From positions 2,237,805 to 2,301,804 of the forward strand of contig CP006772.1 in NCBI GenBank assembly GCA_000473305.1: a stretch of DNA of 64,000 nt. The letters are read 5' to 3'. The stretch comes from Bacteroidales bacterium CF. Its GTDB lineage: Bacteria > Bacteroidota > Bacteroidia > Bacteroidales > UBA932. The position numbers were made by a program, and so were the translations under genes. Under the pieces are notes generated by a model, which searched no databases, had not been told where the DNA came from, and saw only the letters and a list, made by a program, of their open reading frames with translations. This document shows, in pieces, positions 1 through 64,000 of this stretch (positions are counted from its first letter, which is position 1; every line of letters begins with the position of its first letter).

Positions 1-229
1 TTTTTTTAATTGTGAAAACATATTCCGCCTTCTCTGCCGGAACAGAAATGACAGAGTCGACAAATGCCTCGGAATCTGCCTCCTCCCTTGTAAACTCGAC
101 AAAAGGCAACCATTTACCCAGATACTCTCTCTGAGTATCTATTGTTCTGAAAATATCTTTTGCATCAGCTGCCTCTATTTGCCTTAACTCTAACTCTTCA
201 TCAATTTTTATAATCATAGCCCGGCTCAT
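1..229 (-). CDS. GNAT family N-acetyltransferase, N-terminal part (gene continues beyond window start)
   Basis: Minus-strand ATG at 227-229. Translation MSRAMIIKIDEELELRQIEAADAKDIFRTIDTQREYLGKWLPFVEF... resembles RimJ/RimL-type GNAT N-termini. Open to position 1. Confidence 0.45.
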   Translation of the reverse strand, partial: MSRAMIIKIDEELELRQIEAADAKDIFRTIDTQREYLGKWLPFVEFTREEADSEAFVDSVISVPAEKAEYVFTIKK

Positions 230-266
230 TTTTCAATGATTATTAACTATTTTGTGTTCTCAACAA

Positions 267-710
267 TTATGGCTTTACACAAAAAGACCAATGAGTGTGA
301 ATAATTTTCCATTGACCGTCAGCCTCAAGTCTGTAAACTTCTGTACAATTCCATTTAGAGACCCCTTCGGCTTTGTATGAATGAAAATTAAAAGTCAAAA
401 CAGCCATATTCTGCATAGCAACAACCTGAGGGTTAATCATCTCATATTTATGAACTTCGACTGCCTTTTTTATCGGCTCATAATATTTCTTGAGATTTTC
501 AATCCCGTCAAGTCTCTGTGACAAAGAGGGGTCAAAGTATGAGACATCATCGGCTGAAAGATTGATATAACCGCTTGGGTCTCCGCTGTTCCACTTCTCC
601 AGAGCTGCTTTTTCCAAAGCTATGATTGTTCCGGATATGTCTGTTTTTAAATTTTGTGAAAAGCTCATTTGTGAAAACAATAAGAATGTTAGTAAAATAA
701 TCTTTTTCAT
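267..710 (-). CDS. SnoaL/NTF2-like (DUF4440-type) secreted protein
   Basis: 147 aa with a signal peptide. The ...WKIIHTHWS C-terminus is typical of NTF2-like DUF4440 proteins. Confidence 0.55.
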   Translation of the reverse strand: MKKIILLTFLLFSQMSFSQNLKTDISGTIIALEKAALEKWNSGDPSGYINLSADDVSYFDPSLSQRLDGIENLKKYYEPIKKAVEVHKYEMINPQVVAMQNMAVLTFNFHSYKAEGVSKWNCTEVYRLEADGQWKIIHTHWSFCVKP

Positions 711-887
711 ATATGGGGTTTTATAATTGATAAATTCCTCTCATATAGCACTAAAGGTAACCAATGGCAAGATTAATTCAAAAAAAATATCTCCGATAAT
801 TTAATTTACCGGGTGTGAATTATTCATTCACGAATGTGTAAAATTTAATAAAGAGTGATTATTTCACCCGGGGCACTTTTCCCGAAA

Positions 888-1967
888 CTATTTAAAAATT
901 TCCTTATACATTTTTTCAAGCGCAGAGGCGTTTGCCTTATTAATCTTTTGCATTTCAACTTTTCGTTGCGCTTCATTTTGTTTACGGCTTTCCATCTCTT
1001 TCTGCCATGTGCGGCCGGGTTCTATGTCATGCATAAAACGTGAATTTACACTATAGTTGAAATATAGAATTTGACCAACTTTTGCTGCATCTAACTGGTA
1101 ATCAAATGCAGTGAACAGGTCGTCATAACCAGTCATTCCGGTGACATCAAAGTCGGGCTTTTTCAAATTTTCCTCTAACACCTTTTCATAACTGTGCCAC
1201 ACATACGTCGGGGCCCCGCCACTAAATGAAAGCCTGTAAAAACCTTTTTGGGGATTAAGGACATCTCCTATGGCGAAGTTGTTTGGATTCTGATCATTCG
1301 GAGCGGTTTGCCTTGTTTTGAAATTTGATTGATTAACTGTTGCATAATCTGCAAAATTGACTCCATCATTCCAAAAACGATACATTCTGTCCAACACCAC
1401 ATCCGTTTTTTGGGGTATTTTTTCTATATACGAAACTCCTAGAACATACTCTTCGTGTGATCCCCACGCCACAGGTCCGCAATTCTGCAACTCCTGGATA
1501 TAAAACCATATCCACGAATCTTCTGTTAATTTATACATTAATCCGCTATTCGGAAGACGTGTGTTTTTGAACATCTTCTTTAACTCTTTTTCGCTAACCT
1601 GCTCCAGCCCTTTTTTAGAAGCAAGTTCTTTTACCTCTTCAGGCCGATAGCCCACCCAGTCGCGAATCTCGGTAAGAATACACTTGTAATTAGTTTTGGG
1701 CACGTTTCCAGGTGCGTAACAATAATATGTGCCCGGTCCATAATTCTTACTTTTGAGCGTATAACCGGGCACATTCGGTGCAAAACCGCAAACCGGTGTA
1801 GGAGCAAGATTCGGAATAGGCTTATAAATTGTAAATGTACTCTTGCCGTAAGTAACTTTTTTTTGAGCACTTAAATCAACTGCCAATAAAATAAAAAGCA
1901 CTATTAATGAAGATTTTAGAAAATTTAACATGAGGTATTTTTTATAATTAAAATTGTATAAATCCAA
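888..1967 (-). CDS. hypothetical secreted protein
   Basis: 359-aa ORF with an N-terminal signal peptide/TM. No recognisable domain. Confidence 0.5.
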   Translation of the reverse strand: MDLYNFNYKKYLMLNFLKSSLIVLFILLAVDLSAQKKVTYGKSTFTIYKPIPNLAPTPVCGFAPNVPGYTLKSKNYGPGTYYCYAPGNVPKTNYKCILTEIRDWVGYRPEEVKELASKKGLEQVSEKELKKMFKNTRLPNSGLMYKLTEDSWIWFYIQELQNCGPVAWGSHEEYVLGVSYIEKIPQKTDVVLDRMYRFWNDGVNFADYATVNQSNFKTRQTAPNDQNPNNFAIGDVLNPQKGFYRLSFSGGAPTYVWHSYEKVLEENLKKPDFDVTGMTGYDDLFTAFDYQLDAAKVGQILYFNYSVNSRFMHDIEPGRTWQKEMESRKQNEAQRKVEMQKINKANASALEKMYKEIFK

Positions 1968-2254
1968 TCATAACAACAGGTTGGCACAAAGTATTATAGC
2001 CTGCACCTTTGTACATTTGGGATTAGAACCATTACAATCATACTAAGGTAGTAGGCAACTATGTTGAAATTTTTGTCTGCTTGTGGGGTTCTGATTTGAA
2101 TGTTCATGCTGTGTAGTCAGATAGTACGAATAATATTACAAAAATATAAGATTAATCGTAATACTCACGATTGCTAAGATTATAACACAACAATAAAATC
2201 AGAGTTTATTAAGATTGTATTTGTAATTTATATTTCAGCTTATCTACTTTTATA

Positions 2255-2683
2255 TTATAAGCTTCTTTCCAATCCTTTTGTAAGACGTTCGTCCTGAAGT
2301 TGTCCCCAACATTTCCAACCTTTCTCACGTAAAATCAAATTATCATTTTTCAACGCAGGGTAGCCATTAAAAAATTCATTAAAGTGCTCACAAGGATAAC
2401 TCTCACAAAGCGCACACATCTCAACACCCTTCTCTTTAGCGCACATTCTGACTTTACACGCCGGATTTCCACTTCCTTCCCTACAAGATCTACATATTCC
2501 GTCAACAGACATCCCTTTCAAAAACGACCAAAACTTCTCACCATCAGGAAAAAATGACATGATTCCTTCAAATCCCAGCTTCTGCATCTCCTCATACAAA
2601 ACTTTTGCTGCAGGTTCTACTTTTACCTTGACCGGACAGTTTTCACAATAAAGACCGCAGTAACAAGCGTATTTTCTATCCAT
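2255..2683 (-). CDS. DUF3795 cysteine-rich protein
   Basis: 142 aa with the CGLYCENC...CxxC...C pattern characteristic of DUF3795. Confidence 0.6.
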   Translation of the reverse strand: MDRKYACYCGLYCENCPVKVKVEPAAKVLYEEMQKLGFEGIMSFFPDGEKFWSFLKGMSVDGICRSCREGSGNPACKVRMCAKEKGVEMCALCESYPCEHFNEFFNGYPALKNDNLILREKGWKCWGQLQDERLTKGLERSL

Positions 2684-2732
2684 TTTACAATCCCCTTATA
2701 ATCTATTTATGATTTCACAATTTAAAATTGTT

Positions 2733-3389
2733 TCAATTCAGCAATATTTCAATCTTTTTCCCATTTACATCATAAAAGTAAGTACCCTTATACGAAGGGC
2801 AACAATGCGCATCATCATTTGCATATAATTTAAACTCACCCTTTATGCCATTATCATATGAGATCGTTACTGACTCGTTGAAGTATGAATCTGTTATCTC
2901 TTTCAATTTTTCTGACTTCCTCTTTTCATTGTACTTGTCCAGAATCGAGAGCCTGATCTCTGTCATTAGATCTGATGTGTATGTCCCGTCAGCATATACA
3001 ATCCTTGCAAATGACGGGGTATCTCCGTTATGTCCTGTGCAATTCTCACTGAGAAAATATAATAGTAAATCTTGTTTACCGTCTCCGTCAAAATCGGCAT
3101 TAACAGTACTAATGCTCTTGCCATCCGAAGGAAATGCGTCCATTTGTCCCGGATTTTCCTTTAACCACTCTGAAGCCTGTTGTCTTGAGACATCTTTATA
3201 ACTGCAAGGTGCCCCAATCATCTTCTTATTTATCAGTTCATTTTTCCATTTCCCGATCTCCTTCTGAGCATTAATATGAACTGTTGATGTTTTACAAGAG
3301 ATAATAAGCAAAACTGATAACAATGCAAGTGGCGTGGTAATCTTTTTAATCAAACAGTTATACATTTTCTTTTTTAATTTTTCTACCAC
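2733..3389 (-). CDS. hypothetical lipoprotein
   Basis: 218 aa with a signal peptide followed by Cys (ISCKTS). Confidence 0.5.
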   Translation of the reverse strand: MVEKLKKKMYNCLIKKITTPLALLSVLLIISCKTSTVHINAQKEIGKWKNELINKKMIGAPCSYKDVSRQQASEWLKENPGQMDAFPSDGKSISTVNADFDGDGKQDLLLYFLSENCTGHNGDTPSFARIVYADGTYTSDLMTEIRLSILDKYNEKRKSEKLKEITDSYFNESVTISYDNGIKGEFKLYANDDAHCCPSYKGTYFYDVNGKKIEILLN

Positions 3390-3417
3390 AAAATCCTGTC
3401 CAAATTGTAATGTTTTA

Positions 3418-3756
3418 TTAAATTCCTAGAATAATCAAAATCCGCCCGAGTAAATTTATCACAACTCCTGACAGAGTGATAATTTCACCCACACTCCTAA
3501 GCTGGCTGACACTTCTTCTAAGCTTTTCAGTTTCAGAATTTGCGATATTAATCAGTTGTTCATACTGATAGTTATTTCTGTCGAGTTGTCGCCTTACTAT
3601 TTCAAAATATGCATCTCTCAATACGTTATGCTCATTAATAACTTTGTCTACGGCTTCTCGGCCTCCCTCTTTGTAGGCTAATTGCAGAATCTCGGATCTT
3701 TTATTGTTAAACTCCCCGATAGTCTGGGATAATAACACTCTTAGATGCTCCTCCAT
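3418..3756 (-). CDS. hypothetical protein
   Basis: 112-aa ORF immediately downstream of, and co-oriented with, 3758..4627. Confidence 0.4.
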   Translation of the reverse strand: MEEHLRVLLSQTIGEFNNKRSEILQLAYKEGGREAVDKVINEHNVLRDAYFEIVRRQLDRNNYQYEQLINIANSETEKLRRSVSQLRSVGEIITLSGVVINLLGRILIILGI

Positions 3757-3757
3757 T

Positions 3758-4627
3758 TTATTCGAGTTTTAAAAGTTGATCGACCGTTTTGAGCTTGTTA
3801 ATCACACCTGAAATATCCGTTTTAGTTTTAGACATTTCAATATGTATCTGATTCAATTCCATTAAAGCCTTGCCAAAATTATCCAGCTGCCTCTTTATAT
3901 CGTTTTTCTGTCTGACGATTTCATCGCGTTTCTCAAGTCTGTACAATAGAATCAATATTGAATCATCATTATATGGCTCTTTAGAGGCAGATGAAATCTT
4001 CTTTACATTATATTTTTGGGGGTCTACAGAATTCAGCCCGGTAAGGTAGTGATCGTATATCCCGTCAATATACCTGTCCCAGGCCTTACGGTCCTCTTCC
4101 CAAAGCGTAATATAGAGAGAGGTTAAACGAAATAATATCTCATTATGAACCTTTATCCTTTTTACCTGGATTGCCTGAGTGATCATTTTTGCAACTTCAG
4201 GTAATTTAGACGAAACTGCCGATGGCAAGTCGGGAAGCTTTTCAATTGAATTGTAGCTCTCCTGCAAAGAAATTACAGCTTCCCGGGTTTTGGCTCCATA
4301 TTTACTATCAGTCAAAAGAGTAAAAGCAGTGTATGTATTCAGAAGGCTTCGATAAGCCTCCGTCCTTGAGGCAAACTGCTCCGAAAAATCCTGCACTTTT
4401 GTGTCAGGTAATACCATCTCAGATGGATTAGGGTCAGTTAAAACTTTTACTTTGTCTTGTTGAGATTTGTCAATGTAAACCTGTTGGGACAACAGTGAGT
4501 AGATATCAAGTGCCTTTTGGGATACCTCAGCTCCAGCCTTGGTCGCCTTCTCTCCCAATTCAATACTCTTCATTGACGCACATGACGTCAATAAAAGAAT
4601 GAAAAAAAGTTTAAATAAATTTTTCAT
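3758..4627 (-). CDS. hypothetical lipoprotein
   Basis: 289 aa, lipobox LLLTSCAS. Confidence 0.5.
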   Translation of the reverse strand: MKNLFKLFFILLLTSCASMKSIELGEKATKAGAEVSQKALDIYSLLSQQVYIDKSQQDKVKVLTDPNPSEMVLPDTKVQDFSEQFASRTEAYRSLLNTYTAFTLLTDSKYGAKTREAVISLQESYNSIEKLPDLPSAVSSKLPEVAKMITQAIQVKRIKVHNEILFRLTSLYITLWEEDRKAWDRYIDGIYDHYLTGLNSVDPQKYNVKKISSASKEPYNDDSILILLYRLEKRDEIVRQKNDIKRQLDNFGKALMELNQIHIEMSKTKTDISGVINKLKTVDQLLKLE

Positions 4628-5147
4628 ATCTGTTGTGATCTTTTCAACCTGTCTGCCGTAATTATCCGATATGTAAATGAGTTAATTGTCAGCAAAATAT
4701 CTCTTGACTCATTTGTTATGTATATATTTTTTCCCAGTTCATGTTATATGTTTTCTTATTATTTTTAAAGCACTACTAAAGCACAATCCATAATACTGCC
4801 GTGCTTACTGCCTCAAAAATACTGCTGGTGGCAAAATATCAAAGGTTTTACTGAGTAATTCTACTCAATGTATGTCCGGTTTAAAATTCTTGTTCCTATT
4901 TTACATATCGCCCACGGGCTATAAATACCGACAGTAATTATTGTCAAAAGTGTCTGACCCCATATAAATAAAAAATCATTAGTATGGTCTGTTTCAAAAC
5001 CGAAGCTTCTCTTTAAATCCCCGGACTGGGCAATAGTCCTTTTAGCAAAATAGGCATATAATTTAACCATTGCCATAGGGTAATAAATCCCAATTGTAAT
5101 TATGTCAAGATCCCATTTTTTAGACAGTATCCTTTAAGACTTTCTTG

Positions 5148-5960
5148 TTAAATAACTTCTTTTATTTCGGTTTGGTTTCTCATGTTTTCAAGGTACTCTT
5201 TTGGAGATAAATCCCCCAGAGATTCATGTGGCCTGTTCTCGTTATAATCCCTCATCCATTCTTCGGTTAACTCTCTTACCTGAGATAGATTATTAAACAG
5301 ATAAGCATCTAAAATACTCTTCCTATAACTGCCATTGAACCTTTCGATAAAACTGTTCTGAGTCGGTTTGCCAGGCTGGATATATTTTATTTTTACATCG
5401 TTTCCATTACACCAGTTCCTGAAGATATCAGAGATGAATTCAGGCCCGTTATCTACCCTTATACTCTGCGGTTTACCGCTGCTCCAAATTACATTTTCCA
5501 ATACATTTATTACCCTTTCGGAGGGCATGGACAGACCAACCTCCATCGCAATTGCTTCTCTGTTAAAATCGTCAATAATATTAAGAACCCTAAATCTCCT
5601 TCCGTTAGTCAAAACATCACTTACAAAATCCATGGACCAGCTTATATTCCTGTTTTCTGGTACAAGTAATGCCTCTTTTTCTCTGTTTGGTAATCTGCGC
5701 TTTAATCTTCTCCTGTAATTTAAATTCATTAATTTATAAACCCTATAAACACGCTTGTGATTCCACTGATGACCATCACTCCTTAGACGACAATATATCT
5801 TCCAGAATCCATCTCTGGAGATCTCTACCTTCGCTTTTATTGCATCTATAACCTCACTGTCGTCCTTTTTGTGTTTATAATAGTAACCTGATCTGTGTAA
5901 ATCCAATACCCTGCACGCCCGAATTATGCTGGTGTCTGACTCTTCCTGAAGTTCTTCCAC
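5148..5960 (-). CDS. IS3-family transposase OrfB (DDE integrase core)
   Basis: 270 aa with an rve-type catalytic core (...DNGPEF..., ...YNENRPHESLG...). Confidence 0.85.
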   Translation of the reverse strand: MEELQEESDTSIIRACRVLDLHRSGYYYKHKKDDSEVIDAIKAKVEISRDGFWKIYCRLRSDGHQWNHKRVYRVYKLMNLNYRRRLKRRLPNREKEALLVPENRNISWSMDFVSDVLTNGRRFRVLNIIDDFNREAIAMEVGLSMPSERVINVLENVIWSSGKPQSIRVDNGPEFISDIFRNWCNGNDVKIKYIQPGKPTQNSFIERFNGSYRKSILDAYLFNNLSQVRELTEEWMRDYNENRPHESLGDLSPKEYLENMRNQTEIKEVI

Positions 5961-5983
5961 TATTGCTCTCTTTGCTTCGGGCT

Positions 5984-6250
5984 TTAGAGCTTTTTTTCAA
6001 TAATCTCCTTTAATAACTGATTATCTAATGATAACTCTGCGTACATGTGCTTGAGTCTGCGGTTTTCATCTTCCAACTCCTTCAGTTTCTTAAGTTGGGC
6101 TGTATCCATCCCACAGTATTTCTTTTTCCATAAGTAGAGTGTCGCTCTTGAGATTCCGTACTCCCTGCAGATTATCTCTGTTGTTACACCTGATTCATAC
6201 TCTTTAACGGCTTTGATGATCTGCGATTCCGTGTTCTTTGTTTTTTTCAT
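5984..6250 (-). CDS. IS3-family transposase OrfA (HTH)
   Basis: 88 aa with an HTH and leucine-zipper N-terminal region (..ISRATLYLWKKKY..). Confidence 0.8.
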   Translation of the reverse strand: MKKTKNTESQIIKAVKEYESGVTTEIICREYGISRATLYLWKKKYCGMDTAQLKKLKELEDENRRLKHMYAELSLDNQLLKEIIEKKL

Positions 6251-6322
6251 GTCGTTGTTCTCCTTTACAAATTTATTAATTTTGTCTAAAGGATTACTGT
6301 CTAATTTTTAGGGGGGCCGACA

Positions 6323-6528
6323 TTATCCACAATCTCCTCATAAGTATATCCGAATATTTCACAGAATTTCTTATTGACATACCTGAAATACTCATCCTGG
6401 ATAATATATACCCCGACTATTGAATTTCCCACTATATCGTGATATTTTGCTTCCGTGCCCGGAAAATGACTACCCCTTTCCTTTTTGAAAAGTAATTGCA
6501 GTTTCCGCAATGCTTCGAAGTCAAACAT
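6323..6528 (-). pseudogene. small PAS-domain protein gene, 3' end disrupted by IS3 insertion
   Basis: PAS-like sequence (IVGVYIIQDEYFRYVNKKFCEIFGYTYEEIV). The reading frame runs into the IS3 terminal repeat. After removing the IS and one TSD copy, the native ORF would continue for about 12 codons beyond 5102. Confidence 0.45.
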
Positions 6529-6671
6529 ATTTCAAAAGTTTTATGTTTCTCTGACTCTGGAATATAAAACTTAATAAAGATAATGAAAAAAACAATATGG
6601 CAGGTGGTTTGGCCTTTCAACAATTTACTTCTATATAAGAGATTTTCATTCGGATATTAGGCGAAAACCGG

Positions 6672-7076
6672 TCAATTATTTTCTTTTCGTAGCTTTTTGC
6701 CAGAATTCCCATCGCTTGGGGACGCATTCTCCCATATCATCTCTTTCGATGTTAATTTGCGAATGTTATACTGCTCAGTATATCTGCCATCTTCATTGAA
6801 TAGTGTTACTAATCTGTTTTCAGCGCCTACAATATAACTCCTGCCGATTATAGTATCGCGGCCCGACAAAAAATCACTGTTATGTATAAAACAGGTTCCG
6901 TCGGCATTAAACGTATAGGTCACAGAACCATCAACTGACAAATTCGGGTCGTCGTTATAGATATACCATTTGCCAACCAATTGATTAATGTTTATGTCAT
7001 CTGCTTTTTCACATGATACCAAACTGAATATTAGACTTATACCCACTAGGATTGTTAGTTGTTTCTTTTTTGTCAT
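6672..7076 (-). CDS. hypothetical lipoprotein
   Basis: 134 aa, lipobox LVSCEK. Confidence 0.5.
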   Translation of the reverse strand: MTKKKQLTILVGISLIFSLVSCEKADDININQLVGKWYIYNDDPNLSVDGSVTYTFNADGTCFIHNSDFLSGRDTIIGRSYIVGAENRLVTLFNEDGRYTEQYNIRKLTSKEMIWENASPSDGNSGKKLRKENN

Positions 7077-7097
7077 TGTCAGCTATATGTTGAGTCA

Positions 7098-7547
7098 CTA
7101 ATTAATCTCATCGGTTTCAACCATACTATTCAGTTTTGTTATTTCATAGTATTCAACCGTATTATCAGAACTTTGCAGTTTTTTAGATGAAGCAATATCC
7201 ACTTTGTATGTTTGTATCATTGGTTTTAATTGCTTTGGAATAATCTTTTCTTTAGTCCATAAATCATAATTGGTTTTTGAAATAACATAAACGATAACCT
7301 GTGTATCATTTTTCATAAAGAGATGAAATTCTTCGTTTGTGTTTTTTCCTGTAATATTCCCATCATCTGTTGCTGTACCATTGTATGATAAATAAACAAT
7401 AGTACTAGCCGCTACACCGTCGTTTTTCAATTTAGATTGAGCTTGTGATGTTTGATTTTGACCACAGCTGAATAAAAATTGCATTCCAATAAATGCCAGA
7501 CAAATTGTCAATCCTTTTTTCATTTTCATTTGTATTAAATTAGACAT
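7098..7547 (-). CDS. hypothetical lipoprotein
   Basis: 149 aa, lipobox LFSCGQ. Confidence 0.5.
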   Translation of the reverse strand: MSNLIQMKMKKGLTICLAFIGMQFLFSCGQNQTSQAQSKLKNDGVAASTIVYLSYNGTATDDGNITGKNTNEEFHLFMKNDTQVIVYVISKTNYDLWTKEKIIPKQLKPMIQTYKVDIASSKKLQSSDNTVEYYEITKLNSMVETDEIN

Positions 7548-7595
7548 AAATACTGAATTTTAAAGCACTAAAAGCCTGTTTTTTCAAACACAAAC

Positions 7596-8513
7596 CTATT
7601 TATTCTTTATACACCTTATTGAGTAACTCCAGTTAGGGTCTCCAATATCGGTTATTATGTTATCTCGCATGAATCCAAAATTTATTGTAGTAAAACTATT
7701 TGGAACTTTGGAATTTGGTGTTGAAGTCCAAAAGAAAGTATATTTACCCAAATTTGCAAATGATGGTTTGCTGTCTCTGCTACCTGACGGCAAAACAGAC
7801 ATTCCACTACTATTGTCTCTGGAAACATTACTGTTTCGCCAATACATTTCAGTAGCTTCTTTGAGTTTAGAACCTGCAACCTTTAAACCGCCAAAAGTAT
7901 TTATTACATCGGTCCATTCTTGTTGCGATGGAACATGCCAACCTTGTGGGCAAATATTCTCCGGATCAGTTGTCAGTAATTTACCGGAATATAATTTACC
8001 ATACACTTTATTGGTTTCGGAATTATTGTAATACCATGAATTGTCCGGGAAATCATAATCGAGATTTTGCACAAACCACTCATTACCATTAACACTTATC
8101 GTCCAGTAGACTTTATAATCACGTATATCTACAAATGATTTATACTCTGATTTAGGATTCAGAACAATTGGCAAAGTGCTAAAACTAAATATTTTCGAAG
8201 TCCTGATTGCCTTTTCGTTTTTTTTCTCTACTATTTTCCAATAATATTTTTTATTTAATTCTAAAATTACCGGTTTTACTTCCATCGCATCCAAATCTGA
8301 TTTAAATAGACCGGGATTTGAAGAAGTGCCAAAATACAAATCATATTTCACACCTTCTTGTGCTGACCATTTTAAAATGCCGATATTTACATTAGTTGCC
8401 CCATCTATTGGGAATACGGCTTTTATTTCCTTTTGTGCAAATATTTCATTGCTAAACACCACAACAAAAGTTATAAAAATTAGAATTCGAAAGCATTTCA
8501 TACTTTTTTCCAT
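7596..8513 (-). CDS. Fibrobacter succinogenes major paralogous domain (TIGR02145-like) protein
   Basis: 305 aa with a signal peptide. The C-terminal ...WTSTP...SIRCIKNK and the GW/YG motifs are typical of Fib_succ_major. Confidence 0.6.
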   Translation of the reverse strand: MEKSMKCFRILIFITFVVVFSNEIFAQKEIKAVFPIDGATNVNIGILKWSAQEGVKYDLYFGTSSNPGLFKSDLDAMEVKPVILELNKKYYWKIVEKKNEKAIRTSKIFSFSTLPIVLNPKSEYKSFVDIRDYKVYWTISVNGNEWFVQNLDYDFPDNSWYYNNSETNKVYGKLYSGKLLTTDPENICPQGWHVPSQQEWTDVINTFGGLKVAGSKLKEATEMYWRNSNVSRDNSSGMSVLPSGSRDSKPSFANLGKYTFFWTSTPNSKVPNSFTTINFGFMRDNIITDIGDPNWSYSIRCIKNK

Positions 8514-8539
8514 ACCATAATTTTTAAATTATTATTCTA

Positions 8540-8718
8540 AGGAGCGGTTAATTTTTGTGCAATCATTTTTAAGGAACCGCAAACAGGCCGGGTGAGTTAT
8601 AGCAGATCTCAATGCTGCGCAAGATCAAATCACCTTTAGCACAAGGTTTTGCCTTATAAAGATATAAACATTTTTTATTTATCAAAAAAACCGTTTTTTA
8701 TTCCGGAATATTGATTTC
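8540..8718. repeat. left end of the cassette array: degenerate attC-A plus the 5' part of a non-coding cassette NC1, truncated by IS21
   Basis: 8575-8700 is homologous to the right end of attC-A and the start of NC1 (..GTTATAGCAGATCTCAATGCTGCGCAAGATCAAATCACCTTTAGCACAAGGTTTTGCCTTATAAAGATA..). The rest of NC1 resumes at 11440-11628 after the IS21. Confidence 0.6.
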
Positions 8719-8880
8719 TGTGATAATATCACACCAAATGTGCCGGTCATATCACTCACAAATGTACCGGGTGTATCAGTCACAAATGAGCCAGGCGTAT
8801 CACCCACAAATGTGCCACAATAAAGGGATGTAATCTTGAAGATCACTCCTGTGTATTTTTGAAAAAAATACACTAAGGAG

Positions 8881-10440
8881 ATGTCAAACAAGAAGATTAC
8901 AATGCTAAAGCTTAAAAGGATTTTACAATTACTGGCAGCTGGAGTCTCTCAACGGGAGATCAGCAACAAGGTTGGAATAAGCAGGTCATCTATAACAGCC
9001 TACAAGGAGAGAGCCGATTCATCGGGCAAGAGTTATCAGGAACTTTTACAAATGAGTGACTCTGATGTGGTCTCAGTGCTTCAGCGCAAGGATTACCGTC
9101 CGGGTAAAGATGCCCGTTATGACAAGCTTGAGCCTCTTCTGAAGGATTATAGCCACGACATCACACAAAATCGCAGTACATATGAGTGCCTTTGGGAGGA
9201 ATACCTGAAATTACATCCGGAGGGCTATGGATACACACGTTTCAAGGCATACATACAAGGCTATATCAAATCCCATCATTATTCATACCACAATGTATAT
9301 GCCCCGGGCTTCGAGATGCAGGTTGATTTTGCCGGAGACAAACTGAATCTGATTGATCGTAAAACTGGATTAATTACAGAGGTAGTCGTTCTGTGCTGTA
9401 TTCTTCCATATAGTTCCATTGCCTTCATAATGGCACTTTACAATGCAACCCAGGAATGTTTTTATTACGGTCTCTCAAAAGCACTGTCATATTTTGGAGG
9501 GATACCGGAATCAGTCAAGAGTGACAACATGCGTCAATGGGTGATACGTTCGGACAGGTACGAGCCGACCTTCAGCGAGTCCACCATGCAATGGAGCGTC
9601 CACTATGACACGGAGCTTGTCGCCACGAGGCCGGTTCATCCGAAGGATAAGGCTCCCGTTGAGGGATTGGTGAACAAGACATATCAGTTCGTTTATTCCC
9701 GTATACGGAATGAGGAGTATGAGACGCTTGATTCGCTTAATGCACGCATATTTGAGCTCACCGGTGAGTTCAACGGGCGTAATATGACGGGGCGCACCTA
9801 CAGCCGGATGGAACTTTTCGAGAAGGAGGAGAAGCCATTACTCAAGCCTCTTCCGGCAGAGCCATTTATGTTAAAACATAGGAAAGAGTTCCTTGTACCG
9901 TCCAGCTATCATGTCCAGATAGGAAAAGAGAGACACTCTTACAGTGTCCCCTATCAGTATGTGAATCAGAAAGCCACCGTAGTATTCGACCAGGAAAGCG
10001 TGGAGGTGTATGTTGGCTTTAACCGGGTGGCCATTCACAGACGGGATCTGAAGGCCAACGGATACACGACAGAGCCATCCCATATGCCCGAAAATCACCG
10101 TGCATATCAAAAGAGCAGAGAGTATAATGCAGCATATTATCTTGGACAGGCACGTCACATAGGGCCAAATACAACAACGGTAATAGAGCGCATCCTTACT
10201 TCACAGCCTTTCATCCAGCAGGCTTACAGATCCAGTCAGGGTATATTGTCCCTGACAAGAAAATACCCTGCCGAGAGGATAGAGGCAGCATGTGGAAGAG
10301 CTTGCGGTACTACGGCAGCTGTAAGTTATACTGCAATAAAAAGAATACTGGAGTTAAAACTTGATACGGAGCAGGTAAACACCTGTTCATCACATATACC
10401 TCTCCATGAAAATCTCAGGGGAGCATCTTCTTTCGAATAG
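8881..10440 (+). CDS. istA: IS21-family transposase IstA
   Basis: 519 aa with an N-terminal HTH and a DDE core, followed by istB. Confidence 0.9.
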   Translation: MSNKKITMLKLKRILQLLAAGVSQREISNKVGISRSSITAYKERADSSGKSYQELLQMSDSDVVSVLQRKDYRPGKDARYDKLEPLLKDYSHDITQNRSTYECLWEEYLKLHPEGYGYTRFKAYIQGYIKSHHYSYHNVYAPGFEMQVDFAGDKLNLIDRKTGLITEVVVLCCILPYSSIAFIMALYNATQECFYYGLSKALSYFGGIPESVKSDNMRQWVIRSDRYEPTFSESTMQWSVHYDTELVATRPVHPKDKAPVEGLVNKTYQFVYSRIRNEEYETLDSLNARIFELTGEFNGRNMTGRTYSRMELFEKEEKPLLKPLPAEPFMLKHRKEFLVPSSYHVQIGKERHSYSVPYQYVNQKATVVFDQESVEVYVGFNRVAIHRRDLKANGYTTEPSHMPENHRAYQKSREYNAAYYLGQARHIGPNTTTVIERILTSQPFIQQAYRSSQGILSLTRKYPAERIEAACGRACGTTAAVSYTAIKRILELKLDTEQVNTCSSHIPLHENLRGASSFE

Positions 10441-10467
10441 CAATCACTCACAAAAATTATAATTAAC

Positions 10468-11202
10468 ATGAACAACCAAGAGACACTAATCCAACTTGAA
10501 TCCCTGAAGATGAAGGGTATGGCACAGGCCTTCTCTGCCATTATGAATCTTGCACCTCACAACAGACCTCCCTTGGAACAAATAATGGCAAAGATGGTTG
10601 AGTCTGAGCTGCTTTCCAGAAATGAACGGAAGACGACAATGTATCTTAAAACAAGCAAATTGAGATACAACAGTGTCCTTGAGGAAGTTATCTGTTCTGA
10701 ACAGCGTAACTTTACCAAAGAGCAGTTACTGGATTTATCTGACTGTAGCTTTGTAAAACGAGCAGAAAACATACTCATAACGGGTAAAACCGGTTGCGGG
10801 AAAAGCTATCTTGCCTGTGCCATCGGGAAGCAGGCTTGCCACATGGGGATACGGACAGAGTACTTCGCAATGAACAAGTTCATTGAAAAGATAGCCATGG
10901 CAAAAATTGAAGGTTCATTCATTAAAGTCATCAATCATATTGAAAAAAACGACCTTATTATCTTTGACGACTTCGGATTGCAACCGCTGGATACCAACTC
11001 CCGTTTGGCTCTTCTGCAGATACTGGAAGACTTTTATGAACGAAAATCAGTTATCATTACATCCCAACTACCCGTAAAAAACTGGTACGACTATATCGGG
11101 GAACCTACTCTGGCCGATGCAATAATGGATCGTGTCACCAGTAACTCTAGAAGAGTTGAGATAAAAGGCGAATCAATGAGAAGAAAAGAGAGAAAAAATT
11201 AA
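10468..11202 (+). CDS. istB: IS21-family helper ATPase IstB
   Basis: 244 aa with Walker A GKTGCGKSYLA. AAA+ DnaC-like. Confidence 0.9.
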   Translation: MNNQETLIQLESLKMKGMAQAFSAIMNLAPHNRPPLEQIMAKMVESELLSRNERKTTMYLKTSKLRYNSVLEEVICSEQRNFTKEQLLDLSDCSFVKRAENILITGKTGCGKSYLACAIGKQACHMGIRTEYFAMNKFIEKIAMAKIEGSFIKVINHIEKNDLIIFDDFGLQPLDTNSRLALLQILEDFYERKSVIITSQLPVKNWYDYIGEPTLADAIMDRVTSNSRRVEIKGESMRRKERKN

Positions 11203-11285
11203 TACTTTTATGTCAAGTTTACAGCTCTTTCTCGGTGGCTCATTTGTGAGTGATACAGTGGCCTATTTGATGTGATATATTCAGA

Positions 11286-11628
11286 TTTCTGCTTTCTTAA
11301 AATCTATGTTCTTAAATTCTTCGGTTAATAAGGAATCGGTGGTCTCCTTGTCGTTCGTAAATGACACTAAACCTTTATCAAAATGCCATGTTCCTAAGTA
11401 ATTAATTGTATTACTCAAGACTTCAAAATTATATCTCACAAGTTTCTCTATTACTAACTCTCCTTACAAGGGTTAAATCAAATCCGGATTGAATAGCAAA
11501 ACCTGTGACAAAGGCCCGGTAATATTATTGAATACAGAAAAGAGACTTCCTCAGTTAAATACACCCTCTCAAGGCAAAAATCAGACAACCAGCACAAACT
11601 TCAGCATTCACAACTATTTTCAAGTTGG
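11286..11628. repeat. 150 bp of unmatched DNA plus the 3' part of the NC1 copy disrupted by IS21 #1
   Basis: 11440-11628 (GGGTTAAATCAAATCCGGATTGAATAGCAAAACCTGTGACAAAGGCCCGGTAATATTATTGAA...CAAGTTGGTTATAACGG) matches the 3' half of NC1. It is the same subvariant as the copy at 61780-61965. Confidence 0.6.
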
Positions 11629-11692
11629 TTATAACGGTTTCGCGGTAAAATTCCGTTTTAATGGAATTTAACGCGTGTTAGCGGGTCGTTGC
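11629..11692 (-). other. attC-like site (short type, about 60 bp)
   Basis: TTATAACGG|TTTCGCGGTAAAATTCCGTTTTAATGGAATTTAACGCGTGTTAGCGG with an internal imperfect palindrome (CGCGGTAAAATTCC / GGAATTTAACGCG). Lies immediately 3' of a minus-strand gene. Confidence 0.6.
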
Positions 11693-11695
11693 TTT

Positions 11696-12553
11696 TTATT
11701 TTAGTTTTTTCATTGTCTGGTTTTCAATTAGTGATCTCATTTGTGTAATGGCAACTTTATTGAGTTGAATAAGTCGTTCTCTTTGAGGTAATCCCTGACG
11801 GATAAGCAGAGCATTTATACTCTCCATATTGCTCAAAACTACTAATTGTTCTATGGTTGCGTAGTCTCTTATGTTTCCGACTTTGTCGAGATTATTGTCC
11901 CTCCACTCTTTGGCGGTAATCCCGAATAGAGCAACATTCAGCAAATCGGCTTCGTTTGCATAAACTAAGCTAACTTGTTGTGTCGTGATTTCTTGCGGTA
12001 TAATGGTTTCTTTAATAGCGTCTGTCTGAATTTGATAATTTATTTTTGCTAATGTGCGTTGTAAATTCCAACCTAACTCAAGACGGTTATTTTCATCGTC
12101 TTTCAGTCGCTGAAACTCATTGACTAGATAAATCTGAAATTCCGGACTTAACCACATGGCAAAGTGAAATGCAATGTCTTTGTGTGCATAAGTACCACCA
12201 TAACGCCCTGCCTTTACAATCATTCCGATTGCTTTGGTTCGTTCAACCCATTGTCCTACAGACATTATAAACCTATTTATGCCTGCTTCATGTCCAATTA
12301 CCCCGAATTCGGTGTAATTAAAAATAGGGTTGTTTACTTTTTCCCACACGCCTAAATACTCCAATGTGTTTTTATTGGTTATCCATTTACCGATTAACCC
12401 ACTACCCTCATTGAATCCGGTTGTCATATCAGTCAGGCTGATATAGTCGGTTTCATTTTGGCTGATAACAGTTATTGACGATTCTTTTACCTGTAATACT
12501 CTTCCTTTTGCCATTGTGTTTTCCTGTTTTTTTGTTTTGGTGTCACTCCGCAA
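11696..12553 (-). CDS. KilA-N domain-containing protein
   Basis: 285-aa single-gene cassette. The N-terminal region resembles KilA-N DNA-binding domains (..ISLTDM..GKWITNKNTLEYLGVWE..). Low certainty on family. Confidence 0.45.
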   Translation of the reverse strand: MRSDTKTKKQENTMAKGRVLQVKESSITVISQNETDYISLTDMTTGFNEGSGLIGKWITNKNTLEYLGVWEKVNNPIFNYTEFGVIGHEAGINRFIMSVGQWVERTKAIGMIVKAGRYGGTYAHKDIAFHFAMWLSPEFQIYLVNEFQRLKDDENNRLELGWNLQRTLAKINYQIQTDAIKETIIPQEITTQQVSLVYANEADLLNVALFGITAKEWRDNNLDKVGNIRDYATIEQLVVLSNMESINALLIRQGLPQRERLIQLNKVAITQMRSLIENQTMKKLK

Positions 12554-12558
12554 TGACC

Positions 12559-12618
12559 GCTAACGATCCCGCGGTAAAATTCCGTTTTAATGGGATTTAA
12601 CGCGTGTTATGGGGCGTT
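12559..12618 (-). other. attC-like site (short type)
   Basis: CGCTAACG|ATCCCGCGGTAAAATTCCGTTTTAATGGGATTTAACGCGTGTTATGG. Same family as the site at 11629. Confidence 0.6.
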
Positions 12619-12620
12619 TA

Positions 12621-12944
12621 TTAATCAACATATGTTTCTTTGATTACATTCTTCACATTATTAGTCTCTTTTTCTGTCAAATAACCCAGACTTTTAATTA
12701 TCCTGATCCTGTCAACAGTCCTGATTTGGTCTAATACAATCCACCCTTTTATTACTTTCTGGGTTATCTCAATCCTTGTCGGATATGGCTTTGAAGAACT
12801 TGTAAGAGGGGCAATTACAATCGTTTGAAGGTACTTGTTCATTTCATTTGGCGAAAGTACTACACACGGTCGAGTCTTCTTCATTTCACAGCCTATTGTA
12901 GGCTCAAGATTTAACAAAACAATCTCATACTGACTTATTTCCAT
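12621..12944 (-). CDS. type II toxin, MazF/PemK family
   Basis: 107 aa (..RPCVVLSPNEMNKYLQTIVIAPLTS..), typical MazF/PemK. Overlaps the upstream antitoxin gene. Confidence 0.8.
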   Translation of the reverse strand: MEISQYEIVLLNLEPTIGCEMKKTRPCVVLSPNEMNKYLQTIVIAPLTSSSKPYPTRIEITQKVIKGWIVLDQIRTVDRIRIIKSLGYLTEKETNNVKNVIKETYVD

Positions 12945-13198
12945 TCCTCAAATGTTTCATCGTTAAAAATGTCATCAATTCCCAACTTATCGTCTCCGGC
13001 CAAGTGCATTTGCTTAAACGATTCTTTCCATCCCTTTCTCGGTGCAGATTTTGGTTTTAAGATAATTCTTCCTTTTTCCAAAATCAATTCAATTGAATTA
13101 GTAATGTTATACTGTTCCAAAATGGATTTAGAAAGTCTAATTCCTTTTGAGTTTCCAATGTTGATAACTGGTATTTCCATAATTTCTAATTTGTACAT
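12935..13198 (-). CDS. antitoxin, MazE/AbrB-SpoVT family
   Basis: 87 aa with an AbrB-type swapped-hairpin N-terminus (IPVINIGNSKGIRLSKSIL). Followed by an acidic tail. Overlaps mazF by 10 nt. Confidence 0.7.
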   Translation of the reverse strand: MYKLEIMEIPVINIGNSKGIRLSKSILEQYNITNSIELILEKGRIILKPKSAPRKGWKESFKQMHLAGDDKLGIDDIFNDETFEEWK

Positions 13199-13258
13199 AC
13201 AAAGTAATTACTTTTTAACGAGAATTACAAATTCGGAATATTTAATCGAAAAAATGCC

Positions 13259-13377
13259 TCATAACGGTTGCGTGTATGAAACGTTTGGCATTTCGAAGCA
13301 CTTTCCTGTCAAGTTACAACTACTTTTGATACGAGCTGTAACACTTGAATAAGCACTGTCTGCCAAATGTTTTATAC
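13259..13377 (-). other. attC-like site (about 120 bp)
   Basis: CATAACGG|TTGCGTGTATGAAACGTTTGGCATTTCG...CTGCCAAATGTTTTATAC. Outer inverted repeats GTGTATGAAACGTTTGGCA / TGCCAAATGTTTTATACAC flank a variable centre. Confidence 0.7.
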
Positions 13378-14679
13378 CCATTGTTGGCGTTTCGTTGTTC
13401 TTTTTATCTCAATAAGCGTATCATCAATTTTCTTTGTTTCCGTAATTATTTTGTCTTTTAGTTCTTCATTAATTGGCAGTTTTTGATAATCAGCAGAATT
13501 TTCAGAATGTATTGGAATAATTCCTGTTTTCGGATTTACAAGATTACAAACATCAGCGAGACATTCCGCAGAAGCGTGTCCGCTTGTATGTATTTTACTT
13601 ACTTTGGAAAACTTATCAATAAAATCCAAATATTTCTTATTTGCATGTTTGCATTGCGGATTTATATATTCTTTCCACATTGAATAAATCAGAATGGTTT
13701 TGTCTTTCTCTAATAATGGCAACAAAAACTCTGTGTAATCATCGAATTTATCAGTTGCACGAACTAACATACAAAAACCTTTATCTTTCATCCAATTTAT
13801 TAGTTTCTCGTTGTCTTTCCGGAAAATATAAGGTTTCTCAAAATCAAATAATGTACTTTTTTTACCCGCAGTATCTGAAAATATTTCTAAAACACTTTCT
13901 TGAAAATCATCACAAACAAAAGGTCTGCCGTTCATTTTTTGATTTGCTGCATGAAAAGTAGCTAATCGTTCCATGTCAGTTGATGAACACAAAACAAATA
14001 CATTTTTATTTTGCTTCATAAGCTCTACAACTTCTCCTTTCAATTCATTTTCGTGTCGAACTCTTTCGTCTAAACGTGCAAGCATTGTTCCTTCAGTAAT
14101 TAGAAAATCAATCTTCCCTTGTTTAAGAATTAGTTTTTCAATAGTTGGAAGAAGACCTTTACCAAGATAACCGTGCTCCCGAAAATCGCCAGTATGCAAA
14201 ATCCTCTTCCCATTTACTTCAATTAAAAACATATAGGCATCGTAAGCCGAATGGCTTACGAAATATGGTATTATTTTAATATCTCCAACTTTAAATATTT
14301 GTTGAGATTCAAAAGATTGCATTGCTTCTATTCTATCAATTTCTTTTTCCGACTGTTCTTTGCGGTCTTTGATGAATGAAAGGCGTTGATGTTTACATAA
14401 AGCTACTCTTTTTGCAACTTTACCAATATATTGAGTAATTGAATTAGGAACAAGATGAAATAGACCTAAATGGTCTCCGTGATAATGTGTGTAAAATATT
14501 GCATCAATATCTTTTGTTATCTTTTCAATTGCATCTGAATTAGCAAAATCATCGTTTACAACACCTTCGCCATTAGGAAGATTTTGCCCCAAATCTATTA
14601 GGATTTTTGCGTTGTTAGTTGCAATTTCAGTTATGCAACCTCCAATTTGGTCTATACCTCGATGGATTGTAATTCTCAT
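13372..14679 (-). CDS. MBL-fold metallo-hydrolase of the beta-CASP (RNase J/CPSF-like) type
   Basis: 435 aa with an HYHGDH metal-binding motif and the downstream beta-CASP motifs (HTGDF, HTSGHAS). Confidence 0.65.
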   Translation of the reverse strand: MRITIHRGIDQIGGCITEIATNNAKILIDLGQNLPNGEGVVNDDFANSDAIEKITKDIDAIFYTHYHGDHLGLFHLVPNSITQYIGKVAKRVALCKHQRLSFIKDRKEQSEKEIDRIEAMQSFESQQIFKVGDIKIIPYFVSHSAYDAYMFLIEVNGKRILHTGDFREHGYLGKGLLPTIEKLILKQGKIDFLITEGTMLARLDERVRHENELKGEVVELMKQNKNVFVLCSSTDMERLATFHAANQKMNGRPFVCDDFQESVLEIFSDTAGKKSTLFDFEKPYIFRKDNEKLINWMKDKGFCMLVRATDKFDDYTEFLLPLLEKDKTILIYSMWKEYINPQCKHANKKYLDFIDKFSKVSKIHTSGHASAECLADVCNLVNPKTGIIPIHSENSADYQKLPINEELKDKIITETKKIDDTLIEIKRTTKRQQWV

Positions 14680-15464
14680 TTTAGCTTGTAATTGTTATCG
14701 CTCACAACTATTAGTTTATGTCGATTTTTGAGTTCATTCGAAAATTCTGCAATTTGCGAATTGGTGTCAGGATGAAAAACAAAAACTAATTCAGGGTTTT
14801 GCTTTTCAAAAGCATCGGAGAAACTGAAATTATCAATGATTCCTAATTTAATTTTGTCTTCGATAATATTCTGAATGTCTTTTACCAGATTCGTTTTAAA
14901 TATTTTTTCGTTTTTTCCAAATAGATATTTTTCAAAATCACAAATATGCTCTTCAATCCCAGATTTCCCTTTTGTAGCACCCATTCCTTTTTTTACTTCA
15001 AAGAATATAATTCTATTTGTTTCTTTGTCTATTCCTAACAAGTCAAAAACACCACGTTTTTCTCTACAATATTTTTCAATTTGATTTTGCTCAAAAGCAT
15101 ATTCCATATCAAGAATGATATACTTATCACTTTTGTCTTGATTGCTTTTTGCGATATTTTGTTGTGAGTCAAATTCCGCTCTTTGTTTTTTGCTTTCAAG
15201 CCAATTATCAATTGTTTTTTTTATCAGTTTGAAATATTCTTTTGGATTAGAAACCGCTAAATCAGTATTTGGGACATTTCCGTACTTTATATCAACTTTT
15301 AATTTCTTAATTTCTAATGCTTTTCCTTTTCGATAATAAACAAAGGCATCGCCATTTTGACGAACTTCCAAACGTAATTCGTTATCTGATTTGATGTAGT
15401 TTAACAAAGGCAATAAATCACCATTTGTCAATCTTTCAATAAGTTTATCATCAATTTTTCGCAT
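14676..15464 (-). CDS. hypothetical protein, possible PD-(D/E)xK nuclease fold
   Basis: 262 aa. ..YIILDMEYAF...IIFFEVKKGMG.. fits a D...E-x-K signature. Overlaps the MBL gene by 4 nt, suggesting an operon. Confidence 0.4.
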   Translation of the reverse strand: MRKIDDKLIERLTNGDLLPLLNYIKSDNELRLEVRQNGDAFVYYRKGKALEIKKLKVDIKYGNVPNTDLAVSNPKEYFKLIKKTIDNWLESKKQRAEFDSQQNIAKSNQDKSDKYIILDMEYAFEQNQIEKYCREKRGVFDLLGIDKETNRIIFFEVKKGMGATKGKSGIEEHICDFEKYLFGKNEKIFKTNLVKDIQNIIEDKIKLGIIDNFSFSDAFEKQNPELVFVFHPDTNSQIAEFSNELKNRHKLIVVSDNNYKLK

Positions 15465-15488
15465 ATCGTCTGTCTTTTTACAATGACG

Positions 15489-15616
15489 CCCAACGGTTGG
15501 TGTATGAAGCGTTGGGCATTTCGGAGCACTTTCCTGTCAAACCGCTACAAAGTTGATTAAAGGTAATTCGCTTAAAACCTGCACTTTCCGCCCAATGATT
15601 TATACACCTTGTTACC
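15489..15616 (-). other. attC-like site (about 128 bp)
   Basis: CCAACGG|TTGGTGTATGAAGCGTTGGGCA...GCCCAATGATTTATACACC TTGTTACC. Outer inverted repeats present. Confidence 0.7.
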
Positions 15617-15785
15617 ACCTGGTGTTTTTGACTTTCTGTCCCCAAAAAACAATAGAAATTTTGAAGCCTTGTGACATTATCACTTTTTTGTATTCTAATT
15701 ATTGTCAATATGTGTGGTTTGAGTATTATTTCTTAATATCAGTAAATTTATTAAATAATTCTCAAAATATGCAGGGGCTTTGTAA

Positions 15786-15843
15786 GCTCTTTGACAAAGC
15801 TTAGGAAATAGCGTTGGCTTGTGCGGCTTTGGCAATGTGCTTA
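15786..15843 (+). repeat. conserved ~60-bp bracket motif, copy M1 (3' side of the efflux cassette)
   Basis: GCTCTTTGACAAAGCTTAGG..GCGTTGGCTTGTGCGGCTTTGGCAATGTGCTTAC. Direct repeat of M2 at 24891. Confidence 0.6.
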
Positions 15844-15891
15844 CAAAATGAGTAGGGTAATGAGGAAATTGTTTTAATGAATCTTAAAGCT

Positions 15892-16275
15892 TTATTTTGC
15901 TCCTCCATTTTCAGAAATGAATGTAATAAGAATTAATTTTTGCCCCCAATCATCTGGATATAGTTCTTTTATTGATTTTTCAAAAAATGTACTGTTATTA
16001 TACATTTCAGTATTAAGAAACCACTTGACATTCATATCTTCTTTTTGAATAGTTTTAAGGTTCCATTCATCTGATTCGATTACTTGAATAATTTCCATTA
16101 AAACTTTTTTATACAGCTTTTCCTTTGAACGAAAATAATAGTGAATGGCAGATTTATTAACGCCAGCTTTTTTGGCAATTTGCTGTAACGTTATTCCATA
16201 AAAACCATAACGTACAAAAATAGTTATTGCGGCATCTAGAATTTTTTGTTCTGTATTAAATTCTGGTGGTCTCAT
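15892..16275 (-). CDS. TetR/AcrR family transcriptional regulator
   Basis: 127 aa with a TetR HTH (YGFYGITLQQIAKKAGVNKSAIHYYFRSKEKLY). Confidence 0.75.
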   Translation of the reverse strand: MRPPEFNTEQKILDAAITIFVRYGFYGITLQQIAKKAGVNKSAIHYYFRSKEKLYKKVLMEIIQVIESDEWNLKTIQKEDMNVKWFLNTEMYNNSTFFEKSIKELYPDDWGQKLILITFISENGGAK

Positions 16276-16285
16276 TCTAACACTT

Positions 16286-17179
16286 TTAAAATCTTAGTTT
16301 TTCAGTCATAAAGCCAAAGCGCAGCACATCTAAACGGTGGTCGAAATACATGTTGTAGTAATCCGTTCCGTGGTAGTATTGTACAAAAAGCCCGATATCT
16401 TCCAGAAATTTTGGATGATAATAGAAAGTCAGGCTCAGGTTCAGGCGTTCAGCAGAAAAAACATCGAGTTGGTTGAAATCCCCAAACATCCATGTGATTT
16501 CACCTTTTATCGAAAAGGCTGACTTTTTTAAGTCTTCCTGGTTATTTCTTGACGAAAGTTTAAAAATAGAAAAGGCGTTATGCCAACGATATTGACTGTA
16601 AAATCCTTCCAACTCCTCCTGCATAAAGCCATTGGGGTGAACTTCGAACGACGTTTTAAAAAATTGATACGCATTAAAGCGTCTGTTTAGGTTGGTTTTG
16701 ATTAAACCGGCTTCCAGAAAATTGGTGGAAAAATCACCCGAATTATGATTAAAACTTCCGTCCTCCAGAATGAAATCACCGTCTTGACCGTTCGAGTGAT
16801 GTGCCGCACGAAGAAAGACGCTCGAACTTTTAAATTGATTTTTATCATTTAGTTTGTAGTAAACAGTAATTTGAGGCATATAACTGGGTGTACGCACCGG
16901 ATACGATTCTTCCTGGTACATACGAATAATGATTTGAGGAGTAAGAACGCCCATTAACCGGGCATTCTTACTTTTTCTCAAATAAAAGTTTGGAATAACA
17001 TTCCCTTCAAACCAAAGTGGTTCAATGTTCCCAATGTCGGTTGGAAAGGTAATGTAACTGTTCCCCTGATTAACCTGTGAAATAAGGGTTAATTCCATTT
17101 TCTGTTCTTTGTTTTCCTGACTCCGGGCAGCAAAGGCAAATAATATAAGTGCCAGAGTTAATTTTGCTTTGTATTTCAT
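16286..17179 (-). CDS. outer-membrane phospholipase A1-like protein
   Basis: 297 aa with a signal peptide. The HHSNGQDG motif resembles the OMPLA catalytic H-x-S-N-G segment. Confidence 0.45.
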   Translation of the reverse strand: MKYKAKLTLALILFAFAARSQENKEQKMELTLISQVNQGNSYITFPTDIGNIEPLWFEGNVIPNFYLRKSKNARLMGVLTPQIIIRMYQEESYPVRTPSYMPQITVYYKLNDKNQFKSSSVFLRAAHHSNGQDGDFILEDGSFNHNSGDFSTNFLEAGLIKTNLNRRFNAYQFFKTSFEVHPNGFMQEELEGFYSQYRWHNAFSIFKLSSRNNQEDLKKSAFSIKGEITWMFGDFNQLDVFSAERLNLSLTFYYHPKFLEDIGLFVQYYHGTDYYNMYFDHRLDVLRFGFMTEKLRF

Positions 17180-17180
17180 T

Positions 17181-17630
17181 TCACAGGTATATTATATGAA
17201 CTTCGATTTCTTTTTCCCCTACAAACTCAAATGCAGCTTTGGTGAAGCTCGGACGGTTTGAGATTTTCAGTGATGTGAAATTCGAAAAGCCAATCCCTTC
17301 TTTTGGAAGAATTAGTCCCTTTTTTACTCTCCCATCCTTATCTTCATCGTGCAATACGTTTACTGCATATTTGCCGCGAGGCAGGTTTAAGAATGTTATT
17401 TCGGCGCTACGGTTTTTTATTTTTGCAGTGTTTTTCCGATAATATTTCGTGTACTCTTCATCCGGAATGGAACCGTTGGTGTTGTAAAGAGCAAATTGCA
17501 CAACACCATTCTCATTTCTCAAATCTTTTACTTTTACGGTAAGCGGATAAGTTTCTTCTTTTTTATTCTGAAAAGAAGAACTTAGTAAAAGAAGTACGTT
17601 CAATTGTAGTATCCATCTTAGTTCTCTCAT
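17181..17630 (-). CDS. DUF2141-like secreted protein
   Basis: 149 aa with a signal peptide. Small beta-rich protein of the kind commonly adjacent to Bacteroidota efflux operons. Confidence 0.4.
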   Translation of the reverse strand: MRELRWILQLNVLLLLSSSFQNKKEETYPLTVKVKDLRNENGVVQFALYNTNGSIPDEEYTKYYRKNTAKIKNRSAEITFLNLPRGKYAVNVLHDEDKDGRVKKGLILPKEGIGFSNFTSLKISNRPSFTKAAFEFVGEKEIEVHIIYL

Positions 17631-20600
17631 GATTGCTTTTGTTTGTTAAACTTCTCTTTTACTGAGTCAACTACATAATAAACCACCGGAACTAAAAATA
17701 CAGTAAGAATAAGCGACGAAAGCAGCCCTCCTATAATTACCCAGGCCAGTCCGTTTTTCCATTCGCTGGCAGTACCCTGTGCAAGAGCAATGGGCAGCAT
17801 CCCAATTGCCATCGCCAGCGTGGTCATTAAAATCGGGCGCATCCGTTCTTTTCCGGCTATAATCAGGGCTTCTTTATAATGCTTGCCTTCGGCTTTTAGC
17901 TGGTTGGTGAAATCAACAATCAGGATAGCATTTTTGGTTACCAGTCCCATCAACATGATTAAGCCCAGGAGTGCAAACAAGGTGATGTCGTTGGCCGATA
18001 AATTCAAGGCGAGGAAAGCCCCGATAGCTGCTACCGGAATACCAAACAAGGCTACAAACGGATAGATGTAACTATCGTACAAAGCCACCATAATCAGGTA
18101 AATGAGTATAAACGAAATCAGCAATACCGAGCCAAGTGCTCCAAAACTTTCGTTCTGGGTTTTGATATCGGCGCCCCAGGTTAATTTTACGTTTTCAGGC
18201 AGTGGATGCAAGTCGAGGTGGGCAATTACATCATCGGCAAGAGTTCCTGATGGCCGGCCAAACGATTCGGCAGTAAGCGTAACCGAAGCCTGACGGTCGA
18301 GGCGTTCAAGCAGGGATGGTGAATTGTCTTGTTTTACTTCAGCAAACTGCGAAACTGTAATCGGCAGGTTCATAGGATTTACGATGGTCAGGTTCTGCAC
18401 ATCTTCGAAATTTTTCCGGCTAAAATCATCCAACCAGATGCGTACCGGATATTCGGTGCCGTTTTCTGTTAAAGTAGCATCCTCGTTTCCAGTAAAGGCC
18501 GTCCGTAAATTAATGCCAACATAAGCAGTATTAAGTCCCAGCCGCTGCATTTTGTCCTTATCCGGAATGACTTTGTATTCCGGATTTCCTTCCACCACCG
18601 AAAGTTGAACATTGTCAGCACCCGGTAAATTTTCAACCACTGCCTGTAAATTTTGCGCTGTTTCCATCACCTCAGAAAGATTGGCTCCACTCAGCGTAAT
18701 TTTTATGGGAGCCGATTTGGGTAGCAAGCCTATAAATGCCATAGAAAAGTTAATTCCCGAAAATTCTGCTTCCAGTTCATTACGGAGCGATTTCATAAAA
18801 GCTTCGGTTTTTATATTCCGTTCTTCTTCTGGTTTTAACTGAATGGTAAATTCTGATTTATTGGCAGAACCTACTCCGAGACTTCCAATTCCCGTACTCG
18901 GACCGGCAATGTTGCTAAACAAGGTGGCTACCTCTTCGTGTTGAAGAATGTAATTCTCAACCTGTTGCGAAACAATGTTATTCTGCTGAACCGTAATGGT
19001 TTTGTCAAATTCAAGATTCAAACGAAACTTCCCCTGGTCGCCGGTCGACATCATTTCTTTTCCTATGATTCCTTGTTTCATCATTCCGGCAGTGAGAATC
19101 AATAACAAAATCACAAAACCTGTAAAAATGAGTTTGTGACCCAATACCCAGCTCAATTGTTTTCCATACCATTGAATGAAGGTTTCCAGCTGATGTTCGA
19201 ACCAAAGCAAAAAGCGATTGAAAATATTGGTTGGCTGCAAATCTTCTTTTTTCCCGATGCGAGATGCCAGCCAGGGGGTTAACGTAAACCCAACCAGTAA
19301 GCTGGTTAAAGTTGAGGTAATTACAACCACCGCAAATTGTTTAAGCATATCGGCAATAAACACCTGTAAAAACAATATTGGCAGGAATACAACTACATCA
19401 ACCAAAGTAATTGAAAGGGCAGAAAATCCGATTTCCATTCGCCCATCCATGGAGGCAGTGCGTTTTTCTTTTCCCATGTCGAGATGGCGCTGAATGTTTT
19501 CGAGAACCACAATGGCATCGTCCACCAAAATTCCAATAATCAGCGACATGGCGAGCAAGGTCATCAGGTTTAAAGTATAGCCCAGCAGCCACATTACTGC
19601 AAAGGCCGTAATCAGCGAAGTTGGGATGGATATTAAAACAATGAGCGAATTGCGGTAACTGCGCAAAAACAGCAACATCACCACCGACACCAGAATTACC
19701 GCCAGAATCAGGTCGTGAACTACAGAATCAACGGCAGCAATGGTATTATCGGTAGAGTCGTCGGCAATAATAAATTTTACCCCTGATTCTTTGTTCTGTT
19801 CTTCAATACTAGCCAGTTTTTTACGCACTAATCCTGAAACATCCACCGCATTGGCATCGCCTTGTTTTTTTAGCAGCAAGCCAATTCCGTTTATTCCGTT
19901 GTACCGGCTCACCGACTCAATCTCTTTTACTCCGTCAATTACACTGGCTACATCTTTAACGTACACAGGGCTTCCAGGAAACGGCATTGCCAACTGTACA
20001 TCCATGATGTCGTCAGTTGTGGCGAACTTTCCGGTCAGTCGAACTGAATTATTAACTTTGTCAGACTGAACTTTTCCGGCAGGTAAATCCAATCCCGAGC
20101 GGTTAATCGATTCTACTACCTGCGACAAGGAAATTTTGTACAAGCGCAGTTTTTCCTGGTCAACTTTAACCTGAATTTCGCGTTCTTCTCCGCCCAGCAT
20201 AGTAATTTCTGCCACACCTTTCAACTGCTGAATCTGTGGAAGAAAGTCATCCTTCATTTTCTGATAAAACTCTGTCTCAGGCAGATTACTGGTCGCACTT
20301 ATCGAAATAATAGGCAAATCATTCGGTGAAACTTTACTCATTACCGGACTTTGAATGTCTACAGGCAAATCGGTTCGGATATTGTCAATATACCGTTGAG
20401 CATCCTGCATGGCATTGTCCACATTGGTTCCGTATTTCAGGTTGGCGATTATCACCGACGCATTTGGCATCGACTTGGTTTCGAGGTAATCCACTCCTTC
20501 GAGGTTCGACAATGCATCTTCAATTTTACGTGAAACAGAAGTTTCCACTTCCTGAGGCTCTGCACCCGGATAAATTGTTTTTATCACCACTACAGGCTGA

Positions 20601-20722
20601 TTAAAATCAGGCAGCAATTCGTAACTCAGGTTTTGATATCCGATAATCCCCAAAAGTGCAAATACACTGAAAAGCACAATTATTAGGGATGGTCGTTTAA
20701 TTGAAATTTCTGTAATATTCAT
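17627..20722 (-). CDS. efflux RND transporter permease subunit (AcrB/HAE1 family)
   Basis: 1031 aa, 12-TM RND architecture with large periplasmic loops. Confidence 0.95.
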   Translation of the reverse strand: MNITEISIKRPSLIIVLFSVFALLGIIGYQNLSYELLPDFNQPVVVIKTIYPGAEPQEVETSVSRKIEDALSNLEGVDYLETKSMPNASVIIANLKYGTNVDNAMQDAQRYIDNIRTDLPVDIQSPVMSKVSPNDLPIISISATSNLPETEFYQKMKDDFLPQIQQLKGVAEITMLGGEEREIQVKVDQEKLRLYKISLSQVVESINRSGLDLPAGKVQSDKVNNSVRLTGKFATTDDIMDVQLAMPFPGSPVYVKDVASVIDGVKEIESVSRYNGINGIGLLLKKQGDANAVDVSGLVRKKLASIEEQNKESGVKFIIADDSTDNTIAAVDSVVHDLILAVILVSVVMLLFLRSYRNSLIVLISIPTSLITAFAVMWLLGYTLNLMTLLAMSLIIGILVDDAIVVLENIQRHLDMGKEKRTASMDGRMEIGFSALSITLVDVVVFLPILFLQVFIADMLKQFAVVVITSTLTSLLVGFTLTPWLASRIGKKEDLQPTNIFNRFLLWFEHQLETFIQWYGKQLSWVLGHKLIFTGFVILLLILTAGMMKQGIIGKEMMSTGDQGKFRLNLEFDKTITVQQNNIVSQQVENYILQHEEVATLFSNIAGPSTGIGSLGVGSANKSEFTIQLKPEEERNIKTEAFMKSLRNELEAEFSGINFSMAFIGLLPKSAPIKITLSGANLSEVMETAQNLQAVVENLPGADNVQLSVVEGNPEYKVIPDKDKMQRLGLNTAYVGINLRTAFTGNEDATLTENGTEYPVRIWLDDFSRKNFEDVQNLTIVNPMNLPITVSQFAEVKQDNSPSLLERLDRQASVTLTAESFGRPSGTLADDVIAHLDLHPLPENVKLTWGADIKTQNESFGALGSVLLISFILIYLIMVALYDSYIYPFVALFGIPVAAIGAFLALNLSANDITLFALLGLIMLMGLVTKNAILIVDFTNQLKAEGKHYKEALIIAGKERMRPILMTTLAMAIGMLPIALAQGTASEWKNGLAWVIIGGLLSSLILTVFLVPVVYYVVDSVKEKFNKQKQS

Positions 20723-20730
20723 AAATCCGC

Positions 20731-21783
20731 TTATTTAAGGGTAACTTTGGCTCCATCGTAAAGATTGATAAAACCGTTAATGACAATCTGGTCGCCTTCC
20801 GAAATGCCTTTCTGAATAATGACCTTGTCTTCCAGCCTTTCGGCAATTGTTATGTCCTGGAGAACAGCATTTCCGTTTTTAACAACATAAACCTGAGGTT
20901 GAATGGTAGTGCCAACCATCGCCGATGCAGGAATACTGATTTGGTTTTCGTTGCCTCCTGATGTTACTTTTACTTTTCCGAACATTCCTGATTTTATTTT
21001 TAAGTCGGGGGTATTTTGCAATTCAAGCTGTACCGGATAACTGTTACCCATATTGGCTTTGCTGCCCACCATGCTTACTTTCCCTTCGAATGTTAATTCG
21101 GGATAAACGTCAGCCGATATCTTGCAAACCTGTTGAAATGAGAACTGCGCCATTTTGTTTTCAGGTACATTTACAGTAAACTTCAGTTTTGAGATTTCGG
21201 TAAGTTGCAGCAGTGGCATACCGGGAGCGGCAAATGCTCCTACTTCGGTTAATTTTGCCGTTACAATACCATTAAACGGCGCACGAATAGTTGTTTTGCT
21301 GATTTGTTCTTCCAATGTTGCTTTTTGAACCTTAGCTGTTTTAAGTCCCAATTCTGCTTTTTCAAGCTGAATACCCTGTACGGCATCGGCAGCAGATAAA
21401 ATGGTAAAGCGTTTTACATCGGTTTCCAGTCCTTCGATTTGTATTTCAACAGTCTGCAATTGAAGTTTTAACAGCGCATTATCCAATTGAATCAGCTTTT
21501 CACCTTTTTTCACCGAACTGCCTAAATCAACCAGAACCTCGCTCACCTTTCCCTGTATATCGGCGCTTAGCTTCGTTTCTTTTTGCGGTTCGAAAGTGCC
21601 GGTATACGTGTAGGTATTTGCCGAAATTGCTGAATTAACCAGCATTGCCTGCACGCTAATTGGTTTTTCTTTGTCGTACTGATAAACCCTTTTCTCTGTA
21701 ATTTCCTTGTTGCTTTTCAGTTTAAAAACTGTAAATGCAATGAGTGCCAAAATGGCAACCGTATAACTAATTTTTTTCAACAT
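20731..21783 (-). CDS. efflux RND transporter periplasmic adaptor subunit (MFP/HlyD family)
   Basis: 350 aa with a signal anchor, coiled-coil hairpin and beta-barrel regions. Confidence 0.9.
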   Translation of the reverse strand: MLKKISYTVAILALIAFTVFKLKSNKEITEKRVYQYDKEKPISVQAMLVNSAISANTYTYTGTFEPQKETKLSADIQGKVSEVLVDLGSSVKKGEKLIQLDNALLKLQLQTVEIQIEGLETDVKRFTILSAADAVQGIQLEKAELGLKTAKVQKATLEEQISKTTIRAPFNGIVTAKLTEVGAFAAPGMPLLQLTEISKLKFTVNVPENKMAQFSFQQVCKISADVYPELTFEGKVSMVGSKANMGNSYPVQLELQNTPDLKIKSGMFGKVKVTSGGNENQISIPASAMVGTTIQPQVYVVKNGNAVLQDITIAERLEDKVIIQKGISEGDQIVINGFINLYDGAKVTLK

Positions 21784-21795
21784 GATGTTTCTGTT

Positions 21796-23151
21796 TTATT
21801 TAATTGATGAAATATTTCCGCTTAGTTTTTTTAATTCCAAATCGGCTTTCAGGAATTCGATGATGGCTGTTAAATGGCTGGTTTGTGCTTCACTAACCGC
21901 ATTGTCGGCCAGAAGAACATCGGTAAGCGTTGCTGTTCCTTCTTTCTGTTGCAACACCATTTCGTTGTAGACCGTGGTCGCCAGGTCGATTTGGTTTTGT
22001 GTATTGTCAATGGTTTGTTGGTTTACCCGTCGCAAGCGGGTTGCGTTTTCAATCAGCATTTGGTTTTGTTCTTTCGCCAAATCGAATTGTATCTGATTAT
22101 TCTGGATTTCCAGTTTTTTCTGATTGATTTTTCGTTGTGTAACTGTTCCGTTAAAAAGGGGAACTGAAAGTTGCAACCCTGCAAAAGCCGTTGGGTAAAA
22201 GTTCAGGAAGTCGTTCGGCTTTTCATCGTAACCAAATCCCGTTTGTCCATAGCTTCCAAAAATCGAAACCGTGGGTAGACGCGAAGCTTTTAATGTGCTT
22301 AACTCGCTGGAAAGAAGTTTGTTTTGAGCAACAACCAACTCCAAATCCACTGGCAATATTGTAGAATAGGTCTCCAAATCCTTGTTTTCGATTTTAGTGT
22401 CAATCTGAATGATTTGATTAAACGGAATCCCCATCGAAAACTTCAGCGCATTCATCACTTGTTCAATATTGATATTCAACAATTCAAGCTGAGTGATTAA
22501 TTGTTCCTTTTGCAATTCTACTTTCGAAACGTCACTCTTTTTTATCATTTGTTGTGCATGCAGCAACTTTAGGTTATCTAGTAGTTTTGCGGTATTTACC
22601 AGGTTACTGTCAACAAAAGCTTTTTGATGACTTAAAATCTGAGCGTTATAAAACAGGTTCGAAATTTCGAAATAAACCTGTTCTTCTGTTTTTTTGTATT
22701 GAAGGCTGTTTAGCTCCGAAGCAATTTTTGTCGCTTCAATAGCGCCATAAACCTGTGGATTATACAAAGGCATTGCGACTTGAAGGTTAGCACCTATATT
22801 GTGCGGCACACCCATTTGCACTTCCTTGTACATTCCTTCGGGGCCGCCAAAAGCTGATTGTGGCATTAGTTGGTAAGGCAACTCAGCAAAATATTTGTAG
22901 TCGGCATTCAAACTGATTTTTGGTATAAGATTAGCTTTTGCCTCACTGTGTTTTTCTGTGGCCAAATTCATATTGTTCCTGCTCATTTGCAGGTTTTTAT
23001 TGTGTACCTGAGCTGTGTCGATGCATTGTTGCAAAGTCCATGTTTGTGCATTACTGTTCAGCGACAAAAATATTCCTGATAAAATCAGGAACAATAGTTT
23101 CGATTTGTGAATGCTCACTAACTTGTGTGTCCAAATTTTTTTGACTTTCAT
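21796..23151 (-). CDS. TolC-family outer-membrane efflux protein
   Basis: 451 aa with a signal peptide and two OEP repeats. First gene of the tolC-MFP-RND operon. Confidence 0.85.
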   Translation of the reverse strand: MKVKKIWTHKLVSIHKSKLLFLILSGIFLSLNSNAQTWTLQQCIDTAQVHNKNLQMSRNNMNLATEKHSEAKANLIPKISLNADYKYFAELPYQLMPQSAFGGPEGMYKEVQMGVPHNIGANLQVAMPLYNPQVYGAIEATKIASELNSLQYKKTEEQVYFEISNLFYNAQILSHQKAFVDSNLVNTAKLLDNLKLLHAQQMIKKSDVSKVELQKEQLITQLELLNINIEQVMNALKFSMGIPFNQIIQIDTKIENKDLETYSTILPVDLELVVAQNKLLSSELSTLKASRLPTVSIFGSYGQTGFGYDEKPNDFLNFYPTAFAGLQLSVPLFNGTVTQRKINQKKLEIQNNQIQFDLAKEQNQMLIENATRLRRVNQQTIDNTQNQIDLATTVYNEMVLQQKEGTATLTDVLLADNAVSEAQTSHLTAIIEFLKADLELKKLSGNISSIK

Positions 23152-23157
23152 TTTTTA

Positions 23158-23733
23158 TTAATCTTTTGAAGTTTTTATTTTTTTCATTTCCAATATTACC
23201 TCATGAAAACGTTGTTCGTCTTTCATATAAGTTCTAAATCCAGCTAATATTTTATTTGCCAGAACCTTTGTTGAGACTGTTGTTTTAAAGTTATTTTCAC
23301 TTTTTCCTTTGTTAATTATTTCCGTCAAATAATACTCAGCCATCTCCCGAATCCGCAGTAATGAATTCCTGATGCTTTCATCCCTGTCTTTGAGTTTCTT
23401 ATCGAAAATAAGGTCGAGGTAATATGGTTTTTGCAGGAAAAGGAAATAAAGCTTTTTAAAGAGAATTTTCAGTTCATTCTCGGGAATTTCGCTAGATTGT
23501 TTAGTTCCTTTTAAAAAATCCACCATGTCACTTTCAAGGCTTAATAACAAAATCAGAAGTATGTCATCATCTTTTGATAACCGACCGTAAAGTTGGCTTT
23601 CTTTTATTTGAAGATCTGCCAGATTATGAATGGTAAGTTCATCTAAACCTGAATTCCTTATTATTCCGGCAGCTTTTTCAATTATTTCATTTTGTTGTGT
23701 TTTCATAATGACTTTTTGTAAGTGAATATCCAC
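23158..23733 (-). CDS. putative TetR-like regulator
   Basis: 191 aa with a weak N-terminal HTH (LDELTIHNLADLQIKESQLYGRL). Confidence 0.4.
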   Translation of the reverse strand: MDIHLQKVIMKTQQNEIIEKAAGIIRNSGLDELTIHNLADLQIKESQLYGRLSKDDDILLILLLSLESDMVDFLKGTKQSSEIPENELKILFKKLYFLFLQKPYYLDLIFDKKLKDRDESIRNSLLRIREMAEYYLTEIINKGKSENNFKTTVSTKVLANKILAGFRTYMKDEQRFHEVILEMKKIKTSKD

Positions 23734-23758
23734 TAACTAAATAATGCAAATTTTTTTC

Positions 23759-24097
23759 CTATAAAAGCTTCGACTGGGTGTTCGGTTTGGGTGCTTTCAC
23801 TACCAGAATTCGTGCAATATTCGTTGAATTGTTATACAGACAATGCACGATATCTTTGGGGCTATCAACCAAACTATCAACCGGAACTTCTGTTTTTTCC
23901 TTACCAATGAGAATTTCAGGAGTTCCTTCCAGCACATAGAAAAATACATCTACCGGAGTAATGTGCGGTTTCAATGCTTCACCGGGCTGCAGGGTAATAT
24001 GCATGGCCTGCGCGCTATCTTTATCATACAATTTTCGAACATCCACCTTGTGTGGTGTTTCTTCGGTTGTTGTTTCAATTACTTTTTTGATTTCCAT
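23759..24097 (-). CDS. cupin domain protein
   Basis: 112 aa with a cupin_2-like beta-barrel. Confidence 0.55.
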   Translation of the reverse strand: MEIKKVIETTTEETPHKVDVRKLYDKDSAQAMHITLQPGEALKPHITPVDVFFYVLEGTPEILIGKEKTEVPVDSLVDSPKDIVHCLYNNSTNIARILVVKAPKPNTQSKLL

Positions 24098-24107
24098 TTT
24101 TTGTTGA

Positions 24108-24695
24108 CTATTTTTTTACAAGAATTTTTACTGAATTTGAAAGTTCTTTTCCTTTGTCAGACAAGCTAAAAGCATAACCCGACATTTGCCATTGTTTTAC
24201 AAACAAGCGCAGAGTTCCCATAACTACGACAGCCAAATGTTCTGCTTCCACATCGGTTCTGAGTTCGCCATTTTCCTGTCCTGATTTAATTATGCTGGTT
24301 AATGTTATGAAGTTATTATCCATAATTTCAGAAACTTTTTTTACCAGAATAGCTTCATTCCGAAAAAGTTCTTCCGAAAAAATAACTGCCACGAGCGAGG
24401 GAGAGTTGGCAAATATTTTAAACTGATTTTGAAAAAGGTGATTTATTTTAGTGAGTGCATCTCCTTCTGCATTTAGTTCGGCAGTAAACAGGCGCTCAGT
24501 ATTTTCTTTGAAATAGTTTAAAATGGCCACTAAAATCTCAATCTTATTTTCGTAATGGCGGTAAATTGCCGATTCTGAAAATCCAATTCTTTTTGCCAGA
24601 TTTTTTATTGTTAGTCCCTGAATTCCGTTTTCGGCGATTAAAGCGAGAGAAACTTCAATTATTTCCTTTTGTCTATCTGATAATTCTGATGTCAT
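24108..24695 (-). CDS. TetR/AcrR family transcriptional regulator
   Basis: 195 aa with a TetR HTH (LTIKNLAKRIGFSESAIYRHYENK). Confidence 0.8.
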   Translation of the reverse strand: MTSELSDRQKEIIEVSLALIAENGIQGLTIKNLAKRIGFSESAIYRHYENKIEILVAILNYFKENTERLFTAELNAEGDALTKINHLFQNQFKIFANSPSLVAVIFSEELFRNEAILVKKVSEIMDNNFITLTSIIKSGQENGELRTDVEAEHLAVVVMGTLRLFVKQWQMSGYAFSLSDKGKELSNSVKILVKK

Positions 24696-24890
24696 ATCAA
24701 TTTCTTATGTTAGTGAATATTCACTTTGCAAATTTAAATCAAAATTATTGAACAATCCAAATAATTTTTGAGAATTCTATAACATCTTGTTTTTCTGTGC
24801 TTTAAATACTGTTTCTAAGTATTGTATGCAATATCATCCTTATTCGAAAAGTAACTTTATTGGGGTGACTAATTGTGGGGTGGCAGAATT

Positions 24891-24953
24891 GCACTCTTTG
24901 GCAAAGCTTTGGTTAATTCGCGTTGGCTTGTGGGGCTTTGGCAATGTGTGCAA
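24891..24953 (+). repeat. bracket motif copy M2 (5' side of the efflux cassette)
   Basis: GCACTCTTTGGCAAAGCTTTGGTTAATTCGCGTTGGCTTGTGGGGCTTTGGCAATGTGTGCAA. Confidence 0.6.
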
Positions 24954-25051
24954 TTTGGGTTGGTTTTCAATTCATGGCTCAATATTTAACAGTCGTATTG
25001 TCAAATAATATTGTCTCACTTAAGTTTAAGTTTTCTTTTTTTACACTTGGT

Positions 25052-25179
25052 GGTAACGGTTGCGTGTAGCAGCAGTAAGGGATTGCGGGCGACTTACCTG
25101 TCCACCACCACAGAAGTTTGAGCGGGGCGGAATGCTTCATTTACCACTGAAACCCTTATTGCTGCTACACTTTGTTACC
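25052..25179 (-). other. attC-like site (about 128 bp)
   Basis: GGTAACGG|TTGCGTGTAGCAGCAGTAAGGG...CCCTTATTGCTGCTACAC TTTGTTACC. Clear outer inverted repeats. Confidence 0.7.
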
Positions 25180-25323
25180 AACTGGCCTTCTTTCTTGTCA
25201 AGCGATATACCTTTTTGTTTATCAACTATTTCTATCATTTCGTTTTTGTCTGTCGGATTGTGTATCAGCAAAGTTTTATTTTTTAAGTGGGATATTTCTT
25301 GTTTTTTCGGGTGGGCAAAGCAA

Positions 25324-25382
25324 GCTCTTTTGCAAACTTTGGTTTGCGGGTTGGCTTTGAGCGGTTTGCAAATGTGCTTGCT
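25324..25382 (+). repeat. bracket motif copy M3 (3' side of the six-gene cassette)
   Basis: GCTCTTTTGCAAACTTTGGTTTGCGGGTTGGCTTTGAGCGGTTTGCAAATGTGCTTGC. Confidence 0.55.
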
Positions 25383-25399
25383 TTGCGTCCGGGTTCATA

Positions 25400-26374
25400 T
25401 TAGTTAAACTTTCCTGTGATTTGTGAAATATCAAATTTGCCGTCAATGTTTTGGATTTCGATTTTTCCATTCAGAATATCGAAGAAGAAATCGCGAATAC
25501 GGTCGAAGGTCAAAATAGCGGGCTTTCCGTCTTTTCCAGTACCCATATCGTAAGTTTTCAGCAGTTGTAAGCCGAGCGAGGCAGCTGTCAAAAGAAAATG
25601 ATTTTGAAACTTATCGGTATCCAACAAGTCGGCTGCCAACACTTTACCGATTACAGTGTAACTGCGCAACGTTTTCTGAATTTCCTCATTGGTGAGCGTA
25701 GTTTTTACCTCATCGGTAGTAATATTCATTTCAATTTTACCTGAATTTTGCGCCTGTGGAAGTCCTTTGTAGAGTGCGCCCAAGTCAGCCAAACTCAAAT
25801 TGTAAAGCCTTGCATCGGCGGTAGCAATCATCGGCTCAATTGAAAACGCACTCGGCAAAAGCAAGGAAATACTGCCTTCTACCCGCACCGACGGCGTGTT
25901 GAACGTGCCGACAAGGCTGTTTTTGAGGTCGATTTGCTGCGTAGCAAACACACCGCCAACCACTATACTGTTTTCCAACACGACATCATCTGCATAAATG
26001 CTGCCCGCCACAAAAGCATTGTAAAGCGCTACACTCTTGGCGTTTATATCGGAATGGAAAACGAGTTTGGCGTTTCCTGCCCGCGAAACAAGGCTGTTTG
26101 CCGAGCCAACGCTCTTTTTGAACGCAATATTGCCTTTTGCCTCGCTGTTGACATAAAGTTCCAATTGCGTGAAAACAGCACCTTGAATTTCGAGGTCGCC
26201 GTTTTGGATTTCTAACTTGTGGGCATAAACCGGTCCTTCAACTACCGCATTGCCCTGCACTGTAATAGTGCGATTGAGTTCCGCGGCCTTTTCGGGCAAA
26301 ATAGAGCCGCGCACCAGGTTGTCTTTCAATTGTATGTTGCTTTCGTTAAAACGAAGTTCTTTTAACTCTTTCAT
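25400..26374 (-). CDS. bactofilin-like (polymer-forming beta-helical) protein with a C-terminal extension
   Basis: 324 aa. Residues ~40-175 are repetitive hydrophobic/Gly beta-helix repeats (..GNAVVEGPVYAHKLEIQNGDLEIQGAVF..VVLENSIVVGGVFATQQIDLKNSLVGTF..). Confidence 0.5.
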   Translation of the reverse strand: MKELKELRFNESNIQLKDNLVRGSILPEKAAELNRTITVQGNAVVEGPVYAHKLEIQNGDLEIQGAVFTQLELYVNSEAKGNIAFKKSVGSANSLVSRAGNAKLVFHSDINAKSVALYNAFVAGSIYADDVVLENSIVVGGVFATQQIDLKNSLVGTFNTPSVRVEGSISLLLPSAFSIEPMIATADARLYNLSLADLGALYKGLPQAQNSGKIEMNITTDEVKTTLTNEEIQKTLRSYTVIGKVLAADLLDTDKFQNHFLLTAASLGLQLLKTYDMGTGKDGKPAILTFDRIRDFFFDILNGKIEIQNIDGKFDISQITGKFN

Positions 26375-26393
26375 TGTGATATTATTTTTATGA

Positions 26394-27428
26394 TTAAACT
26401 GATTTTATTGAGCTGAAATTTAGCATTTTAACAATATTTTCCCGCACACGATTTGTGTGTGTATCGCCTGTGGAATAACGATTGCTGACTTCCGCGTTGA
26501 AATAACGCCCGATTTTCTCGGCATTGTCTTTGGAAACGTTTCCCCAAGTTTTTGCCTGAAAATCAGAAATCATTTCGTTTGCCTGCATTTTTGGCAAAAA
26601 ATCGGCTTGATACAGATTTTTGTCAATCTGACTTTTTTCGTTTTGCGTTTCGATAAAGCAGACAGGCGAATACTGCACGGCTACAACGCTCTCGTTCAGA
26701 ACGGTTTGATTGATTGTGTCGTTCAAGCGTTTCTGTTTCACGAGAAAAGTATTTGCCTTGCCGATAGTGTCAAACGCGCGTTTTTTGGCAATAGAGGCAG
26801 AAAGTCGCACCTGTAAATCGCCGCTCTCCGCGCCAAAAACGGCCACAGTACTTGCCAAATCGCCTGTCAAGGTGCGTCCTGCATGCTTGTCGCTCTGATT
26901 TTTGAAGACGAAAGCAGGCTTGTCCAATTCGTAAATACGGTTGGAAAGTTCGTTGTCCAAGTCCTCAAAAATTTTCAGGTAACGGCTCGAAATACGCTGA
27001 TAGTCGCCTTGCATCTGCGTTTGTTTTTCCACACAACGTTTTGCCATTGAGTGCAGGTGTGCCAAATGGGAATCTAAACGGCTCGAAAGTTCTGCAATCT
27101 GCTGGCTGATTTCAGAGCGAATTGTTTTGAAAAAACCTTCTACAATGGTACTACCCACTTTCTTTGCGTTGCTGTCGATAGATACAATTTGTGCCGTTTC
27201 GGTAGCAACGACTGCACCAGTGAGAACATTTACAGAATTGTTACAATTCGCTACACTATTGTCGAAAGGAGTTGTTTCAACATCAATATTTACCTGTACA
27301 TCTTCGTAAGCCGTACCGCTGTATGGTACACTTCCGCTATATGGTTTTCCATCTACAGAACCAGAATAACTGACTCGACCCGAATAGTGAACTGCTATTT
27401 GTTTATGAAAATTTTGTCTATAACTCAT
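26394..27428 (-). CDS. hypothetical coiled-coil protein (paralog A)
   Basis: 344 aa. Shares a conserved central block with 27425..28351 (FFKTIRSEISQQIAEL..SSRYLKIFEDLDNELSNRIYELDKP). Confidence 0.6.
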   Translation of the reverse strand: MSYRQNFHKQIAVHYSGRVSYSGSVDGKPYSGSVPYSGTAYEDVQVNIDVETTPFDNSVANCNNSVNVLTGAVVATETAQIVSIDSNAKKVGSTIVEGFFKTIRSEISQQIAELSSRLDSHLAHLHSMAKRCVEKQTQMQGDYQRISSRYLKIFEDLDNELSNRIYELDKPAFVFKNQSDKHAGRTLTGDLASTVAVFGAESGDLQVRLSASIAKKRAFDTIGKANTFLVKQKRLNDTINQTVLNESVVAVQYSPVCFIETQNEKSQIDKNLYQADFLPKMQANEMISDFQAKTWGNVSKDNAEKIGRYFNAEVSNRYSTGDTHTNRVRENIVKMLNFSSIKSV

Positions 27429-28351
27429 AATTGTTCGTTTTTAAGGGTTTGAAAATTATTAGCCATAAACAGTTTGTTAGCCATATCTTTTACCCGCTGC
27501 GAACTGCCCGAATTAGAAAGATATTTGCTGAACTCGCTTTTTACCTCCTTGTCGATTTCTTTTGACGGTTGCCACTCAATATTTTCAATATTGGAATTAA
27601 CCGTGTTTTTAATGGTTGATTGAGTTTGTTTGCTCAACTGTGCATTATTTAATTGAATATCAATATTTTTGCTGTCGAATTTATCAAAATTACACTCTGA
27701 AATTACCACAGGAACGGACAGGGTAGAATTTTCAACATTGCCTTTTTCAAGCAAAATTCTGTCAGTCAATTTTTTCTGTTCCGACATATCGGCAAGAAAG
27801 TTTGTCATTGAGTTGATAACTCTCAAACCTCGAAATTTTACATTCGAGGCAATGATCTTCTGACTTGCCGCCAGCGATTCGAGTTGCGAAACAGGGACGG
27901 TTGCCGTCAGGTATTTTGTACGGTTAGATACCTTTTCCAATTCTTTAACTGCAAAATCGACAGTTGGTTTATCCAATTCAAAAATTCGCTGTTTCAGATT
28001 TTGATTCAATCCGTTGAAAAGTTTCAGATAACGAGAGGAAATCATATTATAGTCGCGTTCCATTCTGCCGCGTATTGCCAAAAGTTGCTTTTTTTGTGCG
28101 TTGAGCTGCATTAAATGCGAATCGACATCGCTTTGCAGTTTGGCTATTTTCTGCGAAATTTGAGAACGTATAAGCGTGTAAAAGCCTTTATTTACGTTGT
28201 CGCAAACGTGGTCGGCGGCTTTCTTTTCTGCCAAAACTACGGCAGTTTGCATTGCTACAACCGCAGTTGTAGTCCCCTTGATATGATTGGACACTGAATG
28301 AATTTCCTGTGCCATCGGGTTGGTATCTACTACGCAATCTATATATGCCAT
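27425..28351 (-). CDS. hypothetical coiled-coil protein (paralog B)
   Basis: 308 aa, paralogous to 26394..27428 (FYTLIRSQISQKIAKL..SSRYLKLFNGLNQNLKQRIFELDKP). Overlapping start and stop. Confidence 0.6.
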   Translation of the reverse strand: MAYIDCVVDTNPMAQEIHSVSNHIKGTTTAVVAMQTAVVLAEKKAADHVCDNVNKGFYTLIRSQISQKIAKLQSDVDSHLMQLNAQKKQLLAIRGRMERDYNMISSRYLKLFNGLNQNLKQRIFELDKPTVDFAVKELEKVSNRTKYLTATVPVSQLESLAASQKIIASNVKFRGLRVINSMTNFLADMSEQKKLTDRILLEKGNVENSTLSVPVVISECNFDKFDSKNIDIQLNNAQLSKQTQSTIKNTVNSNIENIEWQPSKEIDKEVKSEFSKYLSNSGSSQRVKDMANKLFMANNFQTLKNEQL

Positions 28352-28355
28352 AATC

Positions 28356-30614
28356 TTAAATTTTTATTTCGTTATCATTATCAAATTCGCCCTGATTTTC
28401 AAGAATATCGTCGATTGCCTGCTCGCGATCGAATTCGTCTGCATCGTATTCCAAACCGAGTTCGTCAAGAATTTGCTGTAAAGACTCATCGTCCAAGTCG
28501 TTCAACTCATCTTTGGAATATTGATATTCTTCGGTTTCGTCATCCTCTTCTTGTTCTTCGTCTTCAGAAACTTCTTCCTCTTCTTCGTTGTCGTCTTCAT
28601 CCTGTTCTTCGTCTTCAGAAAGTTCATCCTCTTGAATTTCGGAATCGTCTTCTGTAAGTTCTTCTTCGGAAATTACTGCCTGTTCTACAACAATTTCCTC
28701 ATCTGCTTGCTCGTCCTCCGCCTCTTCGTTCAGGAGATTCCGACCTTCGTCGGAATAACCGTCGAATGGAGTTTCTTCTTCGCGTTCTTTCAGGTTTTCC
28801 AACGCATTTTTGGCAATAATCGGCAAATTGAGTGCGATATGCTCAAAAGTAATGTCTTCTACATTGGGCGTAGGTGGCAATTCCGAAGATTTAGCAAACA
28901 GCGGATTAACCAAAGCCAAAGGCTTACGGCGGTCGTTGAGGTCACGTACTTCATCGGCGGCAACTGCCACTTCATTGGAATACCCATCGCGAAGTTTTGC
29001 ATCGTAATATTCGATATGTCCAAATTTATCGGCTTTCTGGTCAATATCTTCTTTGAGACGTTCCATATAATCTTCAAAATCCGATTGAGTCCGCTTAAAT
29101 TCGTTTGACTGCATTTCGAATGCAATTAATGTTTCGGCAGCATTATCAACCACATCAACAACGGTGCTGTCAAGGTTACCCTCCGACTGTACCATAGTAT
29201 CTTCGGTGCGTTGCAACGAAACCAAGGTATTATAGGCAGCCACATATTCCTGCAAACTTTTTCCCATATCTCGAATAATATCAGCGGCTTCGGCACGGTT
29301 GCGACCATAAAAATCTTCGCAGTTTTCGTGCCAACGATTCAGATACTCAATTTTTTGGTCTTTGATATGATTGTAAATTTTAAGGCGTTCAATGCGGTTT
29401 TCAGCCATAAGATTTTGAACAACAGGTGTAACGATTTCCTCGTAAATCTGGTGTACGCCAAAAGGCAAATTGGTTGTGCTGCCATCTTCCGCCGTCCACA
29501 TTCCCGAAACGAGATTATATTTTACCCGCGAACTCTGTTTGAGTTGGAAAGGCTCGTATCCCTGCACCGATTCGGTATAATCGAACTTCTCGTTGCGGAT
29601 ACGTTCGATTTCTTCGTGCTCCAAAAGCGGAGAATAGTGATTGTAAGGCGATTTGAGAATTTGATACAAAACTTTGTTCGATTCAAAAATTATTTTATCG
29701 GTAGAAGCTACCTTCAAGGCAGAAATTGCTTGTACAGAATTTGCCATTGTGATCATTAGCCCCTTCAAAACGTCCTCAAACTGTTGTGTTTTGTTCGACA
29801 ATGAATCTTTTAACCTATTAAGTTCCTGAAATTTATTTACACTACCCGCATATTTTTCCTTGTTGAAAACAGGAATAACCGGTGCGTTTTCAGGAATTTC
29901 CGTAGTCGCAAATTCATTTAGAAATTGTAGATATTCGCATTTATCGGCAACTAATGGTAACGATACCGAAGTGGTATCCAAGTCGTCCATACAGTAAGAA
30001 ATGGTTCGCAGAGAGCGTTCCAATTTGCCGAAATAATCGTGCTGGTTGATTTCTTGAATAGAAGTAGAATACTCATCTGTTTCAATGGTTTCCGTGTCTT
30101 GCGAGGTTTCCACAATCGGAGCTTCCGACGACAAATTTTCAAGGTCAGCGATTGTTTCAATGAGCAAATCGTTTTGCCGCGAAAGTTGCAATGTAATTTC
30201 CGACTCATTAACCTTGCCTGTGTAATCGACAATGAAACTTTTGTCTTCGTACTTGATTTGGTCGGCAATGGGAACATAAGCCACGCCCAACTTGCTCACT
30301 TTGTAGTCGCGGAAAATCTCGCTGTGCTGCTTTTTAAATTCGGCAATGCGCGTGTCTTTGTCCGCAATCTGTTTCCCCAACCCGCTCTTTTTTATGAAAT
30401 ACACAAAGAACAGAATGATTGTGAGAAACCAAACCCACAACTTGGAAATTTCTGTCTGCAACGCCGTTTTTTCTTCTTCGAGAACGGCAATTTGCTTTTC
30501 AATTCGTTCCTCTTCGGCAACGATTTTTTCAGCCGCCTGGCTGTAATAGTTGAACAATATCTTCGCCTGGTCTTGATAGACATTGTTCGATTCTGGAAAA
30601 ATTTTACCTGTCAT
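28356..30614 (-). CDS. large hypothetical protein with an N-terminal TM helix and a poly-acidic C-terminal tail
   Basis: 752 aa with one TM near residue 60 and a coiled-coil N-terminal region. The last ~130 aa are about 50% D/E. Confidence 0.6.
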   Translation of the reverse strand: MTGKIFPESNNVYQDQAKILFNYYSQAAEKIVAEEERIEKQIAVLEEEKTALQTEISKLWVWFLTIILFFVYFIKKSGLGKQIADKDTRIAEFKKQHSEIFRDYKVSKLGVAYVPIADQIKYEDKSFIVDYTGKVNESEITLQLSRQNDLLIETIADLENLSSEAPIVETSQDTETIETDEYSTSIQEINQHDYFGKLERSLRTISYCMDDLDTTSVSLPLVADKCEYLQFLNEFATTEIPENAPVIPVFNKEKYAGSVNKFQELNRLKDSLSNKTQQFEDVLKGLMITMANSVQAISALKVASTDKIIFESNKVLYQILKSPYNHYSPLLEHEEIERIRNEKFDYTESVQGYEPFQLKQSSRVKYNLVSGMWTAEDGSTTNLPFGVHQIYEEIVTPVVQNLMAENRIERLKIYNHIKDQKIEYLNRWHENCEDFYGRNRAEAADIIRDMGKSLQEYVAAYNTLVSLQRTEDTMVQSEGNLDSTVVDVVDNAAETLIAFEMQSNEFKRTQSDFEDYMERLKEDIDQKADKFGHIEYYDAKLRDGYSNEVAVAADEVRDLNDRRKPLALVNPLFAKSSELPPTPNVEDITFEHIALNLPIIAKNALENLKEREEETPFDGYSDEGRNLLNEEAEDEQADEEIVVEQAVISEEELTEDDSEIQEDELSEDEEQDEDDNEEEEEVSEDEEQEEDDETEEYQYSKDELNDLDDESLQQILDELGLEYDADEFDREQAIDDILENQGEFDNDNEIKI

Positions 30615-30633
30615 GATTTTTATGATTTTAGAT

Positions 30634-31344
30634 TTAGTTTGAATAAATACTCTTTCTGATTTGATAAATTCTTTCTGCTTTTTTAAGATTGCTACCGATT
30701 GCCTCCTCGTTCATCGAATAATTGGAAATTGCAAACGCAATATCGTTGATAACACGAATAAATTGCTGTTCCAAACCATGCGCCTCTGCATTTTCGGTTG
30801 GTGAAATAAACCGCAAGCTGTCTTCAAGTGTATTTATTTTGCGAATAAAATATTCGGGCAAGTTCGGCAAATCGTTCATTTTGTCTTTCAAATCGCGTAT
30901 TGCCGTTTTCATTTCATTAATACCGTTACGGTTAAATGTTTCCTGCTGATACACTTCCTGAACTTTGTCGCCCGAATGAAGTGAAGCAACAAGCCCCAAA
31001 ATCAAGAAGAAAAGCAAAACGCAATGAATAATTATTTGCAGGGCAAACGACCATTCACAAGCAAGATTTCCAACAAGCATTACGGCAATAGCCGCAATAG
31101 CGTAAAGCCATGTAAAAAGCCAACGCACGCCAAGCGAGCCAACTTTTTTACCCTGTTTGTCGTTCAAATTAATCCACGGAACAAGAATGTCGAGAAAAAA
31201 CAGTCCGTAAATGACAGACGAAACCACGATATTCAGCACGAGAACATCAGGTGCCAGGCTGCCGCGAAACAGTATAAATGCAGCAATAATAATTGCCTCT
31301 CCGCCAAGCAGCACAATAAATGATACTATTTTCTTTGTGTCCAT
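30634..31344 (-). CDS. hypothetical membrane protein (4 TM) with a cytoplasmic C-terminal domain
   Basis: 236 aa with four hydrophobic helices followed by a soluble domain. Confidence 0.55.
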   Translation of the reverse strand: MDTKKIVSFIVLLGGEAIIIAAFILFRGSLAPDVLVLNIVVSSVIYGLFFLDILVPWINLNDKQGKKVGSLGVRWLFTWLYAIAAIAVMLVGNLACEWSFALQIIIHCVLLFFLILGLVASLHSGDKVQEVYQQETFNRNGINEMKTAIRDLKDKMNDLPNLPEYFIRKINTLEDSLRFISPTENAEAHGLEQQFIRVINDIAFAISNYSMNEEAIGSNLKKAERIYQIRKSIYSN

Positions 31345-31367
31345 AATTTGTAATTTTTAATTCGTAA

Positions 31368-32633
31368 TTATCTCTTGTTTCCGCATTTTGGGCAAAATTT
31401 CACACTCGGAGGTAATGTTGTTCCGCAACGGCTGCAACTGTCACCGGAAGAAACCTGTTTTCCGCAGTTTCCGCAGAAAGTTGCGCCCGCCATCATTGGC
31501 GCGTTACAATGCAGACAGTTTCCGCCACCCGATTGCAACGGTGTTCCGCAACTTACGCAACGTTTGGCGTTTTTATCATTGTCCGTTCCGCATTTGGGGC
31601 AAGGGTTGTATTCATCGCCACAATGAGGACAAAAACGGGTTGTACTGGGGAACTTTTTGGCGCAGTTGGAACAATACACCATTTTAACCTGTTGTTGCGG
31701 CTCTTGATTAAAATTGCCGCCTTGCTGATTATTCCCGCCAAAATTAGGCTGATTGAATTGCGGGTTCATCATTCCACTACCAACAGCGCCGCCGCCGCCC
31801 ATTCCTCCCATCATATTCATTGCCATCAAGCCGCCTATCAGTCCGCCGTTGCCGTTGCCGAAACCATCTACGGCATTGTTGGCGGTATTGAACATCTGTT
31901 CCTGCTGCCAAGTGTGCCCTGTAATTGACATCGACGCTTGCGTTGCAATGGCTTCCGCTACCTTTCTGCCTTCTTCTGTGGATTTATCAATATCAATCGT
32001 TGTAATATTAAATTGCAACAATTCCAAACCCAAGTTGCCCCAAAATGGATTTAGAACACCTTTTAAATATTCAGATAATTCGTCTAAATAAGCAGATAAA
32101 TACTTAAAACCGACATGGTGTTTAATCACATATTGCGCAATTTGCGACTTGGTTTTTGTTGAAAATTCACCGAAAAACTGATTTGTCAAATCGTCCTGCG
32201 TAAATTCTGTTTTTGTTCCGACAGATTTTATCAGGAATTTTTCCGCATCATTCACTTTCAACCCGTAGCGACCGCCTGCGACAAGCGGCAGTTGCGTGTT
32301 GTAATCGGGGTCGTGAATCGGCATTTTGCTTACCGCCCAATCAATGCTGAACGTTTGAATTTTGTTTACAAACCACACCTCCGCCGTAAACGGATTTTTC
32401 CCACCGAAAGGGATTCCGAACAGCGATCGCAAAATCGGCAAGTTTTCGGTGTTTAAGGTGTGTTTCCCCGGACCGAATTTACCTACAACCTGCCCTTTTG
32501 AGAACAATACCGCTTCTTGTGATTCCTGCACAACGAGTTGCGTGTAGGTACTCAAATTAGTTTCGGGGAAACGCCAAGCGTAAATGGTTTTAGTCCCCTG
32601 CGGCGACCATCTGACTAAATCAATTATTGCCAT
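31368..32633 (-). CDS. SPFH/Band-7 family protein with a Gly/Met-rich linker and C-terminal tandem zinc ribbons (COG4260/YdjI-like)
   Basis: 421 aa. The N-terminus MAIIDLVRW..GTKTIYAWRFP is typical of the Band_7_1 SPFH family. The C-terminus carries repeated CxxC...CxxC ribbons (CSNCAKKF..CPHCG, CPKCG..CVSCG, CLHCN..CGNCG, CSRCG..CPKCG). Confidence 0.7.
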   Translation of the reverse strand: MAIIDLVRWSPQGTKTIYAWRFPETNLSTYTQLVVQESQEAVLFSKGQVVGKFGPGKHTLNTENLPILRSLFGIPFGGKNPFTAEVWFVNKIQTFSIDWAVSKMPIHDPDYNTQLPLVAGGRYGLKVNDAEKFLIKSVGTKTEFTQDDLTNQFFGEFSTKTKSQIAQYVIKHHVGFKYLSAYLDELSEYLKGVLNPFWGNLGLELLQFNITTIDIDKSTEEGRKVAEAIATQASMSITGHTWQQEQMFNTANNAVDGFGNGNGGLIGGLMAMNMMGGMGGGGAVGSGMMNPQFNQPNFGGNNQQGGNFNQEPQQQVKMVYCSNCAKKFPSTTRFCPHCGDEYNPCPKCGTDNDKNAKRCVSCGTPLQSGGGNCLHCNAPMMAGATFCGNCGKQVSSGDSCSRCGTTLPPSVKFCPKCGNKR

Positions 32634-32694
32634 AACTTTTTGATTTTAAAGTTTTTATTTGTAAATTTATTCTTTTCGTGCAAAGGGAAAAATG

Positions 32695-32750
32695 GCTCTT
32701 TGACTTTTGCGAAACGTTGACTTGTGTGTTGGGCAAAAGGTAATGTGCCA
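32695..32750 (+). repeat. bracket motif copy M4 (degenerate; 5' side of the six-gene cassette)
   Basis: GCTCTTTGACTTTTGCGAAACGTTGACTTGTGTGTTGGGCAAAAGGTAATGTGCC. Recognisable but diverged. Confidence 0.4.
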
Positions 32751-32914
32751 TTTTTGTGGTGGATTCTAAAAACAAAAAATGCAGGTCGGCAAAAAATAAA
32801 ACTTTATCGGGTCGGCTGGTGTGGTCGGCAGTCATTCCGATTGGTCTTTCTTTTCTGTATTCGTATGTCGTCTTGTCAATTTTCATGTCGCTGTCTTTTT
32901 TCCTTAGGCTTGTT

Positions 32915-33292
32915 GGTAACGGTTTCGGGTGTAGTTCGGCCACCCTGTCCTCTTGCAAACCCATTGCCTCCGGTGGCTGAACTATACCTGGTGTTATAAC
33001 CAGCTTCGATTTCAGTACAAGATCAAATCGCCTTTGGTTCACGGTTTTGCCTTATAAAGATAGAAACTTTATTTATTTAGTTGAACACAGATTATCCTAA
33101 AAATCAACGAACAAACACAATATTTACACTAAGGGTTAAATCAGATACGAATTGAATCGCAAAACCTGTGACAAAGGCGCGGTAATATTATTGAAAGTAG
33201 AAAAGAGACTTCGAAACTTAAATACACCCTCTTAAAGCAAAAATCAGATAATCGGCACACATTTCAGCCTTTACAACTTTTCTTTAGTTGGT
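32915..33292 (-). repeat. non-coding cassette type 1 (attC-A 32915-33000 + NC1 about 292 bp)
   Basis: attC-A is GGTAACGG|TTTCGGGTGTAGTTCGGCCACC...GGTGGCTGAACTATACC TGGTGTTATAAC. The NC1 body has no ORF beyond spurious ones. One of 8 near-identical copies. Confidence 0.7.
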
Positions 33293-33581
33293 TATAACGT
33301 TTCGGCGGCTGAGCCCGTTTTAATGGGCGTAGACGCCTGTTATGGGTCGGTTGCGTTATTGGTTGGTTGTTTTATTTATTTTGCATTAACTTCTATATCA
33401 TTAACTTTCTCTAAAAATACTCGTCAACTCGGCTGCCTTTCTTCTTATGCAAATGACCGTGTATATTCCGGAGCATCGTGACCCCCATTCCGTTTTCATC
33501 TTGACCCCCCATTCCGGACGATCGTGACCCCTTAGTTAACCTGTTTTGATTAAGTTTGAGTAACACTCAAATCGATCAGAC

Positions 33582-35135
33582 ATGGCAGGAAAAACTTTGG
33601 AAATGAATACAGTTCAACAGGTAGGGTTAATGTATCGGCAAGGAGTCGGAATCAAGGCCATTGCAAGGAATTTATCATTAAGCAAGAATACCGTAAAGAA
33701 GTACCTTCGTGAGATGGAGCTAATCAACTCCACACAAGAAGAAGGAGATTGCCGTACAGATATTGATCTCGCATCAAATGAAGAGCACCCGGATGAATGT
33801 AAGAGCCGTTTAGATATACTGCAGGAATATTTTCCTGATTACGGTAACTTATTGAAACAGCCAGGCATGACACTTCAAGTGCTGTGGCAGAGATACAAAG
33901 AGATTCATAAAGACGGATATGAATACTCTCAGTTCTGTTATCATTATCAAAAATATAATGTCACCCGTCAGGCAGTGATGCACTTTGAGCATGAGTATGG
34001 AGACCGTTTGTACCTGGATTTTGCCGGCAAAAAAGTCTCTTATGTCGAACAAGGAACAGGAGAGATCATTGATTGTGAGTTTTTTGTTGCCGTACAGGGT
34101 GGTAGTCAGGAGACATATGCCCAAGCCTGCCTAAGCCAACAGAAAGCTGATTTTATCGAGTGTGTTCAGGATGCCTTGTTTTATTACGGAGGGGTTCCCA
34201 AGGTATTGATCCCGGATAATTTGAAGAGTGCTGTAACCAAAGCCAGCAGATATGACCCTACCCTAAACGAGGACTTCCTTTCCATGGCCAACCATTACCA
34301 ATGTACGGTCATGCCAGCCAGAAGCCTCAAACCACGCGACAAGAGCCTTGTGGAACGGCATGTTTCCATTCTCTATACCCGGGTATTCACAAAGCTCCAT
34401 GGGCGTACATTCTTCTCTCTTCACGAGTTGAATGAGGCTATCGGTAAATACGTGGAAGAGCATAACAATATGCTTTTCCAGGGCAAGGAGTATAGCCGAA
34501 GGATACTGTTCGACACGTATGAAAAGGAGGCCCTTTCACCACTGCCGGCCACCCGTTTTGAGCTTAAAGATTTTGTATTTGCGACAGTCATGAAAAACTG
34601 TCACGTCCAATACCGTGTTGACAAGCACTATTATAGTGTCCCTTATCGCTATATCGGAGAAAAAGTCAAGGTTGCCGTGGGTGCATCAACAGTGGAAATC
34701 TACCTCAAAAACAACCGCATTGCGCTTCACGCCAGAGATCGCAGACCCTATAAGTACACCAGCGTAAAAGACCACCTTCCTTCCGGGCATCAATACGTAA
34801 GTGAGTGGAATCCTGATAAGTTTATACAGTGGGGAGAAAGGATAGATCCATCAGTTAGTGAATATATACGCAAGATACTGGATCGTCCGGCCTATCCGGA
34901 GACTCTTTACAGAGGCTGTTCGGGAATACTTCAATTTGAGAAGAAAGCAGGGAAGTCACGTCTTGTTGCGGCCTGTAAACTTGGCTTGCATCTTCAATCA
35001 TACAGCTATACGTTCATTCAGGGAGTCTTATCCCGTAATACCGAATCCATAGAGATAGAGGAAGCCGAAACAACCATCGAAGTGGAACATGAAAATATAC
35101 GGGGAAATGCTTACTATCAATCATTATTTAACTAA
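33582..35135 (+). CDS. istA: IS21-family transposase IstA
   Basis: 517 aa with an HTH and a DDE core. Homologous to but clearly divergent from 8881..10440. Confidence 0.9.
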   Translation: MAGKTLEMNTVQQVGLMYRQGVGIKAIARNLSLSKNTVKKYLREMELINSTQEEGDCRTDIDLASNEEHPDECKSRLDILQEYFPDYGNLLKQPGMTLQVLWQRYKEIHKDGYEYSQFCYHYQKYNVTRQAVMHFEHEYGDRLYLDFAGKKVSYVEQGTGEIIDCEFFVAVQGGSQETYAQACLSQQKADFIECVQDALFYYGGVPKVLIPDNLKSAVTKASRYDPTLNEDFLSMANHYQCTVMPARSLKPRDKSLVERHVSILYTRVFTKLHGRTFFSLHELNEAIGKYVEEHNNMLFQGKEYSRRILFDTYEKEALSPLPATRFELKDFVFATVMKNCHVQYRVDKHYYSVPYRYIGEKVKVAVGASTVEIYLKNNRIALHARDRRPYKYTSVKDHLPSGHQYVSEWNPDKFIQWGERIDPSVSEYIRKILDRPAYPETLYRGCSGILQFEKKAGKSRLVAACKLGLHLQSYSYTFIQGVLSRNTESIEIEEAETTIEVEHENIRGNAYYQSLFN

Positions 35136-35147
35136 ACATCACCGCCT

Positions 35148-35870
35148 ATGAATCAGAACACATTGGAACAACTGCATGCCATGAAACTATTTGGCATGGC
35201 CAACTCTTTCAAGGCTCTCATCGAGAGTCATTCCCTGGAACAATATACCCATGACCAGATGGTTGCAGCCTTAGTGCAGGCAGAGTGGGAAGGACGGGAA
35301 CACAAGAAGATAGCACACAACATAAGTCAGGCAAAGTTCCGTTACACTGCCTCCATCGAAGAGATAGATTACACCTATCCCCGAAATCTGGACAAGAATC
35401 AGATGCTCCGTTTCACAGACTGCTCATACATAAAGAATGCTGAAAACATACTGGTGTCGGGAGCTACCGGGGTTGGGAAGAGCTATATAATATCAGCCCT
35501 TGGATATCAGGCCTGTATAATGGGATATAAAGTTGGTTATTACAATCTGCAAAAACTATTGACAGCACTTCGTATAGCAAAAGCGGACGGGTCTTATCTA
35601 AAAACACTCAGTAGGATAGAAAAACAGGACCTTCTTATCTTAGACGATTATGGGCTGCAGCCTCTCGATAATAATGCCTGTATAAATCTTTTGGAGCTTA
35701 TCGAGGACAGATATGGAAGACGTGCAACTATCATGTCCTCACAGCTTCCCTTTGACAAGTGGTATGACATCTGCACGGCTAAGACAATCGCCGATGCAAT
35801 CTTTGACAGACTAATAAACGGTTCTCACAAAATCCAATTGAAAGGGGAATCAATGAGAAAAAAAAGATAA
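35148..35870 (+). CDS. istB: IS21-family helper ATPase IstB
   Basis: 240 aa with Walker A GATGVGKSYI. Confidence 0.9.
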   Translation: MNQNTLEQLHAMKLFGMANSFKALIESHSLEQYTHDQMVAALVQAEWEGREHKKIAHNISQAKFRYTASIEEIDYTYPRNLDKNQMLRFTDCSYIKNAENILVSGATGVGKSYIISALGYQACIMGYKVGYYNLQKLLTALRIAKADGSYLKTLSRIEKQDLLILDDYGLQPLDNNACINLLELIEDRYGRRATIMSSQLPFDKWYDICTAKTIADAIFDRLINGSHKIQLKGESMRKKR

Positions 35871-36071
35871 CTTTGTTTGACATGTTTTGATCAATCAAAA
35901 CATGGTTGACCTTCGGGTTGCCCTTCGGAGTACGGAGGGGTCACAATCATCCCGGAATGGGGGTCAACATCGCCGGAATAAACAGACCGGTACTTTTTGC
36001 TCTTAGACAGATACTTTATATTCTAATCTTCTCTCTTTTTCTTCTGCCGTATTGGTTCCCGCAACTGACCC

Positions 36072-36320
36072 ATTAACGTTTCGGCGGCTGAGCCCGTTTT
36101 AATGGGCGTAGACGCCTGTTATGGGTCGGTTGCGTTATTGGTTGGTTGTTTTATTTATTTTGCATTAACTTCTATATCATTAACTCTCTCTAAAAATACT
36201 CGTCAACTCGGCTGCCTTTCTTCTTATGCAAATGACCGGTACTTTTTGCTCTTAGACAGATACTTTATATTCTAATCTTCTCTCTTTTTCTTCTGCCGTA
36301 TTGGTTCCCGCAACTGACCC
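36072..36320 (-). repeat. non-coding cassette type 2 (attC-B 36072-36134 + NC2 185 bp), intact copy
   Basis: Near-identical to the copies at 46151, 58579 and 60561. Confidence 0.7.
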
Positions 36321-36448
36321 ATTAACGTTCGCAGCTATGCGCAGTGCGGGATTGCGTGGCTACGTCTGTATCAACTGAGACAAACCTTGCCTGCGGGAAC
36401 TGAACTTGCAAAACCTATGAAACCCGCATTGCGTATGAGCTGTTGTTG
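36321..36448 (-). other. attC-like site (about 128 bp)
   Basis: CATTAACG|TTCGCAGCTATGCGCAGTGCGGG...CCCGCATTGCGTATGAGCTG TTGTTG. Outer inverted repeats. Confidence 0.65.
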
Positions 36449-36546
36449 AACTAAATCCCTCCGGGATAGTTTTCAACGAATAAAATTAAGCATAAAATCT
36501 GATTTGATGATCTTTACGGCAGTACAAATTAAAAAAGTAATGCCAT

Positions 36547-37449
36547 ATGAGAAAAAAGTCAGGATCAACCATTATCGAGAGGGCTCTGGATTGTGTGCCG
36601 GGATTCGACCGTGTCTTCCAGAAGCTCCAGCAGCAGGTGGTTTTGCGGGGTCAAAGCAAAAGCACCCTCAACAACTACATCCGCCGTGTAGCTGCAATAT
36701 CACTACATTTCGGGAGATTGCCGGAATTAATCGCAGATGAGGAGATCAACGAGTATCTAACTGCCCTGGCCCTGTCTGCAAAATCACCATCCAGAAGTAA
36801 TTTTAAACATTCCGTTTATGGGCTACGCTATTATTATAGGCTGCTTGGTCAGAACAAACGGGCGATCTCTCTTCCCTCCCTAAAGAAGGACGCCAGGTTG
36901 CCTGTCATATTTAATCGTGCGGAACTAAAGGAATTATTCAAGGCACCCTCACTGCTAAAACACCGCATAGTATTGACCCTGATCTATTCTGCCGGACTAC
37001 GCGGCCAGGAGGTCATTAATCTAAAACTTGCCGATATAGACTTTGAACGCAAGACCATACATATCCGACAAAGCAAGTATAAAAAGGACCGTATTGTCCC
37101 TCTTTCCGGATATATGTCTGATGGGTTGAAAAAGTATATTGCAGCAGAGAATCCTGTTCTATGGCTGTTCAACGGAAAAGAACCGGATGGTCGCTACAGT
37201 GTCCGGGGACTCTCGTGGGTAATGAGGGAGACGCTAAAAAAGACCTCAATCAAAAAGGATGTCAACCTCCATTCACTCAGGCACAGCTATGCAACGCACC
37301 TCCTCGAAGACGGGCTGAACATCGTCACCCTAAAGGAGCTCCTGGGCCATGCCGAGATCACCACCACGATGATCTACCTTCATGTGGCACAATGCCCGCT
37401 TATAAAGCCCCACAGCCCGCTGGACACACTGTATGGCGACAGGAAATGA
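36547..37449 (+). CDS. tyrosine recombinase (phage-integrase family), IS91-associated
   Basis: 300 aa with a C-terminal catalytic region (HSLRHSYATHLLEDGLNIVTLKELLGHAEITTTMIYLHV). Its stop overlaps the start (ATGA) of the IS91-family transposase. Lacks the extra IntI-specific insertion, so it is not an integron integrase. Confidence 0.8.
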   Translation: MRKKSGSTIIERALDCVPGFDRVFQKLQQQVVLRGQSKSTLNNYIRRVAAISLHFGRLPELIADEEINEYLTALALSAKSPSRSNFKHSVYGLRYYYRLLGQNKRAISLPSLKKDARLPVIFNRAELKELFKAPSLLKHRIVLTLIYSAGLRGQEVINLKLADIDFERKTIHIRQSKYKKDRIVPLSGYMSDGLKKYIAAENPVLWLFNGKEPDGRYSVRGLSWVMRETLKKTSIKKDVNLHSLRHSYATHLLEDGLNIVTLKELLGHAEITTTMIYLHVAQCPLIKPHSPLDTLYGDRK

Positions 37450-38012
37450 GCCGCCCTCAACACGAAGTCGCGGAGGTGATAAAGCTTTTTGGTCAACGGT
37501 TTTGTGAAGAGTGCCAGCCAAACGGGTATCAGAAACGGGTACTCAATGCCCTTTCGCTATGCCGCTCTCCTGCCCTTGGCGGTCACAAGGAAAAGTGCGA
37601 TTGCTGTGCAAAGGAGAGGATCAGCTACAACAGCTGCCGCAACCGTCATTGTCCGAAGTGCCAGGGTTCGAAACAGGCTTTCTGGGTCGAAGATCTTCTG
37701 GAAGCTACCCTGCAGGTAAAACATTACCACATCGTCTTTACAGTACCGCACGAGCTGAACCATATTTGCCTGCTAGACAGCAAATGGTTCTACGAGAAGT
37801 TGTTTGCAAGCGTATGGGAAACAATCCAACAATTTGGATATAATCGGTATGGAGTTGAAAGCGGTGCTGTCTGTGTGTAAGCATTCGACAAAACCCCTCT
37901 TTCCTATTTCTACAAAACAAACGTTCTTGCAGAGTTTGGACAATTTAGCCCATCTTGGTCAAAAGCTAACTGTTAGATAAAAAGGATGTTGAGTTACTGT
38001 GTAAAACTACGT

Positions 38013-39590
38013 TCAATCCATTTTAGACGAATCAGGACTCATTAGTGATTCTGGATGTTGCTCGATCCATTTGTCGGGCATCAGTGAATCAAGGCTCTCT
38101 TTTTTGTCAAGGACATAGGGTAATTGGTTCAAGACATCTATAAGGTAATGCCGGGTATTAATGTTTTGTTCCCTGCAACATCCTGTGAGAGTAAAAATCA
38201 TGGCTGCATTAAAAGCCGCATTGTGATTCCCGCAAAAAAGAAAATTTTTCCGTGAAACGGTAACCGGTCTGATTGCATTTTCTGCCGGATTGTTGTCTAT
38301 TTTCAGGTTGCCGTCATAAATATACCTGCTAAGCCCCTGGATTCTGCTGTAATTGTATGACATCGCCTTACCTATCTTGCTTTTTGGCAGTACCGTCTTA
38401 TAGTTTTGCTCTATCCATTTTTCCAGATTCCTTATTATGGGCAAGGCCAACCTTTGCCTTTCTGCTTCTATCTGGACAGGGGAGTATTGCTTATCTTTGA
38501 AGACCCTTTCAAGTTTGTACAGCAGTTGTATCTGCCCCAATGCGTACTGGGCCAGTGTTTTGTTCTCTACTAACGAAGATTCATAATTTCGACGACAGTG
38601 TGCCCAGCAGTTAATGAGCGTTACGGAAGGATTCTTGTCAAAAATCTCGTATGCGCAATAGCCATCTGTCTGGAGTGTACCTTTGAAGTCCTTGAAGATT
38701 TCGCGGACAACTTTAGCGGAGCGGGAACCGTCCCGGTAATCAAAAAACAGGAGTTTTTCTTTCACCGCCCGTGCCATCCAAAGATACTCCTTGTCGGCTT
38801 TCTTCTTTTCCCGGTTTATTACAGGCAACGTGGTTTCGTCCGCCTGTAGGTAATTAGAAGACAGCACCCTTTCCCTGATTTTTTCATACAAGGGTTTGAT
38901 CAGGCCACAGGAAGAGGCAAACCAGTCGTTTATTGTGGTTGCAGATAGCTTAAGGCCTAGTTCCTTGAACTGTTTGGTTTGTCTGTAAAAAGGAAGGTGG
39001 TGGACATACTTTTGCAACAACAACTCTGCAATCAAGGTGGACCCCGCCGATCCTTTGTATATTGGGAGCAATGGCATCGGGGCTATAATAATGGCAGGCA
39101 TGTCCCCGACAGTGTTGGTTTGGTTTATTAAAGCGTATTTTGGCCGTACGATGTCCAGTACAAACAGTTTGCCCGGCTCAAATTCTATGACTTTGGTATG
39201 CTCTTCTCCGATCCTCCTGTATTTGGTCAAATCTATGTCATTGGGTTCAATCACGCTTTCGACAACCGGCAACCCTTCCATTGATTCTTGTCTCGGTTTG
39301 CGAGGTTTGACCTTCTGCTGTATCATTACTTGTTCAAGCTCCTGTTCACTTGCTTTGCTGTCAGCCAGGGAGTCGATTTGGTCTGAAAGCTCGGCAAAAA
39401 GGCCTGGAAGAGGGGTGATATTAGGATATTTTTCGCTTATTGAACCGAACATCTTACGTTTGAACCATGCCAGTTGGGAAAGGAGTTCATTGAGCTGTTT
39501 TTGCAACTCAGCCAATTGTTGGTCCTTTTGCTTCTCCCTCTCGAGAGATGCTTCCAGCATACTTATTAATGATGAAATTGATTGGTCCAC
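38013..39590 (-). CDS. IS66-family transposase (TnpC)
   Basis: 525 aa with an N-terminal leucine zipper, a DDE core and the CWAHCRR motif. Confidence 0.85.
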   Translation of the reverse strand: MDQSISSLISMLEASLEREKQKDQQLAELQKQLNELLSQLAWFKRKMFGSISEKYPNITPLPGLFAELSDQIDSLADSKASEQELEQVMIQQKVKPRKPRQESMEGLPVVESVIEPNDIDLTKYRRIGEEHTKVIEFEPGKLFVLDIVRPKYALINQTNTVGDMPAIIIAPMPLLPIYKGSAGSTLIAELLLQKYVHHLPFYRQTKQFKELGLKLSATTINDWFASSCGLIKPLYEKIRERVLSSNYLQADETTLPVINREKKKADKEYLWMARAVKEKLLFFDYRDGSRSAKVVREIFKDFKGTLQTDGYCAYEIFDKNPSVTLINCWAHCRRNYESSLVENKTLAQYALGQIQLLYKLERVFKDKQYSPVQIEAERQRLALPIIRNLEKWIEQNYKTVLPKSKIGKAMSYNYSRIQGLSRYIYDGNLKIDNNPAENAIRPVTVSRKNFLFCGNHNAAFNAAMIFTLTGCCREQNINTRHYLIDVLNQLPYVLDKKESLDSLMPDKWIEQHPESLMSPDSSKMD

Positions 39591-39660
39591 TTACTGCTTT
39601 TTGTATATATAAAAGTAGTAAATATCAGCTTAATAAGCAAGTAAAATAAGTGTTTTTTAG

Positions 39661-40020
39661 TTAAAAAGATGATAGTATTTTAAGCCTTTTCCTTCGTGAG
39701 AAAACATCCTCTTTTATACCCTCGACCATCATGACAAGGTCCTTCCACTCCATGGGAAATGAGTTACTCTCATTGTCATAATTTGGTAGTAAAAAAGTCC
39801 CTTGTTCCAGCTTCTTTATGTACAGGACAAGACCACCACGCTCTGCATGGAGTAGTTTGATGGTGTCCTTTTTCTTATTAATAAAAATATAAACATCTCC
39901 ACTACGAACATCCTGTTTCATGTTGTTCTTGACAACACCACTGAGAGTGTAGAATGATTTCCTCATATCCGTTGCGCCTGGACAAAGGTAGTAGCGCATT
40001 GAATCATTAAGGCTGAACAT
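39661..40020 (-). CDS. IS66 Orf2 (TnpB accessory protein)
   Basis: 119 aa, typical IS66 Orf2 (..DMRKSFYTLSGVV..GDVYIFINKKKDTIKLL..). Confidence 0.8.
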   Translation of the reverse strand: MFSLNDSMRYYLCPGATDMRKSFYTLSGVVKNNMKQDVRSGDVYIFINKKKDTIKLLHAERGGLVLYIKKLEQGTFLLPNYDNESNSFPMEWKDLVMMVEGIKEDVFSRRKRLKILSSF

Positions 40021-40023
40021 AGA

Positions 40024-40392
40024 CTAAAACTGATTTAGTAATGTCTTGAAAACATCAAGGTCAATGATTCCCCGCATCTTTATCTGCAGACCAGTAGGGT
40101 GGACTATCTCCAACTCCATCGATGACCTGATGCCTGGCTGTTCCGGACTAACGATATCCTGACCTACCTCATTTGCTGTATTGCCTATGAGCATTATTGG
40201 TGATAAATGAGATGTGCTCTTATGCCCCCTGATGTCTGATCCGTCTCCCCATTTTCGTAACCAATAATAAAACGAGGACTTGGTATATCCGTATGTTTTG
40301 CAAAAATCCTCCTTAGTAAGTCCGCTGGCCTTATATTCCATGTAAATCTCTTTGAATTTTGACTCTTGCATGCGGGTTGAATATTTTCTCAT
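40024..40392 (-). CDS. IS66 Orf1 (TnpA, HTH)
   Basis: 122 aa with a helix-turn-helix (FCKTYGYTKSSFYYWLRKW). Confidence 0.75.
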   Translation of the reverse strand: MRKYSTRMQESKFKEIYMEYKASGLTKEDFCKTYGYTKSSFYYWLRKWGDGSDIRGHKSTSHLSPIMLIGNTANEVGQDIVSPEQPGIRSSMELEIVHPTGLQIKMRGIIDLDVFKTLLNQF

Positions 40393-41486
40393 AGTTTTTG
40401 CCCAAAGGTAAAACCTATGGAATACCGTTACAATATGTATTCGCTCGAATACTTACGTCTGTGTCCTTCACACATGGGGACAGAATCTCAGTTTTCATCC
40501 TCACATCCATTGCATTGTCCCTGCCGTGGGAGAATCATTTGCAGGAAACATGAAATACATAGGCAGCGGGGGAAAGTACCTTTACCCGGAAAGACAGTTG
40601 AGTGCCGTGTTCCGTGGAAAGCTGATGCAGAGCATCGCGGCCCGGTTGGGACGCGATGGATTACCACAAGATGTCCGAACTGTTATGAAAGACCTCTGGA
40701 ACAAGGCTTGGGTTGTTCATTGTGAGCCATCTATGGCAAGGCCGGAACATGTGATCCGATATCTGGGGCAATACACTCACAGGGTGGCAATCACAAACCA
40801 GCGGATAATTGACATCAATGACCGGAATGTGACATTCATGCACAAGGATTACGCCGACGGCGCAAGACAGAAACCAATATCCCTCGATGGCGTGGAGTTC
40901 CTCAGAAGGTTCTGCATGCATATCCTCCCACACAGGTTCGTCAAGATAAGACGATACGGTATATACAGCAGCCGGGTAAGGGCTTTAAAGAAGAGTCTGG
41001 AAAATCCTAAGATGACCATAAATGTCGGGGCTACAGAAAGTGTGCAACAGAGGTTGAAACGGCTTACCGGCTTTGACATCTGCCTGTGTCCGTTTTGCAA
41101 GCTGGGAAAAATGCACAGGATAGAAGAGGTACCCAGGGTGCGTTCTCCTACTATTATGTATTCACAGGCGGGTGCCGGACAAATATAAAATCAGGAGACT
41201 ATTTTGCAATCTGCATTTTTTTGTGGATGGCCTTGCTCTTGTCCGGAGCAGACAACAATCCGGAAAATGTTGACACTTCAGAAAATTATAAATCTTGAGT
41301 GCCTGGAATCCTGCAAAAAAACACGTATCCAAAGTATGACATTGAGGGATTGCCTGCCTGCTTTATCCCATAAAATATAAAACCGGAAACCTGAAATCCG
41401 TTGATAAGTCCATAGCTAAACTGTCCGGGATGTAGTTCAACATGGACTTCAAGTTCGGCATTGCATGCCACATAAAGTCCTATTTA

Positions 41487-41894
41487 TTAGCGGTAGTTAT
41501 TTATCAATTCATTAATGGAGTCAGCAATCTTCACAAGTCCACCTGTTTCATGTAACCAAAGAAAGATTTCATCATTCAACTGTTTTCCATTATTCTTATC
41601 TATCAATAAAACAAGGTAATCTCCGCATCCATTACTAGCAATTGAGATGGCACTTTCAGGAAAGTCATCCCATTCTTTTGCTTGTTTAGTTTCATGAATA
41701 ATATGATTGCAAGTTCTACTAATTCTCTTATTATCCGTCTTATCAAAAAAAGGAAATAGTTGCCAATCATCTTCATCTGTTTGGATTTCTCCTCCATTTT
41801 CAAGCATCATCTTTTGTTTGAAAATGTCCGGGAAAAATAGTCCTAATTCCTTTTCAGTATCTTGAATGAATTTTAAATCAACCGGGAATGGCAT
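41487..41894 (-). CDS. SMI1/KNR4 (SUKH-1) family immunity-type protein
   Basis: 135 aa. ..SIASNGCGDYLVLLIDKNNGK..IFLWLHETG.. is typical of SUKH-1 proteins. Confidence 0.6.
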   Translation of the reverse strand: MPFPVDLKFIQDTEKELGLFFPDIFKQKMMLENGGEIQTDEDDWQLFPFFDKTDNKRISRTCNHIIHETKQAKEWDDFPESAISIASNGCGDYLVLLIDKNNGKQLNDEIFLWLHETGGLVKIADSINELINNYR

Positions 41895-41933
41895 AATATT
41901 TTTTATCGTTATTTATCATTGTGACAATGTCTT

Positions 41934-42062
41934 TTATAATTACCGCTAACGGTTTAGTGTATGTGCCGTAAGGGATTGCGGGGCAGTTTCCTGTCCACCG
42001 ACACGAAAGTTTGAGCGGGCTACAATGCTTAAAATCCCACTGAAACCCTTATGGCATATACA
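41934..42062 (-). other. attC-like site (about 129 bp)
   Basis: CGCTAACGG|TTTAGTGTATGTGCCGTAAGGG...CCCTTATGGCATATACAC TTTGTTAGCC. Confidence 0.7.
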
Positions 42063-42102
42063 CTTTGTTAGCCTTTCGCCCTTTGTTTTAATCATTTTTT
42101 CA

Positions 42103-42501
42103 TTAGTCAATATTCCAATATGCATCAGGTTCGCCGTCTAATACATCATCAATAAAATCATCACTTAAACCCTCAACGTCTTGAGCATAAGAACCAGCAT
42201 ATTTTCCATATGATTCCCTTTCGTTATAATCATCGTAATCATTATATTCTTCATCGTAATCTTCTTGTTCGCCTTCCCATTGTTCGTATTTTTCATTGAG
42301 TTTATTCACACCTTCTTCCGAGATTTTAAAGTCTGAATTAGATACTTTAATTTCTTCTATTACTTCTTCTGAAATATAAAAGTGGTCTAAATTGATTGCA
42401 CACCAATCAAGATATGCAGGTTGTATTTCAAGAATTTCCCTCACAGTTTTCCCTTCGTATTTGCCAAAGGTAAATTCTGTATCTAAGTTGTAAAATTTCA
42501 T
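42103..42501 (-). CDS. small acidic hypothetical protein
   Basis: 132 aa with a D/E/Y-rich C-terminus. Its start overlaps the stop of the upstream 611-aa gene. Confidence 0.5.
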   Translation of the reverse strand: MKFYNLDTEFTFGKYEGKTVREILEIQPAYLDWCAINLDHFYISEEVIEEIKVSNSDFKISEEGVNKLNEKYEQWEGEQEDYDEEYNDYDDYNERESYGKYAGSYAQDVEGLSDDFIDDVLDGEPDAYWNID

Positions 42502-44333
42502 GATTTAGATTTTATTAAAGTATTAAACAAATAATTATCAATAAAATATTGTAGTTTATGATTTTCACTGTCAAAAATTAGATTGGTAAAAGTTTTAGGT
42601 AAATTAGCAAAACCAGTGTATGCACCATAAAGCATAAAAGCAACTTTTTTGTTTTTAACACTTTTTGCAATTAGCATTTTGTTGATTTGGTCGTGTCCTT
42701 GCAATTTCATTAAAAATATAATTATGCTTGCCAAAATATCATTTACAGGGAATACAAAATTGTCAGATTTAGCAGTGCGGTATAAGTAATATTCTCGTAG
42801 AGTGTTTTTTAAATCACTGTCAGGTAAATGTTTTCCTATTTCTGCAATTATTTTTAAGACATTCTCTTCAGAATAATTACCAAGGCGACCCTGAGGAAAA
42901 GATAAGACAGAATTAAGCGAAATGTTTAATAATTCAATTTCCTGTTTTGAAATCTTGTCTGATAAAACATCTGGTAGTTGAATAGAAAAATTGCTATATG
43001 ATTGATTCTTTTCAAAATAGAAGTTTGTCAATGAATCAAGGTCAATTTTGATTGAAATATCAGGCAATTCACTATCTTTATTATTTTTAGAAAGAAAGTA
43101 GTTATTTGTTTTTTTAACAATGTCATTCAACTGCTCGGTAATACGGTTGAATTGCTCGTTAATTGAAGTGTCAAATTGAGTTCCGCCTTGTTGAAAGTTC
43201 TTTATTCTACCTTCAAGAGCATAAACATTATTTTTCAATGCTTTATATTCATTGTCATTCTTCTCAAATTCCTCAATTTCATTTTTCAATTCTTGTTTGC
43301 GATAAAATTTTTCGGGGTTTTCTTCCTTTTTGTAATATTCACGTTTTTTACCTTTTGCTTCGCCTCTCTCTTTTTCTTCTTGTTTTATTTTCTCAAATTC
43401 TTCTTTTAACGGTGTAATATTGTACTTACACTCGTAAAGATATACTTCTCTTCGTGCTTGTTCTAAATTCTCTTGTTCTGTTTCAAAATCTCGTTTGTAA
43501 TTTTGACTTTTTTGTTTTGAGAATTCCTCGCAACGCATTTTATTTAAATTGTCAACTTCTTGCAATCTTAAAGTAAGTGTCCTGAATATATCAGAGGTTT
43601 TATTGTCAAATTGTTTTTTGTATCGTTCTTCGCAATCTCGGATTTGCTTCTTTACATTAATAAGCCAAAAGTTTGAATATTGTTCTGACAGTGCAATGTC
43701 GGTATGAACGCCACCGATTGTGTTTTTAAGTTTAGTTAAATCTGAAACTAATCCCTGTTCGTTCTCATCTAAAGACCCAAGTGAACCGACAACATATCCA
43801 TAAATTAGCCCTTTGATTTGATTAAAAGCTTTGTCAAAAAATGGTTCTTTTTCGCTTTGTTCTGAAAGAATTTTTTGTTGATATGAAACTTGTCTTAATT
43901 GTTTTGGTTTATTTTCTGAAATGATAAAACTTTCCGATTTATATTTATTGACAGTCTTGACTTCCAAAAGCATAAATTGTTGATTTAAAAACTCTAACAA
44001 TTTGACTTCATTCTCAAAATGAACTTTGAAATGTCCTTTTTTTAAATAAATTGTTTTGTAGTATTCGTAGTAGCCAAGTTTTGAGTCTTGTAATACTGTT
44101 TTATCTAATAATTCTGGATAAATTTCAATGATAATTTCGCTGGCAACAGGTTCTTCAAACATCACTAGATAATTGGCATCTTCAAATCGTCCTTCATTGC
44201 GGTTTACAGGATTCCCAAAACCACGAATAGCATAAAATGAAATAGGCGATATGCTCTCGGTTGTAAAAACCTCGTTTAAGTTCCATTGGTTTATTGGCAA
44301 CCACAAATGATTTTTTATTTTTTTCTTTGCCAT
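42498..44333 (-). CDS. large hypothetical protein (611 aa) with a central Lys/Glu-rich coiled-coil
   Basis: No recognisable catalytic motif. Translationally coupled to the helicase gene (2-nt spacing). Confidence 0.55.
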   Translation of the reverse strand: MAKKKIKNHLWLPINQWNLNEVFTTESISPISFYAIRGFGNPVNRNEGRFEDANYLVMFEEPVASEIIIEIYPELLDKTVLQDSKLGYYEYYKTIYLKKGHFKVHFENEVKLLEFLNQQFMLLEVKTVNKYKSESFIISENKPKQLRQVSYQQKILSEQSEKEPFFDKAFNQIKGLIYGYVVGSLGSLDENEQGLVSDLTKLKNTIGGVHTDIALSEQYSNFWLINVKKQIRDCEERYKKQFDNKTSDIFRTLTLRLQEVDNLNKMRCEEFSKQKSQNYKRDFETEQENLEQARREVYLYECKYNITPLKEEFEKIKQEEKERGEAKGKKREYYKKEENPEKFYRKQELKNEIEEFEKNDNEYKALKNNVYALEGRIKNFQQGGTQFDTSINEQFNRITEQLNDIVKKTNNYFLSKNNKDSELPDISIKIDLDSLTNFYFEKNQSYSNFSIQLPDVLSDKISKQEIELLNISLNSVLSFPQGRLGNYSEENVLKIIAEIGKHLPDSDLKNTLREYYLYRTAKSDNFVFPVNDILASIIIFLMKLQGHDQINKMLIAKSVKNKKVAFMLYGAYTGFANLPKTFTNLIFDSENHKLQYFIDNYLFNTLIKSKS

Positions 44334-44334
44334 A

Positions 44335-45726
44335 TTATTGATAAACTACATCTTGTGAGTTAGCATCTTTTAATAAATTTGTGAGTTTGCGCGAATAAGT
44401 TATAAACAAACGACTACTTGAACGGGTACATCCAACATAAAAAGCGTTTCTATCTGTTTTGTTGTCGTCATTAGCAAATGGAATAAAAACATTGTCAAAT
44501 TCGGTACCTTTAGCACTATGGAAAGATAATAAACAAGGTAAATCATGATTTGTAAAATCAAGCGTATCTACTTTTGTGAATCCAGAAATTGTATTGCTAT
44601 TAACTGTATATCTAACTTGTGTACTTATTCCTTTGCTAGCAAGTAATTCATAAACTTTTTTTACATCATTATTTTCCCAAATTAATATACCAACATCATC
44701 TAACCCTTCTGTTTGAATACGATTGACTATATATTGAATTTCTTCATCCTCCGAATTACATTTTTTTATAATTGGTTTAGGAAAATCAGGAAAATCGCTT
44801 TTGCCGTTATTTTTGCGATTATTTGAAAGCAAATCTACATGTGGTTGTGGAATTGTTTGTGCAACTTTCGCAACCGTTATAGGTACACGATAGTTGAAAT
44901 CAAGTTTCTTCAAAGGATAATTGAAATGTTCAACAATTTCTTCAACATTAGTTCCACGATTTCTATATAATTGTTGGTTGGTGTCACCAAAAATTGTAAT
45001 TGCCTTTCCTGCTTTGGAAATAAAGTTGCTTTTATAGTCACTGATTGAAAAATCCTGTCCTTCGTCAATTATAAGATAATTAACAAGCCCTTTTTCTTTA
45101 AATAAGAAACCACTAGGTATAAATTTATCTTCCTGCGGTGCAAAATTATAATCAAGCACTTGAATTTCTCTAAATAATCTTTCTCTTCGATAAAAAGTTC
45201 TATAAAGAAAATCTGACACCCATTCATCAAAGTCAATTGAGACTTCTAAAGGATTTTCAATTTTTGCTACTTTATAATTCAAATACTTGCCTGTTTGTAT
45301 TGCCGTGTCATAATCAGAAGTATTGTAGCGCTTTTCCCATTTATCGTTATAAGTACCACAACCTCCAATTGCCATAAAATACCTAATATTATTATCACTT
45401 TCTTGTAGGATAAGCAATTGGCTGTCGTGAAAATATAGGGCACCAGAAATTTCAATACCTCTGTGTATCCATGACCACTCATGAACAACACGGTCTTTGT
45501 CAAGGCCTAATTCTGTTAGTCCGTAACGAACCATTTTTTTTAATGCAACTGTATAAACCACAATTACAAACGAATTGTCACCAGCTTGGTTGGCACGGTA
45601 GATAGCCATATTTGTTTTACCGCTTCCCGCAGCACCTTTCACTACCAAATTTTGATTGATAGAAACTTTCAGTACCTCTTGTTGAGAAGTGTCAGGATTT
45701 GTAATAAACCAATTTTCTAATCTCAT
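44335..45726 (-). CDS. UvrD-like superfamily-1 helicase (short, about 460 aa)
   Basis: Walker A GAAGSGKT, motif II IIDEGQDFS and a C-terminal FYVGCTRSSSRLFITY (motif VI). Confidence 0.65.
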   Translation of the reverse strand: MRLENWFITNPDTSQQEVLKVSINQNLVVKGAAGSGKTNMAIYRANQAGDNSFVIVVYTVALKKMVRYGLTELGLDKDRVVHEWSWIHRGIEISGALYFHDSQLLILQESDNNIRYFMAIGGCGTYNDKWEKRYNTSDYDTAIQTGKYLNYKVAKIENPLEVSIDFDEWVSDFLYRTFYRRERLFREIQVLDYNFAPQEDKFIPSGFLFKEKGLVNYLIIDEGQDFSISDYKSNFISKAGKAITIFGDTNQQLYRNRGTNVEEIVEHFNYPLKKLDFNYRVPITVAKVAQTIPQPHVDLLSNNRKNNGKSDFPDFPKPIIKKCNSEDEEIQYIVNRIQTEGLDDVGILIWENNDVKKVYELLASKGISTQVRYTVNSNTISGFTKVDTLDFTNHDLPCLLSFHSAKGTEFDNVFIPFANDDNKTDRNAFYVGCTRSSSRLFITYSRKLTNLLKDANSQDVVYQ

Positions 45727-45773
45727 ATTTTTTCAAATTTATCATTTCGAGCTCTGTCTTTTTTAGGGTGAAG

Positions 45774-46150
45774 GCTAACGGTTTCGGGTGTAGTTCGGCC
45801 ACCCTGTCCTCTTGCAAACCCATTGCCTCCGGTGGCTGAACTATACCTGGTGTTATAACCAGCTTCGATTTCAGTACAAGATCAAATCGCCTTTGGCTCA
45901 TGGTTTTGCCTTATAAAGATAGAAACTTTATTTATTAAGTTGAACACAGATTGTCCTAAAAATCAACGAACAAACCCAATATTTACACTAAGGGTTAAAT
46001 CAGATCCGAATTGAATCGCAAAACCTGTGACAAAGGCGCGGTAATATTATTGAAAATAGAAAAGAGACTCCTACACTTAAATACACTCTCTTAAAGCAAA
46101 AATCAGATAATCGGCACACACTTCAGCTCTTACAACTTTTCTTTAGTTGG
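45774..46150 (-). repeat. non-coding cassette type 1 (attC-A + NC1)
   Basis: Near-identical copy. attC-A 45774-45859, NC1 45860-46150. Confidence 0.7.
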
Positions 46151-46400
46151 TTATAACGTTTCGGCGGCTGAGCCCGTTTTAATGGGCGTAGACGCCTGTT
46201 ATGGGTCGGTTGCGCTATTGGCTGGTTGTTTTATTTATTTTTCTTTAACTTCTATATCATTAACTCTCTTTAAAAATACTCATCAACTCGGCTGCCTCTC
46301 TTTTTCTGCAAATGACCGGTACTTTTTGCTCTTAGACAGATACTTTATATTCTAATCTTCTCTCTTTTTCTTCTGCCGTATTGGTTCCCGCAACTGACCC
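46151..46400 (-). repeat. non-coding cassette type 2 (attC-B + NC2)
   Basis: attC-B 46151-46214, NC2 46215-46400. Confidence 0.7.
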
Positions 46401-46528
46401 ATTAACGGATGGCGGTATGGTTAGTTGCCGATTTCGAAGCACTTTCCTGTCAAGTTACAACTACTTTTGATACGAGCTGTGCCGCTCGAATACCCACTGC
46501 ACCGGCAATTAACTATACCGCGTGTTGG
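46401..46528 (-). other. attC-like site (about 128 bp)
   Basis: CATTAACGG|ATGGCGGTATGGTTAGTTGCCG...CGGCAATTAACTATACCGCG TGTTGGC. The centre shares a TTTCGAAGCACTTTCCTGTCAAGTTACAACTACTTTTGATACGAGCTG block with other sites. Confidence 0.7.
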
Positions 46529-46697
46529 CAACTGGTGTTCATTCATATCCGTCTGTATTTCATATATTTAGCTTTATTTTCTTGTCATTATCAATCTGCA
46601 CGAACCTATCTACAAAGTACAAATTTATTTTGTTTTTTTGAGCGTGGGCAATCCCAAAACCGTCCTGAAAGGCGGTTACTCGGGCAGGAGAGGCGGA

Positions 46698-46756
46698 AGC
46701 TCTTCCCGCAAACTTTGGATTTGGTTTGGCTTTGAGCGGTTTGCGGGATGTGCTTA
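46698..46756 (+). repeat. bracket motif copy M5 (3' side of the TonB/TCS cassette)
   Basis: GCTCTTCCCGCAAACTTTGGATTTGGTTTGGCTTTGAGCGGTTTGCGGGATGTGCTTAC. Confidence 0.55.
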
Positions 46757-46770
46757 CGACTGTGGGATGG

Positions 46771-48186
46771 CTAATTTGTCAAGTTAATTACAGCAAAATA
46801 CTCACCGCATACATAGTCTAAATCTCTAATTAAGTCTAAATAATTATTTTCCAGTTGCAACAATGTTTCATGCGTTGATACCAGTGACCTGAATGCCTGG
46901 ATATAATTATCAACACTTTCCTCTTGTAGCAAATACGATTCTTTCTTTGTTGCATAAATTCGTTTCCACGATTGCAAACTGGTCGTTGTACTAATCATTT
47001 GCTCTTTTTTCTTGGTAAGCGCATCTTTAAGCTGAAGAATATCTGACTTAATTAGTTTTCTGCGGTCGGCAATAGTGTAATCAATAGCATTAATATCGGC
47101 CTGAGCTTTTGCTATGGTGTGCCTGAGTATTTTGGGGTCGTTTATCTTGATTTTAATACCCGCATCAGCCGTAAGAAAATTGCCCTGTCTCACGTTGCCA
47201 GTGAATTCATAAAAATTATACCTGCCCCTTGTAGTTGCATAGATATCCCACTTTCCTTTTTCTGCCAGCCTCTTTTTTTCTTCGGCATTTTTTTTAATAA
47301 TACCCAATACTTTAAATTCGGTGTCATTATTTAAGGCTTTGTTAAAAATGCTATCAGTAATTTCGTCGATGTAGTATTTACCAACATATCCGGGTTCGTT
47401 AAAATTTATTTCTATTTTTGTTAGCTGGCCTAACTGAATTTGTTCAACATTCATATAACGTTGCATTTGGAGCTGCAACGAATATAAAGTAATCTCAAAA
47501 CCAGTAATTTTTGAATTGAGGTTTGTTATTTCGCCACTAATTTGTTCCCTGTCTGAATTTGTTGTGGTAATACTATCATCCTCTAATAGGTTAATTAATT
47601 CTTTGCGATATTCAATCAGCATTTCATAAATTTTTATTCTGGGAACCAGGTCATAATATTGTTCCAGGGCGTTGAGGATATTTTCCCGGACAGCATCAAC
47701 ATAATCGAGGTTTTTTGTATAAAGCTCGTTTTCCTCAAATGTCCTTTTTATAATTCTTTCCAATGTTCTGGAAGAAGAAAAAAGCGGAAAGCCAATTTCT
47801 GTTTCAATGAAATTTATCGTGCCGTGACCCGTGTTTTGCTCCCAGTCGTTATAAGTTCCCAACGCCACACCAATTGACGAACCGTCAAAGAAATCTTTTT
47901 TCATCCCTGCAGTCATATCAGAAGCATAGTCACCATCTGAGTTTGCACTAAATTTTGGAGCAACTATTAATGGGTTAAACTGGGTGTATTCACTTTCAAA
48001 TAACTTAAAATTTCTCTTTGCCGATTCCAATTCGTAGTAGGCTGCTTTAATTCTGTCGTTTTGGTTGTAAGTTAACCTGATAATATTTTCAGGATTTAAC
48101 ATCAAGTCTGCTTCAATGCTGATTTGCGAGAATGATACCCGAGCAATCAATAAAAAAGTGGCAAAAAGTGCAATACGCATATTCAT
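46771..48186 (-). CDS. putative TolC-like outer-membrane protein
   Basis: 471 aa with a signal peptide and long predicted helical/coiled-coil periplasmic repeats. Confidence 0.4.
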   Translation of the reverse strand: MNMRIALFATFLLIARVSFSQISIEADLMLNPENIIRLTYNQNDRIKAAYYELESAKRNFKLFESEYTQFNPLIVAPKFSANSDGDYASDMTAGMKKDFFDGSSIGVALGTYNDWEQNTGHGTINFIETEIGFPLFSSSRTLERIIKRTFEENELYTKNLDYVDAVRENILNALEQYYDLVPRIKIYEMLIEYRKELINLLEDDSITTTNSDREQISGEITNLNSKITGFEITLYSLQLQMQRYMNVEQIQLGQLTKIEINFNEPGYVGKYYIDEITDSIFNKALNNDTEFKVLGIIKKNAEEKKRLAEKGKWDIYATTRGRYNFYEFTGNVRQGNFLTADAGIKIKINDPKILRHTIAKAQADINAIDYTIADRRKLIKSDILQLKDALTKKKEQMISTTTSLQSWKRIYATKKESYLLQEESVDNYIQAFRSLVSTHETLLQLENNYLDLIRDLDYVCGEYFAVINLTN

Positions 48187-48260
48187 TTTTTAAATTTTTC
48201 AGATTATCAATAATTTAGGATAATTAATTAAGTTTTTCCTGATGAACAAAAAACTAACAA

Positions 48261-48959
48261 TTATTCAATTTGAATTTTCAAATCGTCAAAGTAAGTAACC
48301 GCATCCGCTTTTGTCCAAAAACCCACTTTGCCGGCATTAGTAAAAGTTTTGTCCTGCACTTTAAAAATCTCTTTTCCGTTAAGAAATACCGTAAACAAAT
48401 CGTCTTTCACCAACAATTTCAAAGTATTCCATCCTGTACCCAACGATGGTACATCCACGCCATAGGTCTTTCCTTTACCCACCAATGGCAGGTCGGTGCG
48501 TTTGCCATTCTCCACTTTATACAATACTACATTGTCTTCAAGCGGATTGGCACGCACCACATAATAGTTGTTTTTATCCGTAAATCGCCAAACAAAGCCG
48601 CCCCCTTGGTCGTGATTGCCTTTAACACCTTTTAGCCGAACAGTGAGTTCTATGTCTTTGGCTGAAATTTCATCGTTAACAATTACATTAAAATGGCCGT
48701 TGGGATTGTCGCTGTACAGTTGGCCCAATACTTTATTTCCCTGGTCATCCAATACTTTCCAATCGGTACTGCCTTGTCCGGTATAGAATTGAGACCAACC
48801 CGAAGGTAATTCTCCCGGTAATCCATTTTCAAAGCTGATAAGGGTGTCTTTAACTGTATTGGTAATAGAAGTTGGATTTTCAACAGTTTTATTCTTTGGA
48901 GTATTGCTATAAGCCATAATGCAGATAAGTGCAAAAAAAACAATCATTGGTGTTTTCAT
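48261..48959 (-). CDS. DUF1080-like (LamG/jelly-roll) secreted protein
   Basis: 232 aa with a signal peptide. ..GGGFVWRFTDKNNYYVVRAN..LKLLVKDDLFTVFLNGKEIFKV..GKVGFWTKADAVTYFDDLKI is typical of DUF1080. Confidence 0.5.
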   Translation of the reverse strand: MKTPMIVFFALICIMAYSNTPKNKTVENPTSITNTVKDTLISFENGLPGELPSGWSQFYTGQGSTDWKVLDDQGNKVLGQLYSDNPNGHFNVIVNDEISAKDIELTVRLKGVKGNHDQGGGFVWRFTDKNNYYVVRANPLEDNVVLYKVENGKRTDLPLVGKGKTYGVDVPSLGTGWNTLKLLVKDDLFTVFLNGKEIFKVQDKTFTNAGKVGFWTKADAVTYFDDLKIQIE

Positions 48960-48960
48960 A

Positions 48961-51375
48961 TCATTCGTTTTTAAATTTATTTTCTAAGAGTTTTTCTTTA
49001 AATTCTGACTTAAAGGTATAAGCAAAAATCAGCATAACTGCCCTTGTATCTACTTTCCGATAGTGTGTATATTCAAAATTGCTGCCAGAAACAGTAGATT
49101 CACTGCGCTGTGTATCAAATATATCGGTTACTGTCAAAGCCAAACGCCCCTGACCTTTTAAGATTTTTTGCTGAAACCCAAGGTCAATAAAATAAACTTC
49201 CTTTATAATGCCTTGTGGAATGACAATGGGCGATGTATAATTAGTTGTGATTTGAAACCTGCCGTTTTTCCAAACATCAAAATTGTTGATGAATTTAGCG
49301 TATCCTGACAACAAATTTTCCGGGGCATTTTGCAATTTGGCACTTGGTTCAATTCTTTGTTCGTATATTGATGCATCAAGATTTATTTTCCAAAAATTAA
49401 TCGGGTTATAAGTAAAAAAAGCTTCTGCCCCATAAGTGTAAGAATTGCCAAAATTTTCAGGCCTTGTGGTGCTGACCCCGTTATTGTCGATAGTGGTATA
49501 AGGGAAAATACTGTTGCTCGTCAGGCGGTAAAACAAGGAAGTCGTAAGGCTTGCCTTTTTAAAGGTTTGATTTTGTGTTAATTCAAATGAGTGTGAAATC
49601 TCAGGCTGAATATCGGGATTGCCCGACCAAACGTTCAGCGAATCGGTAATATCAATAAAGGGACTGTAATCACCGATAGAGGGTCTGTTTATTCGCTTGC
49701 TGTAAGCAAGTTTGAACGAATTTCTTTTGGGTGTGTAATAAATTAACGATGCCGATGGATAAAGTTGAAAATAGTTATTAGAAAAATTGTACGAAGACTG
49801 AACATTATCGCCTGTATTCAAAACCTGTTCAGGTCTGATGCCGAAGTGATATTTCAATTTCGGCTCTTGTTGTGTACCTGTCCAACCTGTGTATTGCAGA
49901 TAAAGAGCATGAATTTGTTCGTTGAATTTAAAAATATCGGTGTGAGATAAGTCGGTTATAAAACTGCCGTTTTGTTGGTTTGAACGAAGATAATCATCAT
50001 TGATAAACCTAAGCGTGGTTTTATAACCGGTTTCAAATAATCCTGATTCTTTTATCGGATGCAAATAGTTTATCGAGAAATTAGTCAGGTTGGCATCTTC
50101 GTAAAAATGTGTTTTCTGTAAAAACGGGCTGCCTATCTCTGCGTTTTCCTCCGATAAGCTTTGAGTAGAGATGTCGGTGTTTTCCCTGTTGTATTCAATG
50201 GCAGAATTTGCATCTATGGAAAGTACCCTGTTCTGAATGAAATTTCTCGTATAATTGAACAAGAGTTCGCCAGTTTGGAAACGTCTTATTTCGTTTGAAA
50301 ATCGGCTGTTACGGCTTGTAAAGTCATGCAATGATGTTTCTGTGGTGCTAACAATGGTTTCATAATTATCTTGTCCTTCAAAAAGCCAAATCCCTTCCAA
50401 TTTAAAACTGTTTTTAGAATTTGGGGTATAGCCCACATTAAACCGTGCCGTTTGGGTTTGTATGGTACGTTCGTCTTCCCGTGGCTGTGATAGAAAATGG
50501 TTATCGTCAGAATCGTATTGAACACGCTGTTTGTTTACCGTGCGTGTTCTGGTAGTAAACCAATTGTCGTAAGCCAGGCCTAAATCCCATTTGTTTGTAT
50601 TATGATTAAAAAGGAAGGAGCCATTTAAGCGATAGCGTGCTCCAAAACCGCCTCCTAAAGCTGCCGCTCCGTTTGTGCCAAGGTTTGTATTATTTTTAAG
50701 TACAATGTTTATAATTCCACTTTCGGCATCGGCATCGTATTTTGCAGAAGGATTTGTAAGAATTTCGATACGCTCGATGGTACTTGCCGGGATTTGTTCC
50801 AAATTTGTAACTCTGTCCACTCCACCAATAGCCGAAACCCTGCCGTTTATCATTATCAAGGGGGTTTTTCCACGCATAGTTAAATTTCCTTCCATATCAA
50901 CCTGAACCCCGGGCATATTTTTCATTAAGTCGGCTGCCGTACCGCCAATTTGTGTCAAATTTTCCGATGCGTTCACCACAATTCCCTCATCTGTTCTCTG
51001 AATCAGGTTGCGAAAAGCTGTTATTTCAATAGCGTTCAATGCGATTGCATCCTGTTTCATTATAATGGTTCCCAAATCTATATTTTTGCTTACATCGTCA
51101 AGTATTACTGTTTGTTGATGATTTAAGAATCCGATAAACCGAAACTGAATAAAATATTTACCAAGGGGGACATTCGTTAAATCAAAACTGCCCGTATTGT
51201 CTGTAACCGTTCCGTTAACGATAGTCGTTGAATCGTTAACGGAAGTAAGAAAAACATTGACAAATTCAACAATATTGTTTTCGCTGTCTAATACTTTGCC
51301 TGATATGCTTCCTGATTTTTGCCCAAAAGCCAATACATGTATTAACAGCATTAGTGTAATTAATCCATATCTCAT
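48961..51375 (-). CDS. TonB-dependent outer-membrane receptor (SusC-like, with CarboxypepD_reg N-domain)
   Basis: 804 aa with a signal peptide, an N-terminal carboxypeptidase-regulatory-like domain, plug and barrel, and a C-terminal aromatic residue. Confidence 0.85.
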   Translation of the reverse strand: MRYGLITLMLLIHVLAFGQKSGSISGKVLDSENNIVEFVNVFLTSVNDSTTIVNGTVTDNTGSFDLTNVPLGKYFIQFRFIGFLNHQQTVILDDVSKNIDLGTIIMKQDAIALNAIEITAFRNLIQRTDEGIVVNASENLTQIGGTAADLMKNMPGVQVDMEGNLTMRGKTPLIMINGRVSAIGGVDRVTNLEQIPASTIERIEILTNPSAKYDADAESGIINIVLKNNTNLGTNGAAALGGGFGARYRLNGSFLFNHNTNKWDLGLAYDNWFTTRTRTVNKQRVQYDSDDNHFLSQPREDERTIQTQTARFNVGYTPNSKNSFKLEGIWLFEGQDNYETIVSTTETSLHDFTSRNSRFSNEIRRFQTGELLFNYTRNFIQNRVLSIDANSAIEYNRENTDISTQSLSEENAEIGSPFLQKTHFYEDANLTNFSINYLHPIKESGLFETGYKTTLRFINDDYLRSNQQNGSFITDLSHTDIFKFNEQIHALYLQYTGWTGTQQEPKLKYHFGIRPEQVLNTGDNVQSSYNFSNNYFQLYPSASLIYYTPKRNSFKLAYSKRINRPSIGDYSPFIDITDSLNVWSGNPDIQPEISHSFELTQNQTFKKASLTTSLFYRLTSNSIFPYTTIDNNGVSTTRPENFGNSYTYGAEAFFTYNPINFWKINLDASIYEQRIEPSAKLQNAPENLLSGYAKFINNFDVWKNGRFQITTNYTSPIVIPQGIIKEVYFIDLGFQQKILKGQGRLALTVTDIFDTQRSESTVSGSNFEYTHYRKVDTRAVMLIFAYTFKSEFKEKLLENKFKNE

Positions 51376-51385
51376 AAATCAACAA

Positions 51386-52363
51386 TTATTTTGTATTTGC
51401 CACCCACAAACGTTTTGGGTTTTTCCCAACCGGAATAGTCGCCACCACTTTCCAATTTGCAACATCAATAATACTGGCATCATTTGATGAAGTGTTGCTT
51501 ACAACTGCAAATTTACCGTCAGAAGTTAGTTCTATCCAGTTTGGGTTTTTGCCGGCTGTAATATTTTTCAGGATTTTATCCGATGCTACATCAATAGCCG
51601 TTACATCGTTAGTAAACTGGCTCGTCAGGTAAACGGTTTTGCCGTCAGGAGCTACAGAAAGTCCGTGGGCTGCTTTCCCTTCGTTATCAAATTTGTCCGA
51701 TTGCGGTAAAAGAACCTGGGCTATGATTTTGTTTTGCTCCGCATCAATTTTTACCTGTCCGTGAAACCAGCGAATGGTCAGATAAATATATTTTCCGTCA
51801 GGTGTAGCGGTCATCACTCTCGGAAATCCGAAAGTTGGAATTTCTGCTACGACTTTCATGCTGTCCAGATTCACTTTTACGATTTTATTGTCTCCTTCGG
51901 AAGTTACCCAAGCTGTTTTCCCATCTGACATAGGCAATACAATGTGTGGGTTTTTGCCAACGGGAATTGAATTGACCAACTTCCAATTAGCGGTTGAAAT
52001 CACATCAACCTTATGTTCTCCGTTGATGGCGGTTAAAACATACTTACCGTCAATGCTGAAACTTAACTGGTGAGGTGTCTTACCAACGGAAATGGTCTGT
52101 TTTACTTTATTGTCGGCGGCACTAATAATAGAAACTGTATTATCGCCTTCATTGCTTACGGCAATCCAATTTCCGTCAGGTGAAACGGCTACCCCATGCG
52201 GCTTGCTCCCTGTAGTAATATCGGCAATTTTTTGATTTTTCTGAATGTCAATAACAGAAATAAAGTCGCTGCCATAGTTGGTAATGTAAGCTTTTGGCGT
52301 TTGAGCAAAAAGCACTGTACTAATTAGTGTTATTGCTGTTGTCAAGATTATTTTGCTGTTCAT
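51386..52363 (-). CDS. YVTN-family beta-propeller repeat protein
   Basis: 325 aa with a signal peptide and repeated ..S.DGK..YV.N...S.IDV.. units. Confidence 0.7.
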   Translation of the reverse strand: MNSKIILTTAITLISTVLFAQTPKAYITNYGSDFISVIDIQKNQKIADITTGSKPHGVAVSPDGNWIAVSNEGDNTVSIISAADNKVKQTISVGKTPHQLSFSIDGKYVLTAINGEHKVDVISTANWKLVNSIPVGKNPHIVLPMSDGKTAWVTSEGDNKIVKVNLDSMKVVAEIPTFGFPRVMTATPDGKYIYLTIRWFHGQVKIDAEQNKIIAQVLLPQSDKFDNEGKAAHGLSVAPDGKTVYLTSQFTNDVTAIDVASDKILKNITAGKNPNWIELTSDGKFAVVSNTSSNDASIIDVANWKVVATIPVGKNPKRLWVANTK

Positions 52364-52437
52364 TTTTCAATAGTTTTAAATGATTTACCTTACAAAGGAA
52401 ACCATTGAATCTGTAGAAAAATGGGAATCGGAACTGT

Positions 52438-53721
52438 TTATTGAAAATTCACTTCGAAGATATGCAAGGCTCCATCACTTCGGTAACAAAGTTCCCAACC
52501 GCTGGTATCTGCAATTTTTTTAGCTATGGACAATCCGAGACCCCACGAATCAGGATTTCCCGATTGCTTATAAAAACGGTTAAACAATTTTTCTTTATCC
52601 AACATTGAGCCTTCTTCATCTTTTTTGTGGCCTGAATTGGAAATAGTAAGCTGCTTTTCTCCTACATAAATGGTTAGTATGCCATTTTCTGTATTATGCA
52701 AAAAAGCATTTTTAAGCAGGTTCTGAATAAGAATTTCCGTGAGCATGATATTGCCCTGTACTGTCAGTTGGGTTTCTGATTTAATCGTTACTGAAATATT
52801 AAGTTTTGATTTCTGTTCTTCATAATATTCCATTGACTGCCGTATAATCTGATTTACATCAACCTGGTCAGTTAACAGGAACTGACGATTTTCAATTTTC
52901 GATAGTAAAAGAAGGGTTTTATTTAGTTTTTTTAAACGTTGGGTGGAGCTTATAAGTCCTTCCACAATCTCTGCCTGCTCTTTTGTCAACTCTGCCCGCC
53001 CTATTAGGGCTTCCAGTCGTGACTGCATTACGGCAAGTGGTGTTTGCATTTCATGGGAGGCATTTTCAATAAATTGTTTTTGACTGGTAAATACTTCCAT
53101 ATTTTTCAAAACCAATTCATTAATGGACTCATTAAGCATCTTAAATTCTTCAATCTGAGAAGATGATAACTCTGGAAGCTGCTGCTTGTCGAGGCGAAAA
53201 CCACGAAGTTTTTCCAACATATCGTAGAATGGTTTCCAAATTTTTCGTGAAATTATTCGCTGTGATAAATAAAAAGAGAGTGATAGCCCGGTAAGCAAAA
53301 TTCCAAGAAAAAAGGCAATTGTGCCTAACATTTCATCGGCTTCAAGATGCGGTGCTAAAATCTCCAATTTGTAATATTGGTTATGGATTTCTACAAAAGT
53401 GTTTAATTTCCTGTATTCATCGAGTTCATCATCTACAGGTTCATAAATTAGCGTATCTGTATAGTTTTCTTTGCTTTTTTGGAAAGTTGCAGCATCTATG
53501 GCATAAAAAGTAAAATCGTCCAGCGGGTTATCACCTTGAAATGGAGCTTCAGGATTGGTTTTGAGGTATGCAAGCAGGTTAATTTTTCTATTATGCAACA
53601 CCTCGTCCACATTCCGAAGTACATCCCAGTTAAGCACTACGTAAAACAGAATGGAAAAAATTCCAAACAGAATCATGAAATAACGCAACTGAATCCGTGA
53701 GGTGTAGGTAAGTAGCTTCAT
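52438..53721 (-). CDS. sensor histidine kinase
   Basis: 427 aa with two TM helices, a HisKA H-box (ASHEMQTPL) and a HATPase_c domain. Confidence 0.85.
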   Translation of the reverse strand: MKLLTYTSRIQLRYFMILFGIFSILFYVVLNWDVLRNVDEVLHNRKINLLAYLKTNPEAPFQGDNPLDDFTFYAIDAATFQKSKENYTDTLIYEPVDDELDEYRKLNTFVEIHNQYYKLEILAPHLEADEMLGTIAFFLGILLTGLSLSFYLSQRIISRKIWKPFYDMLEKLRGFRLDKQQLPELSSSQIEEFKMLNESINELVLKNMEVFTSQKQFIENASHEMQTPLAVMQSRLEALIGRAELTKEQAEIVEGLISSTQRLKKLNKTLLLLSKIENRQFLLTDQVDVNQIIRQSMEYYEEQKSKLNISVTIKSETQLTVQGNIMLTEILIQNLLKNAFLHNTENGILTIYVGEKQLTISNSGHKKDEEGSMLDKEKLFNRFYKQSGNPDSWGLGLSIAKKIADTSGWELCYRSDGALHIFEVNFQ

Positions 53722-54401
53722 CGTGCTTTTATTTGATAACCTATTCCATAAACATTGTTAATTTCTACGTCTGCCCCGGCTTCTTTCAGCTTACGTTTTA
53801 AGTTCCTTATCTGTGAGAAAAGGAAATCGAAACTTTGGGCTTCATCCACATAATCTCCCCAGATATATTCTGCCAGTGATACCTTGGAAAGAACCCGTTT
53901 ATGATTATTAATGAGATAGCTAAGTAAAGCGAATTCTTTTTTAGTAAATGAAATGGGGTTATCAAGGTTGCTTACACCAATGAGGTGTTGGTCTGGTTCA
54001 ATAATCAGGTTAGAAAAGTGTACGATTTTGTTTGTCTTAAATTGCTTTCTACGGATAATGGCTTTAATTCTGGCATTTAGCTCAGAGAAATAGAATGGTT
54101 TGGTAAGGTAATCGTCGGCACCCAGTCCAAGCCCTTTTAGTTTATCATCTAATGAATCACGTGCTGAAAGTATTATGACCCCATTTGTCTTGCCTTCTTT
54201 ATGCAGGGCTTCAAGTATATCGAAACCATTTCCGTCAGGAAGGTTAATATCAAGTACAATGCAATCGTAGTCGTAAAGAGCGATGCGTTCAGCAGCAGAA
54301 CAAAATCCTTGGGAAGAATCATACAGGTATCCCTCTTTGGATGCAAAATCTTCCAAACTTTTTAATAATTGCGGTTCGTCTTCTACGATAAGTAATTTCA
54401 T
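53718..54401 (-). CDS. OmpR-family response regulator
   Basis: 227 aa with a receiver domain (LIVEDEP...D..LDINLPDG) and a winged-helix output domain. Confidence 0.9.
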   Translation of the reverse strand: MKLLIVEDEPQLLKSLEDFASKEGYLYDSSQGFCSAAERIALYDYDCIVLDINLPDGNGFDILEALHKEGKTNGVIILSARDSLDDKLKGLGLGADDYLTKPFYFSELNARIKAIIRRKQFKTNKIVHFSNLIIEPDQHLIGVSNLDNPISFTKKEFALLSYLINNHKRVLSKVSLAEYIWGDYVDEAQSFDFLFSQIRNLKRKLKEAGADVEINNVYGIGYQIKAR

Positions 54402-54496
54402 AAATACAAATTAAGGGATAAATTCTGTAGAAACATTGGAGATATTTTATGCCTGATAATATTCTCTAAAATGTCCGAGGGTTCCTGGTGGTAGGC

Positions 54497-54560
54497 TGCA
54501 CTCTTTGACAAAGCTTTGGTTTCAGCGTTGGCTCGTGGGGCTTTGGCAATGTGTGCAATG
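54497..54560 (+). repeat. bracket motif copy M6 (5' side of the TonB/TCS cassette)
   Basis: GCACTCTTTGACAAAGCTTTGGTTTCAGCGTTGGCTCGTGGGGCTTTGGCAATGTGTGCAATG. Confidence 0.6.
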
Positions 54561-54745
54561 TGGGTGGGGTTTTATTCTTTTTTGCGGGTGGGAAGAAAAA
54601 AACAAAATAAATTTGGCTCCGCCGAGCTCCACTTCGTTCCGGTTCCATCAAATTTGCACTGTCCTGTCAAAAAGCTAAATCTTTTCTTTCGTTATTATTT
54701 GTCACTATTGTATCTGTCTGGTCGTCTGTCTTTTTACACTTGTTG

Positions 54746-54993
54746 CCAACGTCTCGGCGGCTAAGCCCGTTTTAATGGGCGGTGACGCCTGTTATGGGTC
54801 GGTTGCGCCGTCGGTTGTCTGTTTTATTTATATCCTGTCTATTTCTATACTCTTTATTCCCTCTATTAATTCTCGTCAACTATGCTGCCTCTCTCCTCTT
54901 GCGAATATCCTATAATTCAATTGCTCTTAGTCAAATACTTTAAACCCGATCTTAGCTCATTTCCTCTGCCTTATTGGCTTTCGCAACTGACCC
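54746..54993 (-). repeat. non-coding cassette type 2, divergent copy (attC-B-like 54746-54807 + NC2-like body)
   Basis: CCAACG|TCTCGGCGGCTAAGCCCGTTTTAATGGGCGGTGACGCCTGTTATGGGTCGGTTGCG. The body is about 80% similar to NC2. Confidence 0.6.
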
Positions 54994-55112
54994 ATAACGG
55001 TTGCGTGTATGAAACGTTGGGGATTGCGGGCTTCGTTCCTATCCGCCGACACAAACGCAGATGCGGGGCAGAATACCTGGTTTAACCACTTAAACCCCAA
55101 TGTTTTATACAC
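54994..55112 (-). other. attC-like site (about 119 bp)
   Basis: CCCATAACGG|TTGCGTGTATGAAACGTTGGGG...CCCCAATGTTTTATACAC. Confidence 0.7.
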
Positions 55113-55449
55113 GATGTTGTGTGCTGCCATTTTTGTTTATAAATCTGTTTATCATATATCCTTGGGTCCCGCCTAATATTATTGTCATTATCGAAATTGG
55201 TAGTAATGAAACTGGTTCTTTCCAGCCAATCAGAATAGCACTTGGTAATAAGACAAGATATGCTATCAGAATGCCTTTTATTATCGAATTTATTTTTAAT
55301 TCTGTCCTTGCTGTTAAGAATCCAACTATTATCCACATTGTCAAGGCTGAAAGATTGGCGTCCCAAGTCAAATTCATAACTATCATCGGTATTATGTCTA
55401 TCAATCCGGCAGATAATCCAACAATTAATCCTATTATGCTCTTTTTCAT
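55105..55449 (-). CDS. hypothetical small membrane protein (3-4 TM)
   Basis: 114-aa hydrophobic ORF. Confidence 0.45.
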   Translation of the reverse strand: MKKSIIGLIVGLSAGLIDIIPMIVMNLTWDANLSALTMWIIVGFLTARTELKINSIIKGILIAYLVLLPSAILIGWKEPVSLLPISIMTIILGGTQGYMINRFINKNGSTQHRV

Positions 55450-55461
55450 ATCACTTTTTTA

Positions 55462-55677
55462 TTATCCACAACAATTACATTTACCGCTTACCTGTATCGG
55501 CGGACATTTTACACTCCCATATGAGCAATAAACACAACAATCACCTGTTTTTGGTTTAAGTATCTGTTTGCAATTTGAACATTCGTAAAAAAATTGGCAG
55601 GCATCTGTCGGCATTGTCTCAGTTTTGCTGAATCCACAATATGGACAAGTTATCGTTGATTGTAATTCAATTTTCAT
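55462..55677 (-). CDS. small cysteine-rich protein (zinc-ribbon / putative metal-binding)
   Basis: 71 aa with CPYCG..CSNC..GDCCVYCSYGSVKCPP..CNCCG. Confidence 0.5.
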   Translation of the reverse strand: MKIELQSTITCPYCGFSKTETMPTDACQFFYECSNCKQILKPKTGDCCVYCSYGSVKCPPIQVSGKCNCCG

Positions 55678-55795
55678 ATTTTTTTGTTCTAAATCATTTT
55701 TTACAAATTTCAGCCATTTGTTTTGAAATCAATACAATTTCGTTTCATTTTTTTGTTATTCAAATAGTCTAATGTCGTCTGTTTTATGGTTGCAC

Positions 55796-56171
55796 ACAAC
55801 GGTTTCGGGTGTAGTTCGGCCACCCTGTCCTCTTGCAAACCCATTGCCTCCGGTGGCTGAACTATACCTGGTGTTATAACCAGCTTCGATTTCAGCACAA
55901 GATCAAATCGCCTTTGGCTCATGGTTTTGCCTTATAAAGATAAAAACTTTATTTATTTAGTTGAACACAGATTATCCTAAAAATCAACGAACAAACCCAA
56001 TATTTACACTAAGGGTTAAATCAGATCCGGAGTGGATCGCAAAACCTGTGACAAAGGCGCGGTAATATTATTGAAAATAGAAAAGAGACTGCCACACTTA
56101 AATACACCCTCTTAAAGCAAAAAACAAATAATCGGCACACATTTCAGCCTTTACAACTTTTCTTTAGTTGG
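55796..56171 (-). repeat. non-coding cassette type 1 (attC-A + NC1)
   Basis: attC-A 55796-55880, NC1 55881-56171. Confidence 0.7.
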
Positions 56172-56173
56172 TT

Positions 56174-56292
56174 ATAACGGTTACGTATATGAAACGTTTG
56201 GCATTTCGAAGCACTTTCCTGTCAAGTTACAACTACTTTTGATACGAGCTGAAACGTTCGATAACACACTGACTGCCAAATGTTTAATATAC
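56174..56292 (-). other. attC-like site (about 119 bp)
   Basis: TTATAACGG|TTACGTATATGAAACGTTTGGCA...TGCCAAATGTTTAATATAC. Confidence 0.7.
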
Positions 56293-56328
56293 GATGTTAG
56301 CGGTTCGGCTTTTATTTCTATCATCATT

Positions 56329-57246
56329 TTATTCCTCTCCAAAATAATCACTGTCAAGTTTTTTCAGTTCGTATGTCTGTTGGGTTGTACAACCCAAACT
56401 ATAATCAATCATAAGTTGAGCCAATTGTTCTCCGTCAATTAATACAATTTTGGTTTCGTTTCTTGGTGTGTAATCCAATGCTTCTTTTGTGAAATTTGAA
56501 GTTGTTATAAAAATTCCTTTTTTCGCACCTTGTCCTGCAAGTGCTCCAACAAATTTTTGAATCTCAGGTCTGCCTACTACATTCCCAGTTTTCCAGCGTT
56601 TTGCTTGAATGTAAATTATATCAAGTCCGAGTTTATCTTCTTTAATTGTTCCGTCAATTCCTTCGTCACCACTTTTTCCCATTGCTTTGCCAGCATCTTT
56701 AATAGAACCACCGTATCCCATTTTAACTAACAATTCGACTACAAGTCTTTCAAAAAATGCAGGTGAAAGTTCAATAACTTTGTTTAGTAATTCAGATGCT
56801 AATGATTTTCTGATTCTCTGGTAAGCTTTATCAAGATTCTCCTCTGGTGTCTGTTCGTGAATTTCTATTGTAGCAATTTCTTCTTCTGTTTCGTTTTCAT
56901 TACGCGAAGCATTTTGAAATTCTAAAAATGCAGGGAATTGTCTTAAATATTTCGCATCAATTCGGTCAGGATTTTTTGAAAGTGTCTGTCTGCCAAGGTC
57001 TGTAATTACAAAAGTCGCACGCTTCGGCGAGTCAAGAAGTCCAGCTTTTTTTAAATATGTTTTTGCCCAACCAACTCTGTTGTCAAAAATAGCTTGATTA
57101 CCGCTTGCTAAAAGCTCTTTCCTTTCTTCGTCTGTAACTTCAAACTTAATCGCTAAATTTTCAATTATGTCTCTGTATTTATGCTCTTGTCCGTCCGAAA
57201 CGAGTTTCAGTAATGGAAGCATTAATGTTTGGTAATCTGGTATCAT
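56329..57246 (-). CDS. Mrr-family restriction endonuclease
   Basis: Mrr_N winged helix (MIPDYQTLMLPLLKLVSDG..) plus the Mrr_cat PD-(D/E)xK core (..DIIYIQAKRWKTGNVVGRPEIQKFVGAL..). The listed ORF start at 57351 is probably too long. A start at the MIPDY Met (57246) avoids overlap with the upstream gene. Confidence 0.7.
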   Translation of the reverse strand: MIPDYQTLMLPLLKLVSDGQEHKYRDIIENLAIKFEVTDEERKELLASGNQAIFDNRVGWAKTYLKKAGLLDSPKRATFVITDLGRQTLSKNPDRIDAKYLRQFPAFLEFQNASRNENETEEEIATIEIHEQTPEENLDKAYQRIRKSLASELLNKVIELSPAFFERLVVELLVKMGYGGSIKDAGKAMGKSGDEGIDGTIKEDKLGLDIIYIQAKRWKTGNVVGRPEIQKFVGALAGQGAKKGIFITTSNFTKEALDYTPRNETKIVLIDGEQLAQLMIDYSLGCTTQQTYELKKLDSDYFGEE

Positions 57247-57253
57247 AGTAATC

Positions 57254-57799
57254 TTATATTTCGTTTTTAAGTCGGTATGGAAATTCATTTTTACATTTAT
57301 CCCAAAATTCTTTACCGTCAATTTCTGATAAATGTTTTTTAAAAAAGTCAAGAGTTTCTTGTTCCATGTGTTTTACTGAACTATTAAATACTTCCCAAAA
57401 TTCAATTCTTGGAGTTGATTGTTTCTTTAGCTCGTCTCTTGAATAGTTAAAGGCAGCAAAAATATCGCTTGGATTAAAATTTGTTTGGTCTGTTGATGGA
57501 CTATTTCCAACAAATTTAGGATATAGTGTCAGACTGCGAAATTTATTATAATGAGTTTGAAAATGTGAATAACACACTTGGTCAACAAGTACAGTAAAAT
57601 ATAAAGCTGTCCCAAAAAAAGCTTTTTCGTAAATATCCAAAAAATCCAAATAGTTAAAGTCTTTCGTTAATGCTTGATATTGAATTGTGAAGATGGTTTT
57701 ATCACCAAAAGTATGTTTACTCCTGTCAGGTATTATCGAAAAAAATCGAAGTATATCCTGTCGAAACTTATGATTATAATATGTTGCAAAATCTGTCAT
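57254..57799 (-). CDS. hypothetical protein
   Basis: 181-aa ORF upstream of mrr in the same cassette. Confidence 0.45.
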   Translation of the reverse strand: MTDFATYYNHKFRQDILRFFSIIPDRSKHTFGDKTIFTIQYQALTKDFNYLDFLDIYEKAFFGTALYFTVLVDQVCYSHFQTHYNKFRSLTLYPKFVGNSPSTDQTNFNPSDIFAAFNYSRDELKKQSTPRIEFWEVFNSSVKHMEQETLDFFKKHLSEIDGKEFWDKCKNEFPYRLKNEI

Positions 57800-57823
57800 T
57801 GTTGTCTTTTTTTAAGCTGACCG

Positions 57824-58202
57824 CTAACGGACCGCGGGTATAGTACGGCCACCCTGTCCTCTTGCAAACCCATTGCCTCCGGTGGCTGAACTATACCTGG
57901 TGTTATAACCAGCTTCGATTTCAGCACAAGTTCAAATCGCCTTTGGCTCACGGTTTTGCCTTATAAAGATAGAAACTTTATTTATTTAGTTGAACACAGA
58001 TTATCCTAAATATCAACGAACAAACCCAATATTTACACTAAGGGTTAAATCAGATCCGGAGTGGATTGCAAAACCTGTGACAAAGGCGCGGTAATATTAT
58101 TGAAAATAGAAAAGAGACTTCTAGACTTAAATACACCCTCTTAAAGCAAAAATCAGACAGCCAGCACACACTTCAGCCTTTACAACTTTTCTTTAGTTGG
58201 TT
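57824..58202 (-). repeat. non-coding cassette type 1 (attC-A + NC1)
   Basis: attC-A 57824-57909, NC1 57910-58202. Confidence 0.7.
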
Positions 58203-58578
58203 ATAACGGTTTCGGGTGTAGTTCGGCCACCCTGTCCTCTTGCAAACCCATTGCCTCCGGTGGCTGAACTATACCTGGTGTTATAACCAGCTTCGATTTC
58301 AGTACAAGATCAAATCGCCTTTGGCTCATGGTTTTGCCTTATAAAGATAGAAACTTTATTTATTAAGTTGAACACAGATTGTCCTAAAAATCAACGAACA
58401 AACCCAATATTTACACTAAGGGTTAAATCAGATCCGAATTGAATCGCAAAACCTGTGACAAAGGCGCGGTAATATTATTGAAAATAGAAAAGAGACTCCT
58501 ACACTTAAATACACTCTCTTAAAGCAAAAATCAGATAATCGGCACACACTTCAGCTCTTACAACTTTTCTTTAGTTGG
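58203..58578 (-). repeat. non-coding cassette type 1 (attC-A + NC1), tandem second copy
   Basis: attC-A 58203-58286, NC1 58287-58578. Direct tandem duplication with the preceding cassette. Confidence 0.7.
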
Positions 58579-58828
58579 TTATAACGTTTCGGCGGCTGAG
58601 CCCGTTTTAATGGGCGTAGACGCCTGTTATGGGTCGGTTGCGCTATTGGCTGGTTGTTTTATTTATTTTTCTTTAACTTCTATATCATTAACTCTCTTTA
58701 AAAATACTCATCAACTCGGCTGCCTCTCTTTTTCTGCAAATGACCGGTACTTTTTGCTCTTAGACAGATACTTTATATTCTAATCTTCTCTCTTTTTCTT
58801 CTGCCGTATTGGTTCCCGCAACTGACCC
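58579..58828 (-). repeat. non-coding cassette type 2 (attC-B + NC2)
   Basis: attC-B 58579-58642, NC2 58643-58828. Confidence 0.7.
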
Positions 58829-58950
58829 ATTAACGGTCGGCGGTATGAAACGTTGGGGATTTCGGAGCTGCGAACCTATCAACCGATAAGAACCTTGCCA
58901 GCGAGCGATGCACTTGGCATACCACTTAAACCCCAATGTTTTATGACCGC
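58829..58950 (-). other. attC-like site (about 120 bp)
   Basis: CATTAACGG|TCGGCGGTATGAAACGTTGGGG...CCCCAATGTTTTATGACCGCG TGTTAGGC. Confidence 0.65.
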
Positions 58951-58953
58951 GTG

Positions 58954-60159
58954 TTAGGCAACGTTAATTTTTTCTTTTTTCTTGTCTAAAACTGTAAATA
59001 TTATCATTAGTATAGTAGCAATTAATGCCATTATAGAACCAAAATAAAATGGCGCATTTGAATTAACCTTATCATACAATAATCCTGCAATTAAACTCGC
59101 AGGTAATAAAGTAATTCCAAGTACAGCATGATAAATTCCAAATCCCGTCCCTATTAAGTCTTTACTAACAATATCAGAAATCATTGCTTTCTGGCTACCA
59201 TCAGTCAATGCACTGTAAAATCCATACAGCATAAACAAGAAAATAAAAACATTTATACTATTAAACCTACCGAAAAAATAATAAACAATTGCATATACTA
59301 TAAAACCCAGAATAATCAATTTTTCACGACCAATTCTATCCGATAATTTTCCAATCGGTATGGCCAGCAAAACAGATACTGTATTAAATATCATATATAC
59401 AAAAGGAATGTATGATTTATCTATACCTGTTTCGCTTGTTTTTACAAGCAATAATGCATCTGCTGAATTACCAAGAGTAAACACGAAAATTATAATAAGA
59501 AAGAAATAAAACTTTTTGGGTAAAAGTTTTAATGAAATCTTATTGGTGGTTTCTTTTTTTTCTGCCTTTGCTTCTTTTATGAAAATAATAATCGTTAATA
59601 CACCAAGAATTGCTGGAATGGTTGCTAATAAAAATATGTAAGAATAATTTAATGGAAAAATAGATAACAATAAGAAAGCAATCAAAGGACCAACAATAGC
59701 CCCACTATTATCCATTGCTTTCTGAAACCCAAAAGTTTTACCAGCTTCATTTTTTTTAATAGAGCCACTTATAAGGCTATCTCGTGGTGCCGCTCTTAAA
59801 CCTTTTCCTATGCGTTCAAAAAACCGAAAAAATAAAATCTGAATTGGTATTCTTGCTAATGCATATAAAGGTGTTATAATGGCTGTAATACCATATCCGA
59901 TAATCATGAATGGCTTGTTTTTACCAATCTTATCACTCCAGTACCCCGAAATTGCTTTTAATAATGATGCCGTACTTTCTGCAATCCCTTCAATTAAGGA
60001 GATAGTTGTTTTTGATGCTCCTATCGACAATAGGAATAGTGGCATCACACTATATACCATTTTGGTAGATGTGTCTGTGAAAAAACTTGTTAATCCGGTG
60101 AAAAAAGCATTTTTCTCTAATCCAAATATTTTTTTCTTTTCATTCATTTTATTAGTCAT
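58954..60159 (-). CDS. MFS transporter
   Basis: 401 aa with 12 predicted TM helices. Confidence 0.8.
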   Translation of the reverse strand: MTNKMNEKKKIFGLEKNAFFTGLTSFFTDTSTKMVYSVMPLFLLSIGASKTTISLIEGIAESTASLLKAISGYWSDKIGKNKPFMIIGYGITAIITPLYALARIPIQILFFRFFERIGKGLRAAPRDSLISGSIKKNEAGKTFGFQKAMDNSGAIVGPLIAFLLLSIFPLNYSYIFLLATIPAILGVLTIIIFIKEAKAEKKETTNKISLKLLPKKFYFFLIIIFVFTLGNSADALLLVKTSETGIDKSYIPFVYMIFNTVSVLLAIPIGKLSDRIGREKLIILGFIVYAIVYYFFGRFNSINVFIFLFMLYGFYSALTDGSQKAMISDIVSKDLIGTGFGIYHAVLGITLLPASLIAGLLYDKVNSNAPFYFGSIMALIATILMIIFTVLDKKKEKINVA

Positions 60160-60184
60160 TCCGCAGTGTCTTTTTTAATGTTGC

Positions 60185-60560
60185 CTAACGGACCGCGGGT
60201 ATAGTACGGCCACCCTGTCCTCTTGCAAACCCATTGCCTCCGGTGGCTGAACTATACCTGGTGTTATAACCAGCTGCGATTTCAGTACAAGATCAAATCG
60301 CCTTTGGCTCATGGTTTTGCCTCATAAAGATAAAAACTTTATTTTTTAATTCAATCACAGATTATCCTAAATATCAACGAACAAACCCAATATTTACACT
60401 AAGGGTTAAATCAAATCTGCATTGGATTGCAAAACCTGTGACAAAGGCGCGGTAATATTATTGAAATTAGAAAAGAGACTTCGAAACTTAAATACACCCT
60501 CTTAAAGCAAAAATCAGATAATCGGCACACACTTCAGCTCTTACAACTTTTTCAAGTTGG
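60185..60560 (-). repeat. non-coding cassette type 1 (attC-A + NC1)
   Basis: attC-A 60185-60270, NC1 60271-60560. Confidence 0.7.
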
Positions 60561-60810
60561 TTATAACGTTTCGGCGGCTGAGCCCGTTTTAATGGACGTA
60601 GACGCCTGTTATGGGTCGGTTGCGCTATTAGCTGGTTGTTTTATTTATTTTGCGTTAACTTCTATATCATTAACTCTCTCTAAAAATACTCATCGATCCT
60701 GATGCCTCTCTTTTTCTGCAAATGACCGGTCCTTTTTGCTCTTAGACAGATACTTTATATTCTGATCTTCTCTCTTTTTCTTCTGCCGTATTGGTTCCCA
60801 CAACTGACCC
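60561..60810 (-). repeat. non-coding cassette type 2 (attC-B + NC2)
   Basis: attC-B 60561-60624, NC2 60625-60810. Confidence 0.7.
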
Positions 60811-60940
60811 ATTAACGTTTCGCAGCTTGGCTAAGTGGCGGTTTTGAAGCACTTACTTTCAATTTAGCACTAAACTTCATTTGAAAACCAAATGTTCAAT
60901 TTAGCACAGAACCCGCCATTTTGCCAAACTGCTGTTAGGT
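60811..60940 (-). other. attC-like site (about 130 bp)
   Basis: CATTAACG|TTTCGCAGCTTGGCTAAGTGGCGG...CCGCCATTTTGCCAAACTGCTG TTAGGTGC. Confidence 0.65.
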
Positions 60941-61033
60941 GCAGGTGTATTTTTGTACTTTGTCATTTTTTGATATTTTCATAAAAACAGCAAAACACTC
61001 AACAATTTTTACTGTCTTTATGAAAAATCAATG

Positions 61034-61225
61034 TCATAAACTCGCTAACATTTTTATAATTGGCTTCACAAAATCATTTGTTGGCTTGTCTTCTACTAAT
61101 GCTCTCTTTTTGTGAGCAATTATTGCCTTTTTCAAATTTTGAATTTGAGCATTAATTGATTTTGCTTGCTCTGCAAAAGTCAATTCTTCAAATGTTTTGG
61201 TGTTGTTTTGGTGTGCTTTTGCCAT
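61034..61225 (-). CDS. small hypothetical protein
   Basis: 63-aa helical ORF. Low certainty. Confidence 0.3.
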   Translation of the reverse strand: MAKAHQNNTKTFEELTFAEQAKSINAQIQNLKKAIIAHKKRALVEDKPTNDFVKPIIKMLASL

Positions 61226-61240
61226 AAAATGAATAAATTA

Positions 61241-61438
61241 TTACAATAATGTAGTTAATAAATTACCGTGAGCAACAACACGATAGTTGCTATCTTTAGT
61301 CACATTCTGTTTAGGGTCATAATACCCTTTTACACGGTAGTTTGAATCTTTAATCGTTAAAGTTCCATCACTTTCTTGTTCAATGTAACCCAACACACGA
61401 TAATTCGAATCTTTTAAAGTCTGAATAACTTTTCCCAT
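61241..61438 (-). CDS. small protein with three KDSNYRV(x)GY repeats
   Basis: 65 aa: LKDSNYRVLGY / IKDSNYRVKGY / TKDSNYRVVAHG. Confidence 0.35.
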   Translation of the reverse strand: MGKVIQTLKDSNYRVLGYIEQESDGTLTIKDSNYRVKGYYDPKQNVTKDSNYRVVAHGNLLTTLL

Positions 61439-61580
61439 AATGAATTTAGTTTAAAGTCCGCCTTCTTTGCAGACAAAATTTTTCACCTACTCTTTTCTCG
61501 GTTTTCGGTTTCCCCGTTTTTTTAGAATTCTGATGAAAATTTCTCGCTTCTTGCTTTTGGCTGTCGCTCGGCACTTGCAC

Positions 61581-61958
61581 CTAACGGACCGCGGGTATAG
61601 TACGGCCACCCTGTCCTCTTGCAAACCCATTGCCTCCGGTGGCTGAACTATACCTGGTGTTATAACCAGCTGCGATTTCCGCACAAGATCAAATCGCCTT
61701 TGGCTCATGGTTTTGCCTCATAAAGATAGAAACTTTATTTTTCAATTCAATCACAGATTATCCTTAAAATCAACGCACAAACCCAATATTTACACTTAGG
61801 GTTAAATCAAATCCGGATTGAATAGCAAAACCTGTGACAAAGGCGCGGTAATATTATTGAATACAGAAAAGAGACTTCCTCAGTTAAATACACCCTCTCA
61901 AGGCAAAAATCAGACAACCAGCACAAACTTCAGCATTCACAACTATTTTCAAGTTGGT
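61581..61958 (-). repeat. non-coding cassette type 1 (attC-A + NC1, subvariant shared with 11440-11628)
   Basis: attC-A 61581-61666, NC1 61667-61958. Confidence 0.7.
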
Positions 61959-61960
61959 TA

Positions 61961-62077
61961 TAACGGTTACGTATATGAAACGTTTGGCATTTCGAAGCAC
62001 TTTCCTGTCAAGTTACAACTACTTTTGATACGGGCTGAAACGCTCGATAACCCACTGACTGCCAAATGTTTTATATA
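61961..62077 (-). other. attC-like site (about 117 bp)
   Basis: TTATAACGG|TTACGTATATGAAACGTTTGGCA...TGCCAAATGTTTTATATAC. Confidence 0.7.
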
Positions 62078-62099
62078 CGATGTTATGCGTTTGCCATTT

Positions 62100-63536
62100 T
62101 TATTTTCTATCATATTGTTCGTCAAATTTGTTCATTATTTCAATGTATTCGTTCGGTAGTTTGTCAACTACAAAGTCCATTATTTCTGTTGGAATTTGTT
62201 TGTAAAATGCCGAAGCAATTCCACCTGTTACGCAAGCTATAGTGTCGCTGTCGCCACCGATTGAAATTGCAAGTCTAATGGCATTTTCAAAGTCTGAACT
62301 TTCAAGGAAGGCTACAATTGCTTGTGGAACTGAACCCTGACAAGTTACGTCAAATTTGTAAGTAGGTCGTATTTCGTCAAGTGTAAAGTCAAGATTATAG
62401 TTGAAAGTCCGAGTTATGTAGTCTTTAATTTCTTGTTTTGATTTTCCTTGTCTTGCTAGAAATATTGCAGTTGCTGTTGCCTGTGCTCCTTTAATTCCTT
62501 CGGGATGGTTATGTGTTACTTCTGCTGACTGTTTAGCCACTTCCATAACGGTTTCAATGTCATTAAAGGCAAAACCGACCGCACTTGCTCTCATTGCCGA
62601 ACCATTACCGAAACTTGCGTAAGGTTTTAAATTGTCTTCTTGTAGCCAATTTCTGAAACTACCACCATAACCACGTCCACGATATTTTCTGCCATATTCC
62701 CAAATTGTCTTGGCAAAATTTTTCTTATTCAATATGCAGTCAGCAACGGCAATTGTTAAAACTGTATCGTCAGTAAAATCACACTTTGGATTGAATAAAT
62801 CAAAGTCGGTTGTTTTAATGTTGTTCCATTCAAACACGGAACCAATTACGTCACCGATAACTGCACCAATTATTGTGTTTGATTTATTTTCATTTTTTAA
62901 TATGCTTCTGTATCCTAAAATAACTTCTGATATATTTTTCGCCAACTCTAAATCTTCACCTTCAAAATGATTTCTTAAATCTTCTCCGTCAACAATATAA
63001 TCGTTATCATTTTTTTTGTTTTTAAAACAGTCCAAATTATAGATTGATTTTATGTAGTTTGGTGTTTTAGTCATTACTGCCCAATGTAAAAGACTTACTA
63101 AATCATAATCTGTCAGGTCTTTTGTTTTAAGTTTTAAACAACCACCATAATCACCTAAAAAATAATAATGTTGGTGGTGCGAAACAATTCTGCTGCCTAA
63201 ACACGAATAATGATTGCCAATTCTTGGTGTTTCTGGGAAAAATGTAGGGTGTGAAGATTTGTTGTCTGTCGCTGTGCTTTTGGGTTCACTGTCAGGATTA
63301 AAGTTTCTGAAAACAGCACATTCTTTTTCCAAATTACTCCAAACATAATCTTCAACTTTTTCAATAGGTAATTTGTCCCAAAAATGCATTGGATTGTAAT
63401 AAAAAATCAAATCTTTACCGTCATTTAAAGCAAAAAAGTAATGGGACACATAAATAGCATTTGTGCCTTTTGTCCTACGCAAATCATCTATGAGTAGTCC
63501 ATTTACTTTTGTGTCAAATCCTGAATATTCCTTCAT
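62100..63536 (-). CDS. ADP-ribosylglycohydrolase family protein with a ~200-aa N-terminal extension
   Basis: 478 aa. The C-terminal 280 aa carry the ARH fold signature (IIGAVIGDVIGSVFEW...DDTVLTIAVADCIL...GGDSDTIACVTGGIASAFY). Confidence 0.7.
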   Translation of the reverse strand: MKEYSGFDTKVNGLLIDDLRRTKGTNAIYVSHYFFALNDGKDLIFYYNPMHFWDKLPIEKVEDYVWSNLEKECAVFRNFNPDSEPKSTATDNKSSHPTFFPETPRIGNHYSCLGSRIVSHHQHYYFLGDYGGCLKLKTKDLTDYDLVSLLHWAVMTKTPNYIKSIYNLDCFKNKKNDNDYIVDGEDLRNHFEGEDLELAKNISEVILGYRSILKNENKSNTIIGAVIGDVIGSVFEWNNIKTTDFDLFNPKCDFTDDTVLTIAVADCILNKKNFAKTIWEYGRKYRGRGYGGSFRNWLQEDNLKPYASFGNGSAMRASAVGFAFNDIETVMEVAKQSAEVTHNHPEGIKGAQATATAIFLARQGKSKQEIKDYITRTFNYNLDFTLDEIRPTYKFDVTCQGSVPQAIVAFLESSDFENAIRLAISIGGDSDTIACVTGGIASAFYKQIPTEIMDFVVDKLPNEYIEIMNKFDEQYDRK

Positions 63537-63551
63537 TAGGTCGTCTTTTTA

Positions 63552-63680
63552 TGGTAACGCATAACGGCTGACGCTATAGCAAGTGTGGGATTAAATTGTT
63601 GCTCAACTATCTGCCAGCACAAATGTATATTAAGATTTCAAATGTTTCAACGAACACGCAAACCCACATTTGCTATAGCG
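63552..63680 (-). other. attC-like site (about 129 bp)
   Basis: GCATAACGG|CTGACGCTATAGCAAGTGTGGG...CCCACATTTGCTATAGCG TTTGTTAGCGG. Confidence 0.65.
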
Positions 63681-63697
63681 TTTGTTAGCGGTAGTGC

Positions 63698-64000
63698 TTA
63701 TTTTATCTCAGTAAATGTCCGAATATAAATTTGTGGATTTCTACCAGCTTTTTGTCTATTTGAAGGATGAAATGCAAAGATTATTTTAATATTCTTCTCT
63801 CTTATTTCTCTTAGTGTATTCGAACTAGGTAGTTTACCTTGAAACAAGATTATGTTTGGTTTTAAGATTTCAATTTCTTTTAATAACAATGATTCTTCTA
63901 ATTCTTTTTTTAGGAATTTTCTGTTTTCGTTACCAGATCGATTTACTCTCGATATAGTTACAAATTTATGGAGATTTGTTAATGCTACAAACGACAATGG
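63698..64000 (-). CDS. hypothetical protein, 3' part (cassette gene probably extending beyond the window end)
   Basis: Minus-strand ORF open to the window edge, ending at 63698 next to an attC. Confidence 0.35.
   Translation of the reverse strand, partial: PLSFVALTNLHKFVTISRVNRSGNENRKFLKKELEESLLLKEIEILKPNIILFQGKLPSSNTLREIREKNIKIIFAFHPSNRQKAGRNPQIYIRTFTEIK

Follow-up and report, generated by a model that had tools for sequence, protein, structure and literature searches.

Two short cassettes without genes, NC1 (378 nt) and NC2 (249 nt), together hold 14 of the approximately 27 cassette slots (~52%) of a minus-strand attC array in the 64-kb stretch of DNA analysed here (hereafter the window). 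On balance, they are probably integrase-made copies of the smallest cassettes in the array, which would have multiplied by a copy-and-paste route and which have a putative role in the transcription of the cassettes downstream. That both are genuine attC-bounded, gene-less integron cassettes is close to certain. Cassettes of this kind are known; it is the host and the high copy number that are unusual.

Copies and boundaries of the two gene-less families

Within the window, NC1 is represented by seven copies and one chimeric relative, and NC2 by five copies and one relative at about 72% identity. The repeat positions listed in the initial annotation were confirmed, and a 21-nt NC1 core matched eight times in the window, compared with zero matches expected by chance. 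The minus strand is the functional orientation of both families, with the order body followed by attC:

32920-33297, minus strand: NC1 cassette, body and attC-A (32918-32995), upstream of the 7.8-kb SPFH/zinc-ribbon cassette
33298-36076, minus strand: NC2 cassette with attC-B at its low end, split by IS21b
33460-35984: IS21b, an IS21-family element inside the NC2 cassette, with the 5-bp target duplication GACCG
36077-36325, minus strand: intact NC2 cassette, in tandem with the IS21b-split copy
45779-46156, minus strand: NC1 cassette, the same as the 58207-58584 copy, upstream of the UvrD/GajB-like helicase cassette
46157-46405, minus strand: NC2 cassette, the same as the 58585-58833 copy
54750-54997, minus strand: diverged NC2 relative with conserved attC-B, upstream of the 8.3-kb two-component/TonB-receptor cassette
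55800-56177, minus strand: NC1 cassette
57828-58206, minus strand: NC1 cassette preceding the 181-aa and Mrr type IV restriction cassette, with the attC-A variant GGACCGCGGGTATAGTA
58207-58584, minus strand: NC1 cassette, in tandem with the 57828-58206 copy
58585-58833, minus strand: NC2 cassette
60189-60566, minus strand: NC1 cassette with an attC-A variant; the MFS transporter start codon follows after 27 nt
60567-60815, minus strand: NC2 cassette
61585-61963, minus strand: most divergent full NC1 copy (87.5-92%), upstream of a cassette opening with a DUF805b RNA motif

Pairwise identity ranges from 87.5 to 100% among the NC1 copies of the window and from 90 to 100% among those of NC2, with the 54750 copy standing apart at ~72%. 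Near-identity had been read in the initial annotation as a mark of recent duplication, which holds for a single NC2+NC1 doublet (45779-46405 is an exact duplicate of 58207-58833) but not for the remaining copies, which differ by 4-12% in the alignment. Because only these two stretches are identical, the family did not arise in one recent burst. The proposed succession of attC-A, NC1, attC-B and NC2 was found four times. NC1 and NC2 are distinct cassettes with defined breakpoints that assort independently of each other. The description of the units as attC-bounded and free of ORFs is borne out, and so is their duplication or re-insertion, each as a module of its own. A search of the NC bodies for ORFs of at least 20 aa returned none that was credible: the longest frame wholly inside the NC1 body is 39 aa, and the longer mechanical ORFs, of 57-69 aa, extend through attC sequence. 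A frame of 69-73 aa that leads from attC-A into the next cassette was rejected, as its start codon and residues vary freely among copies.

The unit at 8590/11440, previously regarded as a plainly disrupted NC1 copy, is instead a chimera of NC1 modules, a gene fragment and a different attC, although the variant that its 11440 part was said to have in common with the ~61583 copy is indeed present:

8531-11634, minus strand: chimeric NC1 relative
11469-11634, minus strand: NC1 5' module of the chimeric cassette, 99% identical to the NC1 copy at 61583
8721-11283: IS21a, which struck the 56-codon gene fragment of the chimeric cassette, with the duplication GATTTCTG
8617-8681, minus strand: NC1 3' module of the chimeric cassette, 65 nt
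about 8531-8610, minus strand: short attC of the chimeric cassette, unlike attC-A

In another locus, L017, the 56 codons of this fragment have their counterpart at the C-terminal end of a longer gene.

Further copies of NC1 and NC2 come from two Bacteroidia/Rikenellaceae MAGs and from six metagenome contigs; all of them lie within attC arrays, which supports the cassette interpretation, and their order varies. The neighbour orders seen comprise NC2 before NC1, NC1 before NC2, NC1 before NC1, NC2 before NC2, and either one before a gene cassette; in one Rikenellaceae MAG, NC1 and NC2 are each the first cassette of separate arrays. A gene cassette after NC1 is only somewhat commoner than the composition of the array predicts.

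attC sites and the spread of the copies

The attC sites of the array are ~56-135 nt long overall, with ~80 nt for attC-A, ~60 nt for attC-B and ~123 nt for the sites of gene cassettes. They were located with a stem-based finder; versions that relied on 7-nt box pairing or on DNA energy parameters missed most of them. The long sites include:

36326-36449, minus strand: example of the long attC class (~123 nt) that bounds gene cassettes
13263, 15492, 25055, 41948, 46404 and 54996: further long attC sites
56176, 58832, 60814, 61962 and 63563: further long attC sites, continued

Integron attC sites are imperfect palindromes of 57-141 nt with the inverse core boxes R'' (..AAC) and R' (GTT..) at their ends; here, AAC and GTT do not vary in any of 24 long sites, nor in attC-A and attC-B. 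The 24 long sites have in common the boxes TAAC/GTTA and a 19-bp stem, in which 18 of the 24 predicted pairs show compensatory changes. The plus strand of attC folds better in every case and is probably the folding strand, since two G.T wobbles are conserved there (at one position, for example, in 22 of the 24 long sites); it would then be the bottom strand, as expected for minus-strand cassettes. The unpaired spacer is asymmetric, with 4-5 nt on the 5' side and 1-2 nt on the 3' side, and the attC sites show no clear or consistent bulges of extrahelical bases.

The conserved units end precisely at AAC↓G on both sides. At 11 of 12 junctions of distinct non-NC cassettes, the 4 nt beyond the GTT of a cassette's own inner box are the reverse complement of the cassette start (as with GTTaggca at 58953 and gcctAAC at 60187). 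All 4 nt likewise complement the attC inner box of NC1 and of the NC2 relative at 54750, in which the R'/R'' match is perfect (GTTATGG/CCATAAC), and in NC2 itself the complementarity holds except for a 1-nt indel. Such box complementarity is the hallmark left when circular cassettes recombine at G↓TT, and NC1 and NC2 were very probably amplified through site-specific recombination.

It is extremely improbable that the units are instead MITEs or IS fragments, or that their copies stem from homologous recombination or segmental duplication and not from recombination at attC. The array is rich in IS elements, the 90-100% identical repeats could allow homologous exchange, and the mosaic module at 11440 and ~61583 suggests that some exchange did happen. 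However, every copy stops at the attC G↓TT crossover with a matched R'/R'' pair, the neighbours on both sides change from copy to copy, and the units have no associated transposase family. The initial annotation had itself considered that they might belong to a larger IS or MITE with terminal inverted repeats; the two ends of a unit are unrelated in sequence, with no inverted repeat between them, and no larger IS surrounds the units. Since neither terminal inverted repeats nor target-site duplications flank them, they are not MITEs.

For amplification at attC, we infer a copy-and-paste route and a mobility advantage from the established integron mechanism. Replicative resolution accounts for cassette duplication (Loot et al. 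2012, PMC3458562). Here, site-specific recombination of the integrase type, acting at G↓TT, would excise a circle from one daughter duplex and then re-insert it, giving a net duplication. Copying would sometimes have involved a single cassette and at least once the NC2+NC1 doublet. Longer cassettes with long, poorly folding attC sites have a lower excision frequency (Loot et al. 2017, PMC5371416), and NC1 and NC2, being small and having short attC hairpins that fold easily, should be the most often mobilised cassettes, which would account for their share of about half of the slots.

The array as a whole reaches both ends of the 64-kb window, and some of its cassettes are giant (7.8-11.6 kb). 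Searches of the window and of 14 loci by tblastn with IntI1 revealed no integron integrase and matched only an IS91-associated recombinase in the window, and no integrase lies within 4 kb of the array ends in the Rikenellaceae MAG. Contig extension toward an integrase matched the window-edge protein only on contigs of at most 2.5 kb, which break at NC2. The sole tyrosine recombinase in the window (36547-37449) scores 156 bits compared with the TIGR02249 cut-off of 265 bits and is missing profile positions ~180-260; it was rejected as the array integrase on the grounds that the IntI insertion is absent, that its partner is an IS91 transposase and that it lies between matched cassette boxes inside the array. 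Because the window contains no integrase, the array is by definition a CALIN (at least two co-oriented attC sites and no intI; here ~27 cassettes on one strand within 64 kb), or else a stretch of a larger chromosomal integron.

The IS elements of the array comprise two of the IS21 family, one IS3, one IS66 and one IS91-type. Both IS21 elements had been thought to choose NC units as targets, which is correct for IS21b, located in the NC2 body, but not for IS21a, located in the gene fragment and thus outside NC1-homologous DNA. A target preference for NC units was not upheld, as an element 99.3% identical to IS21b resides in the attC-A loop in locus L006 and in a non-NC cassette in locus L010.

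Possible roles of NC1 and NC2

It is plausible, although tentative, that transcription from NC1, and perhaps also from NC2, runs into promoterless cassettes immediately downstream. Several genes that follow NC1 have leaders of only 15-35 nt, namely those of the MFS, 181-aa/Mrr and helicase cassettes of the window and genes in loci L005 and L010, which leaves no room for a promoter of their own in these cassettes. In Vibrio superintegrons, most of the cassettes that lack a gene act as promoters in the sense direction (Blanco et al. 2024, PMC11014356). The Bacteroidota promoters that had been suggested for the units were not recovered as good consensus matches: a scan of NC1 for the -33 TTTG and -7 TAnnTTTG elements, and a reading of NC2 by eye, gave weak matches only. 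The best candidates have one -7 mismatch or the wrong spacing; they include the sense-strand -7 boxes TGGGTTTG and TATCTTTA, with one mismatch each, and an antisense -7-like box, TATTATTG, which agrees at 5 of 6 positions and lies beside an invariant block, the -33 elements being poor or variable on both strands. A sigma-70 scan was at background (2 sites, 2.4 expected). The invariant block is located as follows:

46018-46054, minus strand: invariant 37-nt NC1 block TTCAATAATATTACCGCGCCTTTGTCACAGGTTTTGC, sense positions 104-140

The block is unchanged in all seven NC1 copies of the window and has one change in the chimeric copy. Its conservation resembles that of an attC arm (permutation p = 0.019, window copies only). 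A permutation over all copies gave p = 0.00075, a biased value that was discarded because the external loci had been retrieved with a pattern lying inside the block. The invariant run is consistent with a promoter role, as modest evidence.

A small regulatory RNA, sense or antisense, encoded by NC1 and/or NC2 and acting on other cassettes is very unlikely. Integron cassettes that bear sRNAs are known in Xanthomonas, the antisense -7-like box adjoins the invariant block, and, just past the block, there is a short hairpin in which some of the differences between copies are compensatory. Conserved RNA structure, which the initial annotation had considered worth seeking in both units, was however not found: none of the NC1 and NC2 bodies, folded on both strands, was more stable than its shuffles (z from -0.29 to -0.85), and one NC1-NC2 unit had no match in Rfam even at E <= 10. 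A search of the whole window at the gathering threshold likewise gave nothing of relevance, only the DUF805b motif in a neighbouring cassette. In addition, a scan detected no convincing intrinsic terminator, two terminator-like stems being at background level, and nothing else in the window is complementary to the invariant block.

Another reading, which we consider somewhat unlikely, is that NC1 and NC2 are selfish or neutral remnants of decayed gene cassettes, spread only through their short length and short attC. They are the smallest cassettes of the array and among the few with short attC, and they show neither an ORF nor RNA structure nor a clear promoter. Gene decay as their origin is suggested by the chimeric sister cassette, in which the NC1 5' and 3' modules flank the 56-codon fragment, because this fragment is the C-terminus of the longer L017 gene; NC1 also retains a leader-like TAAAGAAAAG where gene cassettes carry TAAAAAGACA. 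On the other hand, the 37-nt run of NC1 is invariant between variable flanks (p = 0.019) and is kept in the chimeric copy, most of the Vibrio gene-less cassettes that were tested are active promoters (PMC11014356), and copies that have diverged by 4-12% have kept their full length, contrary to what one would expect of junk DNA under deletion pressure.

More speculative, and in our view distinctly unlikely, is that NC2+NC1 constitutes a dedicated mobile expression module of Bacteroidia integrons, or that the two are the first clear 'parasitic' cassettes, taking half an array by exploiting the integrase. As a module, the doublet would be placed repeatedly before promoterless cassettes, giant multi-gene ones included, allowing a long array without a usable Pc to be expressed, and the invariant 37-nt block may serve as a control site.

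Comparison with known integron arrays and repeats

Long arrays raise the old question of how cassettes far from the integron promoter are expressed and what governs their multiplication. The present array is a clean natural example outside Proteobacteria, in which two gene-less cassettes make up about half of the slots and several of them stand directly before promoterless genes, including those of a restriction enzyme, a helicase and a transporter. The Vibrio result would extend to Bacteroidota if NC1 and NC2 are true promoters; if they are inert, they would represent selfish spread at the level of the cassette, driven by small size and short attC.

The gene-less promoter cassettes of the Vibrio superintegron (PMC11014356) and the ORF-less cassettes of oral Treponema-type integrons (Tansirichaiya et al. 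2019, PMC6557892) are likewise short, attC-bounded and devoid of genes, and they too are found in long arrays; in these systems, as here, downstream cassettes have no promoters of their own and in silico promoter prediction is unreliable. In contrast to them, the host here belongs to Bacteroidia/Rikenellaceae, two families take up ~52% of the slots with a recurrent NC2-NC1 doublet, and the promoter role is putative, with the promoter consensus of the phylum weakly matched. Large chromosomal integrons (PMC3458562, PMC5371416) resemble the array in that a cassette recurs within one array, its breakpoints falling at the attC crossover, and in that short cassettes with well-folding attC are expected to be the most mobile. 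They differ from it in that the repeated cassettes here are non-coding, with 8 and 6 copies, and that no integrase was found in cis in the window.

In the definition from 2016 work, as relayed in PMC8618304, a CALIN consists of co-oriented attC sites that have no intI beside them. The co-oriented attC array described here is likewise without adjacent intI, whereas it spans the 64-kb window from end to end, and intI may lie past 64000. A further difference lies in its giant cassettes, which at 7.8-11.6 kb exceed the 4-kb spacing that IntegronFinder uses by default for clustering attC sites. Finally, MITEs and REP-type repeats are, like NC1 and NC2, short, non-coding, multi-copy, hairpin-bearing and situated between genes, but the ends of NC1 and NC2 are set by the attC crossover, with no TIR or TSD, and their copies are confined to cassette arrays.

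NC1 and NC2 in the array

A repeat search and self-BLAST of the window recovered both repeat families where the initial annotation had placed them, and the amplification of NC1 and NC2 is confirmed. Each is a gene-less cassette consisting of a body and its own attC, the integron recombination hairpin that ends each cassette (attC-A in NC1, attC-B in NC2). Alignment of the copies with their flanks revealed sharp edges of the conserved unit, with a left start at ..yAAC|GG and a right end at GGTTATAAC|G.

NC1 and NC2 cassettes of the window
32920-33297, minus strand, NC1
45779-46156, minus strand, NC1
55800-56177, minus strand, NC1
57828-58206, minus strand, NC1
58207-58584, minus strand, NC1
60189-60566, minus strand, NC1
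61585-61963, minus strand, NC1
33298-36076, minus strand, NC2, interrupted by an IS21-family element (33460-35984) with a GACCG duplication
36077-36325, minus strand, NC2
46157-46405, minus strand, NC2
58585-58833, minus strand, NC2
60567-60815, minus strand, NC2
54750-54997, minus strand, NC2 relative (~72% identical)

The window copies share 87.5-100% pairwise identity in NC1 and 90-100% in NC2 (the ~72% relative apart). The only identical pair is the doublet 45779-46405, which matches 58207-58833. The near-identity and recent duplication previously proposed for the whole set therefore hold for this one event, while the other copies are older and their recency was overstated.

About 27 cassettes were counted from 63686 down to ~8530. 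Seven slots are NC1, one an NC1 chimera, five NC2 and one the NC2 relative, so that these families fill 14 of the 27 slots yet only ~7% of the DNA. The content of the gene cassettes is typical of cassettes, including a PemK/MazF toxin, an Mrr type IV restriction enzyme and a GajB-like UvrD helicase, as well as a SUKH immunity protein, an ADP-ribosylglycohydrolase and an MFS transporter. No integron integrase is present in the 64-kb window, and the array is thus a CALIN (an attC array without adjacent intI) within it. It runs on past position 64000, where it continues with another NC2 (locus L001) and where an intI may lie. The recombinase at 36547-37449 was rejected as an integron integrase, since it scores 156 bits against the 265-bit TIGR02249 cut-off and lacks the IntI-specific insertion; it stands ahead of an IS91-family transposase, itself split by an IS66 element. 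A tblastn search with IntI1 (used only as a probe) found nothing beyond that recombinase in the window or 14 loci.

attC sites and insertions

Genes of the window lie almost all on the minus strand. A stem-based scan found ~26 hairpin sites bounded by AAC...GTT, with a long class of ~123 nt behind gene cassettes and the short classes attC-A (~80 nt) and attC-B (~60 nt). The SUKH cassette has an unusually short attC of ~56 nt (41432-41487), whose inner box is CGCTAAT instead of ..AAC and which overlaps the stop codon of the gene. The decisive test was the cassette rule, by which a cassette's first bases are the reverse complement of those that follow GTT in the inner box of the attC belonging to it. 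At distinct non-NC cassettes, 11 of 12 tested junctions matched at all four nucleotides, as did NC1 and the NC2 relative; NC2 itself matched with a 1-nt indel.

Cassette-rule pairs
GTTaggca (58953) and gcctAAC (60187)
GTTAGCG and cgctAAC (57826)
GTTGTGTG and acacAAC (55798)
GTTagcct and ggctAAC (45777)
GTTaccaa and tggtAAC (32918)
GTTaccac and tggtAAC (25055)

In an alignment of 24 long attC sites from the window and related loci, TAAC/GTTA is invariant and the predicted stem spans 19 bp, with compensatory changes in 18 of 24 pairs. Two stem positions are conserved G.T wobbles on the + strand (columns 26/112 in 22 of the 24 sites, 21/118 in 11), which would be C x A mismatches on the other strand, and the + strand folded better in every attC site examined. 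The + strand is thus probably the "bottom" strand that folds, which is where cassettes on the minus strand should have it. No consistent extrahelical or bulged bases were seen in this alignment, and the wobbles may be this lineage's mark of the recombining strand in their place. A MITE or IS identity of the NC1 and NC2 units, the alternative named in the initial annotation, was rejected because they have neither terminal inverted repeats nor target duplications. The breakpoints and the cassette rule support the attC-bounded reading, and NC1 and NC2 are very probably real integron-type cassettes on the minus strand.

The earlier view that IS21 elements target NC units was overstated. IS21b lies within an NC2 body in the window, and is also found (99.3% identical) in the attC-A loop of locus L006 and in a non-NC cassette of L010, both outside the window; IS21a lies within the gene fragment of a chimeric cassette. 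Tolerance of insertions in non-coding cassettes fits these sites better than targeting.

Recombinase and IS91-family block
36445-41434, antisense, whole block, with the tyrosine recombinase at 36547-37449
~37450-37880 and 40526-41188, IS91-family transposase, split by the IS66 element
38013-40392, tnpA, tnpB and transposase of the IS66 element

The block has terminal inverted repeats of ~23 bp (GTTGAACTAnATCCC..GGGAnAG). Because it lies between matched cassette boxes (R' GTTGAAC, R'' GTTCAAC), it looks like either a cassette or an element inserted exactly where attC crossover takes place; IS91 likewise targets GAAC/GTTC.

Giant cassettes, leaders and the origin of NC1

Matched boxes also bound very large cassettes, three in the window (7.8, 8.3 and 9.5 kb) and one in locus L012 (11.6 kb), the usual cassette size being ~0.5-1 kb.

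Giant cassettes
15494-25056, 9.5 kb, TetR, cupin and a presumed RND-type efflux operon with three large genes
25057-32919, 7.8 kb, SPFH/zinc-ribbon cluster
46406-54749, 8.3 kb, response regulator, histidine kinase, beta-propeller, TonB-dependent receptor and OEP outer-membrane protein
L012 424-12088, 11.6 kb, a 1583-aa protein (weak tubulin/FtsZ-like N-terminal match, under Pfam's cut-off), aspartyl protease and SNase-type nuclease among its content

The leaders of 10 of ~12 unrelated gene cassettes share the order GTTRnnn, ~8-12 nt, TAAAAAGACA, 4-20 nt, ATG, at a fixed distance from the crossover point (examples in the first ~30 nt of cassettes: 63535-63562, 60160-60188, 57800-57827, 45727-45778, 15465-15493). 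NC1 has a degenerate form, TAAAGAAAAG. This leader may act as a translation signal in Bacteroidota, or it may reflect the way in which these cassettes are made.

In the chimeric cassette (8531-11634) a 56-codon ORF is flanked by the 5' and 3' modules of NC1, and an intact, IS-free copy is found in an ENA metagenome (L015 520-1085). The ORF shares 73% identity with the C-terminal part of an 86-aa product of another array (L017, 915-1508), which appears to be the tail of a ~190-aa gene split by a stop codon. NC1 modules around the C-terminal part of a longer gene suggest that NC1 descends from a gene cassette which lost its gene.

Further hairpin and RNA motifs were observed in the array. A second conserved hairpin family, distinct from attC, occurs on the minus strand in 5' or 3' untranslated parts of large cassettes (15779-15847, 24887-24955, 25315-25386, 32688-32755, 46691-46761), with the layout stem1-GCACAU-stem2-loop (CCGCNCAAAGCCAAC)-stem2'-AAGAGC-stem1' and compensatory changes in 12 of 18 pairs across the five copies. 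Rfam gave no match for the copy at 46691-46761, and the family may represent terminators, regulatory RNAs or protein-binding sites. A DUF805b RNA motif (RF02914; 61484-61518, minus strand; 42 bits, gathering score 35.6) lies at the 5' end of cassette 60816-61584, which encodes proteins of 65 aa (with three KDSNYRV repeats) and 63 aa, neither with a DUF805 domain.

Amplification, possible role and distribution

The breakpoints reveal site-specific recombination at G|TT, and copy-and-paste is the likely mode of amplification; the accepted route to cassette duplication is replicative resolution of attC recombination (PMC3458562). Excision becomes less frequent as cassettes lengthen and where attC sites are long and fold poorly (PMC5371416). 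Since NC1 and NC2 are the array's smallest cassettes and belong to the few whose attC sites are short, a mobility advantage is enough to account for their number. A purely selfish status seems somewhat unlikely.

The contents of the bodies bear on a role in expression. Within the NC1 body alone no ORF exceeds 39 aa, and longer mechanical frames (57-69 aa) are not credible because they pass through attC sequence. Rfam gave no match for NC1 or NC2, and their bodies folded as RNA no better than shuffles (z-scores -0.29 to -0.85). A sigma-70 promoter scan stayed at background level. When compared with the Bacteroidota consensus, NC1 showed only -7 boxes with one mismatch (sense TGGGTTTG and TATCTTTA, antisense TATTATTG), and their -33 elements are weak. 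These weak matches count against a putative promoter role. In its favor, the leaders of several gene cassettes that follow NC1 directly are just ~15-35 nt long, leaving no room for a promoter; a 37-nt run of the NC1 body, TTCAATAATATTACCGCGCCTTTGTCACAGGTTTTGC, is unchanged in all window copies (permutation p = 0.019) and does not occur elsewhere in the window; and most gene-less cassettes of Vibrio proved to be active sense promoters in a study that also judged in-silico prediction unreliable (PMC11014356). The promoter role is therefore put forward tentatively.

Among species-representative genomes the NC1 core was found only in Rikenellaceae MAG 7L_34 and Bacteroidia MAG INTA.CYC.071, and six metagenome contigs carry it as well. 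The identity of these copies to those of the window is 93-97%, and they always lie within attC arrays. Neighbor order varies (NC2>NC1, NC1>NC2, NC1>NC1, NC>gene), so NC1 and NC2 assort independently. In MAG 7L_34 two arrays stop right after NC1 (L005 3788-3870) and NC2 (L007 3299-3380) at a similar junction, AAC|TTrTTTATAGAT...TTGATT.ATAT.AT, which looks like an attI-type insertion site at the array's first position; the 4 kb next to the L005 array end contain no integrase.

Bacteroidota have been known to carry integrons (PMC8618304), and gene-less cassettes, cassette duplication and CALINs are kinds already described. What stands out here is the high number of NC1 and NC2 copies, their recurrence as an NC2-NC1 doublet and the giant cassettes around them.

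Follow-up and report, generated by a model that had tools for sequence, protein, structure and literature searches.

We analyzed a 64,000-nt stretch of contig CP006772.1 (GCA_000473305.1) from Bacteroidales bacterium CF, positions 2,237,805 to 2,301,804, referred to below as the window. Its minus strand carries three consecutive open reading frames, which lie where the initial annotation had placed them: gene 1 (45726..44335; 463 aa), an SF1 UvrD-like helicase/translocase; gene 2 (44333..42498; 611 aa), its partner and the proposed effector; and gene 3 (42501..42103; 132 aa), which combines an ExoX-like_C domain with a D/E/Y-rich acidic tail. Genes 2 and 3 overlap by 4 nt, as annotated, and the spacer between genes 1 and 2 is a single nucleotide (TAA-T-ATG), not the 2 nt given previously.

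The three genes form one integron cassette

All three genes fall within one attC-bounded unit of 3,829 nt (45778..41950), whose limits follow from the recombination points inferred in the attC sites on either side; its G+C content is ~30%, against 38-46% in the surroundings. The upstream boundary is an attC-like site of the preceding cassette (45774..45860, minus strand), with inverted arms at 45787-45803 and 45831-45847 that are 88% complementary and a probable recombination point between G and TTAGCC at 45779/45778. The downstream boundary is the cassette's own attC (41944..42073, minus strand; GCTAAC...GTTAGC), where recombination would take place between G and TT at 41950/41949. The bottom strand of each site folds more stably than any of 200 shuffled versions, the upstream one reaching -18.6 kcal/mol and the hairpin of the cassette's own attC -25.2 kcal/mol (z -3.4 in both cases). 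The 11-mer AAACCGTTAGC stands at both boundaries (45774-45784 and 41945-41955), where it terminates an imperfect inverted repeat each time, and these are its sole two exact copies in the window. A fold-based scan of the window, using an attC-like heuristic written for this analysis, passed two sites, namely, the cassette's own attC and one intragenic site; a gapless attC scan of the window returned none.

The same junctions recur in other contigs. Three metagenome contigs of 3.6-3.9 kb (L047-L049) begin at GTTAGCC, the longest of them (L047) also ending inside the downstream attC, so that in several metagenomes the unit was assembled as a contig by itself. The 5' end of the cassette, GTTAGC(C/G)(G/T)TCAC(T/C)CT, is found again in genomes of Flavobacterium (L003) and Emticicia (L004), both of which share with L047 the GTTAGC junction upstream of the helicase gene, while the downstream attC has a near-identical copy in L001 and a related copy in L047. 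A 3' attC with imperfect inverted repeats (R''/L''...L'/R', GTTRRRY-type core) and a folded bottom strand, together with the presence of the same unit elsewhere, with its junction at the attC core, identify an integron cassette. The three genes are thus one mobile cassette, and the attC-bounded unit of the initial annotation stands.

No integron integrase (IntI) or attI was identified among the window ORFs scanned. The sole tyrosine recombinase among them (36547-37449) was considered as an integron integrase and rejected, since it is paired with an IS91-family transposase, a pairing also seen annotated, and is an IS91-associated recombinase. With only two attC-like sites found, the locus resembles a cluster of attC sites lacking an integrase. 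The cassette also adjoins IS elements. Two preprints describe defense systems carried by integron cassettes, in integrons studied mainly in Proteobacteria (bioRxiv 10.1101/2024.07.02.601686, 10.1101/2024.07.02.601719). Like those cassettes, the present one is a compact, attC-bounded, multigene system that occurs in different arrays and genomes; it differs from them in its Bacteroidota host and in the lack of an integron integrase among the window ORFs scanned.

Gene 1 encodes a UvrD-like helicase that appears to lack the 2B domain

Gene 1 carries the motifs GAAGSGKT, DEGQD, and VGCTRSS, as originally read, and its ATPase motifs are all intact. Across 39 helicases of the family, Q15, GxAGSGK37, DExQD225, GDxxQ251, R280, KG407, and R435 are invariant, from which we infer that the protein is ATPase competent. 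Alignment pairs residues 216-360 with PcrA 211-362, and residues 399-446 match the last part of UvrD_C, so that only ~40 residues are left where PcrA and UvrD have their 2B domain; for want of room, gene 1 probably lacks 2B. Pfam recognizes UvrD_C (7e-14) and UvrD-helicase (9e-8) and finds no nuclease domain in gene 1, the PHROGs yield phrog_1967 (2e-26), and the relatives among PDB sequences are HelD, UvrD, and PcrA (E about 1e-6), with HelD among the closest matches in both NCBIfam and PDB.

In PADLOC, gene 1 matches several helicase families about equally weakly: RTasHel (8e-18) and GajB (best 1.6e-17), both partial, and equally well a NERD+UvrD model. The PADLOC run proposed for the locus returned matches for the helicase and no significant one for the 611-aa protein. 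Gabija consists of the ATPase-TOPRIM nuclease GajA and the UvrD-like helicase GajB, and the cassette resembles it in pairing a short UvrD-like helicase with a larger partner, the GajB matches being partial only. In contrast to GajA, gene 2 has neither an ABC-ATPase nor a TOPRIM domain, by sequence or by predicted fold. The Nhi model covers only residues 215-267 of gene 1 (E 1.6e-5), and the cassette, unlike Nhi, does not encode a nuclease and an SF1 helicase in a single polypeptide.

Gene 2 is predicted to begin with a DarT-like ADP-ribosyltransferase fold

The initial annotation had described the 611-aa protein as lacking any recognizable domain. By sequence this holds: there was no significant match in Pfam, PADLOC, PHROGs, NCBIfam, or PDB sequences, and searches of the sequence databases with a family profile and with 45 members returned only coiled-coil noise and one faint match to 2CompART (E 0.044). 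By fold it does not. In an AlphaFold2 model of gene 2 (pLDDT 88, pTM 0.77), the N-terminal domain (residues about 10-138; 43920..44306, minus strand) is predicted to adopt a DarT/Tpt1-like ADP-ribosyltransferase (ART) fold. This domain carries the family signature T-E-S-I-S-P-x-x-F-Y-x-x-R-x-F-G, and in the family alignment E26 and K126 are invariant and S27, S29, Y34, and R37 nearly so. The original statement that the partner is no GajA/OLD-type ATPase-TOPRIM protein was borne out, with no such match by sequence and a fold that the model resolves into an ART domain plus helical bundles.

The resemblance to DarT is one of predicted structure. The DarT models of Pfam, PADLOC, and NCBIfam matched neither gene 2 nor 45 divergent family members, a profile search against PDB sequences did not recover DarT, hhalign against Escherichia coli KptA (Tpt1) gave no alignment, a Foldseek search of PDB with the full-length model returned nothing below E 0.1, and the classical H-Y-E or R-S-E catalytic triads could not be mapped onto the domain. 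One could suppose that the ART fold is a noncatalytic sensor or scaffold, binding, for example, NAD+, ADP-ribose, or phage-modified nucleic acid, and that the effector is the helicase, which would bring replication or transcription complexes to a halt or displace them in the manner of HelD or Rep-like motors, or else accessory genes absent from the minimal cassette (NERD, DUF1848). The unrecognized triad and the missing sequence-level ART match speak for this view, the proximity of gene 1 to the RNA-polymerase-recycling motor HelD fits with it, and half of the relatives do carry extra enzymes (NERD nuclease-like, methyltransferase-like, or DUF1848). However, a set of polar residues in the ART-like domain is invariant over about 20% pairwise identity, as is typical of an active site, and minimal two-gene versions are widespread and occur in defense islands without accessory enzymes. 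We consider a noncatalytic role of the ART fold unlikely. An enzymatic variant, to which we likewise give a low probability, would have the ART-fold domain act as an NAD+ glycohydrolase, as the RES, SPN, and Tne2 toxins do, with the helicase sensing phage DNA and activating it and the cell dying or arresting from loss of NAD+.

The remainder of gene 2 (residues 163-611; 42501..43847, minus strand) is all helical, with long antiparallel helices at ~190-420 and a C-terminal helical domain at ~430-611. This region may represent a degenerate ADP-ribosylglycohydrolase (ARH)-like core split by a helical insertion; hhalign against the ARH proteins YegU, MJ1187, and ARH3 was not significant (Prob about 1%). 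The acidic residues of the ARH motif GGDTDT appear to be replaced in gene 2, so that the protein has no obvious eraser or antitoxin enzyme and an enzymatic antitoxin is unlikely. A topoisomerase-type DNA-binding zinc ribbon is additionally present in two of 45 family members.

The helicase and its partner are a conserved pair, and gene 3 contributes an acidic tail

The gene 2 family falls into 122 clusters when grouped at 90% identity and has 815 representatives at the 50% level (E below 1e-3), and all of its named sources are Bacteroidota except for one probably misbinned metagenome-assembled genome (MAG). The latter would have made a close homolog archaeal (Methanolobus), an origin that we rejected: Bacteroidota-type genes and IS21 lie on its contigs, and the assignment is probably due to misbinning. 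A helicase homolog lies directly upstream of the gene 2 homolog in all 42 genome loci whose upstream DNA is preserved, as well as in 7 of 7 loci from a viral collection and in two metagenome loci, and the pairing holds down to about 25% identity. Helicase and 611-aa partner are hence a conserved module. Co-occurrence, proposed as a check for all three genes, holds for this pair wherever it could be examined and does not extend to gene 3 as a whole.

Within gene 3, the ExoX-like_C domain (residues 10-39; 42385-42474, minus strand) matches Pfam PF20600 at E 2.9e-18 (65.4 bits against a gathering cutoff of 26.5) and, in NCBIfam, the exodeoxyribonuclease X C-terminal region at E 1.2e-6. The acidic tail occupies residues about 96-132 (42106-42216, minus strand), with a conserved part of roughly 35 aa. 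Gene 3 has 268 homologs, many of them on contigs that also carry gene 2 homologs. In three loci (L024, L026, and L027) the tail alone forms a 46- to 47-aa ORF after the gene 2 homolog, and in L014 it is fused to the C terminus of the helicase. Gene 3 is therefore not a constant member of the system; only its acidic C-terminal tail recurs, in several arrangements.

The link to defense drawn in the initial annotation is corroborated by genomic context, as the pair adjoins known defense genes in at least eight of the loci selected for examination. These neighbors include a WYL regulator, a retron-type reverse transcriptase, SspA/SspC, TmtA, a PDC-M62A/PtuA-like ATPase, and an LmuA-like protein. 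Distant relatives place the pair inside four-gene operons with a SAM-methyltransferase-like gene and DUF1848. A tblastn search against plasmids found no relative of the 611-aa protein, and its helicase matches belonged to unrelated systems, such as a DUF1998/DISARM-like operon.

Chromosomal integron arrays carry toxin-antitoxin cassettes, and the unit could in principle be an addiction module that stabilizes the array or a mobile element, or could assist such elements in processing DNA, rather than being primarily an anti-phage system. Its position in an integron cassette beside IS elements, a relaxase/mobilization-like gene preceding the pair in L014 (from the translation, read by eye), and a small acidic partner of the kind typical of antitoxins would all fit. 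On the other hand, the recurrent neighbors are Ssp, Tiamat, Lamassu-like, Septu-like, retron reverse transcriptase, and WYL genes and not conjugation or replication genes, and only 7 of 2.9 million contigs in the viral collection contain relatives. Addiction and defense are, moreover, compatible, as in DarTG. Overall, we find it rather improbable that the unit serves mainly for addiction or element maintenance.

Comparison with known systems

DarTG combines DarT, an ADP-ribosyltransferase acting on thymidine in single-stranded DNA, with the macrodomain protein DarG and functions in toxin-antitoxin and defense contexts. The cassette differs from it in having neither a macrodomain or NADAR partner nor the DarT (DUF4433) sequence signature, and in that its family has an obligatory helicase partner and a much larger, multidomain effector. 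The closest resemblance is to DarHTG (Liu-DS3; Nucleic Acids Res 2026, PMC13069673), which consists of a 2B-less UvrD-like helicase (DarH), DarT, and the ARH-like antitoxin DarG3, protects E. coli from T4, T5, and T7, as validated experimentally, and is reported to be common in Bacteroidota. Set beside DarHTG as described there, the cassette has its ART domain and putative ARH-like part in one 611-aa chain, separated by a helical bundle of roughly 230 residues; gene 2 escapes every DarT HMM of PADLOC and Pfam, has apparently lost the acidic residues of GGDTDT, and is accompanied by an extra component, either an acidic-tail peptide or an ExoX_C protein. Given the DarT/Tpt1-like fold predicted for the gene 2 N terminus, the combination is not without precedent, and the earlier view that it corresponds to no obvious known system has to be revised.

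A second set of similarities concerns the UG25/UG35 class 1 UG/Abi reverse transcriptases, which are accompanied by methylase, UvrD-helicase, and DUF1848 parts (Mestre et al. 2022, PMC9226505). Besides the RTasHel match of gene 1, accessory genes of the distant relatives match the N-terminal methylase region of RT_UG35 (6e-8) and RTasDUF1848 (4e-42). Neither the cassette nor the four-gene relatives have a reverse transcriptase, however, and the ART protein stands in its place; the window cassette also lacks the methyltransferase-like gene and DUF1848, and the function of UG25/UG35 is itself unproven.

Discussion

Taken together, our best reading is that the cassette encodes a helicase-coupled, nucleic-acid ADP-ribosylating defense system that is DarHTG-like in architecture and not a sequence-level member of that system. 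With moderate confidence, we propose a mobile, integron-borne anti-phage system of the abortive-infection or toxin-antitoxin-like type, the core of which would pair an SF1 UvrD-like motor with an ADP-ribosyltransferase as effector. The tight gene junctions suggest that the three genes are read from one transcript with coupled translation. The helicase, predicted to lack 2B, would load onto phage DNA as it enters or replicates and expose single strands by ATP-driven translocation or unwinding, whereupon the DarT-like domain would use NAD+ to ADP-ribosylate single-stranded nucleic acid and thereby block replication or transcription; this activity and its target are extrapolated from DarT and DarHTG, and the fold is the one seen in the structural model. 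The helical remainder of gene 2 could serve as a scaffold or cis-inhibitor, perhaps in the form of a catalytically dead ARH-like domain. The Rosetta-stone fusion in L014 suggests that the acidic tail of gene 3 could make contact with the helicase, whether to regulate it, to act as an antitoxin, or to mimic nucleic acid.

It is tempting to go further, although we regard the following as doubtful in its entirety. The cassette might represent an unrecognized, Bacteroidota-wide defense family, invisible to PADLOC and Pfam, in which a long helical bundle joins a DarT-like ART to a catalytically dead ARH-like domain that inhibits it from within the same chain, while a dedicated 2B-less helicase fires it and an acidic peptide of ~35 aa tunes it. 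The helicase-effector pair would then occupy an exchangeable effector position in a methyltransferase-helicase-DUF1848 chassis otherwise found with UG25/UG35 reverse transcriptases. The methyltransferase, helicase, and DUF1848 parts that they have in common do tie the family to these two uncharacterized reverse-transcriptase systems and suggest a common chassis.

If the proposal is correct, the family would provide a natural design in which toxin and pseudo-eraser share a single chain and a peptide-sized regulator is added, a design useful for understanding how DarT-type toxins stay off and how helicases license them. Bacteroidota integron cassettes would move complete multigene (predicted) defense systems. 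Nucleic-acid ADP-ribosylation as an immune mechanism would extend to a large family in Bacteroidota, with members in gut and rumen Bacteroidales and in Prevotella, and since current defense-finder HMMs miss the gene 2 family, the defense inventories of these phyla would be undercounted.

Conservation of the helicase-partner pair

The three minus-strand open reading frames of the cassette are present as described in the initial annotation: a 463-aa UvrD-like SF1 helicase (45726..44335) with the GAAGSGKT, DEGQD, and VGCTRSS motifs, a 611-aa partner protein (44333..42498), and a 132-aa protein (gene 3; 42501..42103), which exactly matches BRDCF_p1979 of Bacteroidales bacterium CF. The last two genes overlap by 4 nt as proposed, while the first two are separated by 1 nt (TAA-T-ATG) rather than by 2 nt. 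Homologues of the 611-aa partner form 122 clusters at 90% identity, none of them with a functional name, and a profile search recovered 815 representatives at 50% identity. Their named sources are Bacteroidota, with the sole exception of one MAG labeled Methanolobus. The contig from this MAG (L001, JAVEPM010000231.1, "Methanolobus sp.") is filed as archaeal and carries a near-identical cassette, including its attC; since on longer contigs the same protein is accompanied by IS21 and by genes of Bacteroidota type, the Methanolobus contigs are most likely mis-binned, an explanation that we prefer to cross-domain transfer to an archaeon.

To judge whether the genes form a module, we inspected 46 loci from species-representative genomes, 42 of which retain upstream DNA. 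A helicase homologue lies immediately upstream of the partner gene in all 42, with partner identity down to ~25%, as well as in 7 viral-collection and 2 metagenome loci. The expected co-occurrence of the two genes was therefore found throughout these loci, which makes the pair a conserved core of two genes. Among 39 helicases of the family, motifs Q, I, II, III, IV, V, and VI are invariant, and the aligned segments probably leave too few residues for a 2B domain. Several metagenome contigs (L054, 9383-12213; also L055, L056, and L001) retain the helicase as a decayed C-terminal remnant, with IS21 directly upstream of it on the two longer ones, L054 and L055. In this variant, which was found in several samples, the partner and the small protein are intact (87-93% identity), so the partner is tolerated without its motor. 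This suggests that the effector is not lethal when the helicase is missing.

Fold and conservation of the partner

The 611-aa protein had been described as lacking any recognizable domain. This holds for the sequence libraries, which gave no significant match and, as the sole hint, a faint hit to Pfam 2CompART (ADP-ribosyltransferase; residues 10-98, E 0.044), but the model of the N-terminal domain shows a predicted ADP-ribosyltransferase (ART) fold. Its structural relatives are E. coli DarT1 (8baq; 9.4/124), yeast Tpt1 (7yw4; 8.5/103), M. tuberculosis DarT (7yk3; 8.5/115), Thermus DarT (7omv; 8.5/120), and Thermosipho DarTG (7omu; 8.4/120). Because these top matches and most of the others listed are ADP-ribosyltransferases (among them enterotoxin, OspC3, PARPs, pertussis toxin, diphtheria toxin, pierisin, and RES), the predicted fold assignment is robust. 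In an alignment of 45 members, whose pairwise identity is ~20%, E26 and K126 never vary, and S27, S29, P30, Y34, R37, F39, and G40 show conservation of 90% or more. This pattern suggests a preserved active site; the classical ART triads could not be matched to these residues. Two rival readings concern this domain: that it is an NADase effector, or that the fold is non-catalytic and the effector is the helicase or the accessory enzymes. A third rival takes the unit for an addiction module.

The helical part of the partner may represent a degenerate ADP-ribosylglycohydrolase (ARH)-like core split by a helical insertion, which we regard as a lead rather than a result. In the alignment, residues 171-186, NQIKGLIYGYVVGSLG, fall on the ARH N-terminal glycine motif and residues 555-580 on the GGDTDT helix, whose acidic positions are occupied by other residues in the partner. 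In addition, a topoisomerase-type C4 zinc ribbon (PF01396, best E 1.4e-7) is present in two of the 45 divergent homologues, which is consistent with a DNA-directed function.

Gene 3 and its acidic tail

The proposed three-gene module stands only in part: the helicase-partner pair is constant, whereas gene 3 is accessory and occurs at full length only in the subclade nearest to the system of the window. At its N-terminus it has an ExoX-like_C domain (PF20600, 2.9e-18); what recurs elsewhere is the acidic tail at its C-terminus, Y..Y.GSYAQDVEG.SD..IDDVFDGDPDAYWN.D. This tail forms a separate 46-47-aa open reading frame directly 3' of the partner gene in three loci (L024, L026, and L027; partner only ~30% identical) and is joined to the helicase C-terminus in L014; other D/Y-rich tails adjoin the pair in L006, L015, and L028. 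Given the fusion in L014, the tail probably works physically with the helicase.

Cassette boundaries and surroundings

The region at 42-45 kb has a G+C content of ~30%, compared with 38-46% for the flanking DNA. The 11-mer AAACCGTTAGC occurs at both cassette ends and, as an exact match, nowhere else in the window. Each of the two copies stands at the end of an imperfect inverted repeat whose bottom-strand folding beats 200/200 shuffles (z ~ -3.4). Taking recombination at G|TT, the cassette spans 45778..41950 (3,829 nt). A system with 81% identity is carried by independent metagenome contigs (3.6-3.9 kb) that likewise start at the GTTAGCC junction; the longest of them also ends within the equivalent downstream attC. 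The junction GTTAGC(C/G)(G/T)TCAC(T/C)CT also lies 5' of the helicase gene in one Flavobacterium and one Emticicia genome. These findings bear out the reading of a single attC-bounded unit. No integron integrase was found among the open reading frames scanned; the nearby tyrosine recombinase (36547-37449) belongs to an IS91-family element (36547-41188; Zn_Tnp_IS91 fragment, 37161-37880; Y2_Tnp fragment, 40526-41188) apparently split by an IS66-family insertion (transposase, 38013-39590). The same pair of integrase and IS91 transposase is annotated on a Photobacterium plasmid.

Directly after the attC of the cassette, in the manner of a next cassette, lies a SUKH/SMI1-KNR4 immunity-type protein (PF09346, 1.4e-19; 41487-41894, minus strand). 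No attC was found after this gene, and the array may have been cut short by the IS91 fragment. On the other side, the cassette is preceded by ~900 nt of non-coding DNA with strong imperfect palindromes at 46412-46521 (GTTAG...TTAAC, the order opposite to attC) and 46691-46761. Bacteroides promoters have the -7 consensus TAnnTTTG, which is fitted by TAAATTTG (45734-45741, minus strand). This match lies 8 nt 5' of the helicase start codon, hinting that the cassette has a promoter of its own and an mRNA with almost no leader; the motif is not conserved in related loci L047 or L003. Elsewhere, pairs of ~517- and 240-aa open reading frames (8881-11202 and 33582-35870, plus strand) resemble IS21 istA/istB by size and arrangement only, and the sole Rfam match in the window is a DUF805b RNA motif (61484-61518, minus strand; 42.1 bits, E 1.4e-8, above the gathering score).

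Genomic context of relatives

In half of the related loci, the pair sits inside a four-gene operon, in the order SAM-methyltransferase-like protein (sometimes NERD-fused), helicase, partner, and DUF1848 (PF08902, 1.8e-92). Distant relatives of this kind are L015-L019, L022, L023, L030, L038; L031-L045; and L066. The methyltransferase-like protein matches the N-terminus of PADLOC RT_UG35, the helicase matches RTasHel, and DUF1848 matches RTasDUF1848. As these three parts are found around UG25/UG35 reverse transcriptases (Mestre et al., PMC9226505), a common chassis with interchangeable effectors is suggested. Genes right beside minimal versions include WYL regulators, a retron-type reverse transcriptase, SspA/SspC, TmtA, a PDC-M62A/PtuA-like ATPase, and an LmuA-like protein, an association with defense islands that is qualitative rather than a statistical enrichment. 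Among 2.9 million viral contigs, relatives turned up in only 7.

Comparison with known systems and proposed mechanism

The description of the cassette as no obvious known system is correct for Gabija, which is ruled out because the partner is, as noted initially, not of the GajA type, and for Nhi. At the fold level, however, its predicted architecture resembles that of DarHTG, by its description the closest known system, whose components are a UvrD-like helicase lacking 2B, DarT, and an ARH-like antitoxin and which is reported to be most abundant in Thermodesulfobacteriota and Bacteroidota (Liu-DS3, NAR 2026; PMC13069673). In contrast to DarHTG, the family studied here has the ART and helical parts in one chain, apparently lacks an active eraser, and carries an extra acidic peptide; at the sequence level it falls outside DarHTG, with 0 of 45 members matched by any DarT HMM.

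The initial proposal of a candidate defense system is retained, given the defense genes adjoining relatives, the conserved pair, and the mobile cassette, with its domainless partner corrected to a protein of predicted ART fold. The evidence as a whole best fits an ADP-ribosylating defense system coupled to a helicase, in which the motor would engage foreign or replicating DNA and expose single strands, the DarT-like domain would then modify nucleic acid with NAD+, and the helical part and acidic tail may hold the enzyme in check.
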